Below, piece by piece: positions 1 to 37,269 of a stretch of 37,269 nucleotides of DNA; within the stretch, counting starts at the first letter, position 1, and each line of letters opens with the position of its first letter. Origin of the DNA: Acidimicrobiia bacterium (GTDB lineage: Bacteria; Actinomycetota; Acidimicrobiia; Acidimicrobiales; JANYDT01); the NCBI GenBank assembly GCA_043743435.1, contig JAYTWN010000242.1:1-37269 (forward strand). Reading direction: 5' to 3'. Under the pieces are notes generated by a model. It did no database searches. It was not told the DNA's origin and worked only from the letters and a program-made list of their open reading frames with translations. The translations under genes were made by a program, and so were the position numbers.

Positions 1-1
1 T

Positions 2-562
2 GATGTACTCACTTCGACCGGGCGTAAGTGGCTCCGAGGCCCCAGAGGAACCGGGTTGCTCTACGTCCGCGATTCACTCGCCGAACGTTGCGATCCACCA
101 GGGCTTGACGGTATCTCGGGTAACTGGATCGACGCCTATGACTACTCACTGGTCTCAGGTGCTCGGCGCTTCGAAGAGTTTGAGACGTGCGTGGCGGCAC
201 GAGTGGGATTTGCTAATGCGCTGAGAGAACTCGAAACCCTAGGTATACAGAACGTTCGAAACCGCCTGGTCCTTCTCTCAGAATATCTCCGCTCAGGTCT
301 AGCTGCGACCGGAGCCACCGTGCTCGATGGCAACGGCGAACGAAGCGCCATTGTTACGTGGCGTGTGCCGGGGGTCGATGCCGGCGTCGTCGTCGAATCG
401 GCCAACGCTGCCAATATCACCATCAACGCATCGATCGCGGCGTTCTCCCGCCTCGATATGGGAGCGAAGGGTCAAAGCAGTGTCGTTCGAGCCACCCCCC
501 ACATTTACAACACCACCGAAGAACTCGACCGCCTTATCGACGTAGTAGGCACACTGATCTGA
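2..562 (+). CDS. Class V aminotransferase / cysteine desulfurase-family PLP enzyme, C-terminal part (5' end lies outside the window)
   Basis: Frame 2 is open from the window edge. Translation from nt 2 reads DVLTSTGRKWLRGPRGTGLLYVRDS, the PLP-lysine region typical of class V aminotransferases. A typical small C-terminal domain follows (TPHIYNTTEELDRLIDVV). Stop TGA at 560-562. Confidence 0.8.
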   Translation, partial: DVLTSTGRKWLRGPRGTGLLYVRDSLAERCDPPGLDGISGNWIDAYDYSLVSGARRFEEFETCVAARVGFANALRELETLGIQNVRNRLVLLSEYLRSGLAATGATVLDGNGERSAIVTWRVPGVDAGVVVESANAANITINASIAAFSRLDMGAKGQSSVVRATPHIYNTTEELDRLIDVVGTLI

Positions 563-686
563 CCAGATCAGTGTGGCTATGGAGACATTTGTCATGTGTG
601 GGAATGACAAAGGTCTGCGATGTAGTTAGCATGAGCAGACGCCGGTAGCCATGTTGGCACTGGACGTGAGAAAGGACGTGTTCGCC

Positions 687-1721
687 ATGAACACTGCATC
701 ATCTTCCTCGGCCACGCCGATACCCGCCCCGATGCTTGTGCCGGTAGTTGCCGGTAAGCCCGCCCGTGCCCCCCGCCGCATCACTGCCCCGGCCATCATG
801 GCTAACAAGAGCGGCGCAAAGGGCACGAACCCTCGCCTCGTTATGGTCACCGCGTATGACGCACCCAGCGCGAAAATCGCTCACCGCGCCGGTGCCGACA
901 TGATCCTCGTCGGTGACTCGTTGGCCATGGTCGTCCTCGGTTACGACGACACACTGCAAGTAACCACCCAAGACATGGCCCACCACACGGCCGCAGTCAC
1001 TCGTGGACTGAACGTTTCTGAGGCCAGCGGCTGCACCAAAGACCGTCCGCTCATCGTGGGTGACCTGCCCTGGATGAGCTACCACCTCTCCACCGACGAC
1101 GCCGTCCGCAACGCTGCACTGTTGATGCGAGCTGGTGCCACCTGCGTGAAGCTCGAAGGTGGCCGCAAGCGTCTCCCGGTTATTCAAGCGATCCTCGACG
1201 CCGAAATTCCCGTTATGGGTCATATCGGCCTCACTCCGCAATCGGTCAACTCTATGGGCGGATTTAAAGTGCAGGGCCGCCAAGTTGCCGCCGCCGAACA
1301 ACTCATCTCCGACGCTAAAGCCCTCGAAGCTGCCGGTTGCTTTGCCATCGTGCTCGAAGCCATCCCCGATGCCCTAGCCCGTGTCGTCACCGAATCGATC
1401 AACATCCCTACCATCGGAATTGGCGCCGGCCCCCACTGCGACGGTCAAGTTCTGGTTTGGCATGACCTGCTCGGGCTTGATGATCGCTTGGCCCCCAAGT
1501 TCGTTCGTAAGTATGCAGAGCTTGGTCTTGCTGCCCAAGACGCGGTTGCCGCCTACGCTGCCGACGTGCGCTCCGGAGCCTTCCCCAGTGCCGCCGAAAG
1601 CTATGCCGCCTCCTCTGAGCTCACGAACGCCCTGGTGGAGTTCACCGGCGCAGACCTCGACGAAGAACTCTTCGCCGACACCGACGATCTCCTCATTGCG
1701 CTGTACGGCAGCAGTCGCTAA
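687..1721 (+). CDS. panB: 3-methyl-2-oxobutanoate hydroxymethyltransferase (ketopantoate hydroxymethyltransferase)
   Basis: Core motifs are LVMVTAYDAPSAKIAHRAGADMILVGDSLAMVVLGYDDT, VKLEGG, IPVMGHIGLTPQS, GGFKVQGR and PTIGIGAGPHCDGQVLVWHD. The start is uncertain: the ORF opens at 651, ATG 687 has AAAGGA about 10 nt upstream, and ATG 732 is also possible. An acidic C-terminal tail of about 38 aa extends beyond the usual PanB end. Confidence 0.92.
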   Translation: MNTASSSSATPIPAPMLVPVVAGKPARAPRRITAPAIMANKSGAKGTNPRLVMVTAYDAPSAKIAHRAGADMILVGDSLAMVVLGYDDTLQVTTQDMAHHTAAVTRGLNVSEASGCTKDRPLIVGDLPWMSYHLSTDDAVRNAALLMRAGATCVKLEGGRKRLPVIQAILDAEIPVMGHIGLTPQSVNSMGGFKVQGRQVAAAEQLISDAKALEAAGCFAIVLEAIPDALARVVTESINIPTIGIGAGPHCDGQVLVWHDLLGLDDRLAPKFVRKYAELGLAAQDAVAAYAADVRSGAFPSAAESYAASSELTNALVEFTGADLDEELFADTDDLLIALYGSSR

Positions 1722-1766
1722 GCACCCTCCGGCAGTTCGCTGCCGGTAGGGAAGGGTTGTACGAAC

Positions 1767-1798
1767 AACGATCCCCGGCTTCGTCGGGGATCGTTTGC
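1767..1798 (+). terminator. Rho-independent terminator candidate downstream of panB
   Basis: There is a perfect 11-bp stem, AACGATCCCCG (1767-1777) with CGGGGATCGTT (1785-1795), followed by a short T-containing tract, TGCATTC. A second small hairpin, CCGGCAG-TTCG-CTGCCGG, lies just upstream (about 1729-1746). Confidence 0.55.
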
Positions 1799-1937
1799 AT
1801 TCGGGCGCAGCATCAAAACGAGGCGGGGCCGACTGGGTCACCCGGACTCGCGGTGCAGCTTTGCGACCGGCAAGCCCATTCGGCCGCGGGAGGGCGTTTT
1901 CTTGGGTTGGCGCCGTTGAGTCAGTACGCTTCGAGCC

Positions 1938-3884
1938 ATGCGAAGCCGTCGAAGCAACCAAGTTGTCAAAGCACAATCGCTTGTGCGACGAACCTCAGCC
2001 CTAGCCGGCCTCACCCTCTGCGCTTTAGCGGTACTCGCACCTTTGTCCAGTGCGGCTCAAATCCGAACTCAAGGCGAGCTCCAAGCTTTTGGCGACCGCA
2101 CAAAACGCTTTGAGACCGTCCTCGACGTGCAGGCCAACGGCGACATGATCGTTACGGAAACCATCACCCAAGAATTCCAAGAACCCAACCGCCACGGCAT
2201 CGAACGGTTCATCCCGGAAACCCAAAACATCTCGTCGGATGGAGGGAAAGCAACGTATCGCCAATACCCAATTTCTGACGTCACGGTGGAAGCCGATGCG
2301 AGCACTCCATCACAAATCAGCATGAAACGAACAGGCTCCGACCCTGAAAAAATTCTGCGGATTCGGGTGGGTGACCCCAATGAAATCGTCCGAGGAACCC
2401 ATACGTATACCGTTCGCTACCTGGTCAAGGCCGTCGCCACCCGGTTTGAAAAAGACGAACCCGACAACCCCGCACACGATGAGCTCTACTGGAACGGCAT
2501 TGGGAACTCTTGGCGTCAACCGATCGACGTTGCCAAAGTAACGGTGAAGCTCCCCGCCAACATCACCCGGATTGCCTGTTTCACTGGGTACGTCGGATCC
2601 AAGACCCCGTGTGACGGAACTCCGAGCGGCCAAGAGGCAACCTTCAACCTGTCCTCGTTGCCCGCAGGCGATGCCATCACGGTGGTCGTTGGCAGTGCTC
2701 TGAACTCCTTGACAATCAACCCGTTGATTGTCGTTGAGGACAGCGGGCTCGTGAAACTACTGAAAAGTTCGTACCTGGGCATCCTGGCCTTTTTGGGTGG
2801 GGCTATCGCCGTCGTGCCCAAACTGTCCCGTGCTGGACGAGACCGTGCCTTTGCAGGATTGGCCCTTTCTGCATCCCAAGGGGAAGAAGGAACGGCAGTT
2901 GATAGACCCATCCGACGAGCCGACAAACGGGAAGGGCCCGTGGAGTTTGGTCCCCCCGAAAACGCCCGACCAGCGTTGCTCGGCGCGCTGGAAAAGCTGG
3001 GCGGAACGAAGGAACACATGACGGCGACGATCATCGACTTGGCTTCTCGTGGCTATTTGATTATCAATGAGGAACCAGACACCTGGCGTCTTCACCGCAC
3101 CCCTCTTGGCACATCTCTTGGCACATCTGCGCTAGCGCAAAGCCCCGGTAATGGCAACGGCATGGTTCCTAGCTTCAACAGCCGCAAAAACCCACCGCTC
3201 CACGACTACGAAATTCAGCTGCTGAACGATCTGTTTGCGTCGGGTGCAGAGGTTCGGTTGTCGGATCTCGACGACACGTTCGCTTCCAAGTACGCAGCCT
3301 TCGTGGGCCGGATTACCCAGGAAATCACCACCCATAAATGGACTACCGGCAATCCCACCACGGTTAAAGCTAAAGCCGCTGCCCCAGGGGGTTTGGCCAT
3401 CGTGCTCGGCATTGCGTCGCTGTTCCTGCACGTCGGACACGGTATCGCTGTTGGCTTGTTCGCGCTCGGCGCTCTTATCCTGGTGGTCGCCCAAGCTGCC
3501 CCGGCCAGGTCAAGTGCTGGGTCGGCCATGTTGGCCCGCACACAGGGTTTCCGGAGATTCCTTCTCGCTGGAGAACCACGACTTGAACACGCCGAACGGG
3601 CAAAGCTCTTCATTGATTTCCTGCCCTACGCCGTTGGATTCGGTATCACCAAACAATGGTCAAAACGCTTCGAAGACCTCACCTCGCTTCCTGAGACGGG
3701 CTGGTACCGAGGGCACGGACCAATGAGTCCGGTGATTTTCGGTGGTCGAATCAATGATTTTGACCGCAAAGCTTCAACGAACCTGACCAGCACCCCAACC
3801 CCAACCAACTCTGGCGGAGGCTCCGGATTTTCGGGCGGTTCCAGCGGAGGCGGCGGAGGTGGTGGTGGCGGCGGAAGCTGGTAG
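1938..3884 (+). CDS. DUF2207-family membrane protein (signal peptide, extracellular domain, C-terminal TM segments, poly-Gly tail)
   Basis: N-terminal signal-like segment RRTSALAGLTLCALAVLAPLSSAAQ. DUF2207-like N-domain (IVTETITQEF..HGIERFIP). Hydrophobic segments (LGILAFLGGAIAVV; GGLAIVLGIASLFLHVGHGIAVGLFALGALILVVA). Characteristic tail SGGGSGFSGGSSGGGGGGGGGGSW. Confidence 0.72.
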   Translation: MRSRRSNQVVKAQSLVRRTSALAGLTLCALAVLAPLSSAAQIRTQGELQAFGDRTKRFETVLDVQANGDMIVTETITQEFQEPNRHGIERFIPETQNISSDGGKATYRQYPISDVTVEADASTPSQISMKRTGSDPEKILRIRVGDPNEIVRGTHTYTVRYLVKAVATRFEKDEPDNPAHDELYWNGIGNSWRQPIDVAKVTVKLPANITRIACFTGYVGSKTPCDGTPSGQEATFNLSSLPAGDAITVVVGSALNSLTINPLIVVEDSGLVKLLKSSYLGILAFLGGAIAVVPKLSRAGRDRAFAGLALSASQGEEGTAVDRPIRRADKREGPVEFGPPENARPALLGALEKLGGTKEHMTATIIDLASRGYLIINEEPDTWRLHRTPLGTSLGTSALAQSPGNGNGMVPSFNSRKNPPLHDYEIQLLNDLFASGAEVRLSDLDDTFASKYAAFVGRITQEITTHKWTTGNPTTVKAKAAAPGGLAIVLGIASLFLHVGHGIAVGLFALGALILVVAQAAPARSSAGSAMLARTQGFRRFLLAGEPRLEHAERAKLFIDFLPYAVGFGITKQWSKRFEDLTSLPETGWYRGHGPMSPVIFGGRINDFDRKASTNLTSTPTPTNSGGGSGFSGGSSGGGGGGGGGGSW

Positions 3885-4207
3885 CCAAGCGAGGAGAAGA
3901 CCAACCCTTCGATGCCGACGTGGCCAAGCTCTTCGCTCATATCCACAAAATGGCTTTTCACGTCGGCAAAAAATGGCTGTTCTCGTTATCAAAAGGTGTG
4001 TGTTCTCGGGAAAATCGGGTGGAATCAGTAGGTGTACTGACCGAGTACTATTAGCGACTCCTCTTAACGCCGGTCCGCCTGTGTCTTTGCTGAGCCGCAA
4101 GGCAGTACTCCAGCAGAGATCAGCTTCGATCGAAAACGTTGGCGAGGCCCTGCATCGGACCGTCCGGTGCCCCACTCGAAAGAGCGGGACCAGAGGGAGG
4201 TAATACC

Positions 4208-4579
4208 TTGGCCCCTAGGCCCTATGAAGTAATGGTCATCGTCGATTCGACGCTTGACGATGAAGTTGTTCAGAGCGTTCTGAAACGTACTTCCACCATG
4301 ATCACCACCAAGTTCAACGGCACCCTTGGGCGCACCGAGAAGTGGGGCCGGCGCAAGCTTGCCTACGAGATCGAAAAGAAGACCGACGGCTATTACACGC
4401 TGATCGAATTCACCGCAGAGCCAACCGAGATCAAAGAACTTGATCGTCAGTTGTTCTTGGCCGATGAAATTCTTCGCCACAAGATCATCCTGGTTCCAGC
4501 CGCTGGCGCCGGACGCTCACTCGACCAACCACCACCATTGGATGAAATTGCATCCGGTGGCGGTCGCGATCGCGACTGA
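4208..4579 (+). CDS. rpsF: 30S ribosomal protein S6
   Basis: RPYEVMVIVDSTLDDE...GRTEKWGRRKLAYEIEKKTDGYYTLIEF...ADEILRHKII. The likely start is TTG 4208, 7 nt after GGGAGG (4195-4200). The longer ORF from 4139 is probably not used. Confidence 0.93.
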   Translation: MAPRPYEVMVIVDSTLDDEVVQSVLKRTSTMITTKFNGTLGRTEKWGRRKLAYEIEKKTDGYYTLIEFTAEPTEIKELDRQLFLADEILRHKIILVPAAGAGRSLDQPPPLDEIASGGGRDRD

Positions 4580-4587
4580 GCCCAGCC

Positions 4588-5079
4588 ATGTCGGGAAACA
4601 ACATCACCATCATGGGTAACGTAACCCGTGACCCGGAGCTGCGTTTCACCGCAAGCGGTCAAGCAACCGCCACCTTTGGCATTGCTGTAAACCGCCGCTG
4701 GCAGAACCGCCAAACCAACGAATGGGAAGAAGCCGTCTCATTTTTCAACGTCGTCACCTGGCGTGAACTTGCGGAAAATGCTGCAGAGTCACTCCACAAA
4801 GGCACTCGCGTGCTGGTGTCTGGTCGCCTAGAGCAACGCTCATGGGAAACCGCCGACGGAGAAAAAAAGACCGTCGTCGACATTGTTGCTGATGAAGTTG
4901 GACCAAGCCTGCGTTATGCGTCGGCCACGGTTACCCGCAATGAGCGTCGCACTGGCGATGCACCCTCCGATGGAGGCCCCCGCAATAGCGGACCAAGTAC
5001 CCAAAGCCGCCCAGCCTCTGCCCCCGCTGCCAATGCGGAACCGGCCGGTGGATACGAATACGATGAGGAGCCCTTCTAA
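4588..5079 (+). CDS. ssb: Single-stranded DNA-binding protein
   Basis: OB-fold N-terminus [35 protein letters not shown]...[14 protein letters not shown] Gly/Pro-rich linker follows, then the acidic C-terminal tip YEYDEEPF. Confidence 0.95.
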
Positions 5080-5498
5080 TGGGACGTAACAACGACAGAG
5101 ACCGCGGTACGAATACCAATTCCAAGCGGATCATCAAAGATGACAAGCGTCGTCCAGGTAAAAAGAAGGTCATGATCGTCCGTGAGGGCGCATTCGTTGA
5201 CTACAAAGACATCAACATGCTTCGCAAGTTCATGTCTGATCGCGGCAAGATCCGTAGCCGTCGCGTTTCTGGCCTTTCGGTCCAGATGCAGCGTGACATT
5301 GCTGTGGCCATCAAAACAGCCCGTGAACTAGCGCTGTTGCCTTATGCAACTCGCACGGTAAGCGAAGGTCGTGGCCCCCGTGGTGGTCGTGGTCCACGTC
5401 GCGACAAGGATGCTCCAGCGAATGGCGCCGATGTCAACGAAGACACAGCAGCCGATGCCGGTGACGACGATGATGACGCTGAAGAAGTGGAGGCGTAA
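5079..5498 (+). CDS. rpsR: 30S ribosomal protein S18 with an unusually long C-terminal extension
   Basis: Core [49 protein letters not shown]. The ATG overlaps the ssb stop (TAATG). About 49 extra residues follow the conserved LLPY end. Confidence 0.93.
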
Positions 5499-5500
5499 TC

Positions 5501-5947
5501 ATGCCGCAAGTTATTCTTCGTGCTGATGTAACTGGTCTGGGAAAGCGCGGCGACATCGTCGAGGCTTCCGATGGCTACATCCGGAACTTCTTAGTGCCCC
5601 GCAAGCTCGCTATGCCCGCTGCTGCTGGCACGGTTGAGCAAGCCGCCAAGATGCGTAAATCCCGCGATCTTCGTGACGCTAAGGACCGTGCTGCTGGCGA
5701 GACCATCGCTCGTGCCTTGGTAGCTACGCCGATCAACATTTCGGCTAAAGCCCACGATGGCAAGTTGTTCGGTTCCGTTTCCGCTGCGCAGATCGTTGAA
5801 GCCGTAAAGGCCCAAACCTCCGTTGAGCTCGAAACCCGCACCGTGCACATCACCGACGCCATCAAGACCGTCGGCACCCACTCGGTCAACGTAAAGCTGC
5901 ACTCCGACGTGCTGTTTGCCATCACCGTTGAGGTTGCCGCCGCTTAG
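5501..5947 (+). CDS. rplI: 50S ribosomal protein L9
   Basis: MPQVILRADVTGLGKRGDIVEASDGYIRNFLVPRKLA is the canonical L9 N-domain. The length of 148 aa is typical. It starts 2 nt after the rpsR stop. Confidence 0.95.
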   Translation: MPQVILRADVTGLGKRGDIVEASDGYIRNFLVPRKLAMPAAAGTVEQAAKMRKSRDLRDAKDRAAGETIARALVATPINISAKAHDGKLFGSVSAAQIVEAVKAQTSVELETRTVHITDAIKTVGTHSVNVKLHSDVLFAITVEVAAA

Positions 5948-5980
5948 TTTTGGGTTCAGCTTTTTGCTCCACCCGATTTT

Positions 5981-6014
5981 CAAACGACCGGCTCCTTCAA
6001 GGGCCGGTCGTTTG
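5981..6014 (+). terminator. Rho-independent terminator of the rpsF-ssb-rpsR-rplI operon
   Basis: There is a perfect 12-bp stem, CAAACGACCGGC (5981-5992) with GCCGGTCGTTTG (6003-6014), and a 10-nt loop. The sequence CATTTCATCT follows. Confidence 0.7.
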
Positions 6015-6125
6015 CATTTCATCTGCGCGCATACCAAGCCGTCAAAGGGTCGTTGTTAAGGACCTCTCGCCGCGCGTTTGAAGGTCGAACCGAGACGCGC
6101 CATTCGGTTGCTGGTGTCTGTCACC

Positions 6126-6419
6126 ATGGTTGCCGTGACAACCTTTGCCGAGTTCCAAGAACTAATCGAAGCCACCTATGGAACCCGGGATCGAGCCCGC
6201 GGTCAAGCAGCAACGGTGGCGTGGCTGTGCGAAGAAGTCGGCGAGTTAGCGAAAGCTGCTCGCAAAGGCACCCGCGAAGAGCAACTCCACGAACTGGCCG
6301 ACGTCGTCGCCTGGGTTGCCTCTCTCGCCAACCAGCTTGACCTGTCAATAGAGGAAGCCATCACCCGCTACGCGCAAGGCTGCCCGCGCTGCAAAACAGC
6401 TCCTTGCACCTGCCTGTAA
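6126..6419 (+). CDS. Small MazG-like nucleotide pyrophosphohydrolase-family protein
   Basis: FAEFQELIEATYG...AATVAWLCEEVGELAKAARKG...LHELADVVAWVASLANQLDLSIEEAI is the EExxE/ExxD-type all-alpha MazG pattern. The start is uncertain: TTG 6078, GTG 6114 or ATG 6126. The C-terminus is GCPRCKTAPCTCL. Confidence 0.7.
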   Translation: MVAVTTFAEFQELIEATYGTRDRARGQAATVAWLCEEVGELAKAARKGTREEQLHELADVVAWVASLANQLDLSIEEAITRYAQGCPRCKTAPCTCL

Positions 6420-6432
6420 CAGGGAGGGTGTC

Positions 6433-7575
<1,143 letters not shown>

Positions 7576-7666
7576 TTAGGGGGCGGTACTCAAATCCTCT
7601 TTACCGGTCGAAACTGAAATTTCGCCCACTAAGGCCTTTTCTCAGTGCCACTGCAGGAAAAAGCAT

Positions 7667-7775
7667 TAACGCATGTGCGCGTAAATCATTGCGTCGTGTC
7701 CTGGTGATACTTGCCTTGTTGGTGCTGGCAACTGAGGTCAAAACACTACGCAATGACTTACGTTTCCCTGCACTA
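7667..7775 (-). mobile_element. MITE copy A (about 109 bp including flanking TA; inverted relative to copies B and C), located in the ask-asd spacer
   Basis: Its reverse complement aligns almost base for base with 28463-28571 and 30067-30172 (TAGTGCAGGGAAACGTAAGTCATTGCGTAGTGTTTTGACCTCAGTTGCCAGCACCAAC...CACGACGCAATGATTTACGCGCACATGC). One terminus is slightly degenerate: TAAC instead of TAGT. Confidence 0.8.
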
Positions 7776-7843
7776 GTGGGCGACATTTGGTGTGACCTGA
7801 ACCATCGAATCCAGAAAAAACCAGGTTTCAAGGAACCGCGAAC

Positions 7844-9109
7844 TTATGCAGCGTCGAGACCGAAAGCGGTGTGAAGTGCTTGCACCGCGGTTTCTACGTG
7901 GTCGGCTGCGATCACACATGACAGGCGGATGGTTGAGGTGGAGATCATCTCGATGTTCACACCTGCGTTGGCCAGGGTTTCGAACATGGTGGCCGATACG
8001 CCGGGGTTGGTGCGCATACCGGCGCCAACGAGCGACACCCGAGCGATGTTGGTTTGCGAGGTGACTGAAGCTGCACCGATGTCAGCCGAAACGGCGTTGC
8101 ACACTTCCAGGGCCGCGGGCAGATCTGATTTGGGGACGGTGAAGGAAATGTCGGTCTTCCCGTCGGTACCGGTGTTTTGCACGATCATGTCGACGTTGAC
8201 TCGGCGATCAGCCAAGGGGCGGAAAATGGCGGCCGAAACGCCAGGACGATCGGGCACTGCGCCAATGGTGATTTTGGCTTCCGACGTGTCATGGGTGATG
8301 CCAGAAACGATGGCCTGCTCCATGTTGCTCTCCTCATCGATGATGGTTCCCGGTTCCCAGGTGAAACTGGACCGGACGTGTAATTGCACATGGTGATTAC
8401 TGGCGTACTCCACGGCCCGAAGCGCAACAACGCCTGAACCGGAACCGGCCATTTCCAACATTTCTTCGAACGACACCCGAGCCATGCGATGCGCTTTGGG
8501 GGCGACTCGTGGATCAGCGGTGAACACCCCGGTTACGTCGGTATAGATCTCGCACGAATCGGCACCGAGCGCAGCAGCAACGGCAACGGCCGTGGTGTCA
8601 GATCCGCCGCGGCCCAGCGTGGTGATGTCTCGATCGGTGGACATGCCTTGGAATCCGGCAACGACAGGGACCATGCCCGCAGCCAATGCCGCTTTCAAAC
8701 GGTCGGCTTTTACCTCAAGAATTTTGGCTCGCCCGTGTTGGGTGTCGGTGAGAATTCCGGCCTGGGAACCGGTAAACGAAGCCGAAGGCACGCCAAGGTC
8801 GTCGATGGCCATGGCTACGAGCGCAGCGGAGATCCGTTCGCCCGTGGTGAGAAGCATGTCCATTTCACGGTTGTCGCCCTTGAGGGGAACGTCACCCTTT
8901 TTGGTGGCCTTTTCCACTGGGCCGGATTCGTTGGTGAGCACGGCGTTGGCCAGGCGAATCAGGTCGTCGGTGGTTTTGCCCATGGCGGACACGACGACAA
9001 CCACTTGATGGCCGCGCTTCACGGTTCGAGCCACGTTGTCGGCAACTTTACGAATACGTTCGGGATCGGAGACCGAAGAGCCGCCAAACTTTTGCACAAT
9101 CAAGGCCAC
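7844..9109 (-). CDS. lysC: Aspartate kinase (with two C-terminal ACT domains)
   Basis: MALIVQKFGGSSVSDPERI, VVVVSAMGKTTDDL, TTLGRGGSDTTAVAVAAAL and C-terminal ACT-type repeats. Length 421 aa. Confidence 0.95.
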   Translation of the reverse strand: MALIVQKFGGSSVSDPERIRKVADNVARTVKRGHQVVVVVSAMGKTTDDLIRLANAVLTNESGPVEKATKKGDVPLKGDNREMDMLLTTGERISAALVAMAIDDLGVPSASFTGSQAGILTDTQHGRAKILEVKADRLKAALAAGMVPVVAGFQGMSTDRDITTLGRGGSDTTAVAVAAALGADSCEIYTDVTGVFTADPRVAPKAHRMARVSFEEMLEMAGSGSGVVALRAVEYASNHHVQLHVRSSFTWEPGTIIDEESNMEQAIVSGITHDTSEAKITIGAVPDRPGVSAAIFRPLADRRVNVDMIVQNTGTDGKTDISFTVPKSDLPAALEVCNAVSADIGAASVTSQTNIARVSLVGAGMRTNPGVSATMFETLANAGVNIEMISTSTIRLSCVIAADHVETAVQALHTAFGLDAA

Positions 9110-9253
9110 GAGGCGAAGACCTTAGTCGGGGTGATCAGTGGTTCGTCCAGAGTTTGAAACAAAATCGAGCGGACCCGATATCCCGAAAAACTGGCATCCA
9201 AAAAACTCGCACACCAAAAGCTGAAGGCCGAAAAGAACCCTCGCGAGAGAGCC

Positions 9254-10984
9254 CTACGGGTTTGGTGCGGGTCGAACTTGGGGTTCTGGAGTTTTGACAC
9301 CGGGCGGAAGCGTGCTGAGGGGAATCGGTGAGTACACGTCCCCAATGACAAATTCGCGGCTCACGCCCACGCCAGCTCGGATCATTCGATCTTGCCCCGC
9401 AATGGTGGTGGCCGTTACGTCCGCAGGTGATCGGAAACCGGCTTGTTGTGCCTGGATGAATGCGGTGCCATCGGCTTTGCGGACGGCGTCGAGTGTGGGG
9501 AACGGATTGGCGACGACACTGCCGTTTTCCGGGTGGATTTCAAAGTGGAGGTGAGGTGGTGTGGTGATGGCGTTGCCGGTTCTTCCCAGGAATCCAATCA
9601 CCTGTCCAGCTTCAACAACGGTGCCGTTTTCTACACCCTCGACGAACGCATCTAAGTGCGCATAGTAATATTCGGTGCCGTCGACCGCGCTCTTGAGCCA
9701 CAGTTTGTTGCCACCTAAAACTCCGGTGCCTTTTTTGAGAATGACCCCACGTTGTACCGCATGAAGGGGACTGCCTTGGGCGCCGAAGATGTCGGTTCCT
9801 TGGTGGGTGTGCGCGTACTTGGTGCCGGTCATTCGAGGTGCGCCAAAGGTGTCGACGAAACTGAACGGTGGCTCTACGGGGAACACCCAGCCGTTGAGGG
9901 CAATTTGATAGCCGCTGAGTACGGAACGCAAATCTTCTTGGGCCTTTTCAAGCGCAGTACCAAGGGCGGCCTGATCGTTTTGTAGCTGTTCAAGATTTTG
10001 CGTTTTTTGGTTGGCGAGTTTTTCTACTTCTTCGAGGCTTTGCTGCAACGCTTCGGAGTCGCCGCGAAATGCCAACACCGCTTTTGCTTCTTCACGTTGG
10101 GCTTGGTTGATGAGCTCAACTCGGCGAACCAAAATGGTGGGGTCTTCGCTGCGAAGAATGAGATCGATTTCGTTGAGTCCAGCACCGGCATAGATCGCCA
10201 GGGCTCGCGCACGGATAACGATCGCGCTCTTCTCGACTTTGGCCCGCAGTACGTCTTGATCAGAACGAAGTTGGTCTTGGCGGTCTTGAAGGTCTTGGAT
10301 TTCTTCAAGAACAACGGCGACGCGTGCTTGGGCTTCGTCGGCTTTTTGCTGAAACAGCAGGACTGAAGCCCGCTTTTCTTTTGAAAGTTTGAGCAACAGC
10401 GCTTCGATGTTGGTATCGCGTAGTGGAACAAACTTTCCCGGTGGCAACGGTGGCAACAGCGCGTTGGGAGCTTCCTCAATGGGGACTGCTTCCTCCGAGG
10501 AGTCGCCCAAAGCGGTTGGCGTGAGCACCGTGGAACTGCTGCTTGTCGTTGAAGACGATGACGAGGATGTGGTTGATCCGTCGACCACGGTGTTCGCAGG
10601 GTTGGCCACCACGACCGTGGCGATTGGTACTGCGGTACTGGTGGCGCCAGCGGCGATAACGGGTTCGGGGCCGGTGGGTGCCCCAGTTGCTGCCGGGATT
10701 GGGGGAACCGCTGTTGGCGTAGGCGCGGGAGTAACCGACGCTGTCGGGGCGGTTGCCGGGACCGGTACTGGCAGAGGTGCCGTAGCGACTGGAGTGACAG
10801 TTACTGGTGGCACCGTAGCGAGCGGTTGCGTAGCCGGGGGAGGTGGTGCGGTGACTACTGCGGCGAGTCCGTCGGGGTTGTCTTGAGCGTTGGAGGTTCG
10901 TGCCGTTCCGACCCAGCTAGAAAAAACCACGCCAAGAATCGTCGCGGTGATGGCGGCTTTACGGGAGCGGGAGGTCATGGGCAT
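9254..10984 (-). CDS. Secreted or membrane-anchored M23 (LytM-type) metallopeptidase with a Pro/Thr/Ala-rich and poly-Ser linker and a coiled-coil region
   Basis: C-terminal LytM motifs HQGTDIFGAQGSPLHAV...YYYAHLDAF...GRTGNAITTPPHLHFEIHP. N-terminal hydrophobic anchor AAITATILGVVFSSWV. A long heptad-like region follows (LEEIQDLQDRQDQLRSDQDVLRAKVEK...). The start is uncertain: ATG 10984, 10978 or 11026. Confidence 0.88.
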   Translation of the reverse strand: MPMTSRSRKAAITATILGVVFSSWVGTARTSNAQDNPDGLAAVVTAPPPPATQPLATVPPVTVTPVATAPLPVPVPATAPTASVTPAPTPTAVPPIPAATGAPTGPEPVIAAGATSTAVPIATVVVANPANTVVDGSTTSSSSSSTTSSSSTVLTPTALGDSSEEAVPIEEAPNALLPPLPPGKFVPLRDTNIEALLLKLSKEKRASVLLFQQKADEAQARVAVVLEEIQDLQDRQDQLRSDQDVLRAKVEKSAIVIRARALAIYAGAGLNEIDLILRSEDPTILVRRVELINQAQREEAKAVLAFRGDSEALQQSLEEVEKLANQKTQNLEQLQNDQAALGTALEKAQEDLRSVLSGYQIALNGWVFPVEPPFSFVDTFGAPRMTGTKYAHTHQGTDIFGAQGSPLHAVQRGVILKKGTGVLGGNKLWLKSAVDGTEYYYAHLDAFVEGVENGTVVEAGQVIGFLGRTGNAITTPPHLHFEIHPENGSVVANPFPTLDAVRKADGTAFIQAQQAGFRSPADVTATTIAGQDRMIRAGVGVSREFVIGDVYSPIPLSTLPPGVKTPEPQVRPAPNP

Positions 10985-11275
10985 CGAGGACTCTCGAACG
11001 GGCGAAACGGGTTGGTGGCGAGGCACGATTGACTAGTTCTTCCGATTCCGCCGAAGGACTGTACAAGTGTAGGCGCCGTAGCGAACGCCGGGGGTCCTCT
11101 GTTGGCGATACGGGCTGCTCGATGAGGCAAAACTCACACGTTTGAAGACTTTACCGAGGTAAGTGATCCGTCGCGCTTTGGAGTTCCTTCACCACGTTGT
11201 TCTCCACGTTCGCCGCCGATGTTCATCAGAGTCCTTACGCCAGGATTTTCGGTCAACACGAAGTAGCCTGTCGGA

Positions 11276-12274
11276 GTGGCTCAACGTTCTTCGATTCGAC
11301 GCTCAGCGATTTTGAGCGGAGTACTGGTTGCTGTTCTCGGCGTTGGTGTGTCGGCGGCTGCGTACAACTATCGTGACAAGACACCGCTTGGCGTTGCTCC
11401 CAAGACGAAGGTCATCACCACGTCGGATCAATCCGGGGATTCCACTCCCTTGAATGCAACGACCACGGTTTTGCCAGACACGGTTACCGACACGACTCTT
11501 CCAGCCTTGGGTTCCGATAACTCGGTTCCGCCACTGGCTGCGCTTGACACCGTCACCGGAAGCACCTTGGTTGGAGCGATTGATTCGTCCACCACCACGG
11601 TTACGCCAGCTACCACCGCCGTTCCGGTAACTGTGCCGGGAGCTTCGCCGTGTGCTCCGCTTGACGGTTCGGGTGAGCGAATTACGCAGTTCTCGTCGGC
11701 ACCTCCGCAGTGTTTGGATCCCAAGGCTTCGTACTCTGCGGTGATCTCGACCAAGCAGGGTGAGATTCGCATTGTGCTCAATGCCAGGGACACGCCAGTT
11801 GCGGTGAATGCGTTTGTGTTCTTGGCCCGTCACAAGTTTTATGACGGTTTGACCTTCCACCGCATCGTGCCCGGGTTCATTGTGCAAGGTGGCGATCCAC
11901 AAGGGAACGGTTCTGGTGGGCCGGGCTTTACCTTTGCCGACGAGCTGCCCGCAGTTGCTGGTTATCCACTTGGTTCTGTAGCCATGGCGAACTCCGGTCC
12001 CAGTACCAATGGCAGCCAGTTTTTTATGGTTTCTGGTGATCTTGGCTTGCAGTTGCCGGCGTCGTTCACGTTGTTTGGCCGGGTCAATAAGGGTGTCGAT
12101 GCCGTAAAGGCCATTGATGCGCTGGGCAAGGCCCCAACAGCGGAAGGCGTGGAGTTTCCGCCGACTGAAGTTGTCACGATCGACAAGATTCGTATTGTTG
12201 CGGTGAATGAGCGCAAGGCCCGGATTCCGGCGTTGAATCCCGATGCAGTTTCAACCACCACAATTGGCCCGTAA
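11276..12274 (+). CDS. Membrane-anchored cyclophilin-type peptidyl-prolyl cis-trans isomerase
   Basis: N-terminal TM segment (AILSGVLVAVLGVGVSAAAY). A Thr/Ser-rich linker follows. The cyclophilin core reads FHRIVPGFIVQGGDPQGNGSGGPGFTFADE...MANSGPSTNGSQFFMV. GTG start. Confidence 0.9.
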   Translation: MAQRSSIRRSAILSGVLVAVLGVGVSAAAYNYRDKTPLGVAPKTKVITTSDQSGDSTPLNATTTVLPDTVTDTTLPALGSDNSVPPLAALDTVTGSTLVGAIDSSTTTVTPATTAVPVTVPGASPCAPLDGSGERITQFSSAPPQCLDPKASYSAVISTKQGEIRIVLNARDTPVAVNAFVFLARHKFYDGLTFHRIVPGFIVQGGDPQGNGSGGPGFTFADELPAVAGYPLGSVAMANSGPSTNGSQFFMVSGDLGLQLPASFTLFGRVNKGVDAVKAIDALGKAPTAEGVEFPPTEVVTIDKIRIVAVNERKARIPALNPDAVSTTTIGP

Positions 12275-12321
12275 GTTTTCCCTGCCCAATTCCCATGTCT
12301 TTTCTGAAAAGGTTCCAAAAA

Positions 12322-12879
12322 ATGTCCACTCCTGAATGTCCAGCAGCCGACGGTTCAAGCCCTAAGACGCAAAAGTTTCAAGGCCCGATCCCTATGTGCA
12401 TCGATCCGGCTAAGACCTATTCGGCCACCATGGTGACGTCGATGGGCGAAATGGTTATCGCCCTTGACCCCATTGGTGCACCCAAGACCGTGAACAACTT
12501 TGTGTTCTTGGCTCGCTATCACTACTTCGAGGGCATCAGCTTTCACCGCATTATTCAGGGCTTTGTTTGCCAGGGTGGCGATCCTCAGGGCACCGGTATG
12601 GGCGGCCCGGGTTACAAGTTTGAAGACGAATTGCCAAAGCCTGGCCGTTACGAAGTTGGCTCGGTCGCTATGGCCAACGCTGGCCCCAACACCAATGGCA
12701 GCCAGTTCTTCCTGATTTCTGGCCCTTCGGGTGTTCGTCTGCCACCGGCTTACGCTCTGTTCGGCAAGATCGTCAAGGGCCTCGATGTTCTCGACGCTAT
12801 GGAGAAGGTCAAGACTGGCGCTGGCGATCGTCCGCTCGTTCCTGTGACCATCGAATCGGTGACCATCACCGAATCCTGA
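12322..12879 (+). CDS. Cytoplasmic cyclophilin-type peptidyl-prolyl cis-trans isomerase
   Basis: FHRIIQGFVCQGGDPQGTGMGGPGYKFEDE...MANAGPNTNGSQFFLI. No signal or TM segment. The start is ATG 12322 or ATG 12295. Confidence 0.92.
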   Translation: MSTPECPAADGSSPKTQKFQGPIPMCIDPAKTYSATMVTSMGEMVIALDPIGAPKTVNNFVFLARYHYFEGISFHRIIQGFVCQGGDPQGTGMGGPGYKFEDELPKPGRYEVGSVAMANAGPNTNGSQFFLISGPSGVRLPPAYALFGKIVKGLDVLDAMEKVKTGAGDRPLVPVTIESVTITES

Positions 12880-12897
12880 GTTACCCGTCTGCAGAGT

Positions 12898-12940
12898 TGC
12901 CCACCTCTCGGTCTTCGGACTAGGGCGGTGGGCATTTTGT
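12898..12940 (+). terminator. Rho-independent terminator after the second cyclophilin gene
   Basis: Stem TGCCCACC (12898-12905) pairs with GGTGGGCA (12927-12934). The tract TTTTGTG follows directly. Confidence 0.65.
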
Positions 12941-13250
12941 GCGGCATTTGCTTCCTGGGGCCAATAATCTTCGTTAGCTCAGTAGGCGACTTCTTTCCCA
13001 CCGACGGTCCTCAGACCGAACCTCTGGGCACAATGCTTGCCGCGGGACTGGGTTACTTAGTGCGTGGCTCAACAGGTAATCCTGCAAACGACTCAAGCCG
13101 ATGCGGTTGGAGTGCCACGTTGGAGAAATAACACCGGTCTCAATCCGCAACCTGGCACAAATCCGTCACGGTCACGCAAAATGTGAGTTTTTACCACGGA
13201 CCCTTGTTTCATGGCGTATCTATAGAGGATCCGGGGCCAACCAAACGGGC

Positions 13251-13928
13251 TTACGGGATACGAAGGTGCAGGTTGTCGATTTTTAGGTAGGCGCCAGCGG
13301 CCACGATGTAGACGTCGCCGGCTCCGTCCATGGACCAGCGGCCCTCGGGGCTGCGTAGCAATGCGGTTTGTTGATCTACGAGGGCCAGGGTGGTGGTTTT
13401 GCCAGCCATTTTGATGGTGCGGGCTTTGCGTTCGTTGGACCATTCCTCGGCTTGAGGCACTACGGCGAGGCCAGGGAACAGGCCGAGACCTAGCGTGAAA
13501 GCACCTCCCCGGGGATCAACCATGGGGTCGCCTAGGGCCATGGCTCCGGCTGCCGACGCGGCCAGTACGGCTCCGTTGCGCCAGGAGGCGACGAGCGCTT
13601 CCCATACGGCGGTGCCTTTCATGGTGGAGCGTAGGTGCATGGCTGAGCCGCTGGACAGGTAGATGAATTTGGCTTTGGCCACGATGGCGACGTTTTCGGG
13701 ATCATCGGCTTCGGCACGGCTGAGGACCCGGCAGGGGATAACTGTGGCGCCGAGGGCAGTGAAGTGTTTTTCGGCGTTGGCGAGGGCGTTGTTGGGTCCC
13801 TCCATGGCCGCGGCGGTTGGGAGGACAACAACTTCGGTGCCGCCGCTGAGGGCGAGGAGGTCGGTGTCAAAACCAACACACCCTGGCTTCCATTCGCCGC
13901 CGCCAATCATTGCTAACCAACCGGCCAT
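13251..13928 (-). CDS. Peptidase S51 / cyanophycinase-like (type 1 glutamine amidotransferase-like fold) protein
   Basis: The pattern is IGGGEW...VVVLPTAAA...FTALGATV...KFIYLSSGSAMHL...GAVLAASAAGAMALG. It resembles the S51 layout: GGG, PTA, a GG-x-x-x-L region and a nucleophile Ser in a G-x-S-A-G-A-like turn. The Ser turn is atypical (ASAAGA). Confidence 0.5.
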   Translation of the reverse strand: MAGWLAMIGGGEWKPGCVGFDTDLLALSGGTEVVVLPTAAAMEGPNNALANAEKHFTALGATVIPCRVLSRAEADDPENVAIVAKAKFIYLSSGSAMHLRSTMKGTAVWEALVASWRNGAVLAASAAGAMALGDPMVDPRGGAFTLGLGLFPGLAVVPQAEEWSNERKARTIKMAGKTTTLALVDQQTALLRSPEGRWSMDGAGDVYIVAAGAYLKIDNLHLRIP

Positions 13929-14075
13929 GTGTACGTCTCCTCAACCAGTGAACCCGGTTCGGGATCACCCATCAAGAATCCCACGTCGAGAGGACCGTCG
14001 CACACCGTTATGGCTGAGCTGGGGTTATCTTGCCGAAAGGTTGCCGATTTGCTGTTGGGTGACAAGAATGGGGTC

Positions 14076-14567
14076 ATGAGTGGAAAGGGAACCCCGGCGA
14101 CGTTGGTGGTGGCCGACGCCGAGGTGGTTCATCGACTGCACGAGTATGCTCACGATCCTGGCGCAGCGTCATACGGGTTGGAGGCCTCCGAGGCCCTTGG
14201 GATTGAGGCTGCTCGGGTTCACAAGACTTTGGTGGTGACGGTTGAGCGCAACGGGCGCTGGGAACTTGCGGTGGGTGTGGTTCCGGTCGATACTCAGCTG
14301 GATTTGAAGGCTGTTGCAACGGCGTTAGGGGCAAAGCGTGCCGACATGGCCAAGGCGCTGGATGCTGAACGTACAACGGGGTATGTGCTGGGTGGGATTA
14401 GTCCACTTGGTCAGCGCAGGGCCCTGCCTACCGTGATCGACGAAGATGCCATGTTGCACGAGACCATTTTCGTTTCCGCGGGTCGACGTGGTCTAGAGAT
14501 TGAACTGGCGGCCGATGCCTTGTGTTCGCTCACGAACGCGGTGTACGCCCCCATTGCCAAGCGTTAG
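14076..14567 (+). CDS. ybaK: Cys-tRNA(Pro)/Cys-tRNA(Cys) deacylase, YbaK/EbsC family
   Basis: HEYAHDPGAASYGLEASEALGIEAARVHKTLVV...LAVGVVPVDTQLDLKAVA...TGYVLGGISPLGQRRALPTVIDE...IFVSAGRRGLEIEL. ATG 14076 gives the usual length of about 160 aa. The ORF opening at 13929 is probably not used. Confidence 0.85.
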   Translation: MSGKGTPATLVVADAEVVHRLHEYAHDPGAASYGLEASEALGIEAARVHKTLVVTVERNGRWELAVGVVPVDTQLDLKAVATALGAKRADMAKALDAERTTGYVLGGISPLGQRRALPTVIDEDAMLHETIFVSAGRRGLEIELAADALCSLTNAVYAPIAKR

Positions 14568-14575
14568 GTGCCGGT

Positions 14576-14647
14576 GTCTTCCTGCCCGTCTTCCTGCCCG
14601 TCTTCCTGCCCGTCTTTTGGCCTGTCTTCCTGCCCGTCTTCTTGCCT
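14576..14647. repeat. Six tandem copies of a 12-bp unit (GTCTTCCTGCCC; copies 4 and 6 are variants)
   Basis: Direct reading gives GTCTTCCTGCCC x3, GTCTTTTGGCCT, GTCTTCCTGCCC, GTCTTCTTGCCT. The array starts 9 nt after the ybaK stop and ends 134 nt before the mutase start. Confidence 0.9.
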
Positions 14648-14781
14648 GGGTTTTGACGCTGTTTGCCGTTGACCGTGGCGGATGACTGTTCAACGACTGG
14701 TGTTGTGCTGGGTGACGAACAACCACACAATGCTTTTGTCGTCAGTTGGCGTCGATGTAGGTTCGGCGGAGAGAATGCAAT

Positions 14782-16755
14782 ATGGCTGATAGTTCTGGTG
14801 CACCGGTTTCCTCGTCACTGCCGCGCCCCGATGCGCCTTGGGTGATGCGGACCTATTCGGGGCATTCCACGGCCACCGCTTCGAATGAGTTGTATCGCAC
14901 CAACCTTTCGAAGGGGCAAACGGGTCTATCGATTGCGTTTGACCTGCCGACACAAACCGGTTACGACCCTGATGCCCCCCAAGCTCGCGGTGAGGTCGGC
15001 AAAGTTGGGGTGCCCGTTGCCCATCTTGGTCATATGCGTACGTTGCTTGATGGCATTCCGGTTGATCAGATGAACACATCGATGACGATCAATGCCCCGG
15101 CGGCTTGGATGCTGGGCCTCTACATTGCCAACGCGGAAACCGAGGGTGTCGACCCTCGCGGACTGGCCGGCACAACCCAGAACGACATTGTCAAGGAGTA
15201 CCTGTCACGCGGTACGTACATCTATCCGCCAGTGCCTTCACGTCGGCTGATTGTGGACATGATTTCCTACACGGTGCAGCACCTGCCGAAGTGGAATCCG
15301 ATTAACGTGTGTTCTTATCATTTGCAGGAGGCCGGTGCTACTCCTACGCAAGAGTTGGCCTACGCGTTGGCGACGGCTATCGACGTGCTCGATGCGGTGC
15401 GCGATTCGGGTCAGGTGAAGCCCGAGGATTTTGGAGATGTGGTTGCCCGCATCTCGTTCTTCGTAAATGCGGGCATACGCTTCGTTGAAGAGATGTGCAA
15501 GATGCGGGCCTTCGGACAAATGTGGGAACGCATTTGTATCGAGCGCTACGGAGTTACTGATCCCAAGCAACGTCGGTTCCGTTATGGACTGCAAGTGAAT
15601 TCGCTTGGCCTAACCGAGGCACAGCCGGAGAACAATGTGCAACGCATTGTGTTGGAGATGCTTGGGGTGACTCTGTCTCGTGATGCTCGTGCCCGGGCGT
15701 TGCAGTTGCCTGCATGGAATGAAGCGTTGGGTTTGCCGCGTCCGTGGGATCAGCAGTGGTCGTTGCGAATGCAGCAGGTGTTGGCGTTTGAAACCGATCT
15801 CCTCGAATACCCCGACCTCTTCGAAGGCTCAGTGGTGGTTGAGGCCAAAGTCAACGAGATGATTGCCGCCGCCAGCGCCGAACTTGATGACGTACTGGCC
15901 CTCGGCGGGGCCTTCGAAGCAATAGGTGAACTGAAGGCTCGTTTGGTACGTTCACATACCGAACGAACCCGTAGAATTGAGAGCGGTGACCTGGCCGTGA
16001 TTGGAGTGAACCGATTTACTGAATCGGCTCCTTCCCCACTCGGTGGTGCCGACAATATTTTGACCGTAGACTCAGCCGTTGAAGCCGCCATGATCGCCGA
16101 TGTGCAAGCGTGGCGTGCCAATCGCGATTCAGTCGCGGCGGCCGCGGCTCTCGAAGCGGTGCGAGTTGCTGCCCGTGGCACAGAGAACATTATGGTCTCC
16201 ACGATTGCCGCGGCCCATGCAGGCGTCACAACGGGCGAATGGGCCGGGGCTTTGCGTGAAATCTTCGGCGAGTTTCGTGCTCCAACTGGCGTTGGAGGAG
16301 TAGGGGGTCATTCCAGTGCTGGCCTTTCAGCGATCGCCGCCCGTAATAAAGTCCGTGTTGGTGGGCCGCCGAAGTTGTTAGTAGCCAAGCCGGGTCTCGA
16401 CGGGCATTCCAACGGTGCCGAACAAATCGCAGTCGCTGCGCGTGACGCTGGGATGGAAGTTATCTACCAAGGCATTCGCCTTTCCCCAGAACAAATTGCT
16501 GCCGCGGCGCGCGACGAGGATCCACATGTCATCGGGCTCTCAGTACTCTCCGGTTCACATATGGAACTGGTTCCCGAAGTGATGCGTTGTTTAGCGGCTG
16601 TTGGTGTGGACGCGCCAGTGATCATTGGCGGCATTATTCCCGAAGCGGATCGCGCGGTGTTGATGGCCGCCGGTGTTGCTGCGGTCTACACCCCAAAGGA
16701 TTACGACATCACCCGCATCATGGAAGAAATAAGCGCGCTTGCTGATTATCGATAA
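14782..16755 (+). CDS. meaA: Fused B12-dependent acyl-CoA mutase (catalytic TIM-barrel plus C-terminal cobalamin-binding domain), MeaA/ethylmalonyl-CoA-mutase-like
   Basis: PWVMRTYSGHSTATASNELYRTNLSKGQTGLSIAFDLPTQTGYDPD...GEVGKVGVPVAHLGHMR...MNTSMTINAPAAW. The C-terminal B12 motif is KPGLDGHSNGAEQIAV...VIGLSVLSGSH (DxHxxG...SxL...GG). The R-T-Y-x-G-H-S N-terminal signature is what I remember for the MeaA/Ecm clade, as opposed to R-Q-Y-A-G-F in MCM/ICM. Substrate assignment is therefore tentative. Confidence 0.85.
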   Translation: MADSSGAPVSSSLPRPDAPWVMRTYSGHSTATASNELYRTNLSKGQTGLSIAFDLPTQTGYDPDAPQARGEVGKVGVPVAHLGHMRTLLDGIPVDQMNTSMTINAPAAWMLGLYIANAETEGVDPRGLAGTTQNDIVKEYLSRGTYIYPPVPSRRLIVDMISYTVQHLPKWNPINVCSYHLQEAGATPTQELAYALATAIDVLDAVRDSGQVKPEDFGDVVARISFFVNAGIRFVEEMCKMRAFGQMWERICIERYGVTDPKQRRFRYGLQVNSLGLTEAQPENNVQRIVLEMLGVTLSRDARARALQLPAWNEALGLPRPWDQQWSLRMQQVLAFETDLLEYPDLFEGSVVVEAKVNEMIAAASAELDDVLALGGAFEAIGELKARLVRSHTERTRRIESGDLAVIGVNRFTESAPSPLGGADNILTVDSAVEAAMIADVQAWRANRDSVAAAAALEAVRVAARGTENIMVSTIAAAHAGVTTGEWAGALREIFGEFRAPTGVGGVGGHSSAGLSAIAARNKVRVGGPPKLLVAKPGLDGHSNGAEQIAVAARDAGMEVIYQGIRLSPEQIAAAARDEDPHVIGLSVLSGSHMELVPEVMRCLAAVGVDAPVIIGGIIPEADRAVLMAAGVAAVYTPKDYDITRIMEEISALADYR

Positions 16756-17041
16756 GCGTGCTTAGTTAACGCACTTGGCCCGGCCCTCTGGGCTGTTGGT
16801 CTGACACACCGTTGGGGTTCCGGAAGCCACGTAGGACTTCTGAACGACCGCTTAGGTGGCGAGTTCGTCATCACTCGCGCAAGATGCTGCGAGGACATCA
16901 ATGAGTTCGTCGAAGTCTGGTCCGGTTTCTCCCGCGTAGGAGGCTGCCATGCGTCCCCATTCATCCCAGGGAAGTGTCTCTACGTTGTGAGTGCGGCGAG
17001 ATCGCGGATCAGATTTCCGGCTTAAGAATTGCGACGTACAG

Positions 17042-17614
17042 CTAGGTGGCCCATTGCCAATCCAAAGGTAGCGCCGGGATCAAGAAGGAGGCGGGTGCGG
17101 TCCAGTGGCGGAAGTCGGCTCCGGGTTGGGTCCACCAAGTGTTCCCGTTATCTAGGATCGCACCGATCCGCGCTCCTTCGTGTCGAATTTCGTCGATCTG
17201 GTTTGCATCGAAGCGGCCGGTTTCGACGGACGCTTCGAGCTGCTCGTCGTCTTTGAGGGACCAGGTGCCATCCAGAAGGGCGATGATGTCGAGTTCGTGA
17301 TCGAAGGTATCGAATCCAACCGAAATTCGACTGAGCGGGTCCTGCAGGTTGATGTAGGCAACCTCACCGAAGAACCAGATGCTGTATCGCTCACCGGGTC
17401 GTTGCGCCATAACGATGTCTTGACCGCTCCATCCCGTGGCGTTGCGCCAGAAGTGAATCCCGAGCGGGTGATCGTCAACGAATCCGAACCGGGCACCAAT
17501 GGGAACGTGGACTGCCAGCAAGTCCGCACGGTCCTCAATCACGTTGGTGGCCATGGCCGACCACGGTTGCCCGCGACAGACCTCCCTGCGAATGCACGTA
17601 TCACCCGGGTTCAT
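17042..17614 (-). CDS. DUF402 (FomD/Ntdp-like nucleoside di/triphosphatase fold) domain protein
   Basis: AYINLQDPLSRISVGFDTFDHELDIIALLDGTWSLKDDEQLEASVETGRFDANQIDEIRHEGARI matches the DUF402 layout: Y-v-d-i..P, D-l-x-L-D-v, and D-e-d-E-l...G. The likely start is ATG 17614. The ORF opens at 17689. Confidence 0.6.
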   Translation of the reverse strand: MNPGDTCIRREVCRGQPWSAMATNVIEDRADLLAVHVPIGARFGFVDDHPLGIHFWRNATGWSGQDIVMAQRPGERYSIWFFGEVAYINLQDPLSRISVGFDTFDHELDIIALLDGTWSLKDDEQLEASVETGRFDANQIDEIRHEGARIGAILDNGNTWWTQPGADFRHWTAPASFLIPALPLDWQWAT

Positions 17615-17776
17615 AAAGAACCCTAGCCCCAGGGACTCAAAAACAGAATCAGGCCGTCTCGACGCATTTCGAATCGAGCCACGCGGCAACCTAAGACGAA
17701 AGTCGCTCAGCAGCGTCTACCGGGCTGATGACATCGACTCACCTTTGAGCAGCAGAACAGCCACGTTCAGCCGACC

Positions 17777-18094
17777 TTAGATCCCGAGGATTGATCGGAG
17801 ACCTTCGTCGATGTCGTCTATCAGTATTTTCGGCAGGCGGCCGGCTTGCTTGCCGAGTAACGATCGATCAATCAGTTCAAGGCCAAGGGGGATTGCCACA
17901 GAGTCCTGTGGGAGCCCGCTCGATTTGGCGGGAAGAAAGACATTGCCAGCCAGGCCCGCTCGGGCGACGTTCGATGTGACGGGCACCACGTGGGTCTGCC
18001 ACACCTTCACACTGAGGACTTCGTCGGAAGACACGACCACGCACGGCCTCCGTTTGTCTAGTTCGATCCAGTACACTGAGCCCCTGATCACCAT
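17777..18094 (-). CDS. Type II toxin, PemK/MazF-family endoribonuclease
   Basis: MVIRGSVYWIELDKRRPCVVVSSDEV...THVVPVTSNV...LPQDSVAIPLGLELIDRSLLGKQAGRLP is the typical MazF/PemK pattern: G-x-[IV]-Y-W-[IV], RP-x-VV[VI]S and VVP[IV]TS. Length 105 aa. Confidence 0.85.
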   Translation of the reverse strand: MVIRGSVYWIELDKRRPCVVVSSDEVLSVKVWQTHVVPVTSNVARAGLAGNVFLPAKSSGLPQDSVAIPLGLELIDRSLLGKQAGRLPKILIDDIDEGLRSILGI

Positions 18095-18321
18095 GGCGCA
18101 GAACGCTCCATACGTGTCATTGCTTTCAGTGATGCAGCCTTGCTTGGAGGTTTAGTCCCCGCTAGTTCAGCGTCAGCCAACAGTTGCTGGGCGAGGCTCA
18201 TCCCCGGATGGGTGGCGGCGTGATGTCGGAGCTGATTGGCAACCCAGGTGGAGAATGGAACATCCAGGCTGTCAATGATCGGCACGACGTCGTCGGGAAC
18301 GCTGATGGTTTTGTTCGGCAC
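18088..18321 (-). CDS. Cognate antitoxin (RHH/MazE-like N-terminus, disordered C-terminus)
   Basis: This 77-aa ORF lies immediately upstream of the toxin and overlaps it by 7 nt (ATGGTGA). The N-terminus KTISVPDDVVPIIDSL..PFSTWVANQLRHH resembles ribbon-helix-helix antitoxins. Confidence 0.7.
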   Translation of the reverse strand: MPNKTISVPDDVVPIIDSLDVPFSTWVANQLRHHAATHPGMSLAQQLLADAELAGTKPPSKAASLKAMTRMERSAPW

Positions 18322-18511
18322 GTACGTATCTTACATACATATAACTTTCTTGCCGAGAGCGAGGGCTGCCGTGCGGAAATGCAGCAGAGGTAGGAGAGTA
18401 CGCCCTGAACGTAGATGGCCGACGGATTACCTGCGTCCCAGCAAGGTAGCGGGTCAATGCAGTGTCGATGAGATTTGGTTTCGCGAATCGAGTTTCCAGC
18501 ACCAGTTCGGG

Positions 18512-20059
18512 CTAGCTAATCTCGGGAATTGGATGGGGTGGGGGTGGGCCCACGTAGCGGGCACTTGGTCGGATGATCTTTGAATCGGCCGCCTGCTCAA
18601 GGATGTTGGCTGACCATCCAATCACTCGGCTCGAGGCAAACGTGGGTGTAAACATGGCTGGGGAAAGGCCAACAGTTGCCATCACTACGCCTGCGAAGAA
18701 CTCGACGTTGGTGTACAACTCCCGTCCAGGTTTGAGCTCGGCGAGAAGTTCCACGATTCTGCGCTCCACCTTCACGCCGAGCTCAGCGAGTGGACCTCCG
18801 AGGGAAATTGCGATGTCGCGCAACATCAACGACCTGGGATCATCGGTTCGGTAGACAGGATGACCAAATCCCATGATCCGCTCCCCATTTTCAATCTTCG
18901 GTCGCACCACTTCGTCGATTCGATCAACGGTTCCGATCTCATCGAGAAGGTCGAGTGCTCGGCTTGGCGCTCCGCCGTGCAAAGGTCCCGACAGAGAGGC
19001 GACACCACCTACAACAGCTGCAGCGCAATCGGCCCCCGTCGACGCGATCACGCGGGCGGTAAATGTTGACGCGTTGAATCCATGATCGATCGTGGACACG
19101 AGGTACTGCTCAATGGCTCGAACATGTTGCGGTGACCCCTCCACGCCGTTCATCATCCATAAATAGTTTTGTGCATACGTCAAGCCGGGTTTTGGATCAA
19201 TGGGTGTTTGAGCAATCCCAAGTCGGTACAGTGTGCAAAGGATGACCGGAGTTACCGCACAAAGTCTGAGGAGGTTCTGGCGGCGCTCAGCTGGGCTTGC
19301 ATCGAGCACAGGCCGCATTCGATCATGTGCGCCGATCATGGACAGCGCGCTGCGAAGGCCGTCGAGCGGACCAACGCCGTTCACTAGCGATGGCAGCAGG
19401 TGCGCGATTGGTTCAGGAATGGTGCGCATGGCGTTCACTTCTTCAGTAAATGCGTTTCGTTCTGCGAGGGTGGTTGGCAGCGAACCATCGATCATTAAAC
19501 GCCAAACGTCTTCGAGACTTCTGTTCCGTGCGAGGTCGGTAGCTGAGTATTGGCGATAGTGATAGAAGCCTTCGCGTCCGCGAACGTCACCCACTTCGGT
19601 TTCTGAAACGACAACACCTTTAAGGCCACGGGGGACCTCGGGAACAGTGTCCGATGGTGAAGTGATGTTTGCAATTCGCATCAAGTCTCGAAGCGAGATG
19701 ACGCCGACAACTTCACCACCATGTACGACAGGGGCGTGTCGATAACCGCGTTCGCGCATTGTCCTCAGCGCGGTCGACCCATCCTCTTTGGCGTCAATGA
19801 CATCGACAGGGCTACTCATAACTTCGCTCAAGGGCGAATCAATACTCCCGTCTTTGGCAAGCTGGCGAAGGACGTCGCGTTCGGTAACGATGCCGAGAAG
19901 TGTTCGCCCTTCGACAATCAATACCGAGCCAACCCGTTGATCATGCATTCGGCGTATTGCCGTGGAAAGAGGCTCATCCGGTGATGCAGTAACCGCGGGA
20001 TGAGTCGCAATCGAATCGACAGAGAGGAGGGCGGTGGCGGTGGCGGTGGCTGTAGTCAT
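18512..20059 (-). CDS. CBS-pair domain fused to a citrate synthase / 2-methylcitrate synthase-family enzyme
   Basis: Two CBS motifs occupy the N-terminal 150 aa or so (RVGSVLIVEGRTLLGIVTERDVLRQL; YRHAPVVHGGEVVGVISLRDLMRI). The citrate-synthase core follows: GLKGVVVSETEVG...FYHYRQYS, GPLHGGAPS, GFGHPVYRTDDPR, LYTNVEFFAG, SRVIGWSANILEQ and IIRPSARYVGP. The start is ATG 20059 or ATG 20098. Confidence 0.88.
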   Translation of the reverse strand: MTTATATATALLSVDSIATHPAVTASPDEPLSTAIRRMHDQRVGSVLIVEGRTLLGIVTERDVLRQLAKDGSIDSPLSEVMSSPVDVIDAKEDGSTALRTMRERGYRHAPVVHGGEVVGVISLRDLMRIANITSPSDTVPEVPRGLKGVVVSETEVGDVRGREGFYHYRQYSATDLARNRSLEDVWRLMIDGSLPTTLAERNAFTEEVNAMRTIPEPIAHLLPSLVNGVGPLDGLRSALSMIGAHDRMRPVLDASPAERRQNLLRLCAVTPVILCTLYRLGIAQTPIDPKPGLTYAQNYLWMMNGVEGSPQHVRAIEQYLVSTIDHGFNASTFTARVIASTGADCAAAVVGGVASLSGPLHGGAPSRALDLLDEIGTVDRIDEVVRPKIENGERIMGFGHPVYRTDDPRSLMLRDIAISLGGPLAELGVKVERRIVELLAELKPGRELYTNVEFFAGVVMATVGLSPAMFTPTFASSRVIGWSANILEQAADSKIIRPSARYVGPPPPHPIPEIS

Positions 20060-20096
20060 ACAACTGATAGTGCTCTCGTGGCTTGTCACAGTCAAC

Positions 20097-20128
20097 ATTG
20101 ATTTTGATCAACGTTGATTTTGATCAAC
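20097..20128. promoter_or_regulatory. Two tandem 16-bp palindromic sites ((A/G)TTGATTTTGATCAAC) in the divergent promoter region of the two citrate-synthase paralogs
   Basis: ATTGATTTTGATCAAC (20097-20112) is followed directly by GTTGATTTTGATCAAC (20113-20128). Each holds the inverted repeat GTTGAT-N4-ATCAAC and the perfect 8-bp palindrome TTGATCAA. A further GTCAAC half-site lies at 20091-20096. Confidence 0.6.
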
Positions 20129-20149
20129 TATATGTGTACGCTTCAGTTT

Positions 20150-21373
20150 ATGACTCGCATGTCCACGGCCCAGGCGGCGAAGCGGCTCGGTGTGAAGCCG
20201 TCGACGATTTATGCGTATGTGAGCCGCGGAATACTGACCAGCGTTCAGTCGCTCGACGGTCGAAATAGCATGTTTTCCACTTCAGAGGTTGAACAGCTAG
20301 CGAGGCGCGGAAAACCTCGTCAATCGAGTCGTTCCCATGCGCTGGATTTCGCAATAGACACCTCGATTACGTCAATCACGCAACAGGAATTGCGCTACCG
20401 CGGGTACAACGCGATAGCGCTCGCCGCAACGGCGACTTTTGAACAAGTCGCCGATCTCTTGCTCATTGGTACATTGCCGACGCATACGTCTTGGCCGGTT
20501 TGCACAGTACCGGTTCCTGCGTCGCGGTCGATCTTTGATCACGTTGGATTCGCAACGATTCTCGCTGGGGCGACGGATCCTTTTCGAAGCGATCTCGCTC
20601 CAAGTTCCGTGGCCCAAACGTCGCGCACCCTTATAGCGGCAATCGTTGATTCACTCCCCACCCAAGGTGAGGGACGTACGCCACGTTTGCAGATTGGTGA
20701 CGAGTCGTATCTCTCTACGATCGCTGGTCGTCTTTGGACGAAACTGTCTCCTCGACGACCCACTTCGGGGATGATGTCGGTGCTCAATGCGGCCCTGGTG
20801 CTCCTAGCCGATCATGAGCTCGCGGTATCAACGGTCGCTGCCCGTGTGACTGCCTCGACACACGCCGATCCCTATGCGGTCGTGCGGGCAGGAACGGCTG
20901 CGATGAGCGGTCCCCTACATGGGGGTGCAAGCCGCTCGGCTAGGGAGATGCTTGACAATGCGCTGGCCGAGAGAGGCCGAACTGCGGCGAGTATCGACCG
21001 CGCCGCAAGCGAAGCGCTTTCCCGTTTTGGTGCATACCCAGGCTTCGGCCACAAGGTGTACAAAAGCGGTGATCCCCGAGCTGAGAAATTGCTGGCGATG
21101 TTGCGTGAAGTCGCAGGCGGCACTTCGGAGATGAGTGTTGTCGATGGAATAGTAAGTGCAATTGGGAAACGCCGCGACATACAGCCGAACATGGATCTCG
21201 CGCTGGCAGCGCTTGGTGTCGTGGCCAATTTCCCAGAAGATGCGGGTGAGTTCATTTTCTCGATCGCTCGTGTGGCCGGTTGGTGTGCACATGCGATCGA
21301 GGAGTACGCAGAAGAGCCACTCCGCTTCCGAGCCCGCGCAATCTTTGTCGACCCCGCGGGTCCGCAAATGTAG
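20150..21373 (+). CDS. MerR/excisionase-type HTH DNA-binding domain fused to a citrate synthase-family domain
   Basis: N-terminus MSTAQAAKRLGVKPSTIYAYVSRGILTS...FSTSEVEQLARRG (HTH_17-like). The citrate-synthase fold follows: ITQQELRYRGYNAIALAATATFEQVADLLLIGTLP, GPLHGGAS, YPGFGHKVYKSGDPR, QPNMDLALAAL and ARVAGWCAHAIEEY. The start is ATG 20150 or 20159. The ORF opens at TTG 20114, inside the operator repeats. Confidence 0.85.
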   Translation: MTRMSTAQAAKRLGVKPSTIYAYVSRGILTSVQSLDGRNSMFSTSEVEQLARRGKPRQSSRSHALDFAIDTSITSITQQELRYRGYNAIALAATATFEQVADLLLIGTLPTHTSWPVCTVPVPASRSIFDHVGFATILAGATDPFRSDLAPSSVAQTSRTLIAAIVDSLPTQGEGRTPRLQIGDESYLSTIAGRLWTKLSPRRPTSGMMSVLNAALVLLADHELAVSTVAARVTASTHADPYAVVRAGTAAMSGPLHGGASRSAREMLDNALAERGRTAASIDRAASEALSRFGAYPGFGHKVYKSGDPRAEKLLAMLREVAGGTSEMSVVDGIVSAIGKRRDIQPNMDLALAALGVVANFPEDAGEFIFSIARVAGWCAHAIEEYAEEPLRFRARAIFVDPAGPQM

Positions 21374-21547
21374 CGAGCATTTCAAGGAGCCCACCCGGCA
21401 ATCAGTAATACTACAAATACATAGTTGACGTTAAGGGCCGCACCGATCTGGGGAACCTGGGAGCTAGGGGTTTTTCCGTCCGTTTGACTCCGTGGCGAAA
21501 AGCATTGTGCTGTGCTCGATTGAGCACTCTCCTTTCGGCTGGTTCTC

Positions 21548-22279
21548 TTAGTGGAAATCGTGACCGTGTTTGAGCATGTGGGCGGCGCCGTGGGGTTCGT
21601 TGAGGGCGGAGTTTTTGCCGAAGATGCTTTCTTTTTGTGCGCCGTAGGCCTTTCGGTTTGCGCCGAGCGGTGCCAGTTCTGATGCTCGTCTGCGTGCGGC
21701 ATCGAGGAGTTCATGGGCGCTGGTGATTTGGCTAACGATTCCCGCAGCAAGTGCATCCGGTCCAGCCCATCGGCGAGCAAGTTGGACGGTTTCAAAGAAG
21801 GTATGTGCAGATAGTTTGTGGCGAAACAGGGCGAGTTCGGGCCGGGGAATGACCATTCCTAGTTGCATTTCGTTGGCGCATACAAAGCCTCGGTCGGCCC
21901 GCATGATGCGAACGTCATGGCACATTGCAGTCATCAGCCCAGCACCAAACGCGTGACCGTTGATTGCTGCCACGGTTGGCACGGGCAACGTTATGATCCG
22001 TCCCATGAGGGCCATGAACTCGTCACCAAAAACAGATCGATCACCACCGCTAGGCGAAGCTTCGACTCCGTCGGTGGATGCGGAGATCCAATCCAGGTCG
22101 AGACCGTTAGAAAAGAACTTCTCGTTGCTCGATCGAGTGATGAGCGCAGCGGGTCCGGTCGAGGCCTCTACCTCGTCGAGCGCGTTCGCATAGGCGCGCA
22201 CGAAGGTGGTGTTCCATCGGTTTTCACCGTCGTTCATGGTGAGGATGAACAGCTCACCGTCTCGTTCTAGATCGATCAT
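21548..22279 (-). CDS. Enoyl-CoA hydratase/isomerase (crotonase) family protein
   Basis: FILTMNDGENRWN...ALITRSSNEKFFSNGLDLDW...PVPTVAAINGHAFGAGLMTAMCHDVRIM. ATG 22279 is preceded by AAGGAA. The longer ORF to 22357 starts inside a tandem repeat and is unlikely. Confidence 0.85.
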   Translation of the reverse strand: MIDLERDGELFILTMNDGENRWNTTFVRAYANALDEVEASTGPAALITRSSNEKFFSNGLDLDWISASTDGVEASPSGGDRSVFGDEFMALMGRIITLPVPTVAAINGHAFGAGLMTAMCHDVRIMRADRGFVCANEMQLGMVIPRPELALFRHKLSAHTFFETVQLARRWAGPDALAAGIVSQITSAHELLDAARRRASELAPLGANRKAYGAQKESIFGKNSALNEPHGAAHMLKHGHDFH

Positions 22280-22345
22280 GGTTTCCTTATTGGTGTGTGC
22301 CGAGCCGATGATTGCATCGGGTGAGTCATTGAGGTTCGGCCTAAT

Positions 22346-22401
22346 AGGGTGCGTCATTTAGGGTGCGTCATCCAGGGTGAGTCATTCAAGGTAGGTCCTG
22401 G
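22346..22401. repeat. Four tandem 14-bp units (AGGGTG(C/A)GTCAT-NN, the last degenerate) plus one dispersed copy at 22318-22331
   Basis: Direct reading gives AGGGTGCGTCATTT, AGGGTGCGTCATCC, AGGGTGAGTCATTC, AAGGTAGGTCCTGG. The dispersed copy is CGGGTGAGTCATTG, 15 nt upstream. The array lies between the two crotonase genes. Confidence 0.85.
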
Positions 22402-22454
22402 AGTGTTCGTGATGCACTGCGTTGCAGGTTACAGATTCTTGTGCTTACACCACA

Positions 22455-23195
22455 TCAACTTACAAACGTGTTGAGACGCGCGCCCGCACCGGACATTGGG
22501 TATTCGGTGGCGAATTCGTAGGCGAGCCCATCGTTGAGGCCATTGTTTTCCGCAGCCCTGTACAAATCTTTGTATGCGCGCTGAGAAGCTGGTGAACCTT
22601 CAGTGAGCATGACAATCAACGCATCGGCTCGTGCATCAAGTTCTGCCAGCGGGCACGATTCGGCGGCCATGCCCCAAACGGCAGCATCGGATCCCAGGAA
22701 CACACGAGCGGTGTGGCTCAACCATCGGGCCCGTGTGATGCCCACGGCAGCTACCAACCGCTGGCTCATGCCCCAAGTTGGACGCAAGCCCCATTTGGCG
22801 TGGGTGTCGCCCATTTTGGCTTCGTCGGCCACGATCATGATGTCGCAGGCGAGGGCGATTTCCAATGCCCCGGTGAAGCAGGCACCGTTGACTTTGGCCA
22901 CTGTGACTTTGTTCATCGTCGACAAAAGCTCGGCAGCTCTTCGGGCAGGAGTGTTGAGCAAATCAGAGACATCGCCGCCATCGATTCCAGCTGCCGCAAT
23001 CGCTTTGAGATCTACACCCGCGCAGAAGGCACGCCCAACACCGGTCAGAACAACTACCGTCACGGCAGTGTCACCGGCTGCGCCTTCTAGTGCGACGACG
23101 AGTTGGCTCAGTAGCTCCGGTGTAAGTGCATTGAGTGCTTCGGGGCGGTTAAGTTTAATGGTGCAAACGTTTCTTGCGGTCTCGGTCAGAATCAT
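22455..23195 (-). CDS. Enoyl-CoA hydratase/isomerase (crotonase) family protein
   Basis: VCTIKLNRPEALNALTPEL...VVVLTGVGRAFCAGVDLKAI...KVTVAKVNGACFTGALEIALACDIMIV. Confidence 0.88.
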   Translation of the reverse strand: MILTETARNVCTIKLNRPEALNALTPELLSQLVVALEGAAGDTAVTVVVLTGVGRAFCAGVDLKAIAAAGIDGGDVSDLLNTPARRAAELLSTMNKVTVAKVNGACFTGALEIALACDIMIVADEAKMGDTHAKWGLRPTWGMSQRLVAAVGITRARWLSHTARVFLGSDAAVWGMAAESCPLAELDARADALIVMLTEGSPASQRAYKDLYRAAENNGLNDGLAYEFATEYPMSGAGARLNTFVS

Positions 23196-23540
23196 GACAA
23201 CACTGTCTCAGGTTGATGGATTGGAGTCCAGGCGAGTGACTCTGGACTAAAAACCCAAGCCCGTTTGAGGACGCTCATCAGGGTCTGGTAGGTGTCTCGG
23301 AGTGCACCGAAGTCTGTGTATCCGCGGTCAAGGAGTCGTCTTGGCGCTTTTGCCGATTCGGGGCGTTGACTACCACGACACCTACCATGGCCCCGTTGTG
23401 GATGGCTAGCGCAGAGAAGTTTGTTCCCTCGGTGGGACTAGCTGGGTCACCGCGCATCCGTGCAAAGCTGACCCAGCTAGCAGACCAGCAGACCGGCAGA
23501 TTTGCGGATATACCGATCGAGATTGTGAAAACCTTGAAGC

Positions 23541-24287
23541 ATGAAAATTGGTGTGCAAATTCATCCGCAGGGAACCACAACTGATGCAATGCGAACCGCA
23601 TGGCAAAACGCTGACGCCATGGGTGTCGATTCATTGTGGGTTTGGGACCATTTCTATCCTCTTTACGGCGATGAAAACGCGTCGCATTTCGAGTGCTACT
23701 CACTCCTTGCCGCCATGGCCGTAACCACCTCGCATGCCACCATTGGTGCGCTTGTAACTTGCAACTCCTACCGAAATCCGCAGTTGTTGGCCGACATGAG
23801 CCGCACAATCGATCACCTTTCCACTGGACGGTTCATTCTCGGCATTGGGTCGGGCTGGTTCGAGCGTGACTACACCGAATATGGGTACGAATTCGGCACC
23901 GCTCCTGGACGACTGAAGGCCCTGGCTCGGGACCTTCCAATTTTGAAAGACCGTATGGCCAAGTTGAATCCCGGCCCGGTGAATGGTTCGATTCCGATCA
24001 TGATTGGTGGCGGAGGCGAGAAGGTCACGCTTCGGTTGGTAGCTCGTCATGCCAAGATTTGGAACGGGTTTGGCACCCCAGCGGAATTGAAGGCCAAAAA
24101 CGCCATCATCGACGAATGGTGCAAGGTTGAAGGTACTGATCCAAAAGCTATTGAACGCACAACGCTTGCTATGGGTGCTTTCGATATCGATGAGATGGCC
24201 GCGGCGGGAATTGATCACGTGATTATGGCCTCGGGTAGCCCATTCGATTTGAGTGCTGTTGAAGCAGTACTCGCCAAAGTTCGCTGA
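23541..24287 (+). CDS. Luciferase-like monooxygenase (LLM) class, probably an F420-dependent oxidoreductase
   Basis: MKIGVQIHPQG...GVDSLWVWDHFYPL...ECYSLLAAMAVTTSHATIGALVTCNSYRNPQLLADMSRTIDHLSTGRFILGIGSGWFERDY. Cofactor assignment is by family resemblance only. Confidence 0.72.
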   Translation: MKIGVQIHPQGTTTDAMRTAWQNADAMGVDSLWVWDHFYPLYGDENASHFECYSLLAAMAVTTSHATIGALVTCNSYRNPQLLADMSRTIDHLSTGRFILGIGSGWFERDYTEYGYEFGTAPGRLKALARDLPILKDRMAKLNPGPVNGSIPIMIGGGGEKVTLRLVARHAKIWNGFGTPAELKAKNAIIDEWCKVEGTDPKAIERTTLAMGAFDIDEMAAAGIDHVIMASGSPFDLSAVEAVLAKVR

Positions 24288-25289
24288 TTACCTAACGTCG
24301 AGGATGAGGCGAATGTCGGCGCCGAGTTGGGTTACGGAGTGGAACGAGCCCCGCCACAGGTCGGTCATGGTGGGGGCTCCGGGGCCGGCAAAAAGGGGTT
24401 GACCGTCATCACCACCCAGCAGGGCAGGTGCTATGTAGACGTAGTATTGATCGACCAGACCGGCTCGATGAAACGATCCAGCCACGGTGGCTCCGCCTTC
24501 AACCAACAGTTGGAGATGACCTCTGCGGCCGAGCTCGTCGAGCACGTCGGTGAGGTCGCCTTGAACTTCGAGACAGGGTTGGACCCTTGCAGATTCAGCG
24601 ACACTTCCAAGCACATAGCGAGCAGGATCACGACCTTCGACCATTCGGACCGTGAGGGAAGGATCGTCGGCGCGTACGGTCCCGGCTCCCACCAAGATGG
24701 CATCGCATTCGGCACGCAATTGGTGAACGTCGCGTCGGGCTTCTTCGCCGGTAATCCATACCGACGTTCCATCGGGTGCAGCGATCCGGCCGTCAAGAGT
24801 CATGGCCAACTTCAACACCACGAAGGGTCGACCGGTCCGCCGTTGATGCAAATACGGTTTGAGTTGTCTCTCAACCAGGGACGCGCCAACGCCTTCGACC
24901 ACTTCGATACCGGCATCACGCAGTCGAGCAATACCCTGCCCGGCTACCTTCACATCGGGATCGCGTACAGCCACAACCACACGGGAAACACCTGCTTCGA
25001 TGATCGCGTCGGCGCAGGGCGGTGTGCGTCCGTAATGGGAGCACGGTTCCAACGTAACGAAAAGGGTGGCACCGCGTGCGAGGTCCCCCGCTTCACGTAA
25101 CGCCATCACTTCAGCGTGGGGGCCGCCGGGAGGTTGGGTGCGTCCGGTGGCGATCACTCGACGTTGCGCATCGAGCAACACGGCCCCAACCCAAGGATTT
25201 GGTGCGGTCCACAATCGGGACTTCGTGGCGACTTCAATGGCCAACTCCATCGCTGCTTGGTCATCGAGCGGACCGGCTACCAGGCTCAT
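24288..25289 (-). CDS. ribD: Bifunctional diaminohydroxyphosphoribosylaminopyrimidine deaminase / 5-amino-6-(5-phosphoribosylamino)uracil reductase
   Basis: Deaminase zinc motifs HAEVMALREAG and TLEPCSHYGRTPPCADAI. Reductase half: FVVLKLAMTLDGRIAAPDG...ILVGAGTVRADDPSLTVR...LLVEGGATVAGSF. Its stop abuts the LLM stop with 0 nt between them. Confidence 0.93.
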   Translation of the reverse strand: MSLVAGPLDDQAAMELAIEVATKSRLWTAPNPWVGAVLLDAQRRVIATGRTQPPGGPHAEVMALREAGDLARGATLFVTLEPCSHYGRTPPCADAIIEAGVSRVVVAVRDPDVKVAGQGIARLRDAGIEVVEGVGASLVERQLKPYLHQRRTGRPFVVLKLAMTLDGRIAAPDGTSVWITGEEARRDVHQLRAECDAILVGAGTVRADDPSLTVRMVEGRDPARYVLGSVAESARVQPCLEVQGDLTDVLDELGRRGHLQLLVEGGATVAGSFHRAGLVDQYYVYIAPALLGGDDGQPLFAGPGAPTMTDLWRGSFHSVTQLGADIRLILDVR

Positions 25290-25328
25290 AGAGCTACCCC
25301 TTCAAGGTTTTGCGAAGCGGACGGATCA

Positions 25329-27065
25329 TTACTGAATTTCGTTCGCCAAGTATTCGGCAGTGAGGCGGCCGTCGAGATTCCAGCGGCCCACCGTGCCGTT
25401 CCAACCTGCGGTGAACAGTGTTGCTTCGCCAACGGCAACGGCAGGCACACCCGGTTTTCCATGCAAGCGAAGCGGCGTCCATTCCCAACCACGGAAACCG
25501 CGATGCCATGCGAGAGCGGTGCCATCGTAGGAACCGGTGAGAATGAGGTTGCCGTCGCTGGTTACGGCGATGGCTTTCACCGATTTACGGTGGCCGTAAC
25601 CGAGGGTTTCGATGAGTGCACCCGTAGAGGCATCCCAAATACGCACCCGCAAATCCCGCGACGCCGAGACCACAATCCCGGCTTCGTCGGCACAGGCCAC
25701 AGCGTTGACCAACACCAGATCATCCGCGTTGGCTCGCCAAGCCAGTCGCTCACCATTCCAAGCGCTCAGCGATCCGTCCGACGAACCAGCGACGAGCAGA
25801 TTGGCCGATGCACTCCACGCCAAAGATTTGATGGGCCCATGGTGTGCAGTGAACGTGGAGGTGCAGGTTCCATCGATCTGCCAGGTGCGGACACAACCGT
25901 CGTAGCCGCCGCTATAGAACGTGTCCCCACTTGGGTTCCAAGCAATGGAGTTGACCGGGCCACCGTCGGCCGCGCGGGTCAGAACCGCTGTTCCGCCACC
26001 AGGTTGTAGCGGCGTGACGTGGACTCCGCCGCGATAGTCGCCACTAGCCACGCAGCAGTTATTCGGGGATATGGCAACGGTGTTTACGATGGTGCCGTGT
26101 TGGGTGAGAACCTCTGCGCGCAGAACATCTACCACCCGGCCGTCGTCGCGACCAACGAGCAGCCGACCATTTGATGACGCAATCGAGTTGATGCCATAGG
26201 TGAGCTCTAAGCCACGTCCCGTTGGCGGATGTTCAATGGGTCCAGCACCGAAACTGCCAATCACGATGCCCCTATTGGTGAAGCCACCGGCACGTTCCCA
26301 CTGAAACGCTTGACGATAGGATTCGATCAGTGACCACGACATGCAATCATAAGCACGCATAGTGGCATCATAGGAACCAATCAGTATCCGCGCGCCGGTA
26401 GCATCGAAACGAATAAACCGAACCGCTGCCGTTGCTTCGATAAGTTCACGTACCAATTCGCCAGTAGTTGGATCCCAAACCCGGGCGATCCCGTCGTCGC
26501 AACCGGTCACGATCACGCTGCCATCGGGTGACCAATCCAGTGCCTCGGGATCACCGGGATGGTGAAGCACAAACAGTTGATCCCCGGTGGCTATTTCCCA
26601 GATACGGGCCGTGGAATCCTCGGCCACCGTGGCCACGCGGGTACCGCTGGGATCGAACGCCACCGCAAACACACCGCTTTCATGTCCGTCGAGGGCAACA
26701 CTGGCTGAGCCGTCGAGTGGCCAAAGACGAATGGTGGTGTCGAGGTGATCCATAACGCAGGCCAACTGCGAGGCATCGGGTGACCAGCGAACGGCATTCA
26801 CATCGTCGCCATGGGGACCAAAGACATCGGTTCGAGCACCGTTGTTCATATTCAACACAAAGGCATTGCTATCGGCCACGGCCACGGCCACACGAGTACC
26901 GGTGGGGTCTATGCGCACGTCGTTCACCAGGTCATCGAAGTCGGCAAACCAGAGCTCGGTACCGTCGGGATTCCAGGCGACAACTCGACCATCGTATCCA
27001 CCGGTGACGCGCAGATCAGTGGCGAGATGATGATCGACACAGGTAATGGGAGAGCGATGAGGCAT
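25329..27065 (-). CDS. WD40 / beta-propeller repeat protein (about 13-14 repeats, no recognisable extra domain)
   Basis: Repeats of about 40 aa recur, such as GHESGVFAVAFDPSGTRVATVAEDSTARIWEIATG, DWSPDGSVIVTGCDDGIARVWDPTTG, SLAWSASANLLVAGSSDGSLSAWN, and AIAVTSDGNLILTGSYDGTALAWH. The start is ATG 27065 or GTG 27125. Confidence 0.85.
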   Translation of the reverse strand: MPHRSPITCVDHHLATDLRVTGGYDGRVVAWNPDGTELWFADFDDLVNDVRIDPTGTRVAVAVADSNAFVLNMNNGARTDVFGPHGDDVNAVRWSPDASQLACVMDHLDTTIRLWPLDGSASVALDGHESGVFAVAFDPSGTRVATVAEDSTARIWEIATGDQLFVLHHPGDPEALDWSPDGSVIVTGCDDGIARVWDPTTGELVRELIEATAAVRFIRFDATGARILIGSYDATMRAYDCMSWSLIESYRQAFQWERAGGFTNRGIVIGSFGAGPIEHPPTGRGLELTYGINSIASSNGRLLVGRDDGRVVDVLRAEVLTQHGTIVNTVAISPNNCCVASGDYRGGVHVTPLQPGGGTAVLTRAADGGPVNSIAWNPSGDTFYSGGYDGCVRTWQIDGTCTSTFTAHHGPIKSLAWSASANLLVAGSSDGSLSAWNGERLAWRANADDLVLVNAVACADEAGIVVSASRDLRVRIWDASTGALIETLGYGHRKSVKAIAVTSDGNLILTGSYDGTALAWHRGFRGWEWTPLRLHGKPGVPAVAVGEATLFTAGWNGTVGRWNLDGRLTAEYLANEIQ

Positions 27066-27189
27066 ACAAATGGCTTTCGTTAGCGGTGGTGCTGGCGGAA
27101 AAGAGGTGTTCTTGGAGGCAACCAATTCAATTGCAACGGGTGGATCGAAACAGCAAGGATTTGGAACCGGCGAAGGTCAACGCTGTGGC

Positions 27190-28362
27190 TCATTCAGGCC
27201 CTTCCAACGCTGCAATGACCTGATTGAGTTCAAGGCGCAACTCGGCGCGAAGTTGGCCGGTGAATGCGTTACTGAACGCCACCAGTCGAGTGAACATGAA
27301 TTCGTTTCTCGCCTCTGCAAAGGTTGGGTGCGGCCAGCGTTGCATCCAATCATCCATGGAGTCTCGAAGTGATGGAGAGAGTTCTTCAACGGAGGCTAAC
27401 GAAACGGCTTTGCTCAAGATGGGCTTGAGCAAAAAATGGCGCAGTGATCGTTCGATTGCCCCGTCGACAAGGGCTTGTACCTCATCAGCTTGGAGATCAG
27501 TTGGATTACCGGTTGGCTTGAGCCGCTCGAAAGCACCTTCGTACGCTTCCCCGCTGACATAAGCGTGGACGTCGGCAAGAAAACGGCGACCCCGATCGAT
27601 TACCGAAGCAGGCGTTTCCAGGATCCGAAATCCTGCTTGACGGAGACGGACACCGAGATCCCAATCTTCCCCGGCCAACGAAATGGTCCCGTTTGGTCCG
27701 TCAGCGGTGGGCTGAAGATACGGGCCAGCAATCAGATATGCGTCGGCGCGTACTGCATGGTTCACTCCGTTGAGGTTGGTGATGCCGACGATTCCTTCAC
27801 CCTTGTTGATCCCTAGCCCAAAGGCTCTGCTCACCTTTTTGGCAAAGGGGTGATCTGTGTACAGATGATCTTGAATCTCGGCACCGTTTACCGCCCCGAC
27901 TGTTACCGTCGCTGGGGGATTGGTGGCTTCGGCGGCCTCGATCTCATCGAACGTGGCGTTCCAATGCGCGAGCCAGTCTTTGCTCACCTCTACGTCGGCG
28001 TCCACGGTTACCAGCCACTGCGGTGCTCCCTCGCTCGACGCCATGGCCGCCCCAACCCCAGCACTGCGTGATCCGCCCGGCGAGCCAAAACGGCCTGTAA
28101 CGATGGACACCCGGCTTCGGTGGACAACGGTAGCCAATGCCAACAGTTTCGGTGTGGCATCGGTGCTCGAATCATCCACGAGCACAACGCGCCAGCGGTT
28201 GTCGGTAACAATTTGGGGAAGCATGGTGGCCAACAAACGATCAACATAACCCTCTTCGTTAAAACAGGGGACGATTACCGTGGCGCGAATGGGACGCACT
28301 GTGTTGGGTGATCCGTGATCTTGGTGTGAAGATGCCACCGGTTTCAGAGCTCCTTCGTGCAT
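27190..28362 (-). CDS. Family 2 glycosyltransferase (GT-A fold) with a C-terminal helical extension of about 120 aa; no TM segment seen
   Basis: ATVIVPCFNEEGYVDRLLATMLPQ...VVLVDDSSTDATPKLL, DxD-like TVDADV, and GEDWDLGVRLRQAGF. Confidence 0.82.
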   Translation of the reverse strand: MHEGALKPVASSHQDHGSPNTVRPIRATVIVPCFNEEGYVDRLLATMLPQIVTDNRWRVVLVDDSSTDATPKLLALATVVHRSRVSIVTGRFGSPGGSRSAGVGAAMASSEGAPQWLVTVDADVEVSKDWLAHWNATFDEIEAAEATNPPATVTVGAVNGAEIQDHLYTDHPFAKKVSRAFGLGINKGEGIVGITNLNGVNHAVRADAYLIAGPYLQPTADGPNGTISLAGEDWDLGVRLRQAGFRILETPASVIDRGRRFLADVHAYVSGEAYEGAFERLKPTGNPTDLQADEVQALVDGAIERSLRHFLLKPILSKAVSLASVEELSPSLRDSMDDWMQRWPHPTFAEARNEFMFTRLVAFSNAFTGQLRAELRLELNQVIAALEGPE

Positions 28363-28462
28363 GTTCTTGAAGTTCGGACGCCTGCGCCCTTTCTATGGAA
28401 ATATTCGGTCAGCAGGAGAAATGCGCTTCGGGCGCACGCGCCCAAACTGCGATTCCCCGCAC

Positions 28463-28571
28463 TAGTGCAGGGAAGCGTAAGTCATTGCGTAGTGTTTTGA
28501 CCTCAGTTGCCAGCACCAACGCGGAAAGGGCCACCAGGACACTACGCAATGATTTACGCGCACACGCACTA
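28463..28571 (+). mobile_element. MITE copy B (109 bp including flanking TA dinucleotides)
   Basis: TA-GTGCAGGGAAGCGTAAGTCATTGCGTAGTGT...ACACTACGCAATGATTTACGCGCACACGCAC-TA. The terminal arms of about 31 nt are imperfect inverted repeats. It is near-identical to copies A and C. Its last base plus the TA form the TAG stop of the gene at 28569-29159(-). Confidence 0.85.
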
Positions 28572-29159
28572 GGCGGGGTCGGGTGCCATGGTTGAGTCGT
28601 CATGGTCGACCCAAAACTCACCCTTCAGCGCGCTTATGATTTCGATGGCGACGTTGGCTCCGCTTCCTGCACACACGACGGCTTGTGAGGGCCATCCAGC
28701 GACCACGCCAGCGGCCCAGACCCCGGGAATTGAGGTGGCGCCCCAATGATCGGTCACTACATTTACTTTTACGAAAGGCTGACGAGCCACGGTGGTGTCG
28801 ACCTCGAGCGATGCCAACTTCAGCGTTCCCTGCCCCGTAGCCAGAACGATGTAGCGAGCAGAAATCTGATCCTCGCCAGATACAACGGTGAAGCCTCCCG
28901 AAGTTGCGGGCTGGACATCGTCGACCTTGGCGGTTGAGATAGGAACTTGTGCGCTGGCAAGTTTGGTTCGCAACGAGGCAAGGAGCTCGCGACCCTCAAG
29001 CTCATTGGAACCAGGAAGATTCTTGAGCAACGCGCGTTTGAGAATGGAGCGATCCTGATCGAACACTTCGACTGCGACTCCGGCCCGGGCGAGGAAATGC
29101 GCCGCGGTAAGGCCGGCCGCACCGCCGCCTATTACTGTCACCGTGGTTGTTCGTTCCAT
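28569..29159 (-). CDS. Short FAD-binding oxidoreductase: thioredoxin-reductase-like FAD domain without the NADPH domain
   Basis: TVTVIGGGAAGLTAAHFLARAG (GxGxxG), YIVLATGQG (ATG motif), then directly DHWGATSIPGVWAAGVVAG...AGSGANVAIEI (C-terminal FAD segment). At 196 aa it is about the size of the two FAD-domain segments of TrxR alone. Confidence 0.7.
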   Translation of the reverse strand: MERTTTVTVIGGGAAGLTAAHFLARAGVAVEVFDQDRSILKRALLKNLPGSNELEGRELLASLRTKLASAQVPISTAKVDDVQPATSGGFTVVSGEDQISARYIVLATGQGTLKLASLEVDTTVARQPFVKVNVVTDHWGATSIPGVWAAGVVAGWPSQAVVCAGSGANVAIEIISALKGEFWVDHDDSTMAPDPA

Positions 29160-29388
29160 AGTTGCTCCTCAACTCACTTTGCGTGTGCGAATACTCGGGG
29201 CGAGCATCAGATCAATCGTAGTGGGGGCACGCGTCTTGGCGGTTTGGCATCGGTCATACGGCTGCGAGCGAGTTGGTTGTTGTTGTAGATCGTTGTAAAG
29301 GCCTCACACGTCCCTTTTAAGCCAGAAGCTATTGTCGCAGGCTGGTGTTTGCGAGCGAAGAAGCTATACCCGAGGAGGGAATTAGACT

Positions 29389-30069
29389 TTGAGCGTGTCA
29401 AACCTCAATGCAGCCACCATTCGCAATCGAGTGCGTATTCCTCTGCGATTCGCCGACGGGTATGAGGCCACAGCCGACGTGTTCAGCTTCCACGGATTGG
29501 TTGACGGGAAGGAACATCTGGCCCTGGGATTTGGTTTGGCTGATGTGTCCGGCGATCCCGCCGCTGACCAGTCGCCCCCAGTTGCTGCGCAAGACGTTCC
29601 GTTGGTGCGAATTCATTCCGAGTGCCTAACCGGTGACGTGTTTGGTTCGCTGCGCTGCGATTGCGGTCCGCAGCTACGAGAAGCGGTCGGATTGATTTCG
29701 AAGGACGGCGGATACGTGTTGTATCTTCGCCAAGAGGGCCGGGGGATTGGCCTTTACACAAAGCTCGATGCGTATCGATTACAAGATCGTGGAATGGACA
29801 CCTTCGAGGCCAACCGTGCTCTGGGTCGCAATGATGACGAACGCGAATACACCGTTGCTGCGCAAATGCTACGTGCGCTTGGTGTTACCAGTGTCGAGTT
29901 GCTTTCCAACAATCCCGACAAGTTTGAACAGATGACTGAACTTGGCATCACCATCACCCGCAAAGTCCCAACCGGTGTGCACGTGTCGGAAGAAAATCAC
30001 GGCTACCTCACGGCAAAAATCGACCAACACGCGCACACTATCGATCTACCCAGTCGGATCGACGACTAG
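29389..30069 (+). CDS. ribA: GTP cyclohydrolase II (monofunctional, not fused to RibB)
   Basis: VRIHSECLTGDVFGSLRCDCGPQL (zinc Cys triad), YLRQEGRGIGLYTKLDAYRLQDRGMDTFEAN, and LLSNNPDK. TTG 29389 lies 8 nt after GAGGAGGG. The TAG stop at 30067-30069 lies in the MITE C junction. Confidence 0.92.
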   Translation: MSVSNLNAATIRNRVRIPLRFADGYEATADVFSFHGLVDGKEHLALGFGLADVSGDPAADQSPPVAAQDVPLVRIHSECLTGDVFGSLRCDCGPQLREAVGLISKDGGYVLYLRQEGRGIGLYTKLDAYRLQDRGMDTFEANRALGRNDDEREYTVAAQMLRALGVTSVELLSNNPDKFEQMTELGITITRKVPTGVHVSEENHGYLTAKIDQHAHTIDLPSRIDD

Positions 30070-30172
30070 TGCAGGGAAGCGTAAGTCATTGCGTGGTGTT
30101 TTGACCGTTGCCAGCACCAACGCGGAAAGTGCCACCAGGACACTACGCAATGATTTACGTGCACATGCACTA
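30067..30172 (+). mobile_element. MITE copy C (106 bp including flanking TA; 5-bp internal deletion relative to copy B)
   Basis: TA-GTGCAGGGAAGCGTAAGTCATTGCGTGGTGTTTTGACC-GTTGCCAGCACCAACGCGGAAAGTGCCACCAGGACACTACGCAATGATTTACGTGCACATGCAC-TA. Confidence 0.85.
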
Positions 30173-30296
30173 GCCGATTTAGCTGTTTGTGTTAGGTCTT
30201 GTGCCGCTGTACTTTGGCGGCCTTTTTCGTCTCCTGATTCGCCACTATGAGCTTGGCGTCAAAGGCTTACCGCTGATGGTTCCTTCGAACGAAGCG

Positions 30297-31148
30297 CTAG
30301 CTGCCTGAGTAGCTCGTGACTATGGCATTGCTCAGTTGTGGCCAAGCGGCCATGGCCCATGTATCGAATTCCCGATCACTGAGCGCTACGGCGGCCAAGT
30401 CCCGAGTTGGGTCGACCCACAGAATGGTGCCGGATCCTCCGAAGTGACCAAAGGTGGCCGGCGATGTGAATTGTCCACTCCAGTGAGGCTGTTTTCCGCC
30501 TTTAATCTCGACGCCGAGACCCCAGGGAAGCGGGTCAAAACGGCCAATCCCTGGGAGCATGCCGGCAAGGGCGGGAAACTGGCAGCGGGTGAAATCGGCA
30601 AACGTTTCGGGAGCGAGCAACGTTGGACGGAGCAGTTCGGTCGCAAACCTAGAGAGGTTGGCGGCGGTTGAATGAACGTTTGCGGCGGGTGAGCCGCGGA
30701 GTTCAGTGTTGCGCATTCCCAGCGGTTCAAAAACGGCTTCTCGAAGGTAGTCGGCGAAGGGCATGCCAGTGTTTCCTTCGACGATGCGCGCAGCTCGTTC
30801 GATTCCCTCGTTGGAGTAAATGCGCCTCGTCTCGGGTGCCAACTGTTGTTCGGAACCGCTGTGGAATCCAAACCCAGCAGCGTGGGAAAGCAGATGTCGA
30901 AGCGTGAACGGTGCACTCGTTGTGGCTGAATCTAAAGCTTTGGGCGCCTTCATCTCTTCGTCGAGCGTGACACTTCCCTCTTCAACCGCGATGAGTATTG
31001 CGTAGCCCGCCAGTACTTTGCTGATAGAGGCCAAACGGAACATGCGTGCCTGATCGCCGCGCTGAGCGATGATGCCCTCAGGTGTGATTACCGCAGCCGC
31101 AACGTGCGGTACGGGCCACTGATCAATCTCTGCAAGCGGCGAGTCCAT
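30297..31148 (-). CDS. Serine hydrolase, beta-lactamase/transpeptidase-like family
   Basis: S-x-x-K motif in FRLASISKVLAGYAILIAVEEG. LSHAAGFGF follows. The length and overall pattern fit the class C/esterase-like family. Confidence 0.8.
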   Translation of the reverse strand: MDSPLAEIDQWPVPHVAAAVITPEGIIAQRGDQARMFRLASISKVLAGYAILIAVEEGSVTLDEEMKAPKALDSATTSAPFTLRHLLSHAAGFGFHSGSEQQLAPETRRIYSNEGIERAARIVEGNTGMPFADYLREAVFEPLGMRNTELRGSPAANVHSTAANLSRFATELLRPTLLAPETFADFTRCQFPALAGMLPGIGRFDPLPWGLGVEIKGGKQPHWSGQFTSPATFGHFGGSGTILWVDPTRDLAAVALSDREFDTWAMAAWPQLSNAIVTSYSGS

Positions 31149-31258
31149 AAAAGCAATACTACGTCGTTGCGCTATCGGCTCCGGCCTGCACCGTCTCTGA
31201 TTCCTTTGCGCCTCAGTCTCAACGTGACATCGAGAGCGCTCCCCGTTAACGTGGCGCC

Positions 31259-32899
31259 ATGACCGACTGGAACTGGGCCGACGTTTTTGAAACCATTGCT
31301 GCCGCTACACCCGATGCCCCGGCGCAGGTGTGCGGTGATCGTCGCTTTTCGTGGAGCGATTTTGATAGGCGTGCGAACAACTTGGCGGCCGATCTGCTGG
31401 CGGCAGGCATTGGTGAGCAAGGCAAAGTTGCGGCGTATCTCACCAACTGTCCGGAATACTTGGAAACCTATTACGCGGCGTTCAAGGCCGGTTTGGTCCC
31501 GTTGAACACCAACTTTCGATACGGCCCCGAAGAGATCAAGTACCTTTTCGATAACGCCGATGCCGAGGCAGTTATCTTTCACGCTTCCTATGCAGAGGTG
31601 TTGGAAGAAATCCGCCACGAACTACCCCTGGTGAAGCGTTGGTATGTGGTCGACGATCCTGAACAAACCGCGGCTACCCGTCCCAGCTGGGCTACTCCGT
31701 ATGAGAATATTGCAGGTGCTTCGCAGTCAGTAAGTGTGCCTACGAAAGCGGACTGGGGCCGTTCCGGTGATCATATGTTGTTCCTCTATACCGGTGGAAC
31801 GACAGGTATGCCCAAGGGTGTTATGTGGCGCCAAGACGATCTGTTCAATGTCTTGGGCCGTGGCGGAAACGCTCTGCAAGGACGCCCGCCCGTTGACTCA
31901 CTCGAAACTCTACGTGCACAGACTATACATCCACCAGCGCCGGCGCCGATCCTTTTGCCAGCGTGTCCAGTGATGCACGGAACCGGACAGTTTTCCGCCC
32001 TGATCGCCCTGGGAATGGGAGGTTCGGTCGTTACGAATCCTCTGCGCTCCTTCGATGCCGCGCAACTTTTTGATCTCGTCGAACAAGAACGCGTAGGGCA
32101 AATTGTCATCGTGGGCGACGCGTTTGCTCGACCGTTGTTGGCTGCCCTCGATGCAAACCCGGGTCGTTGGGATCTTTCCGGTTTGCGGGTGATCTCCAGC
32201 AGTGGCGTGATGTGGAGCCAGGAGACCAAAGACGCTCTGTTGGAACACCTCCCCGAAGTAGTTCTGTTTGATTCGTTTGGATCCTCCGAAGCGGTGGGCC
32301 TTGGGGCCTCGGTGAGCACGAAGGGCAATGCGCAGAAGACGGCAAAGTTTGCACTCGGTCCAACGGTTCACGTGTTCGACGATGACAATGTTCGTGTGAA
32401 CCCGGGCGACGAGCGCATTGGCTTTGTGGCCCTAAGCGGCTACGTTCCACTTGGGTATTACAAAGACCCGGAGAAGTCGGCGAAGACCTTTCGTACTATC
32501 GACGGGGTTCGCTACTCGGTACCCGGCGATTACGCGCAGGTGATCGAAGACGGCACACTGCATCTGCTTGGTCGTGGTTCGGTTTGCATCAACACTGGTG
32601 GCGAGAAGGTCTTTCCTGAAGAAGTTGAAGAGGTGGTAAAACTCCACGAGTCCATCAACGATGCGGTGTGCGTTGGTATCCCCGATGACCGGTTCGGTGA
32701 AGTCATTTGTGCAGTGGTCGAGCCATTCAACGGTGCGACGATCGATGCCGATGCGGTCATCGAACACGTTCGCGCCCTCCTGGCCCGGTATAAGTCACCC
32801 CGCCATATCGTGGTGATCGAAACAATCGGACGCGCCGCCAACGGAAAGGTCGACTACAAACGACTAACCGCCTACGCAAAAGATGTTCTTGGTTCCTAA
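31259..32899 (+). CDS. AMP-dependent acyl-CoA synthetase/ligase (FadD-like)
   Basis: AMP-binding motif LFLYTGGTTGMPKGVMW. SSEA..G follows, then YSVPGDYA, GRGSVCINTGGEKVFPEEVE and a C-terminal GKVDY. Confidence 0.9.
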   Translation: MTDWNWADVFETIAAATPDAPAQVCGDRRFSWSDFDRRANNLAADLLAAGIGEQGKVAAYLTNCPEYLETYYAAFKAGLVPLNTNFRYGPEEIKYLFDNADAEAVIFHASYAEVLEEIRHELPLVKRWYVVDDPEQTAATRPSWATPYENIAGASQSVSVPTKADWGRSGDHMLFLYTGGTTGMPKGVMWRQDDLFNVLGRGGNALQGRPPVDSLETLRAQTIHPPAPAPILLPACPVMHGTGQFSALIALGMGGSVVTNPLRSFDAAQLFDLVEQERVGQIVIVGDAFARPLLAALDANPGRWDLSGLRVISSSGVMWSQETKDALLEHLPEVVLFDSFGSSEAVGLGASVSTKGNAQKTAKFALGPTVHVFDDDNVRVNPGDERIGFVALSGYVPLGYYKDPEKSAKTFRTIDGVRYSVPGDYAQVIEDGTLHLLGRGSVCINTGGEKVFPEEVEEVVKLHESINDAVCVGIPDDRFGEVICAVVEPFNGATIDADAVIEHVRALLARYKSPRHIVVIETIGRAANGKVDYKRLTAYAKDVLGS

Positions 32900-33043
32900 A
32901 GAAGGCCTTCCGCAAACACACAGATCTGCGCACACAATGCGCCACGACCACTTGCCAGCTCCGGTTGAGGGGTTCGGTCTTGTCGGTCGCGGAACGTAAA
33001 GAAGAAAAGGCCCGGGACAAGTCTTGAGAAGTCCGGACTCAGA

Positions 33044-33241
33044 TCAAATCTTGAGGAGTCCCTGTAGCGACAAAGTTGAACGCAGATAGATTTTCGTCAC
33101 GGCTAACACGTCGTCGATGGTCATCGATTCGTGCAGTTTGTGTGCGTCGGTGAGTAACCCTGGGAGCGAAACACTCGGATGACTTCCAGGTAGGCTGCGA
33201 GGGCGGTTTTCATGTTGCAAGCGGGTTCGATAATTGGGCAA
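33044..33241 (-). pseudogene. Possible relic: C-terminal fragment of an M20-family (ArgE/DapE-like) peptidase
   Basis: The ORF tail SLPGLLTDAHKLHESMTIDDVLAVTKIYLRSTL resembles the conserved M20 C-terminus (G-P-G-x4-A-H-x3-E-x-v-x-i-x-d-l). No upstream catalytic or dimerisation domains are present. The next gene ends 25 nt away. Confidence 0.3.
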
Positions 33242-33266
33242 CGAAGGACTCAGGGCAAATGTTTGG

Positions 33267-34292
33267 TCAGGTGAGTTGTTCGGCGGCGAGGCGGGTGATC
33301 CCTACTTCGGTTGCCTCGGGGTCGGTGAGCAGGCCGAAGTGAACGAGTCGACGAAGGGATACGGCCAACTTCACGTCGTGGGTGTCGGCTGACTGGATTG
33401 AGGCGCCGACGAGTGACTCGATATCGGTGACCAATCCGTATCGGTCGTCGTACCCGGGTAGGGCTTCGGGCGGTCCTGATTCAACCAGCAACGTGCAAGC
33501 TCGCAACGCAATGGCATACGCGCTCCACCAAGCGTTCGTGTTCGTAGTCGGCGCCTCATTTGCAGAAGGAGCAACGCCCGATAGCAACAGCTCAACTTCA
33601 CACAGCGCGTGAAAACCGGTGGCCGCATGAACAGCAACAAACGATGATGGATTCCTTCGCACCAACGCCATCGCCGCCAGAGCAAGTGCACGTGGAGTGT
33701 CGGCGATATGGGCATCGGGAGACCCACACAAACCGGTCCCCGCTGCGAGGTTGAGAAGATCGAATACCGTCACACCATCGCGTTCGTGGGGGCCGGGAAG
33801 GTCGGACCCGATGAGGAGTCGGGTGTCGTCAGTTTCACCCAACCGTGACGATGAGTTTGAACGGGACGCGAGCACTTGACGTCTTGTTCGCAAATAGGCC
33901 AGGCCTCGGGCGATTTCTGCTTCGTCGCGTTGCCAGGCACCGTAGCCGAGGCGAATCAGCCCATGAAATGCTGCGCCCGCCAAGCCTTCCGCTAGTGGTT
34001 CGATTTCCCGTGCAGTTGCATAGTCGTTTCCCGAAAGCAAACGTTGTGCGGTGTCGGTGTAGCGACGAATCGCCCATCGGTAGAGCGGCGGATCGGCAAG
34101 CCCCTCGGCCTGTGCATCGTGGAGCCGTTCTTGCTTACGTCCTTCGACCGTTTCGTTTGGGGCACCGGCATCGCGGAGTGCGACGATCTCCATCGGAAGA
34201 TGGAATGTTAAGCCAGCGGTGGTCTCCGGTGGAAGGTCGAAGATCTCTGCATCGCTAAGGCCAATTGCTGGCTCGTTGTTGCGCTGTGTCAT
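33267..34292 (-). CDS. Questin-oxidase-like (DUF4243) family protein
   Basis: LTFHLPMEIVALRDAGAP near the N-terminus, plus AAFHGLIRLGYGAW, the H-x-[LI]-I-[RH]-[LV]-G-Y-[GA] signature I associate with DUF4243. Assignment is from memory of the family motif only. Confidence 0.5.
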   Translation of the reverse strand: MTQRNNEPAIGLSDAEIFDLPPETTAGLTFHLPMEIVALRDAGAPNETVEGRKQERLHDAQAEGLADPPLYRWAIRRYTDTAQRLLSGNDYATAREIEPLAEGLAGAAFHGLIRLGYGAWQRDEAEIARGLAYLRTRRQVLASRSNSSSRLGETDDTRLLIGSDLPGPHERDGVTVFDLLNLAAGTGLCGSPDAHIADTPRALALAAMALVRRNPSSFVAVHAATGFHALCEVELLLSGVAPSANEAPTTNTNAWWSAYAIALRACTLLVESGPPEALPGYDDRYGLVTDIESLVGASIQSADTHDVKLAVSLRRLVHFGLLTDPEATEVGITRLAAEQLT

Positions 34293-34395
34293 CCATACAG
34301 CTTCCCACCCGTGCGTACATTTTAGCCGCGTTCCCTCCCAGCAATCCTCTCATTGGCAATACCTATCAACAGGCGCCTCTCGGTAAGCTCGTTCG

Positions 34396-35376
34396 GTGAC
34401 TGCACCGTTTGTTCCCCCACCCACGATTGCTCCCCCCGAACCAGAAGCCGATCTGGCTCTATCCGGGGGGCATCTCGAAGACTTGCAAGGTCCATTGCGC
34501 TCGGTGGCTCAGCGCTCGTTGGAGGAACTGGTCCATCTGGTTGAAAGCCACGAGGTTTCCTTGGCAGAACGACATGCCGCAGGCCTCGTGCTTGCACTGC
34601 TCGGTGATCCACGTGTCAATCCAGAAGCACCCAAGATGATCGACATCCCGTCAGCAGAAGTTCCAATTGGCATCAGTGAAACCATGGCCGACGCGGTCAC
34701 CGTACAGTGGTCATCTTTGGGAGTGCAGAAGTCCTGGATCATGAAGGAAGTCCCTAAACATATCGTAAGTGTGTGCAGTTTCAGAATCGCCCGCTACCCG
34801 GTAACCAACGCTGAGTATCTCCGTTACGTACTCAATGATCCAACTGCAGAGCGACCGACCTGTTGGGCTCATGGCGTGTATCCGATGGCTGCATCGAATC
34901 AGCCCGTCTACGCGCTTTCTCCCGACGCAGCAGATTCCTATGCGCGCTGGTTATCGGCGAAAACCGGGCGTTCCTTCCGCCTACCCACTGAAGCCGAGTG
35001 GGAATATGCAGCAACCGGGAGCGACGGTCGGCAATTCCCCTGGGGTGAATCGTGGGACCCCAATCGAGCCAACACCGCCGAAAATGGACCACTCACCACA
35101 ACACCCGTTGGCATCTACGTCGAAGGTGATTCACCCTTTGGCGCGGCCGACATGGCGGGCAACGTGGAGGAATACGTTTCGGATCCCTACCGTCCGTATC
35201 CAGGAGCCGAAGCGGTCCACGACGACCTGGTCCAACTTCACGGCGAAAGCTACCGCGTTGCCCGAGGCGGCAGCTACGCCCGACACGGTGACCTGGCCCG
35301 CTGTCAACGCCGACACGGCTGGTATCCCTCGCAACATTTCGCCATGGGTTTCCGCCTCGCCGAATCATTCTCCTAA
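34396..35376 (+). CDS. Formylglycine-generating-enzyme (SUMF1/FGE-sulfatase, C-type-lectin-like fold) family protein
   Basis: FRIARYPVTNAEYLRYV, NQPVYALSPDAADSYARWLSAKTGRSFRLPTEAEWEYAA, GNVEEYVSD, VARGGSY and MGFRLAE. Confidence 0.85.
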   Translation: MTAPFVPPPTIAPPEPEADLALSGGHLEDLQGPLRSVAQRSLEELVHLVESHEVSLAERHAAGLVLALLGDPRVNPEAPKMIDIPSAEVPIGISETMADAVTVQWSSLGVQKSWIMKEVPKHIVSVCSFRIARYPVTNAEYLRYVLNDPTAERPTCWAHGVYPMAASNQPVYALSPDAADSYARWLSAKTGRSFRLPTEAEWEYAATGSDGRQFPWGESWDPNRANTAENGPLTTTPVGIYVEGDSPFGAADMAGNVEEYVSDPYRPYPGAEAVHDDLVQLHGESYRVARGGSYARHGDLARCQRRHGWYPSQHFAMGFRLAESFS

Positions 35377-35409
35377 CTCGGGTCTTTCGAACGGGTCTGT
35401 CTCGCGTTG

Positions 35410-35444
35410 TGACGGTTTGTGCGCCCAGGCATCACAAACCGTCA
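35410..35444 (+). terminator. Strong hairpin downstream of the FGE-family gene (possible terminator)
   Basis: There is a perfect 12-bp stem, TGACGGTTTGTG (35410-35421) with CACAAACCGTCA (35433-35444), and an 11-nt loop. No clear U-tract follows, so its function is uncertain. Confidence 0.4.
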
Positions 35445-35653
35445 TAACGCCTTGCTCTGTTGAGTTCACTCTCGCTTAGCTGTCGAGCCAACCCAGGTTG
35501 CTCCTGGGTGGGGCCAATAACACTCGGAAGCGCCACTCAGCCTGGCGCTAGCGGGTGTTCGCGGACGAGACTATGCACGGATTTCGTGTGATTTCCGCAG
35601 TTGTGTTGGCGGATCGGGTCAAAAAACTGCAGAGTAACCTCCGCTTCCCTGCG

Positions 35654-36043
35654 CTAGTAGTAAATCGAACCTGGCGAGCCGCCACCGCACACAAGAGCGT
35701 CACCGTTGATAGCCAAGCTGAGCGGTGAGGCTAAGAAGGCGATGATCACGGCGATGTCATCGGCATCGATCATGGAACGAATCGAATTCCCTTTCACGAT
35801 GCGTTCTTCGATCGAAGCCAAAAGCGCCCGGTCTTGCTCATTCACGGCGTCTTCGAGTGAACGGGTCCGGGTAAGCCCAGGGTGAACGCAAGTCACGTTG
35901 ATTCCGTTAGGCCCAAGTTCATCGGCAAGATTCTTGGTAAGAGCAGCCACGGCCACGTTGCGAATCGAGCCGATGGTTGAACCGCTAATGCGCGCTGCTA
36001 ACCCGGCAACGTTAATGATTCGTCCCCATCCGGCTTCGGCCAT
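35654..36043 (-). pseudogene. Truncated short-chain dehydrogenase/reductase (C-terminal half only, catalytic triad lost)
   Basis: MAEAGWGRIINVAGLAARISGSTIGSIRNVAVAALTKNLADELGPNGINVTCVHPG aligns with the SDR segment M..GRIvniSS......Y.asKaA...lt..lA.E....gI.vN.v.PG. In that alignment Ser is Gly, Tyr is Ile and Lys is Ala. The whole Rossmann N-terminal half is absent. An in-frame TGA lies 4 codons upstream, and the guaD stop is 27 nt away. Confidence 0.55.
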
Positions 36044-36070
36044 TGCCGGAGCGCATCACGCAAACGTGGT

Positions 36071-37269
36071 TCAAACTACCTGGCGGCCGGCCACCCACAC
36101 CGAGGTAATGTCACTGGGAGAAGCTAAGCGGACGATCTTTTCAAACACGCGGGCCTCGTCATCGAGTTCTTCCCATATGCGTAGAGATGATTGTTGGCGG
36201 CCCACGTCGACCACGAACGCATCGAACATGCGCCCAACCGCGAGTAATCCGCACGGTAGACCCAGCAGATCAGCGCCGCCAAGAGTGGCCAGGTGAAACG
36301 CGGCGATGGTACTGATTCGACAGTCCTGCACGCCTCGATCAGCGGCGGCAACTTCGCCATTGACTCCATCTTCGAGCATGCGCGAAACAGTTACGGCATG
36401 GGCGCATTGGGCCAGCAAACCGGGGTGAAGGCCACCGGCGATATCGGATCCCAGCCCAACCCTCACGCCCCTCGCCAAAGACCTTGCTAAGGGGAACACC
36501 GCGTTGGCAAAATAGCTGTTCGATAGTGGACAGTGCGCTACTCCCGCAGCGGCCTCACGAGTGCGGTCAAAGTCGTTTGTGCTCATATGGTTCCCGTGAG
36601 CCAACACGGTGCCTTCACGGAGAAGCCCAAAATTTCCCAGCGCTTCGGTGTCGCTGTGACCATATCGATCGAGTACGTAGTGGTGTTCCCAATCGGATTC
36701 CGAACAGTGTGTTTGTACCAGTTCTCCAGTTGCCCCGGCCAACTCACCCAGACCGTGCAGCAGAGCATCAGTGCAAGCGGGAACGAAGCGCGGCGTGATG
36801 ATTGGCCTCACCAACACCGTGTTAAGTGCACGTATTGCCTCGACCGATCGAGCGGAAGTAGAAACTGCTGACACAGCGTCGGCATCGCGATACCAGGCCG
36901 GTGTGCCCTCGGGATGATCCATCGCCACTCGCCCAACGAAGGCTCTCTGCCCAATCTCGGCGCAGGTTTTGGCTAACCGTAGGGTCGCCTCTTCGTGAAT
37001 GGAGGAATAATACACGGCGGTTGTGGTGCCGTGGCTGAGGAGGCACGGAACCAGGTCGTCCCACACCCGTTGCGCAAAATCCCCGTCGACATAGCGAGCC
37101 TCAAGCGGAAAGGTGTTTTCGAACAGCCACTGCTCCAGCGCAAGGTCAAGCCCGCTTCCCAATTGCGGCCACTGCGGTGCATGCACGTGCGTGTCGATCA
37201 GTCCAGGCAGCAACCGCTCGGTAGAACGCAACCGGTGAAGGTTCGTCGCCCCAGCAATCGCCGCCTTTC
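36071..37269 (-). CDS. guaD: Guanine deaminase (amidohydrolase superfamily), 5' end outside the window
   Basis: LLPGLIDTHVHAPQWPQLG..LEQWLFENTFPLEARY...GTTTAVYY...QTHCSESDWE...VAHCPLSNSYF...VGLGSDIAGG. The reading frame stays open upstream of the listed start, to the window edge (KAAIAGATNLHRLRSTERLLPG). Confidence 0.85.
   Translation of the reverse strand, partial: KAAIAGATNLHRLRSTERLLPGLIDTHVHAPQWPQLGSGLDLALEQWLFENTFPLEARYVDGDFAQRVWDDLVPCLLSHGTTTAVYYSSIHEEATLRLAKTCAEIGQRAFVGRVAMDHPEGTPAWYRDADAVSAVSTSARSVEAIRALNTVLVRPIITPRFVPACTDALLHGLGELAGATGELVQTHCSESDWEHHYVLDRYGHSDTEALGNFGLLREGTVLAHGNHMSTNDFDRTREAAAGVAHCPLSNSYFANAVFPLARSLARGVRVGLGSDIAGGLHPGLLAQCAHAVTVSRMLEDGVNGEVAAADRGVQDCRISTIAAFHLATLGGADLLGLPCGLLAVGRMFDAFVVDVGRQQSSLRIWEELDDEARVFEKIVRLASPSDITSVWVAGRQVV

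Follow-up and report, generated by a model that had tools for sequence, protein, structure and literature searches.

Why should two genes with a citrate-synthase fold lie head to head, one fused to a CBS pair and the other to a DNA-binding domain? The question is raised by a locus in a 37,269-nucleotide stretch of DNA from an Acidimicrobiia bacterium (contig JAYTWN010000242.1; the whole stretch is referred to as the window). The CBS-CBS-citrate synthase gene (CBS-CS) occupies positions 18512..20059 of the minus strand (515 amino acids plus stop), and the HTH_17-citrate-synthase-fold gene (HTH-CS) positions 20150..21373 of the plus strand (407 amino acids plus stop). Both were delimited using the list of open reading frames, Pfam and the NCBI call, and the protein lengths, counted from ATG 20059 and ATG 20150, were those of the NCBI-called proteins. 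Two longer reading-frame starts were rejected as spurious, ATG 20098 sitting within the conserved operator described below and TTG 20114 only translating operator DNA; the region between the divergent genes is therefore 20060-20149 (90 bp). An earlier note, made from the sequence alone, had described a minus-strand gene with two CBS motifs and a complete citrate-synthase core, a plus-strand gene with an HTH and a second such core, and starts about 90 bp apart facing away from each other. All of this was borne out, Pfam returning Citrate_synt (1.3e-102) and two CBS matches (3.9e-26) for the former and HTH_17 (3e-07) and Citrate_synt (4.9e-60) for the latter, with every quoted peptide string found in the two translations. 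The same note had allowed that the N-terminal domains might not be translated; residue-level conservation in about 100 homologues of each protein showed that they are translated and real.

Relatives of HTH-CS were found in at least 598 species-representative genomes, mostly of Actinomycetota and including Streptomyces, and linkage was counted in the best 80 of these at least 598 loci. A CitA-type citrate synthase lay head to head with HTH-CS in 65 of the best 80 loci, the partner was an HMGL/homocitrate-synthase-like enzyme in a further 8, and 7 had no condensing-enzyme partner next door. Conversely, when CBS-CS served as the anchor, the divergent neighbour was HTH_17+Citrate_synt in all four loci looked up, the other flanking genes being unrelated, and the pair was conserved in dozens of genera amid unrelated flanking genes. 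The divergent linkage that the earlier note had proposed to look for in other genomes is thus real. Its idea of a self-contained two-gene circuit held for the conserved divergent unit, but not for the CBS pair, which was carried by 13 of the 65 citrate-synthase partners (mostly in Acidimicrobiia) and absent from 52, including all those of Streptomyces; the CBS pair is an add-on to the cassette and not its core. Similarly, the neighbour is a synthase paralogue, as the note had it, in the majority of loci, but not where an HMGL-type enzyme takes its place. In Streptomyces coelicolor the homologous pair sco5831/sco5832 is divergent (PMC12323332), and its intergenic DNA as given there matches the Streptomyces loci of the present analysis.

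The N-terminal domain of HTH-CS is an excisionase/MerR-like winged helix-turn-helix (20159..20311, plus strand; residues 4-54), recognised by HTH_17, MerR_1 and the AlphaFold model, in which the elements E3-5, H6-13, H17-25, E31-33, E40-43 and H44-53 form a beta-alpha-alpha-beta-beta-alpha order. The match to HTH_17 (PF12728) was 31.0 bits, only a modest margin above the cut-off of 27, and that to MerR_1 22.6 bits (cut-off 21.6); the score against the excisionase family TIGR01764 ('excise'), 26.2 bits, was below its cut-off of 28.8. A sequence search of the domain against solved structures gave weak matches to SoxR (0.039) and to chains 6ama/6amk (0.076). Residues K16, Y21, Y23, S25, R26 and G27 were invariant among about 100 metagenome homologues, which had been selected independently of the HTH. 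Conservation also delineated a basic RRG(R/K)PR linker motif (20303..20320, plus strand; residues 52-57), in which G54, P56 and R57 were invariant and R53 and R55 at least 90% conserved in about 100 homologues, and which opens a low-confidence, flexible segment (residues 51-70) of the AlphaFold model; in our own reading this motif resembles an AT-hook. In classical MerR proteins the HTH is followed by a long helix that dimerises as a coiled coil and, at the C-terminus, by an effector pocket, and their promoters have spacers of 19-20 bp. HTH-CS is not a classical member of that family, since in the model its HTH leads through a flexible basic linker into the citrate-synthase fold and no long helix is present; nor are the promoters of the classical type, both putative ones here having 17-nt spacers.

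The remainder of HTH-CS (20351..21316, plus strand) is a citrate-synthase-fold domain with a retained pocket. It matched positions 7-351 of the 357 of Pfam Citrate_synt with 203.9 bits, above the cut-off, and stayed below all NCBIfam citrate-synthase cut-offs (best 163 bits versus 421). The AlphaFold model had a pLDDT of 93.7, and its top Foldseek matches were PrpC, CitA and other citrate synthases, with TM-scores of 0.7-0.76 normalised to the PrpC/CitA structures. The window protein has the catalytic His-His-Asp (H257, H301, D349) and the oxaloacetate-binding arginines (R310, R374, R394), and the pocket was retained in 200 homologues at H222 (200), H257 (198), H301 (187), R310 (200), D349 (198), R374 (199) and R394 (200). 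The second catalytic histidine, H301, was replaced by Gln in 12 and by Met in one of the 200, so that catalysis is not universally kept, while the near-full conservation of the catalytic residues would fit an active enzyme as well as a sensor. In the same genomes the regulator was about 40% identical to the HTH-CS of the window, versus about 60% for the partner core, and this lower identity was counted for a regulator-like evolution of HTH-CS.

The fragment 20060-20149, on which the earlier note had proposed to study binding of the HTH fusion, was found to hold a strongly conserved candidate operator. Directly upstream of nearly every HTH-CS gene in the best 80 loci stands a motif of about 24 bp, tGTCAAyrTTGAT-n3-5-rTCAAyrT. 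Its exact core (TCAAYRTTGA) had 71 occurrences in the 300 bp preceding HTH-CS, spread over 67 of the 80 loci, and four in the rest of the 703 kb. In the window, where the motif is duplicated, the candidate operator (20092..20128, unstranded) comprises the palindromes TCAACATTGA (20092-20101) and TCAACGTTGA (20108-20117) and a third half-site, TCAAC (20124-20128), as a tandem repeat with units spaced at 16 nt; the window has exact TCAAYRTTGAT matches at 20092-20118 and nowhere else. The repeat period was 15-16 nt in the window and the multi-locus consensus taken together. The same candidate operator was found in the loci retrieved independently through CBS-CS, and it stays with HTH-CS across phyla and whatever the partner (citrate synthase, HMGL enzyme or none); its retention at loci without a citrate-synthase partner points to autoregulation of HTH-CS. 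A blind metagenome scan by motif alone returned 120 stretches, 67 of which had an HTH-CS start within 400 bp of the motif. The other 53 comprised 36 AT-rich contigs, on which the motif is expected to match by chance, and 17 high-GC contigs, 8 of which adjoined a citrate-synthase/HMGL partner or were near an HTH-CS gene, so that 75 of 84 motif stretches on high-GC contigs belonged to the cassette.

The candidate operator overlaps both -35 boxes of two putative promoters. That of HTH-CS (20114..20142, plus strand) has a -35 TTGATT (20114-20119), a 17-nt spacer and a -10 TACGCT (20137-20142); that of CBS-CS (20067..20095, minus strand) has a -35 TTGACT (20095->20090), which overlaps the left palindrome, a 17-nt spacer and a -10 CACTAT (20072->20067). 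Each -10 is followed by 7 nt and then the ATG, at 20150 and 20059, respectively, which would make both transcripts leaderless. Both promoters are our own readings with verified coordinates, that of HTH-CS being based on a loose actinobacterial TAnnnT -10 consensus, and a strict E. coli-type scan of the intergenic region found neither promoter; the promoters and the leaderless starts are therefore our inference. Streptomyces HTH-CS loci had similar TACGGT-6/7 nt-ATG arrangements, and there the conserved tGTCAA flank of the operator is TTGACA when read on the strand of the partner. Some of the conserved motif (TTGA/TTGACA) could represent -35 elements instead of operator.

HTH-CS joins a DNA-binding domain and an enzyme fold in a single chain, with a conserved candidate cognate site at promoters, as expected of a one-component regulator. 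There is good reason to expect that it binds the candidate operator and regulates the pair, and it is probable, with somewhat less assurance, that the cassette as a whole consists of a one-component regulator with a citrate-synthase-fold sensor that controls its own gene and that of a neighbouring condensing enzyme. In the mechanism that we propose, the winged HTH and the basic RRG(R/K)PR arm would bind the operator of about 24 bp between the two genes, which would cover the back-to-back -35 boxes of the HTH-CS and CitA-type gene promoters. Free HTH-CS in the open form, presumably a dimer, would occupy the operator and keep both genes repressed. The citrate-synthase fold makes a large open-to-closed movement upon oxaloacetate binding; oxaloacetate, with or without acyl-CoA, in the retained active-site pocket would close the fold of HTH-CS, the closure would move the HTHs and release the DNA, and the second citrate synthase would be made as its substrates accumulate. 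In the lineage of the window, the regulated enzyme has additionally gained its N-terminal CBS pair. That HTH-CS is a repressor released by substrate is a reading for which we would claim slightly less than even confidence. HTH-CS is possibly also a trigger enzyme. In the fullest form of this idea, a catalytically competent HTH-CS would be the first citrate-synthase-fold transcription factor, and its catalytic open-to-closed cycle with oxaloacetate and acyl-CoA would set operator occupancy, report flux into the TCA cycle and tune the second condensing enzyme (CitA-type or, in some genera, HMGL-type); we regard this as tentative and rather doubtful.

The same cassette and operator could work by the opposite logic, with HTH-CS either activating transcription by providing -35 recognition or standing in for it, or acting as a co-repressor that binds DNA only with product (citrate/CoA) bound, giving feedback and not feed-forward control. 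This we consider unlikely, although still a serious alternative. With the operator touching or overlapping the -35 regions, HTH-CS would be placed as class II and MerR-type activators are, but the operator covers both -35 boxes at once, and the spacers have 17 nt, as against 19-20 nt at MerR-activated promoters. In the Streptomyces loci no good -35 hexamer was found 17 nt from the TACGGT -10 of the HTH-CS gene, which would fit an activator-dependent promoter; on the partner's side, however, the -35 is near consensus (TTGACT here, TTGACA in Streptomyces) and 17-18 nt from a plausible -10, a layout typical of promoters with intrinsic activity that are controlled by repression. The product-loaded version draws on the fact that the citrate-synthase residues binding oxaloacetate, which are conserved in HTH-CS, also bind citrate.

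It is improbable that HTH-CS is mainly a third citrate/methylcitrate synthase isozyme, its HTH being without a gene-specific role and the motif representing promoter elements or the site of another regulator. Such an isozyme would explain why the catalytic His-His-Asp and the substrate arginines are nearly fully conserved and would agree with the database name of HTH-CS-type proteins, 'citrate synthase'; yet the second catalytic His is lost in 13 of 200 homologues, and the HTH residues are invariant in metagenome homologues chosen independently of the HTH. As to another regulator, MtrA binds the sco5831/sco5832 intergenic region in S. coelicolor, but its published site (PMC12323332) is a different sequence that merely neighbours the candidate operator motif. 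The motif, moreover, tracks the HTH-CS gene irrespective of partner and across phyla, and its near exclusiveness to the cassette on high-GC contigs is unlike a global regulator. The remaining explanation, an accidental arrangement or part of a mobile (integrative) element, may be set aside almost entirely: HTH_17 is an excisionase-type HTH family and a PemK toxin gene lies immediately downstream of CBS-CS, with toxin-antitoxin genes adjacent, but the comparative data effectively refute it, no integrase was noticed among the listed ORFs of the window (seven neighbours were scanned against Pfam), GC content is flat along the window, and the HTH shares one reading frame with an enzyme fold of 350 aa.

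CBS-CS, in turn, is most likely the true citrate-synthase-type enzyme of the pair, judged from its sequence. Its core (18563..19627, minus strand) matched Pfam PF00285 over model positions 1-357 of 357, with 343.9 bits (cut-off 27); the best NCBIfam match was PRK12350 'citrate synthase' (323.2 bits, slightly below the subfamily cut-off of 332), and the closest solved structure was B. subtilis CitA 2c6x (2.3e-79), followed by M. tuberculosis and M. bovis CitA entries. Among 96 homologues H361, H400, R409, E453, R478, R497 and R501 were invariant. They include the acid/base triad H361, H400 and E453, which we take to be His274, His320 and Asp375 of the pig enzyme. The acid is thus Glu where most citrate synthases have Asp, and B. 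subtilis CitA, an active minor citrate synthase, is identical at this place in the alignment (NVEF). The CBS pair, or Bateman module (19670..20020, minus strand; approximately residues 14-130 of 515), comprises two Pfam CBS (PF00571) stretches. The CBS ribose-binding motif is defined as G-h-h-T/S-x-x-D, and the window protein has GIVTERD and GVISLRD in tandem; G56, T59, E60, D62, G119, R124 and D125 were invariant in the 96 homologues. In the AlphaFold model (pLDDT 86.2) the CBS region was confident and was followed by a disordered linker (134-165). The CBS pair probably lets an adenosine-containing nucleotide control the enzyme directly and allosterically. The earlier note's ideas that oxaloacetate or acyl-CoA occupancy would govern DNA binding and that the CBS pair would sense energy charge draw, respectively, on the conserved pocket residues of HTH-CS and on these conserved G-h-h-T/S-x-x-D motifs. 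Open-access full text and bioRxiv yielded no account of a citrate synthase bearing a CBS pair, and the fusion would represent an undescribed route to nucleotide control of citrate synthase.

If the proposed regulation is correct, what is annotated as an additional citrate synthase, for instance citA3/sco5831 of Streptomyces coelicolor (now counted as a citrate-synthase isozyme), would be a transcription factor, and metabolic reconstructions and omics readings for entry into the TCA cycle in Actinomycetota would change. The citrate-synthase fold would then join the few enzyme folds that serve one-component regulators as sensor domains, and the exchange of a citrate-synthase-fold for an HMGL-fold partner, with the regulator unchanged, would be a non-orthologous target replacement. 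A precise predicted operator is now in hand, and Streptomyces offers a genetically tractable model.

A search of open-access full text and bioRxiv gave no paper describing an HTH-CS-type regulator paired with a citrate synthase. The nearest arrangement is citA-citR of B. subtilis, where the gene of the minor, CitA-type citrate synthase is likewise head to head with that of its own regulator, the dedicated LysR-type repressor CitR. CitR is without a citrate-synthase fold, whereas the regulator in the window is a citrate-synthase paralogue with HTH_17, and the enzyme has a CBS pair. In its construction HTH-CS resembles MocR/GabR/PdxR (a GntR HTH plus an aminotransferase fold), PutA, BirA, NrtR and the ROK repressors, all of which have a DNA-binding domain fused to a complete enzyme fold with a conserved pocket, and an autoregulated gene (as proposed for HTH-CS) adjoining a pathway gene under its control. 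BirA and PutA still catalyse, whereas GabR and NrtR only sense; no enzyme-fold regulator using the citrate-synthase fold or HTH_17 in this manner was found in the same literature. The citrate synthase CitA of Caulobacter crescentus is described (PMC7083601) as a trigger enzyme with a catalysis-independent role in cell-cycle control. Like HTH-CS, it is a citrate-synthase-fold protein with a part in regulation beyond catalysis alone. HTH-CS differs in having a fused HTH and a candidate cognate operator; the Caulobacter protein, to our knowledge, lacks a DNA-binding domain and exerts its effect indirectly. Streptomyces BldC and the excisionases Xis and TorI share the broad HTH type of HTH-CS (HTH_17, MerR_1), the matches being weak (E 0.04-0.08) and a lead only; chains 6ama/6amk are presumably BldC-DNA complexes. 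BldC and excisionases bind repeated sites, which recalls the 15-16-nt repeat of the candidate operator, but they are small stand-alone domains without a sensor. For the CBS-CS core, the second citrate synthase of M. tuberculosis, CitA (Rv0889c), belongs to the same CitA-type subfamily and has solved structures that include a pyruvate-bound form and C143 variants, but is without the CBS pair; we have seen no HTH-CS partner reported for it, the present comparison having covered genomes other than mycobacterial ones. The CBS pair itself has its counterparts in IMP dehydrogenase, CBS-pyrophosphatase and AMPK gamma, in which, as in CBS-CS, a CBS pair with the G-h-h-T/S-x-x-D motif is flexibly linked to a metabolic enzyme.

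The window, a complete contig of 37,269 nt with a flat composition of about 57% G+C, carried two long ORFs placed back to back, 18512-20098 on the minus strand and 20114-21373 on the plus strand. The minus-strand product (CBS-CS) covered the whole Pfam Citrate_synt model (1.3e-102) and carried two N-terminal CBS repeats (3.9e-26), and the plus-strand product (HTH-CS) combined a Citrate_synt match (4.9e-60) with an N-terminal HTH_17 domain (31.0 bits; cut-off 27) that also passed the MerR_1 cut-off. The divergent pair described in the earlier note was thereby confirmed, and all peptide motifs quoted there were recovered in the translations. The starts were assigned to ATG 20059 (minus strand, 515 aa) and ATG 20150 (plus strand, 407 aa), since these products have the lengths called by NCBI, homologues did not align upstream of either codon, and the longer alternatives (ATG 20098 and TTG 20114), which were rejected, lie within or would translate conserved operator DNA. 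The genes are thus separated by 90 bp (20060-20149), in agreement with the spacing of at most about 90 bp proposed before. The extreme N-terminus of CBS-CS is a Thr-Ala repeat (TATATATA) encoded by a (GGCGGT)n hexamer repeat at 20030-20053, which was unaligned in homologues and disordered in the model. Directly downstream of the CBS-CS gene lies a PemK/MazF-type toxin gene (17777-18094, minus strand; Pfam 3.6e-13), the start of which is overlapped by a 77-aa ORF (18088-18321, minus strand) probably encoding the antitoxin. Genes of acyl-CoA metabolism are also found nearby, at 14782-16755 (plus strand) and 21548-23195 (minus strand), encoding a fused protein that resembles methylmalonyl-CoA mutase and includes a B12-binding domain, and two enoyl-CoA hydratases/isomerases; they were not kept beside the cassette in other genomes.

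Both architectures were common in metagenomes, and many of the hits for one came from contigs equal in length to those of hits for the other. With each species represented by a single genome, a scan returned HTH-CS relatives in at least 598 stretches, the best 80 of which were used for a census of the gene divergent from HTH-CS (the partner). These 80 came from Acidimicrobiia MAGs, many Streptomyces, Nonomuraea, Actinoplanes, Amycolatopsis and Kribbella, and also included single MAGs labelled Deltaproteobacteria, Polyangiaceae and Terriglobales. As the loci had been fetched by two conserved HTH-CS peptide patterns, invariance of the HTH among them partly reflects how they were selected, a bias from which the metagenome proteins used for HTH conservation are free. 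Among the best 80 loci, the partner was a divergent and adjacent CitA-type citrate synthase lacking CBS domains in 52 and carrying them in 13, the CBS pair being absent from every Streptomyces partner. An HMGL-fold enzyme resembling homocitrate and isopropylmalate synthases took this place in 8, and no such neighbour was found in 7. The HMGL-fold partners matched PF00682 and HCS_D2, as well as TIGR02660 at about 1e-70 (under its cut-off), scored under every NCBIfam equivalog cut-off, and could be Re-citrate-synthase-type enzymes. Stretches with such a gene divergent from HTH-CS and the same operator were L013, L024, L032, L050, L067, L069, L076 (about 2500-3950, minus strand), and also L106 and L180. 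One locus counted as lacking an adjacent partner (L062, Streptomyces sp. NBC_01537) has a 400-aa ORF (2678-3880) inserted between the citrate-synthase and HTH-CS genes, which lie about 1.5 kb apart; its N-terminal sequence reads as that of an IS-type transposase. When the look-up was anchored on CBS-CS instead, a divergent HTH_17+Citrate_synt neighbour was present in all four long contigs, and the surrounding genes were wholly different. The divergent co-occurrence across genomes that the earlier note put forward as a check was therefore found from both sides, in 65 of the best 80 HTH-CS-anchored loci and 4 of 4 CBS-CS-anchored contigs; its paired sensing circuit stood as regards this linkage to a citrate synthase, but the CBS pair, seen in only 13 of those 65 loci, was not part of the core. 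From these counts and look-ups, the conserved unit is an HTH-CS gene with a divergent gene for an acyl-CoA:2-oxoacid condensing enzyme, to which a CBS pair has been added in particular lineages. Heterodimer formation between the two paralogues was weighed as an explanation of the linkage and set aside, given that some partners are unrelated HMGL-fold enzymes and some loci have none.

The intergenic DNA of the window contains a 16-nt tandem repeat, TCAAC(A/G)TTGATTTTGA, forming two 10-bp palindromes (20092-20101 and 20108-20117) and followed by a third half-site (20124-20128), which together make up the predicted operator, an AT-rich island against a high-GC genomic background. Exact TCAAYRTTGAT matches occurred nowhere else in the 37-kb window, and the two hits with one mismatch (5921 and 35700) were within chance expectation, giving no sign of further regulon members there. 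Across the 80 loci, 71 exact copies of TCAAYRTTGA were located at most 300 bp upstream of the HTH-CS start in 67 loci, with a peak between -50 and -100, compared with 4 copies in the remaining approximately 680 kb. Most of the loci without an exact palindrome carried the variant TGTAAAyGTTGATCAAGTCAATGT, and the aligned consensus was tGTCAAyrTTGAT-n3-5-rTCAAyrT. The motif was present with every partner type, including HMGL-fold partners or none, and also in the loci retrieved independently via CBS-CS.

Promoters were read by eye on both strands using a loose actinobacterial -10 consensus rather than called by a tool, and the coordinates of their elements were verified on the sequence. The putative HTH-CS promoter (plus strand) has TTGATT at 20114-20119, a 17-nt spacer and TACGCT at 20137-20142, 7 nt before ATG 20150; that of CBS-CS (minus strand) has TTGACT at 20095-20090, a 17-nt spacer and CACTAT at 20072-20067, 7 nt before ATG 20059, so that both transcripts would be leaderless. 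A strict E. coli-type scan of 18300-21600 returned no promoter, and terminator-like hits were no more numerous than in shuffled sequences and were disregarded. On the partner strand of the Streptomyces loci, the conserved tGTCAA flank corresponds to TTGACA, and TACGGT followed after 6 or 7 nt by ATG precedes HTH-CS. Each putative -35 box overlaps one operator palindrome, and this covering of near-consensus -35 boxes favours repression. HTH-CS would bind the operator and control its own gene along with that of the divergent condensing enzyme. Its most likely role is that of a repressor, which would leave the DNA once oxaloacetate, alone or together with an acyl-CoA, closes the citrate-synthase fold; in this lineage the CBS pair would add nucleotide-dependent allostery to the enzyme. 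We infer DNA binding, ligand and regulatory sign from comparative data, and regard the scheme as a whole as probable, with some reserve. The same cassette could work by activator or product-feedback logic, sharing the linkage and the operator with the repressor scheme; given near-consensus -35 boxes covered by the operator, this appears unlikely.

In the AlphaFold model of HTH-CS (pLDDT 93.7), residues 3-53 form a winged HTH of beta-alpha-alpha-beta-beta-alpha topology. They are followed by a flexible linker that is basic and carries a near-invariant RRG(R/K)PR (residues 52-57; 20303-20320) resembling an AT-hook core, and then by a complete citrate-synthase fold that superposes on PrpC, CitA and other citrate synthases. 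The HTH alone gave only non-significant PDB matches, to the MerR family and 6ama/6amk, and these serve as a lead only. Equivalents of the catalytic and oxaloacetate/citrate-binding residues were retained in nearly all of 200 homologues (H222 in 200, H257 in 198, R310 in 200, D349 in 198, R374 in 199 and R394 in 200), and the pocket is clearly under selection, for either catalysis or sensing only. The second catalytic histidine, H301, is Gln or Met in 13 of the 200 (for example, the proteins P0044 and P0061, the second of which is from Iamia sp.), with the other pocket residues kept, making these members candidate sensor-only forms. Compared with the window proteins, regulators were about 40% and partners about 60% identical within the same genomes, the regulator being the more diverged. 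In a blind metagenome scan for the motif, 67 of 120 stretches had an HTH-CS start no more than 400 bp away. The remaining 53 comprised 36 contigs below 55% G+C, in which matches to an AT-rich 23-mer are expected by chance, and 17 of high GC, 8 of which had the motif near an HTH-CS gene or, where the contig ended, beside the citrate-synthase or HMGL partner. The motif thus seems essentially private to this cassette, which fits a dedicated, autoregulated local regulator rather than a global one. We consider it quite improbable that HTH-CS is an isozyme with a non-regulatory HTH and that the motif serves some other factor. Adjacency by chance or through a mobile element is hardly credible and was rejected, the pair being conserved across genera with unrelated flanking genes.

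A few operator-like sites were observed away from HTH-CS genes. In the metagenome contig L160 (1627-1650), the operator precedes a CBS-less CitA-type citrate synthase with no HTH-CS gene opposite, which suggests that a regulator encoded at another genomic site can also act in trans. On high-GC contigs, sites away from any HTH-CS gene were seen in L163 (about 8320-8400, a dense TTGAY/RTCAA repeat cluster), L156 (about 1596) and L182 (about 2139), the latter two having the perfect palindrome AATGTTGATGACATCAACATT in common; these may represent additional targets, binding sites of a related HTH, or chance occurrences.

The best match of the CBS-CS core was B. subtilis CitA (2c6x, 2.3e-79), with the CitA entries of M. 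tuberculosis and M. bovis next, and the enzyme scored just short of the PRK12350 subfamily cut-off. Like B. subtilis CitA, it has a His-His-Glu catalytic set instead of His-His-Asp, invariant in homologues. Both CBS repeats retain the G-h-h-T/S-x-x-D motif, which in CBS domains generally contacts the ribose of adenosine ligands, and in the model the CBS pair is connected with the core by a disordered stretch of about 30 residues.

The same arrangement is found in S. coelicolor as sco5831 (citA3) and sco5832 (citA4), mentioned in open-access text and bioRxiv only as 'putative citrate synthases'. A 16-nt MtrA site from their intergenic region has been published (PMC12323332), and this site matched intergenic DNA only, at 19 Streptomyces loci with at most three mismatches. 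Neither fusion was found described in open-access full text or bioRxiv, and both architectures are already visible in databases; what is new is therefore the proposed function, together with the operator and the conservation of the cassette. We know of no DNA-binding domain in Caulobacter CitA, a citrate synthase presented as regulatory in PMC7083601. HTH-CS differs from classical MerR regulators in having no coiled-coil helix and 17-nt promoter spacers. It is comparable to regulators built on enzyme folds and to trigger enzymes, among them GabR/PdxR, PutA, BirA and NrtR, and the cassette is functionally similar to B. subtilis citA-citR, in which a minor citrate synthase has a dedicated divergent regulator.

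Follow-up and report, generated by a model that had tools for sequence, protein, structure and literature searches.

The 90-bp gap between two divergent citrate synthase genes in the 37,269-bp stretch of DNA analysed here (the window) contains a tandem array of two 16-bp palindromes. Comparison with orthologous loci confirmed that these palindromes are real and conserved across Actinomycetota, where they leave a strong phylogenetic footprint. Judged from this comparison, they are probably the tandem operators of the adjacent HTH-citrate synthase fusion, which would regulate its own gene as well as the divergent partner gene. The two genes and the palindromic units are:

18512-20059, minus strand: gene for a CBS-pair plus citrate synthase protein of 515 aa (PF00571 twice; PF00285, 344 bits), the presumed second target.
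20150-21373, plus strand: gene for the HTH-citrate synthase fusion, 407 aa (PF12728, 31.1 bits; PF00285, 204 bits), the candidate regulator.
20097-20112, no strand: putative operator unit 1, ATTGATTTTGATCAAC, that is ATTGAT-TTTG-ATCAAC, inverted half-sites with a 4-nt spacer.
20113-20128, no strand: putative operator unit 2, GTTGATTTTGATCAAC, that is GTTGAT-TTTG-ATCAAC, 16 bp after unit 1.
20095-20114: extended form of unit 1, the 20-bp palindrome ACATTGAT-TTTG-ATCAACGT.
20111-20130: extended form of unit 2, with a palindromic ACGT junction common to units 1 and 2.

The gene neighbourhood described in the earlier note, an HTH fusion divergent from a CBS-containing paralog, was borne out by the open reading frames and their Pfam domains. 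From an alternative upstream ATG (20132), the fusion protein would have 413 aa, the version annotated in the public collection; the start at 20150 agrees with the N termini of homologues in an alignment. Outside this gene pair, the window is unremarkable chromosomal DNA, with panB, SSB, asd, aspartokinase, methylmalonyl-CoA mutase, a MazF-type toxin, two enoyl-CoA hydratases, ribD, ribA and others.

The tandem 16-bp repeat had been claimed to be 15/16 identical. Coordinates and identity held when checked in the sequence, and a repeat search agreed, returning a 16-nt direct repeat (94%) with overlapping palindromes. The inverted half-sites with a 4-nt spacer were likewise present in both units, and within the window RTTGAT-N4-ATCAAC (up to one mismatch) is confined to the array, with four strand-hits against 0.40 expected, a number that none of 100 dinucleotide-preserving shuffles of the window reached. 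The longer pattern AYRTTGAT-N4-ATCAAYRT matches 20095-20114 without mismatch and 20111-20130 with two, and has a single further match in the window, also with two mismatches. Pattern searches of the 37-kb window found no further convincing sites of the array type, so no local regulon can be defined. The claimed AT-richness was also upheld: GC content is 0.38 over 20050-20149, the minimum 100-bp value between 18 and 22 kb, while neighbouring 100-bp windows range from 0.46 to 0.67. The perfect palindrome TTGATCAA, to which the earlier note had also drawn attention, is present in the window but is not a general property of the element. It depends on the TTTG spacer, and the spacers of relatives include TTTC, TATC, TTCC and TGA. 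Not kept in relatives, TTGATCAA is an incidental by-product of the spacer in this window.

The motif was then looked for at orthologous gene pairs, a check that the earlier note had proposed. At least 596 stretches matched the fusion gene, and 80 loci among them, from species-representative genomes, were sampled (Acidimicrobiia, Streptomyces, Nonomuraea, Actinoplanes, Amycolatopsis, Kribbella, Microthrix and others). AAYRTTGA-N3-6-TCAA was found within -250 to +10 of the fusion gene in 70 of the 80 loci. The 20.8 kb of upstream sequence contained 84 matches and the 534 kb of flanking DNA two, which makes the motif about 800-860 times denser upstream, and outside the fusion-gene promoters the inverted repeat occurred at approximately chance level (six strand-hits in the 534 kb of flanks). 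Most of the roughly ten loci that lack a match to the pattern carry degenerate versions visible by eye; one (L064) has none. An early sign of this conservation came from over-extended N termini in an alignment of 20 homologues, which read 'SIVNVDY' or 'LILINY' and thus gave the first hint of conserved upstream DNA.

The consensus at orthologous loci is tGTCAAY-RTTGAT-N3/4-RTCAAY-RT. Half-sites are separated by N3 (15-bp period) at 55 of the 70 loci, including all Streptomyces (GTCAATATTGATTGAATCAAT), and by N4 (16-bp period) in 14 instances, among them the clade of the window. When TTGA...TCAA alone was anchored, the unforced flanks AAYR (left) and YRT (right) mirrored each other, as expected for a symmetric dimer. 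The symmetric element is thus AYRTTGAT-N3/4-ATCAAYRT, about 19-20 bp long. Measured with unforced columns, the left flank shows additional, asymmetric conservation of TGTC(AA).

Close relatives of the window, whose proteins are 60-83% identical, follow the formula GTCAAY-(RTTGAT-N4-RTCAAY)n. Arrays were counted with zero or one mismatch per unit, since more permissive chaining (up to two mismatches) over-calls two-unit arrays by chance. On this count, n is 1 in L083, L086 and L087, with L088 carrying a single, partly degenerate unit; it is 2 in the window, L081 and L085, and 3 in L082, where the spacers differ. The half-sites are kept, while the spacers (TTTG, TTTC, TTCC, TATC, TACC, TTTA) and the other intergenic sequence diverge, a pattern that points to selection on the half-sites. 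As the number of 16-bp units ranges from one to three among close relatives, the tandem copy in the window is an array expansion, differing between lineages, of a single conserved putative operator. Distant clades, too, have near-perfect tandem arrays (for example, L025, L026, L054 and L075).

A metagenome scan that was blind to genes, using GTCAAYRTTGAT-N3/4-RTCAAY, retrieved 120 contigs, 50 with a GC content of at least 0.60 and 70 below. In 41 of the 50 high-GC contigs, the site lay no more than 400-500 bp from the start of the fusion gene, a citrate synthase partner or an HMGL-like partner, a proportion to be read in light of the left-flank half-site contained in the search pattern, which favours this locus architecture. 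Among the low-GC contigs (<0.60), in which such an AT-rich pattern is expected by chance, the gene family was near the site in 0 of 70. In most of the nine high-GC exceptions, the site lies no more than 150 bp from the end of its contig; in L102, the fusion gene is present at a distance of 1.7 kb. In two exceptions (L113 and L205), the site adjoins a gene for a YafY-like regulator.

The identity of the divergent neighbour varies. It is a citrate synthase in about 66 of the 80 loci, with CBS domains in Acidimicrobiia and none in Streptomyces, and an HMGL-like, homocitrate-synthase-like protein (PF00682 and PF22617) in about 13 (Nonomuraea, Spirillospora, Asanoa, Streptosporangiales). Loci with the HMGL-like partner keep the motif, about 35 bp upstream of the HMGL-like gene. 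Where an inserted gene splits the pair (L044, L160, L079, L102 and L109), there is one motif copy per promoter, at the fusion gene and at the displaced partner. Retention across the partner swap and doubling in split loci are what would be predicted for a cis-element that both promoters need and that the fusion protein uses. The candidate operator therefore co-occurs with the regulator gene in both search directions (70/80 loci and 41/50 high-GC contigs). A second check proposed in the earlier note, on whether the motif is distributed non-randomly, thus came out in favour of the motif, with an approximately 800-fold enrichment upstream of the fusion gene and the 41 of 50 high-GC metagenome contigs. 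The inferred role as operator of the adjacent HTH fusion, acting on its own gene and on the CBS paralog, is supported by evidence of this comparative kind.

The candidate regulator consists of a winged HTH (residues 1-56), a basic R-R-G-(K/R)-P-R segment (52-57) and a linker (57-64, of low confidence in the AlphaFold model), followed by the citrate synthase fold. Its N-terminal domain scored 31.1 bits against PF12728 (cut-off 27), 22.7 bits against PF13411 (cut-off 21.6) and 26.3 bits against TIGR01764, under the cut-off of 28.8. AlphaFold models had a mean pLDDT of 86 for the full-length protein and 83 for the isolated HTH domain, with about 90 over residues 1-53, and showed the winged HTH layout E3-5, H6-13, H17-25, E31-33/E40-43 (wing 31-43) and H44-53. 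The best Foldseek matches of the isolated domain were DNA-bound HiNmlR, BldC, RacA, SoxR and MtaN, plus Xis of the mycobacteriophage Pukovnik, with TM scores of 0.6-0.8 normalised to the small targets. At the sequence level, hints in the PDB were limited to SoxR and BldC (E of about 0.04-0.09), the BldC alignment being full-length but weak (E = 0.085), and the PDB sequence search found no solved structure with the HTH-citrate synthase architecture. From the profiles and models, we are confident that the N-terminal domain is a MerR/BldC-type winged HTH.

The recognition helix, T-x-YAYVSRG, is invariant in a 20-sequence alignment of diverse homologues, as is R53-G54-x-P56-R57 in the same sequences. 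The invariance of the helix parallels that of the TTGA core of the half-site. The basic, AT-hook-like segment R53-R57 could reach to the AT-rich spacer. In the citrate synthase domain, H222, H257, H301, D349, R310 and R374, which we take to be the catalytic and substrate-binding residues (pig H238, H274, H320, D375, R329 and R401), are conserved in 77-79 of 79 homologues. Because of this conservation, the domain very probably still binds oxaloacetate or acyl-CoA, and its sequence suggests that it may be catalytic. All NCBIfam equivalog scores of the fusion protein are far under their cut-offs. Homologues with the same architecture number in the thousands; named ones come from Iamia and Ilumatobacteraceae.

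A search for promoters around the array gave the following predicted elements, all from looser, hand-defined pattern matches of a kind that TTGA-rich sequence yields easily:

20114-20119, plus strand: predicted -35 TTGATT of the fusion gene, inside unit 2; TTGATT with a spacer of 16-19 nt occurs in four of seven close relatives.
20137-20142, plus strand: predicted -10 TACGCT (TANNNT type) of the fusion gene, 17 nt after the -35 and 7 nt before the ATG at 20150.
20095-20090, minus strand: predicted -35 TTGACT of the CBS-citrate synthase gene, coinciding with the left-flank GTCAAC half-site (feature 20090-20096).
20072-20067, minus strand: predicted -10 CACTAT of the CBS-citrate synthase gene, 17 nt after the -35 and 7 nt before the ATG at 20059.

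A built-in sigma-70 and terminator scan of 19900-20300 returned no promoter or terminator at its threshold. The parse for the partner gene (TTGAC(T/G), 17-18 nt, nAnnnT, 6-7 nt, ATG) fits the window and six of seven close relatives, and that for the fusion gene fits four of the seven; TANNNT lies 6 nt before the fusion start in L082, L086 and L087 and, by eye, also in L081 and L083. The predicted -35 and -10 are separated by 17 nt in the window, and by 16-19 nt in its relatives; the dyad covers the -35 together with the half of the spacer next to it. Operator dyads of classical MerR regulators are centred in an over-long spacer of 19-20 bp. With the predicted -10 hexamers so close to the start codons, both mRNAs would be leaderless or near-leaderless. 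The -10 of the fusion gene in Streptomyces lies at distances from the motif that differ by tens of bp (5 to about 40 nt). Values listed as 'Position to TSS' in PMC12323332 were considered as transcript starts and set aside, since they agree with the distances to start codons at comparable loci.

These parses also bear on the GTCAAC element at 20091-20096, which abuts unit 1 on its upstream side. It had been described as an extra half-site and is indeed present, but it probably doubles as the -35 box (TTGACT) of the partner gene. Such a double role would explain the asymmetric conservation of TGTC, and at this place the Streptomyces sequence is a perfect TTGACA.

Citrate synthases of this type are obligate dimers. 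In the mechanism that we propose, dimerisation through the citrate synthase body would set two HTH domains, joined to it by flexible basic linkers, on RTTGAT and ATCAAY, whose centres are 10 bp apart and would lie on one face of the helix. Two dimers could occupy the array in the window, 16 bp apart (about 1.5 helical turns) and hence on roughly opposite faces. The array overlaps the predicted -35 and spacer of the regulator gene and abuts or overlaps the predicted -35 of the partner; given this position on both predicted -35s, occupancy should control both genes. Repression of both is the more likely sign, and a ligand (oxaloacetate, acyl-CoA or citrate) might relieve or reinforce it through the open-to-closed movement of citrate synthase. 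Alternatively, the partner promoter could be activated, as both predicted starts place the centre of unit 1 at about -45.5. Some observations count against the proposal. The Streptomyces site is not everywhere at a fixed repressor position at the promoter of the fusion gene; the half-site equals the FNR consensus and could in principle be used by another regulator; and the fusion keeps all catalytic residues, so it may be primarily an enzyme.

Two of the rival explanations dispense with a dedicated regulator. It is extremely improbable that the array is a functionless duplication of an AT-rich palindrome, by chance or slippage, or an RNA hairpin element. The copies are adjacent and 15/16 identical, and the region can fold as a hairpin, but the shuffles did not reproduce the array (0/100), which is also kept in relatives with diverged spacers, and the region is upstream of both predicted transcription starts. 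An RNA element was rejected on further grounds: an Rfam scan of 19800-20400 gave no match, and the fold of 20085-20149 was not better than that of shuffled sequences (z = -1.09). Somewhat more can be said for promoter architecture alone, that is, back-to-back -35 hexamers (TTGAC leftward, TTGAT rightward), although we consider this reading highly improbable. It would account for the left palindrome, as GTCAAY/RTTGAT equals TTGACn on the minus strand plus TTGATn on the plus strand; the geometry of -35, -10 and start fits the window and most close relatives, and the extra left-flank TGTC fits TTGACA. It leaves unexplained, however, why a third half-site, RTCAAYRT, is conserved to the same degree at a constant spacing of 3-4 nt and why there are arrays of two or three full units, and the Streptomyces motif, at 5 to about 40 nt from the -10 of the fusion gene, cannot be that promoter's -35. 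To our knowledge, -35 elements are not normally so strictly conserved over a phylum.

The other two rivals invoke a different protein. Both units of the window contain the exact sequence TTGAT-N4-ATCAA, which is the FNR box consensus, and genes of the TCA cycle are typical targets of oxygen-responsive regulators. A CRP/FNR regulator encoded elsewhere could then place both citrate synthase genes under oxygen or redox control. This is nevertheless very unlikely, as N3 rather than N4 separates the half-sites at 55 of 70 orthologous loci, and we know of no CRP/FNR dimer that tolerates N3 spacing. Conservation also reaches AYR/YRT, beyond the FNR core; the near-chance frequency of the inverted repeat outside fusion-gene promoters (six strand-hits per 534 kb) is unlike a global regulon; and the site stays with the HTH-fusion gene when the partner is a different enzyme. 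A weaker argument is that none of 30 window ORFs scanned against Pfam contained a CRP/FNR domain, the window being 37 kb of the genome. Use of the palindromes by an unlinked actinobacterial regulator such as the response regulator MtrA is also distinctly unlikely. In its favour, MtrA shifted a probe with TTGACTTAACTGTCCA from the SCO5831-SCO5832 intergenic region of Streptomyces coelicolor in an EMSA, and citA3/citA4 expression was higher in an mtrA mutant (PMC12323332). However, TTGACTTAACTGTCCA corresponds to the conserved flank beside the palindrome in Streptomyces (TTGATTCGACTGTCCA) rather than to the palindrome itself, and its conservation does not extend to the window. Moreover, the MtrA consensus, GTAACC-N5-GTAACC (PMC12323332), is a direct repeat, unlike this inverted repeat, and a global regulator would leave the co-occurrence with the HTH-fusion gene unexplained.

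With the adjacent fusion as the probable binder, a broader and more tentative reading, which we hold to be possible but doubtful, is that these proteins are phylum-wide bifunctional 'trigger' citrate synthases. Each would be a competent condensing enzyme whose substrate-driven open/closed movement gates DNA binding, so that flux at the oxaloacetate/acyl-CoA node would be read by the enzyme and a dedicated second synthase adjusted, with one to three units tuning cooperativity. That second synthase would be a CitA-like citrate synthase in which Glu replaces the catalytic Asp; in its place, some lineages would have an enzyme resembling homocitrate synthase (possibly Re-citrate synthase).

One-component regulators that control their own genes through a palindromic operator at a divergent promoter are a classical kind of system. 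What appears to be undescribed is citrate synthase as the effector or enzyme module, together with the operator itself; full-text literature searches turned up nothing that presents the fusion as a regulator or reports the palindrome. If the proposal is correct, it provides the operator and the core regulon of an uncharacterised regulator family, represented by at least 596 stretches in Actinomycetota and relatives and including the model pair SCO5831/SCO5832 of S. coelicolor, and citrate synthase would become one of the few enzyme folds that transcription factors have taken over as a sensor or effector module. With a 20-bp site and a protein that can be purified, it also gives immediate experimental access to how the 'extra' citrate synthases of actinomycetes are controlled; these enzymes lie at the branch between the TCA cycle and secondary metabolism derived from acetyl-CoA or propionyl-CoA. 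Should the ligand be identified, the site could be used as a metabolite-responsive promoter part.

Among known systems, the fusion resembles the MerR/BldC family of winged HTH proteins (HTH_17, excisionase-type) in its 56 N-terminal residues, which score above the PF12728 cut-off and are modelled as beta-alpha-alpha-wing-alpha. Classical MerR proteins continue into a C-terminal antiparallel coiled-coil dimerisation helix and a small effector domain, whereas residues 65-407 of the fusion form a citrate synthase instead. BldC binds 9-bp direct repeats, AATTNNNN(C), in head-to-tail fashion (PMC5859096). It is a stand-alone winged HTH of about 70 aa, while here the HTH is fused to a 340-aa enzyme and the sites are inverted repeats with a 15/16-bp period. 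Fusions of enzymes with transcription factors, or 'trigger enzymes', include PutA, BirA, NadR and the MocR/GabR-type regulators. The likeness to them lies in the combination of a DNA-binding domain with an enzyme fold, a divergent promoter beside a metabolically related gene and a palindrome common to both promoters; the difference is that the enzyme module here is a citrate synthase, which we did not find described as a regulator module. With the FNR box, the window has an identical core and N4 spacing in common, whereas orthologous sites mostly have N3 and are confined to the promoters of one gene family, and the HTH class of FNR differs from that of the candidate binder.

The closest counterpart is the S. 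coelicolor pair SCO5831/SCO5832 (citA3/citA4). It is named in PMC12323332 and PMC9739823 solely as 'putative citrate synthases', and the published work on it concerns MtrA at a neighbouring sequence, not the palindrome or the HTH domain (PMC12323332). The layout is the same as in the window, with a plain citrate synthase divergent from an HTH fusion, and the Streptomyces loci that we fetched have GTCAATATTGATTGAATCAAT in the intergenic region, with N3 spacing, usually as a single unit, and a partner without the CBS pair.

The gene for the HTH-citrate synthase, a MerR-type HTH fused to citrate synthase, does not face a citrate synthase gene in every actinomycete lineage: in some, its divergent neighbour encodes an HMGL-like, homocitrate-synthase-like protein instead. 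This partner was retrieved at related loci (L013, L018, L032, L050, L067, L069, L076 and L079) and at metagenome loci (L104, L120, L149, L155 and L164). It contains the PF00682 and PF22617 domains, and its top NCBIfam match is the nifV homocitrate synthase, with a score far below the cut-off. The same inverted-repeat motif lies approximately 35 bp upstream of the HMGL-like gene. The alternation looks like a non-orthologous exchange of partners that belong to two different families of acyl-CoA:2-oxoacid condensing enzymes.

The motif was also present in three high-GC metagenome contigs (L156, L113 and L205) that show no HTH-citrate synthase gene. L156 bears a cluster of six or more GTCAAC/ATCAAC half-sites at its end (~3780-3870); in L113 (~1352) and L205 (~877) the motif adjoins a gene for a YafY-like HTH regulator. 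Such sites may represent additional targets, or they may match the motif by chance.

Two features mark the N-terminal ends of the divergent pair in the window:

20030-20053: four copies of the hexamer GGCGGT, found by repeat search
20132-20134: alternative in-frame ATG of the HTH-citrate synthase gene, 18 nt before the conserved start codon at 20150

In the CBS-citrate synthase, the hexamers translate into an N-terminal Thr-Ala repeat (TTATATATA). The public gene call of the fusion protein (P0001, 413 aa) starts at the ATG at 20132, which would place the start codon 3 nt past the operator; the N termini of homologues favour the start at 20150.

The surroundings of the pair contain the following genes:

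14782-16755, plus strand: methylmalonyl-CoA mutase, upstream
17777-18094, minus strand: PemK/MazF-type toxin ORF (PF02452)
18088-18321, minus strand: 77-aa ORF, preceding and overlapping the toxin ORF
21548-22357 and 22455-23195, minus strand: two enoyl-CoA hydratase paralogs, convergent with the HTH-citrate synthase gene
24288-25289: ribD
25329-27125, minus strand: 598-aa WD40 beta-propeller repeat protein, between riboflavin genes
29389-30069: GTP cyclohydrolase II, the other flanking riboflavin gene

An enoyl-CoA hydratase gene (4277-5080) likewise follows the fusion gene in L082, the closest long relative. The hydratases, together with the upstream mutase, may hint that the citrate synthase pair uses propionyl-CoA-type substrates rather than acetyl-CoA. 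The toxin and 77-aa ORFs, which immediately follow the CBS-citrate synthase gene, probably form a type II toxin-antitoxin pair; Pfam gave no match for the 77-aa ORF.

Canonical citrate synthases carry a catalytic Asp at the position of D375 in the pig enzyme, which we take to correspond to residue 453 of the 515-aa CBS-citrate synthase, a Glu ('NVEF') in the window. Glu occupies this position in all 64 partner citrate synthase genes from related loci, whereas the HTH fusion has kept Asp there in 77 out of 79 homologues.

Follow-up and report, generated by a model that had tools for sequence, protein, structure and literature searches.

The window, by which we mean the whole stretch of DNA of 37,269 nucleotides that was analysed, is a chromosomal contig with housekeeping genes, namely panB, rpsF-ssb-rpsR-rplI, asd-ask, methylmalonyl-CoA mutase, citrate synthases, ribD and ribA. 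The nearest named homologues of its proteins are 66-67% identical (an actinomycete RibA, and the aspartate kinases of MAGs labelled Actinomycetota or Acidimicrobiales), and closer relatives are found only in metagenomes; the host is therefore a member of an uncultured lineage of the Actinomycetota. Several features of this contig may be recorded in their own right. Positions 18512-21373 hold two divergently oriented citrate-synthase-family genes, one with an N-terminal CBS pair and the other with an N-terminal HTH_17 DNA-binding domain fused to the citrate-synthase-like domain; a 16-nt repeat, TCAACATTGATTTTGA, is present 2.3 times at their meeting point (20092-20128). A 12-nt tandem repeat, GTCTTCCTGCCC, with about six copies (84% matches) occupies 14576-14646 between the genes for a YbaK-like editing protein and methylmalonyl-CoA mutase, and a MazF/PemK-type toxin gene (17777-18094, minus strand) lies within a poorly annotated segment (16756-18511) with several unassigned ORFs. 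Two tandem genes for cyclophilin-type prolyl isomerases are located at 11276-12879; they share a 76-nt stretch that is 76% identical (11961-12036 and 12647-12722).

Dispersed over this contig are copies of a short repeated element, which we designate A to D in the order of their positions:

7667-7775, minus strand: copy A, 109 nt including both TAs; in the ask-asd spacer, within a conserved intergenic hairpin; target CAC-TA-T/A.
28450-28464, minus strand: solo left end, TAGTGCGGGGAATCG, 15 nt, of which 13 positions match the left end of the element.
28463-28571, plus strand: copy B, 109 nt including both TAs; its right TA plus the terminal G is the TAG stop of a 196-aa TrxR-like gene.
28569-28571, minus strand: TAG stop codon of the TrxR-like gene, formed by the end of copy B.
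30067-30172, plus strand: copy C, 106 nt including the TAs; its left TA plus G is the TAG stop of ribA (30067-30069).
35549-35656, minus strand: copy D, 108 nt; divergent and partly decayed, of a subfamily shared with copy I of the related contig L126.
35654-35656, minus strand: TAG stop codon of a short-chain dehydrogenase (SDR) gene fragment, formed by the left TA of copy D plus G.

Copies A, B and C are the near-identical elements noticed in the original prediction, and the positions given there are exact. Their pairwise identities amount to 93.6% (B-C), 91.4% (A-B) and 88.6% (A-C), and a profile built from the copies recovers all three in a search of the window with E values between 1e-32 and 1e-35. 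The proposed number of three copies in 37 kb fell short by the divergent copy D, which was found by a repeat finder, is likewise flanked by CTAG, and possesses the same termini as the other copies (TA-GCGCAGGGAAGCG ... CGCGAACACCCGC-TA); its internal arms are different but self-complementary. The left-end 16-mer CTAGTGCAGGGAAGCG, when up to three mismatches are allowed, occurs five times in the window, against 0.26 occurrences expected. The solo left end stands head-to-head with copy B, and one TA is common to both. We considered the 100 bp to the left of copy B as a decayed element and rejected this candidate: only the terminal 15 nt match, the remainder scores like shuffled sequence, and positions 28363-28449 can be aligned to no copy. 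The copies within the window diverge from each other by 6-11%, and hence their insertions are not very recent. The ORF that abuts copy D (35654-36043, minus strand) encodes no more than the C-terminal half of a short-chain dehydrogenase (positions 120-234 of the Pfam profile) and has an in-frame stop just upstream; it is probably the remnant of a gene.

The anatomy of the element was derived from an alignment of 12 copies and from RNA folding. It comprises about 102-105 bp plus the duplicated TA, and its parts follow each other in the order TA, GTGC, a 6-nt non-pairing block, a 25-nt arm, a loop of about 35 nt, the complementary arm, a second 6-nt block, GCAC, and TA. The terminal 15-mers of the element are TAGTGCAGGGAAGCG and CGCGCACAYGCACTA. 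The two 6-nt blocks are unpaired yet conserved in sequence (AGGGAA on the left, GCACAC or GCACAT on the right). In copy B, these parts are positioned as follows:

28465-28499, plus strand: left arm, with the terminal GTGC, the AGGGAA block (28469-28474) and the 25-nt pairing arm (28475-28499).
28500-28534, plus strand: central loop, which varies between subfamilies and keeps the motif GCGGAAAG.
28535-28569, plus strand: right arm, with the pairing arm (28535-28559), the GCACAC block (28560-28565) and the terminal GCAC.

The imperfect terminal inverted repeats of about 31 nt that were described for these elements are real: by hand count, 25 of the 31 positions of the arms match, and when G.U pairs are allowed, 25 consecutive pairs and a terminal stem of six pairs bring copy B to 31/31. 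It was also correctly foreseen that the whole element can fold into one long hairpin. The RNA fold of copy B has an energy of -58.3 kcal/mol, while shuffled sequences reach -29.6 +/- 3.3 kcal/mol (z = -8.6); copies C, E, F and I fold with -54 to -55 kcal/mol and copy A with -43 kcal/mol. The fold of copy D is much weaker (-36.6 kcal/mol; z = -2.9), which marks this copy as decayed. Across the 12 copies, standard pairs are present in 93.5% of the pair cells, compared with 26-44% when the partners are slid against each other, and six pairs have changed in both partners, in most cases between the main subfamily and that of D and I. Such two-sided changes are to be expected alike for a hairpin and for two ends that bind one transposase, and they do not discriminate between the two. 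The pairing differs somewhat between the strands, since the top strand pairs at 31/31 positions in copies B, C, G and J, while the bottom strand of these copies pairs at 26-28/31, with mismatches that are mostly G.T wobbles.

Two reading frames are open through the element, both without a start codon. We used their translations as a probe against a collection of 5.8 billion proteins and then retrieved the matching contigs. Seven "hypothetical proteins" matched, and all of them are merely translated copies of the element; the view that the ORF peptides shared by the loci of the window are artefacts of the repeat is thereby borne out. Ten further copies or fragments, eight intact and two partial or decayed, were found in related metagenomic and MAG contigs:

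L119: copy E.
L124: copies F (8306-8414) and G.
L125: copy F2 (7071-7178), orthologous to F, so that seven of the eight intact copies are independent.
L126, 187-399: copies H and I, head-to-head, with one TA common to both.
L168: copy J.
L169: copy K.
L172 (a Logan contig), at its very end: an I-like left end, truncated where the contig stops.
L171, 17005-17101: a decayed copy with an intact left end (TA-GTGCAATGAAGCGTAAGTCATTG) and a lost right terminus.

Taken with the four copies of the window, the count comes to 13 independent copies, all at unrelated loci. E and G each match copy B in the arms at 100% identity, despite the fact that the shared genes of the same host genomes are only about 80-85% identical; the loops of these copies differ. 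The orthologous copies F and F2 stem from two strains; F2 has a deletion and substitutions at its left end, and this difference shows that an inserted copy decays where it sits. In their contigs, copies E, F and G have PIN and Phd/YefM toxin-antitoxin genes as neighbours, and the HTH gene that adjoins F in L124 is absent from L125. The left flank of copy J contains a mirrored GTGCAGG (L168, 660-676). With the pairs H/I and solo end/B, this is a further case of left ends in head-to-head arrangement, and the element's own end may be a preferred target.

Searches of other sequence collections were negative. A 23-mer from the left arm had no match among metagenome_contigs, and a pattern of the two termini found 34 loci in that collection, all of them GC-rich chance matches that lack both TA flanks and hairpin arms. 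No copies were present in viral_contigs; genome_contigs returned 116 chance matches to the 15-mer ACGCAATGAYTTACG and no real copy, this pattern being too short; and a blastn search of the PLSDB plasmids produced chance matches only. A search of the literature for the sequence of the element and for actinobacterial TA-flanked MITEs (miniature transposable elements with inverted repeats) found nothing relevant. The family appears to be undescribed and restricted to this lineage; it is very rare in public data, and the sample of known copies is accordingly small.

The mobility of the element is shown by empty sites. Through the flanking proteins we retrieved the orthologous regions of relatives, whose DNA is 78-87% identical to that of the window. 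At site A, the spacers of L171, L172 and L178 (about 84% DNA identity) read ...GATGTCGCCCAC-TA-TCGCTGTTTTTC...GGGGCGACAT... and lack the element, while the window reads ...AATGTCGCCCAC-TA-(105 bp)-TA-ATGCTTTTTCC...GTGGGCGAAAT... at this position. The junction is thus ATGTCGCCCAC-TA-TCGC in the relatives and ATGTCGCCCAC-TA-(105 bp)-TA-ATGC in the window: the flanks are homologous, and the single TA of the relatives corresponds to two in the window. Copy A landed in the loop of a conserved hairpin of the ask-asd spacer. This spacer (7558-7843 in the window; 12590-12775 in L171) forms a conserved long hairpin, with ATGTCGCCC ... GGGCGACAT in L171, and the shorter ask-asd spacers of L170 and L179 do not contain the long hairpin.

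At site B, the C-terminus of the TrxR-like protein is the same, ..APDPA*, in the window and in both L127 and L133. The empty sites read GCC TAG CGCC in L133 and GCT TAA TTGG in L127, with an unrelated spacer after the stop, while in the window GCC TAG is followed directly by TGCGTGTGCGCG..., the inverted right end of copy B, so that the element begins after the TA. The spacer to the next gene measures 14 bp in L127 and L180 and 206 bp in the window. No base-exact empty site can be defined for copy C, where the C-termini of ribA and the downstream genes vary among the relatives; at site D, the neighbouring gene in L132 encodes a thiolase and not the SDR fragment. The decayed copy of L171 sits between two tandem cyclophilin genes and starts from the first gene's TAA stop; at this position, the window (12275-12294) and L173 have no element but a spacer of 20-23 bp between the cyclophilin genes. 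None of the 24 related loci retrieved via flanking genes contains an intact copy; only the decayed copy of L171 and the contig-end fragment of L172 were found there. Two Logan contigs of the same species, L117 (100% identity) and L118 (99.6%), break off within copies B and C after 27-28 nt or 70 nt, which is how assemblers behave at multi-copy repeats. In summary, the single TA at the orthologous sites A and B of relatives and the TA-element-TA arrangement in the window show that the element has moved. Conservation of the sequence at orthologous positions, which would have spoken for a structured RNA gene, was not seen, as the corresponding spacers of the relatives are empty at A and B; such a gene is unlikely.

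A TA brackets the element on both sides in 11/11 complete copies, which extends to the relatives what had been reported for the three copies of the window. The base that precedes the left TA is a C in 11/11 independent cases, and the base that follows the right TA is a G in 9/12. When the element and one TA are removed in silico, CTAG is restored in eight of the 11 copies (B, C, D, E, H, I, J and K), including the two, B and C, for which this had been noted; CTAA results for A and G, and CTAC for F. Hence, the flanking tetranucleotides are unequal in three copies (A, CTAG/TTAA; F, CTAG/CTAC; G, CTAG/CTAA), whereas the TA is equal in all of them. The variant base is always located on the right side, and the left side always reads CTAG. 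The unequal tetranucleotides of A, F and G favour an exact duplication of 2 bp, while both empty sites would also fit a duplication of the 4-bp sequences CTAG/CTAT; on balance, the duplication of TA is favoured over that of a 4-bp CTAG/YTAR sequence. One property of the target is not predicted by a simple symmetric model of TA targeting: the left flank is AC in 9/11 copies, and the mirrored GT is found on the right in only 3/12 (Fisher p = 0.012).

The element is small and non-coding, has terminal inverted repeats, duplicates its target, and occurs in dispersed copies that differ in presence and absence between relatives; it is a MITE, as had been proposed. The second part of that proposal, mobilization by an IS630-family enzyme, was not established; the TA/CTAG signature suggests such an enzyme, and this signature is its evidence. 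Pfam scans of 43 ORFs detected no transposase domain in the window, in agreement with the original prediction, and no transposase with the ends of the element was found in about 300 kb of related DNA. The only transposase gene near a copy is of the ISL3 type (L124/L125). We rejected it as the partner, as its ends are not common to the element; ISL3 makes 8-bp duplications. Solo ends spaced 0.7-3 kb apart, as a full-length insertion sequence would leave them, were absent from all related loci. We consider it probable that the copies constitute a non-autonomous MITE family of an uncultured actinomycetotal lineage, which duplicates TA and is mobilized in an IS630/Tc1-mariner-like manner by a transposase encoded elsewhere. 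Such a transposase would bind the arms, and the bound element would be excised in a cut-and-paste reaction and inserted at a TA, preferably in the context 5'-(A)C-TA-G-3', with duplication of the TA. An inserted copy would leave a highly stable hairpin at the 3' end of a transcript or in the spacer of an operon, and we consider this hairpin a by-product.

The positions of the copies relative to genes reveal a pattern on which the original prediction was silent. In eight of the 13 independent copies, one end coincides exactly with the stop codon of an adjacent ORF. These are copy B (TrxR-like gene), copy C (ribA), copy D (SDR fragment), copy F (PIN toxin gene), copy G (phosphoribosyltransferase gene), the fragment at the end of L172 (nitroreductase gene), and copies H and J, which abut partial ORFs without domain support. 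Both termini of the element read TA|G, and consequently an insertion into a TAG or TAA stop codon rebuilds TAG in either orientation and leaves the protein unchanged. Four of the copies are co-oriented with the gene whose stop they abut, and four (B, F, H and J) are opposite to it.

In the window, 673 of the 860 TA dinucleotides are coding, and CTAG occurs 46 times where 139 occurrences are expected from the base composition; there are eight non-coding CTAGs without a copy in spacers and three on stop codons. With CTAG being scarce and most TAs being coding, stop codons would be among the few harmless targets, and copies would accumulate there. The finding of 8/13 copies at stops has a probability of p = 1e-4 if all non-coding TAs are taken as equally likely targets, and of 0.14 if only the non-coding CTAGs count. 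Therefore, the preference for CTAG as the target and the loss of insertions that disrupt genes are enough to explain the pattern. An actual adaptation of the element to stop codons, going beyond mere selection and with a hairpin that the host has perhaps adopted as a stabilizer of 3' ends or as a terminator, is unlikely, if not negligibly so. On that reading, the sequence (A)C-TA-G may be largely confined to the ends of genes in a CTAG-poor genome and may provide a harmless niche behind ORFs, and the wobble and flank biases would then reflect selection at the level of single strands or RNA, or an asymmetric transposition complex.

Different mobilizing enzymes, or no mobility at all, have also to be weighed against the data. 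An IS5-family (or PIF/Harbinger-like) transposase would insert at CTAG/YTAR and duplicate these 4 bp; the element proper would then read TGCAGGG...CGCA, with the CTAGs on its flanks as the duplication. There is a precedent in MITEPsy1, an element of 100 nt with IS5-like ends that resides at CTAG or YTAA sites and duplicates 4 nt (PMC3189936). In the present family, every copy has CTAG as its left tetranucleotide; on the right, CTAG stands in 8/11 complete copies, and the exceptions include CTAA and TTAA, which likewise conform to YTAR. Both empty sites are compatible with a duplication of this length. The two 4-bp flanks are, however, unequal in copies A, F and G. This counts weakly, as mutation after insertion may have occurred, but the arms of G are identical to the consensus, so that a mutated duplication is not expected in this copy. 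Moreover, only the right side carries the variant base, the left always having G, as fits a G that is the first base of the element, and the empty site A of L171 reads CTAT, unlike either 4-bp flank of copy A. The ends would also start with TGC, unlike the ends usual for the IS5 family, which start with GG or GA in ISfinder entries. Taken together, we judge an IS5-type origin to be improbable.

A palindrome moved in single-stranded form by a Y1 (HUH) enzyme like those of IS200/IS605 or REP/RAYT would insert without duplication next to (A)CTAG, and the CTAG on the right would belong to the element. The orientation-dependent AC-TA of the left flank (9/11), which resembles the right end CAC-TA of the element, and the arm mismatches, mostly G.T wobbles on one strand (31/31 pairs on the top against 26-28/31 on the bottom in B, C, G and J), would both fit this explanation, with which the empty sites are formally compatible. 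It is nevertheless very improbable in our view: there is one long terminal inverted repeat and neither two subterminal hairpins nor a REP sequence of 20-40 nt with a GTAG head, the right end of copy A would need four changes, the right tetranucleotides vary where a fixed cleavage site is expected, and a duplicated TA is present. Furthermore, the window and the gene tables of the loci retrieved by protein look-up contain neither a Y1 transposase nor a TnpB gene. Still harder to sustain is an immobile structured RNA or DNA signal (a terminator, an mRNA-stabilizing hairpin or a protein-binding site) that is kept for its function. The hairpins are very stable, their pairs co-vary between subfamilies, 8/13 copies start at a stop codon, and the wobble pairs show a slight strand bias, all as such a signal would have it. 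Yet the copies are missing from the orthologous spacers of relatives although the flanks are conserved, their orientation to the abutted gene is mixed (4 vs 4), and such a signal would have no use for the duplicated TA. The covariation would be no less expected of inverted repeats to which a single transposase binds. No Rfam 15 family reaches its gathering score in the whole window, the best being mir-5882, a generic miRNA hairpin, with 25 bits against a threshold of 95 bits, and a separate terminator-like hairpin (30203-30221) with its T-run (to 30230) is situated downstream of copy C. We return to the TA-duplicating MITE family as the reading that we prefer.

For the annotation of genomes from this lineage, the element is of practical concern, since it spawns spurious "hypothetical proteins" (seven in public data), breaks short-read assemblies and marks the ends of genes. 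Biologically, it represents an element that targets TA/CTAG and sits on stop codons without altering the protein, because its own first base completes the TAG. Hairpins of up to -58 kcal/mol in the ask-asd operon spacer and at the 3' ends of ribA and other genes could also alter expression.

TA-duplicating MITEs are well known from other bacteria, and the family does not introduce a new principle; its sequence seems to be undescribed, and it goes beyond the routine only in its stop-codon-regenerating termini and in the asymmetry of its flanks. IS630 of Shigella/E. coli is autonomous, measures about 1.15 kb and encodes a DDE transposase; it reportedly duplicates TA and prefers a TA within 5'-CTAG-3'. 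The present family resembles it in the CTAG preference and, on the favoured reading, in the TA duplication, and differs in that neither a gene of this kind nor a matching end was seen here. With the REP/BIME sequences mobilized by RAYT enzymes it has in common that both are abundant, extragenic, palindromic and located at the 3' ends of genes; REPs, however, measure 20-40 nt, have a GTAG head and do not duplicate their target, in contrast to the roughly 105 bp, the long repeats and the duplicated TA of the present element. The ends of the Correia elements also begin with TA-TAGTGG. These elements of Neisseria (Correia/NEMIS; 107 and 155 bp), like the present family, are hairpin-forming, TA-flanked MITEs; they are co-transcribed with neighbouring genes, and the ORFs of their short form become fused to annotated genes (PMC2229807). 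They differ from the family described here in sequence and host and in possessing an experimentally demonstrated IHF site, outward promoters and RNase III sites, while a search of 27000-31500, around copies B and C, gave no match to a sigma-70-like promoter. MITEPsy1 of Pseudomonas syringae, which derives from the IS5-family element ISPsy2, is similar in its 100 nt, its terminal inverted repeats and its CTAG/YTAA sites, but it has a 4-nt duplication and GGAAGG-type ends (PMC3189936), where our element has GTGC ends, three copies with unequal tetranucleotides, and an equal TA throughout. The RUP element of Streptococcus pneumoniae, a MITE of 107 bp that was attributed to IS630-Spn1 from its TA targets and the similarity of the terminal inverted repeats, stands in a different host phylum, has a different sequence and possesses a full-length partner with matching ends, for which no counterpart was found here; an association with stop codons is not described for RUP in the review that we consulted (PMC2229807). 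In its length of about 107 bp, its terminal inverted repeats, its insertion at TA, its non-coding nature and its many intergenic sites, RUP is nonetheless much like the present family, and in both the mobilizing enzyme has been inferred rather than demonstrated (PMC2229807).
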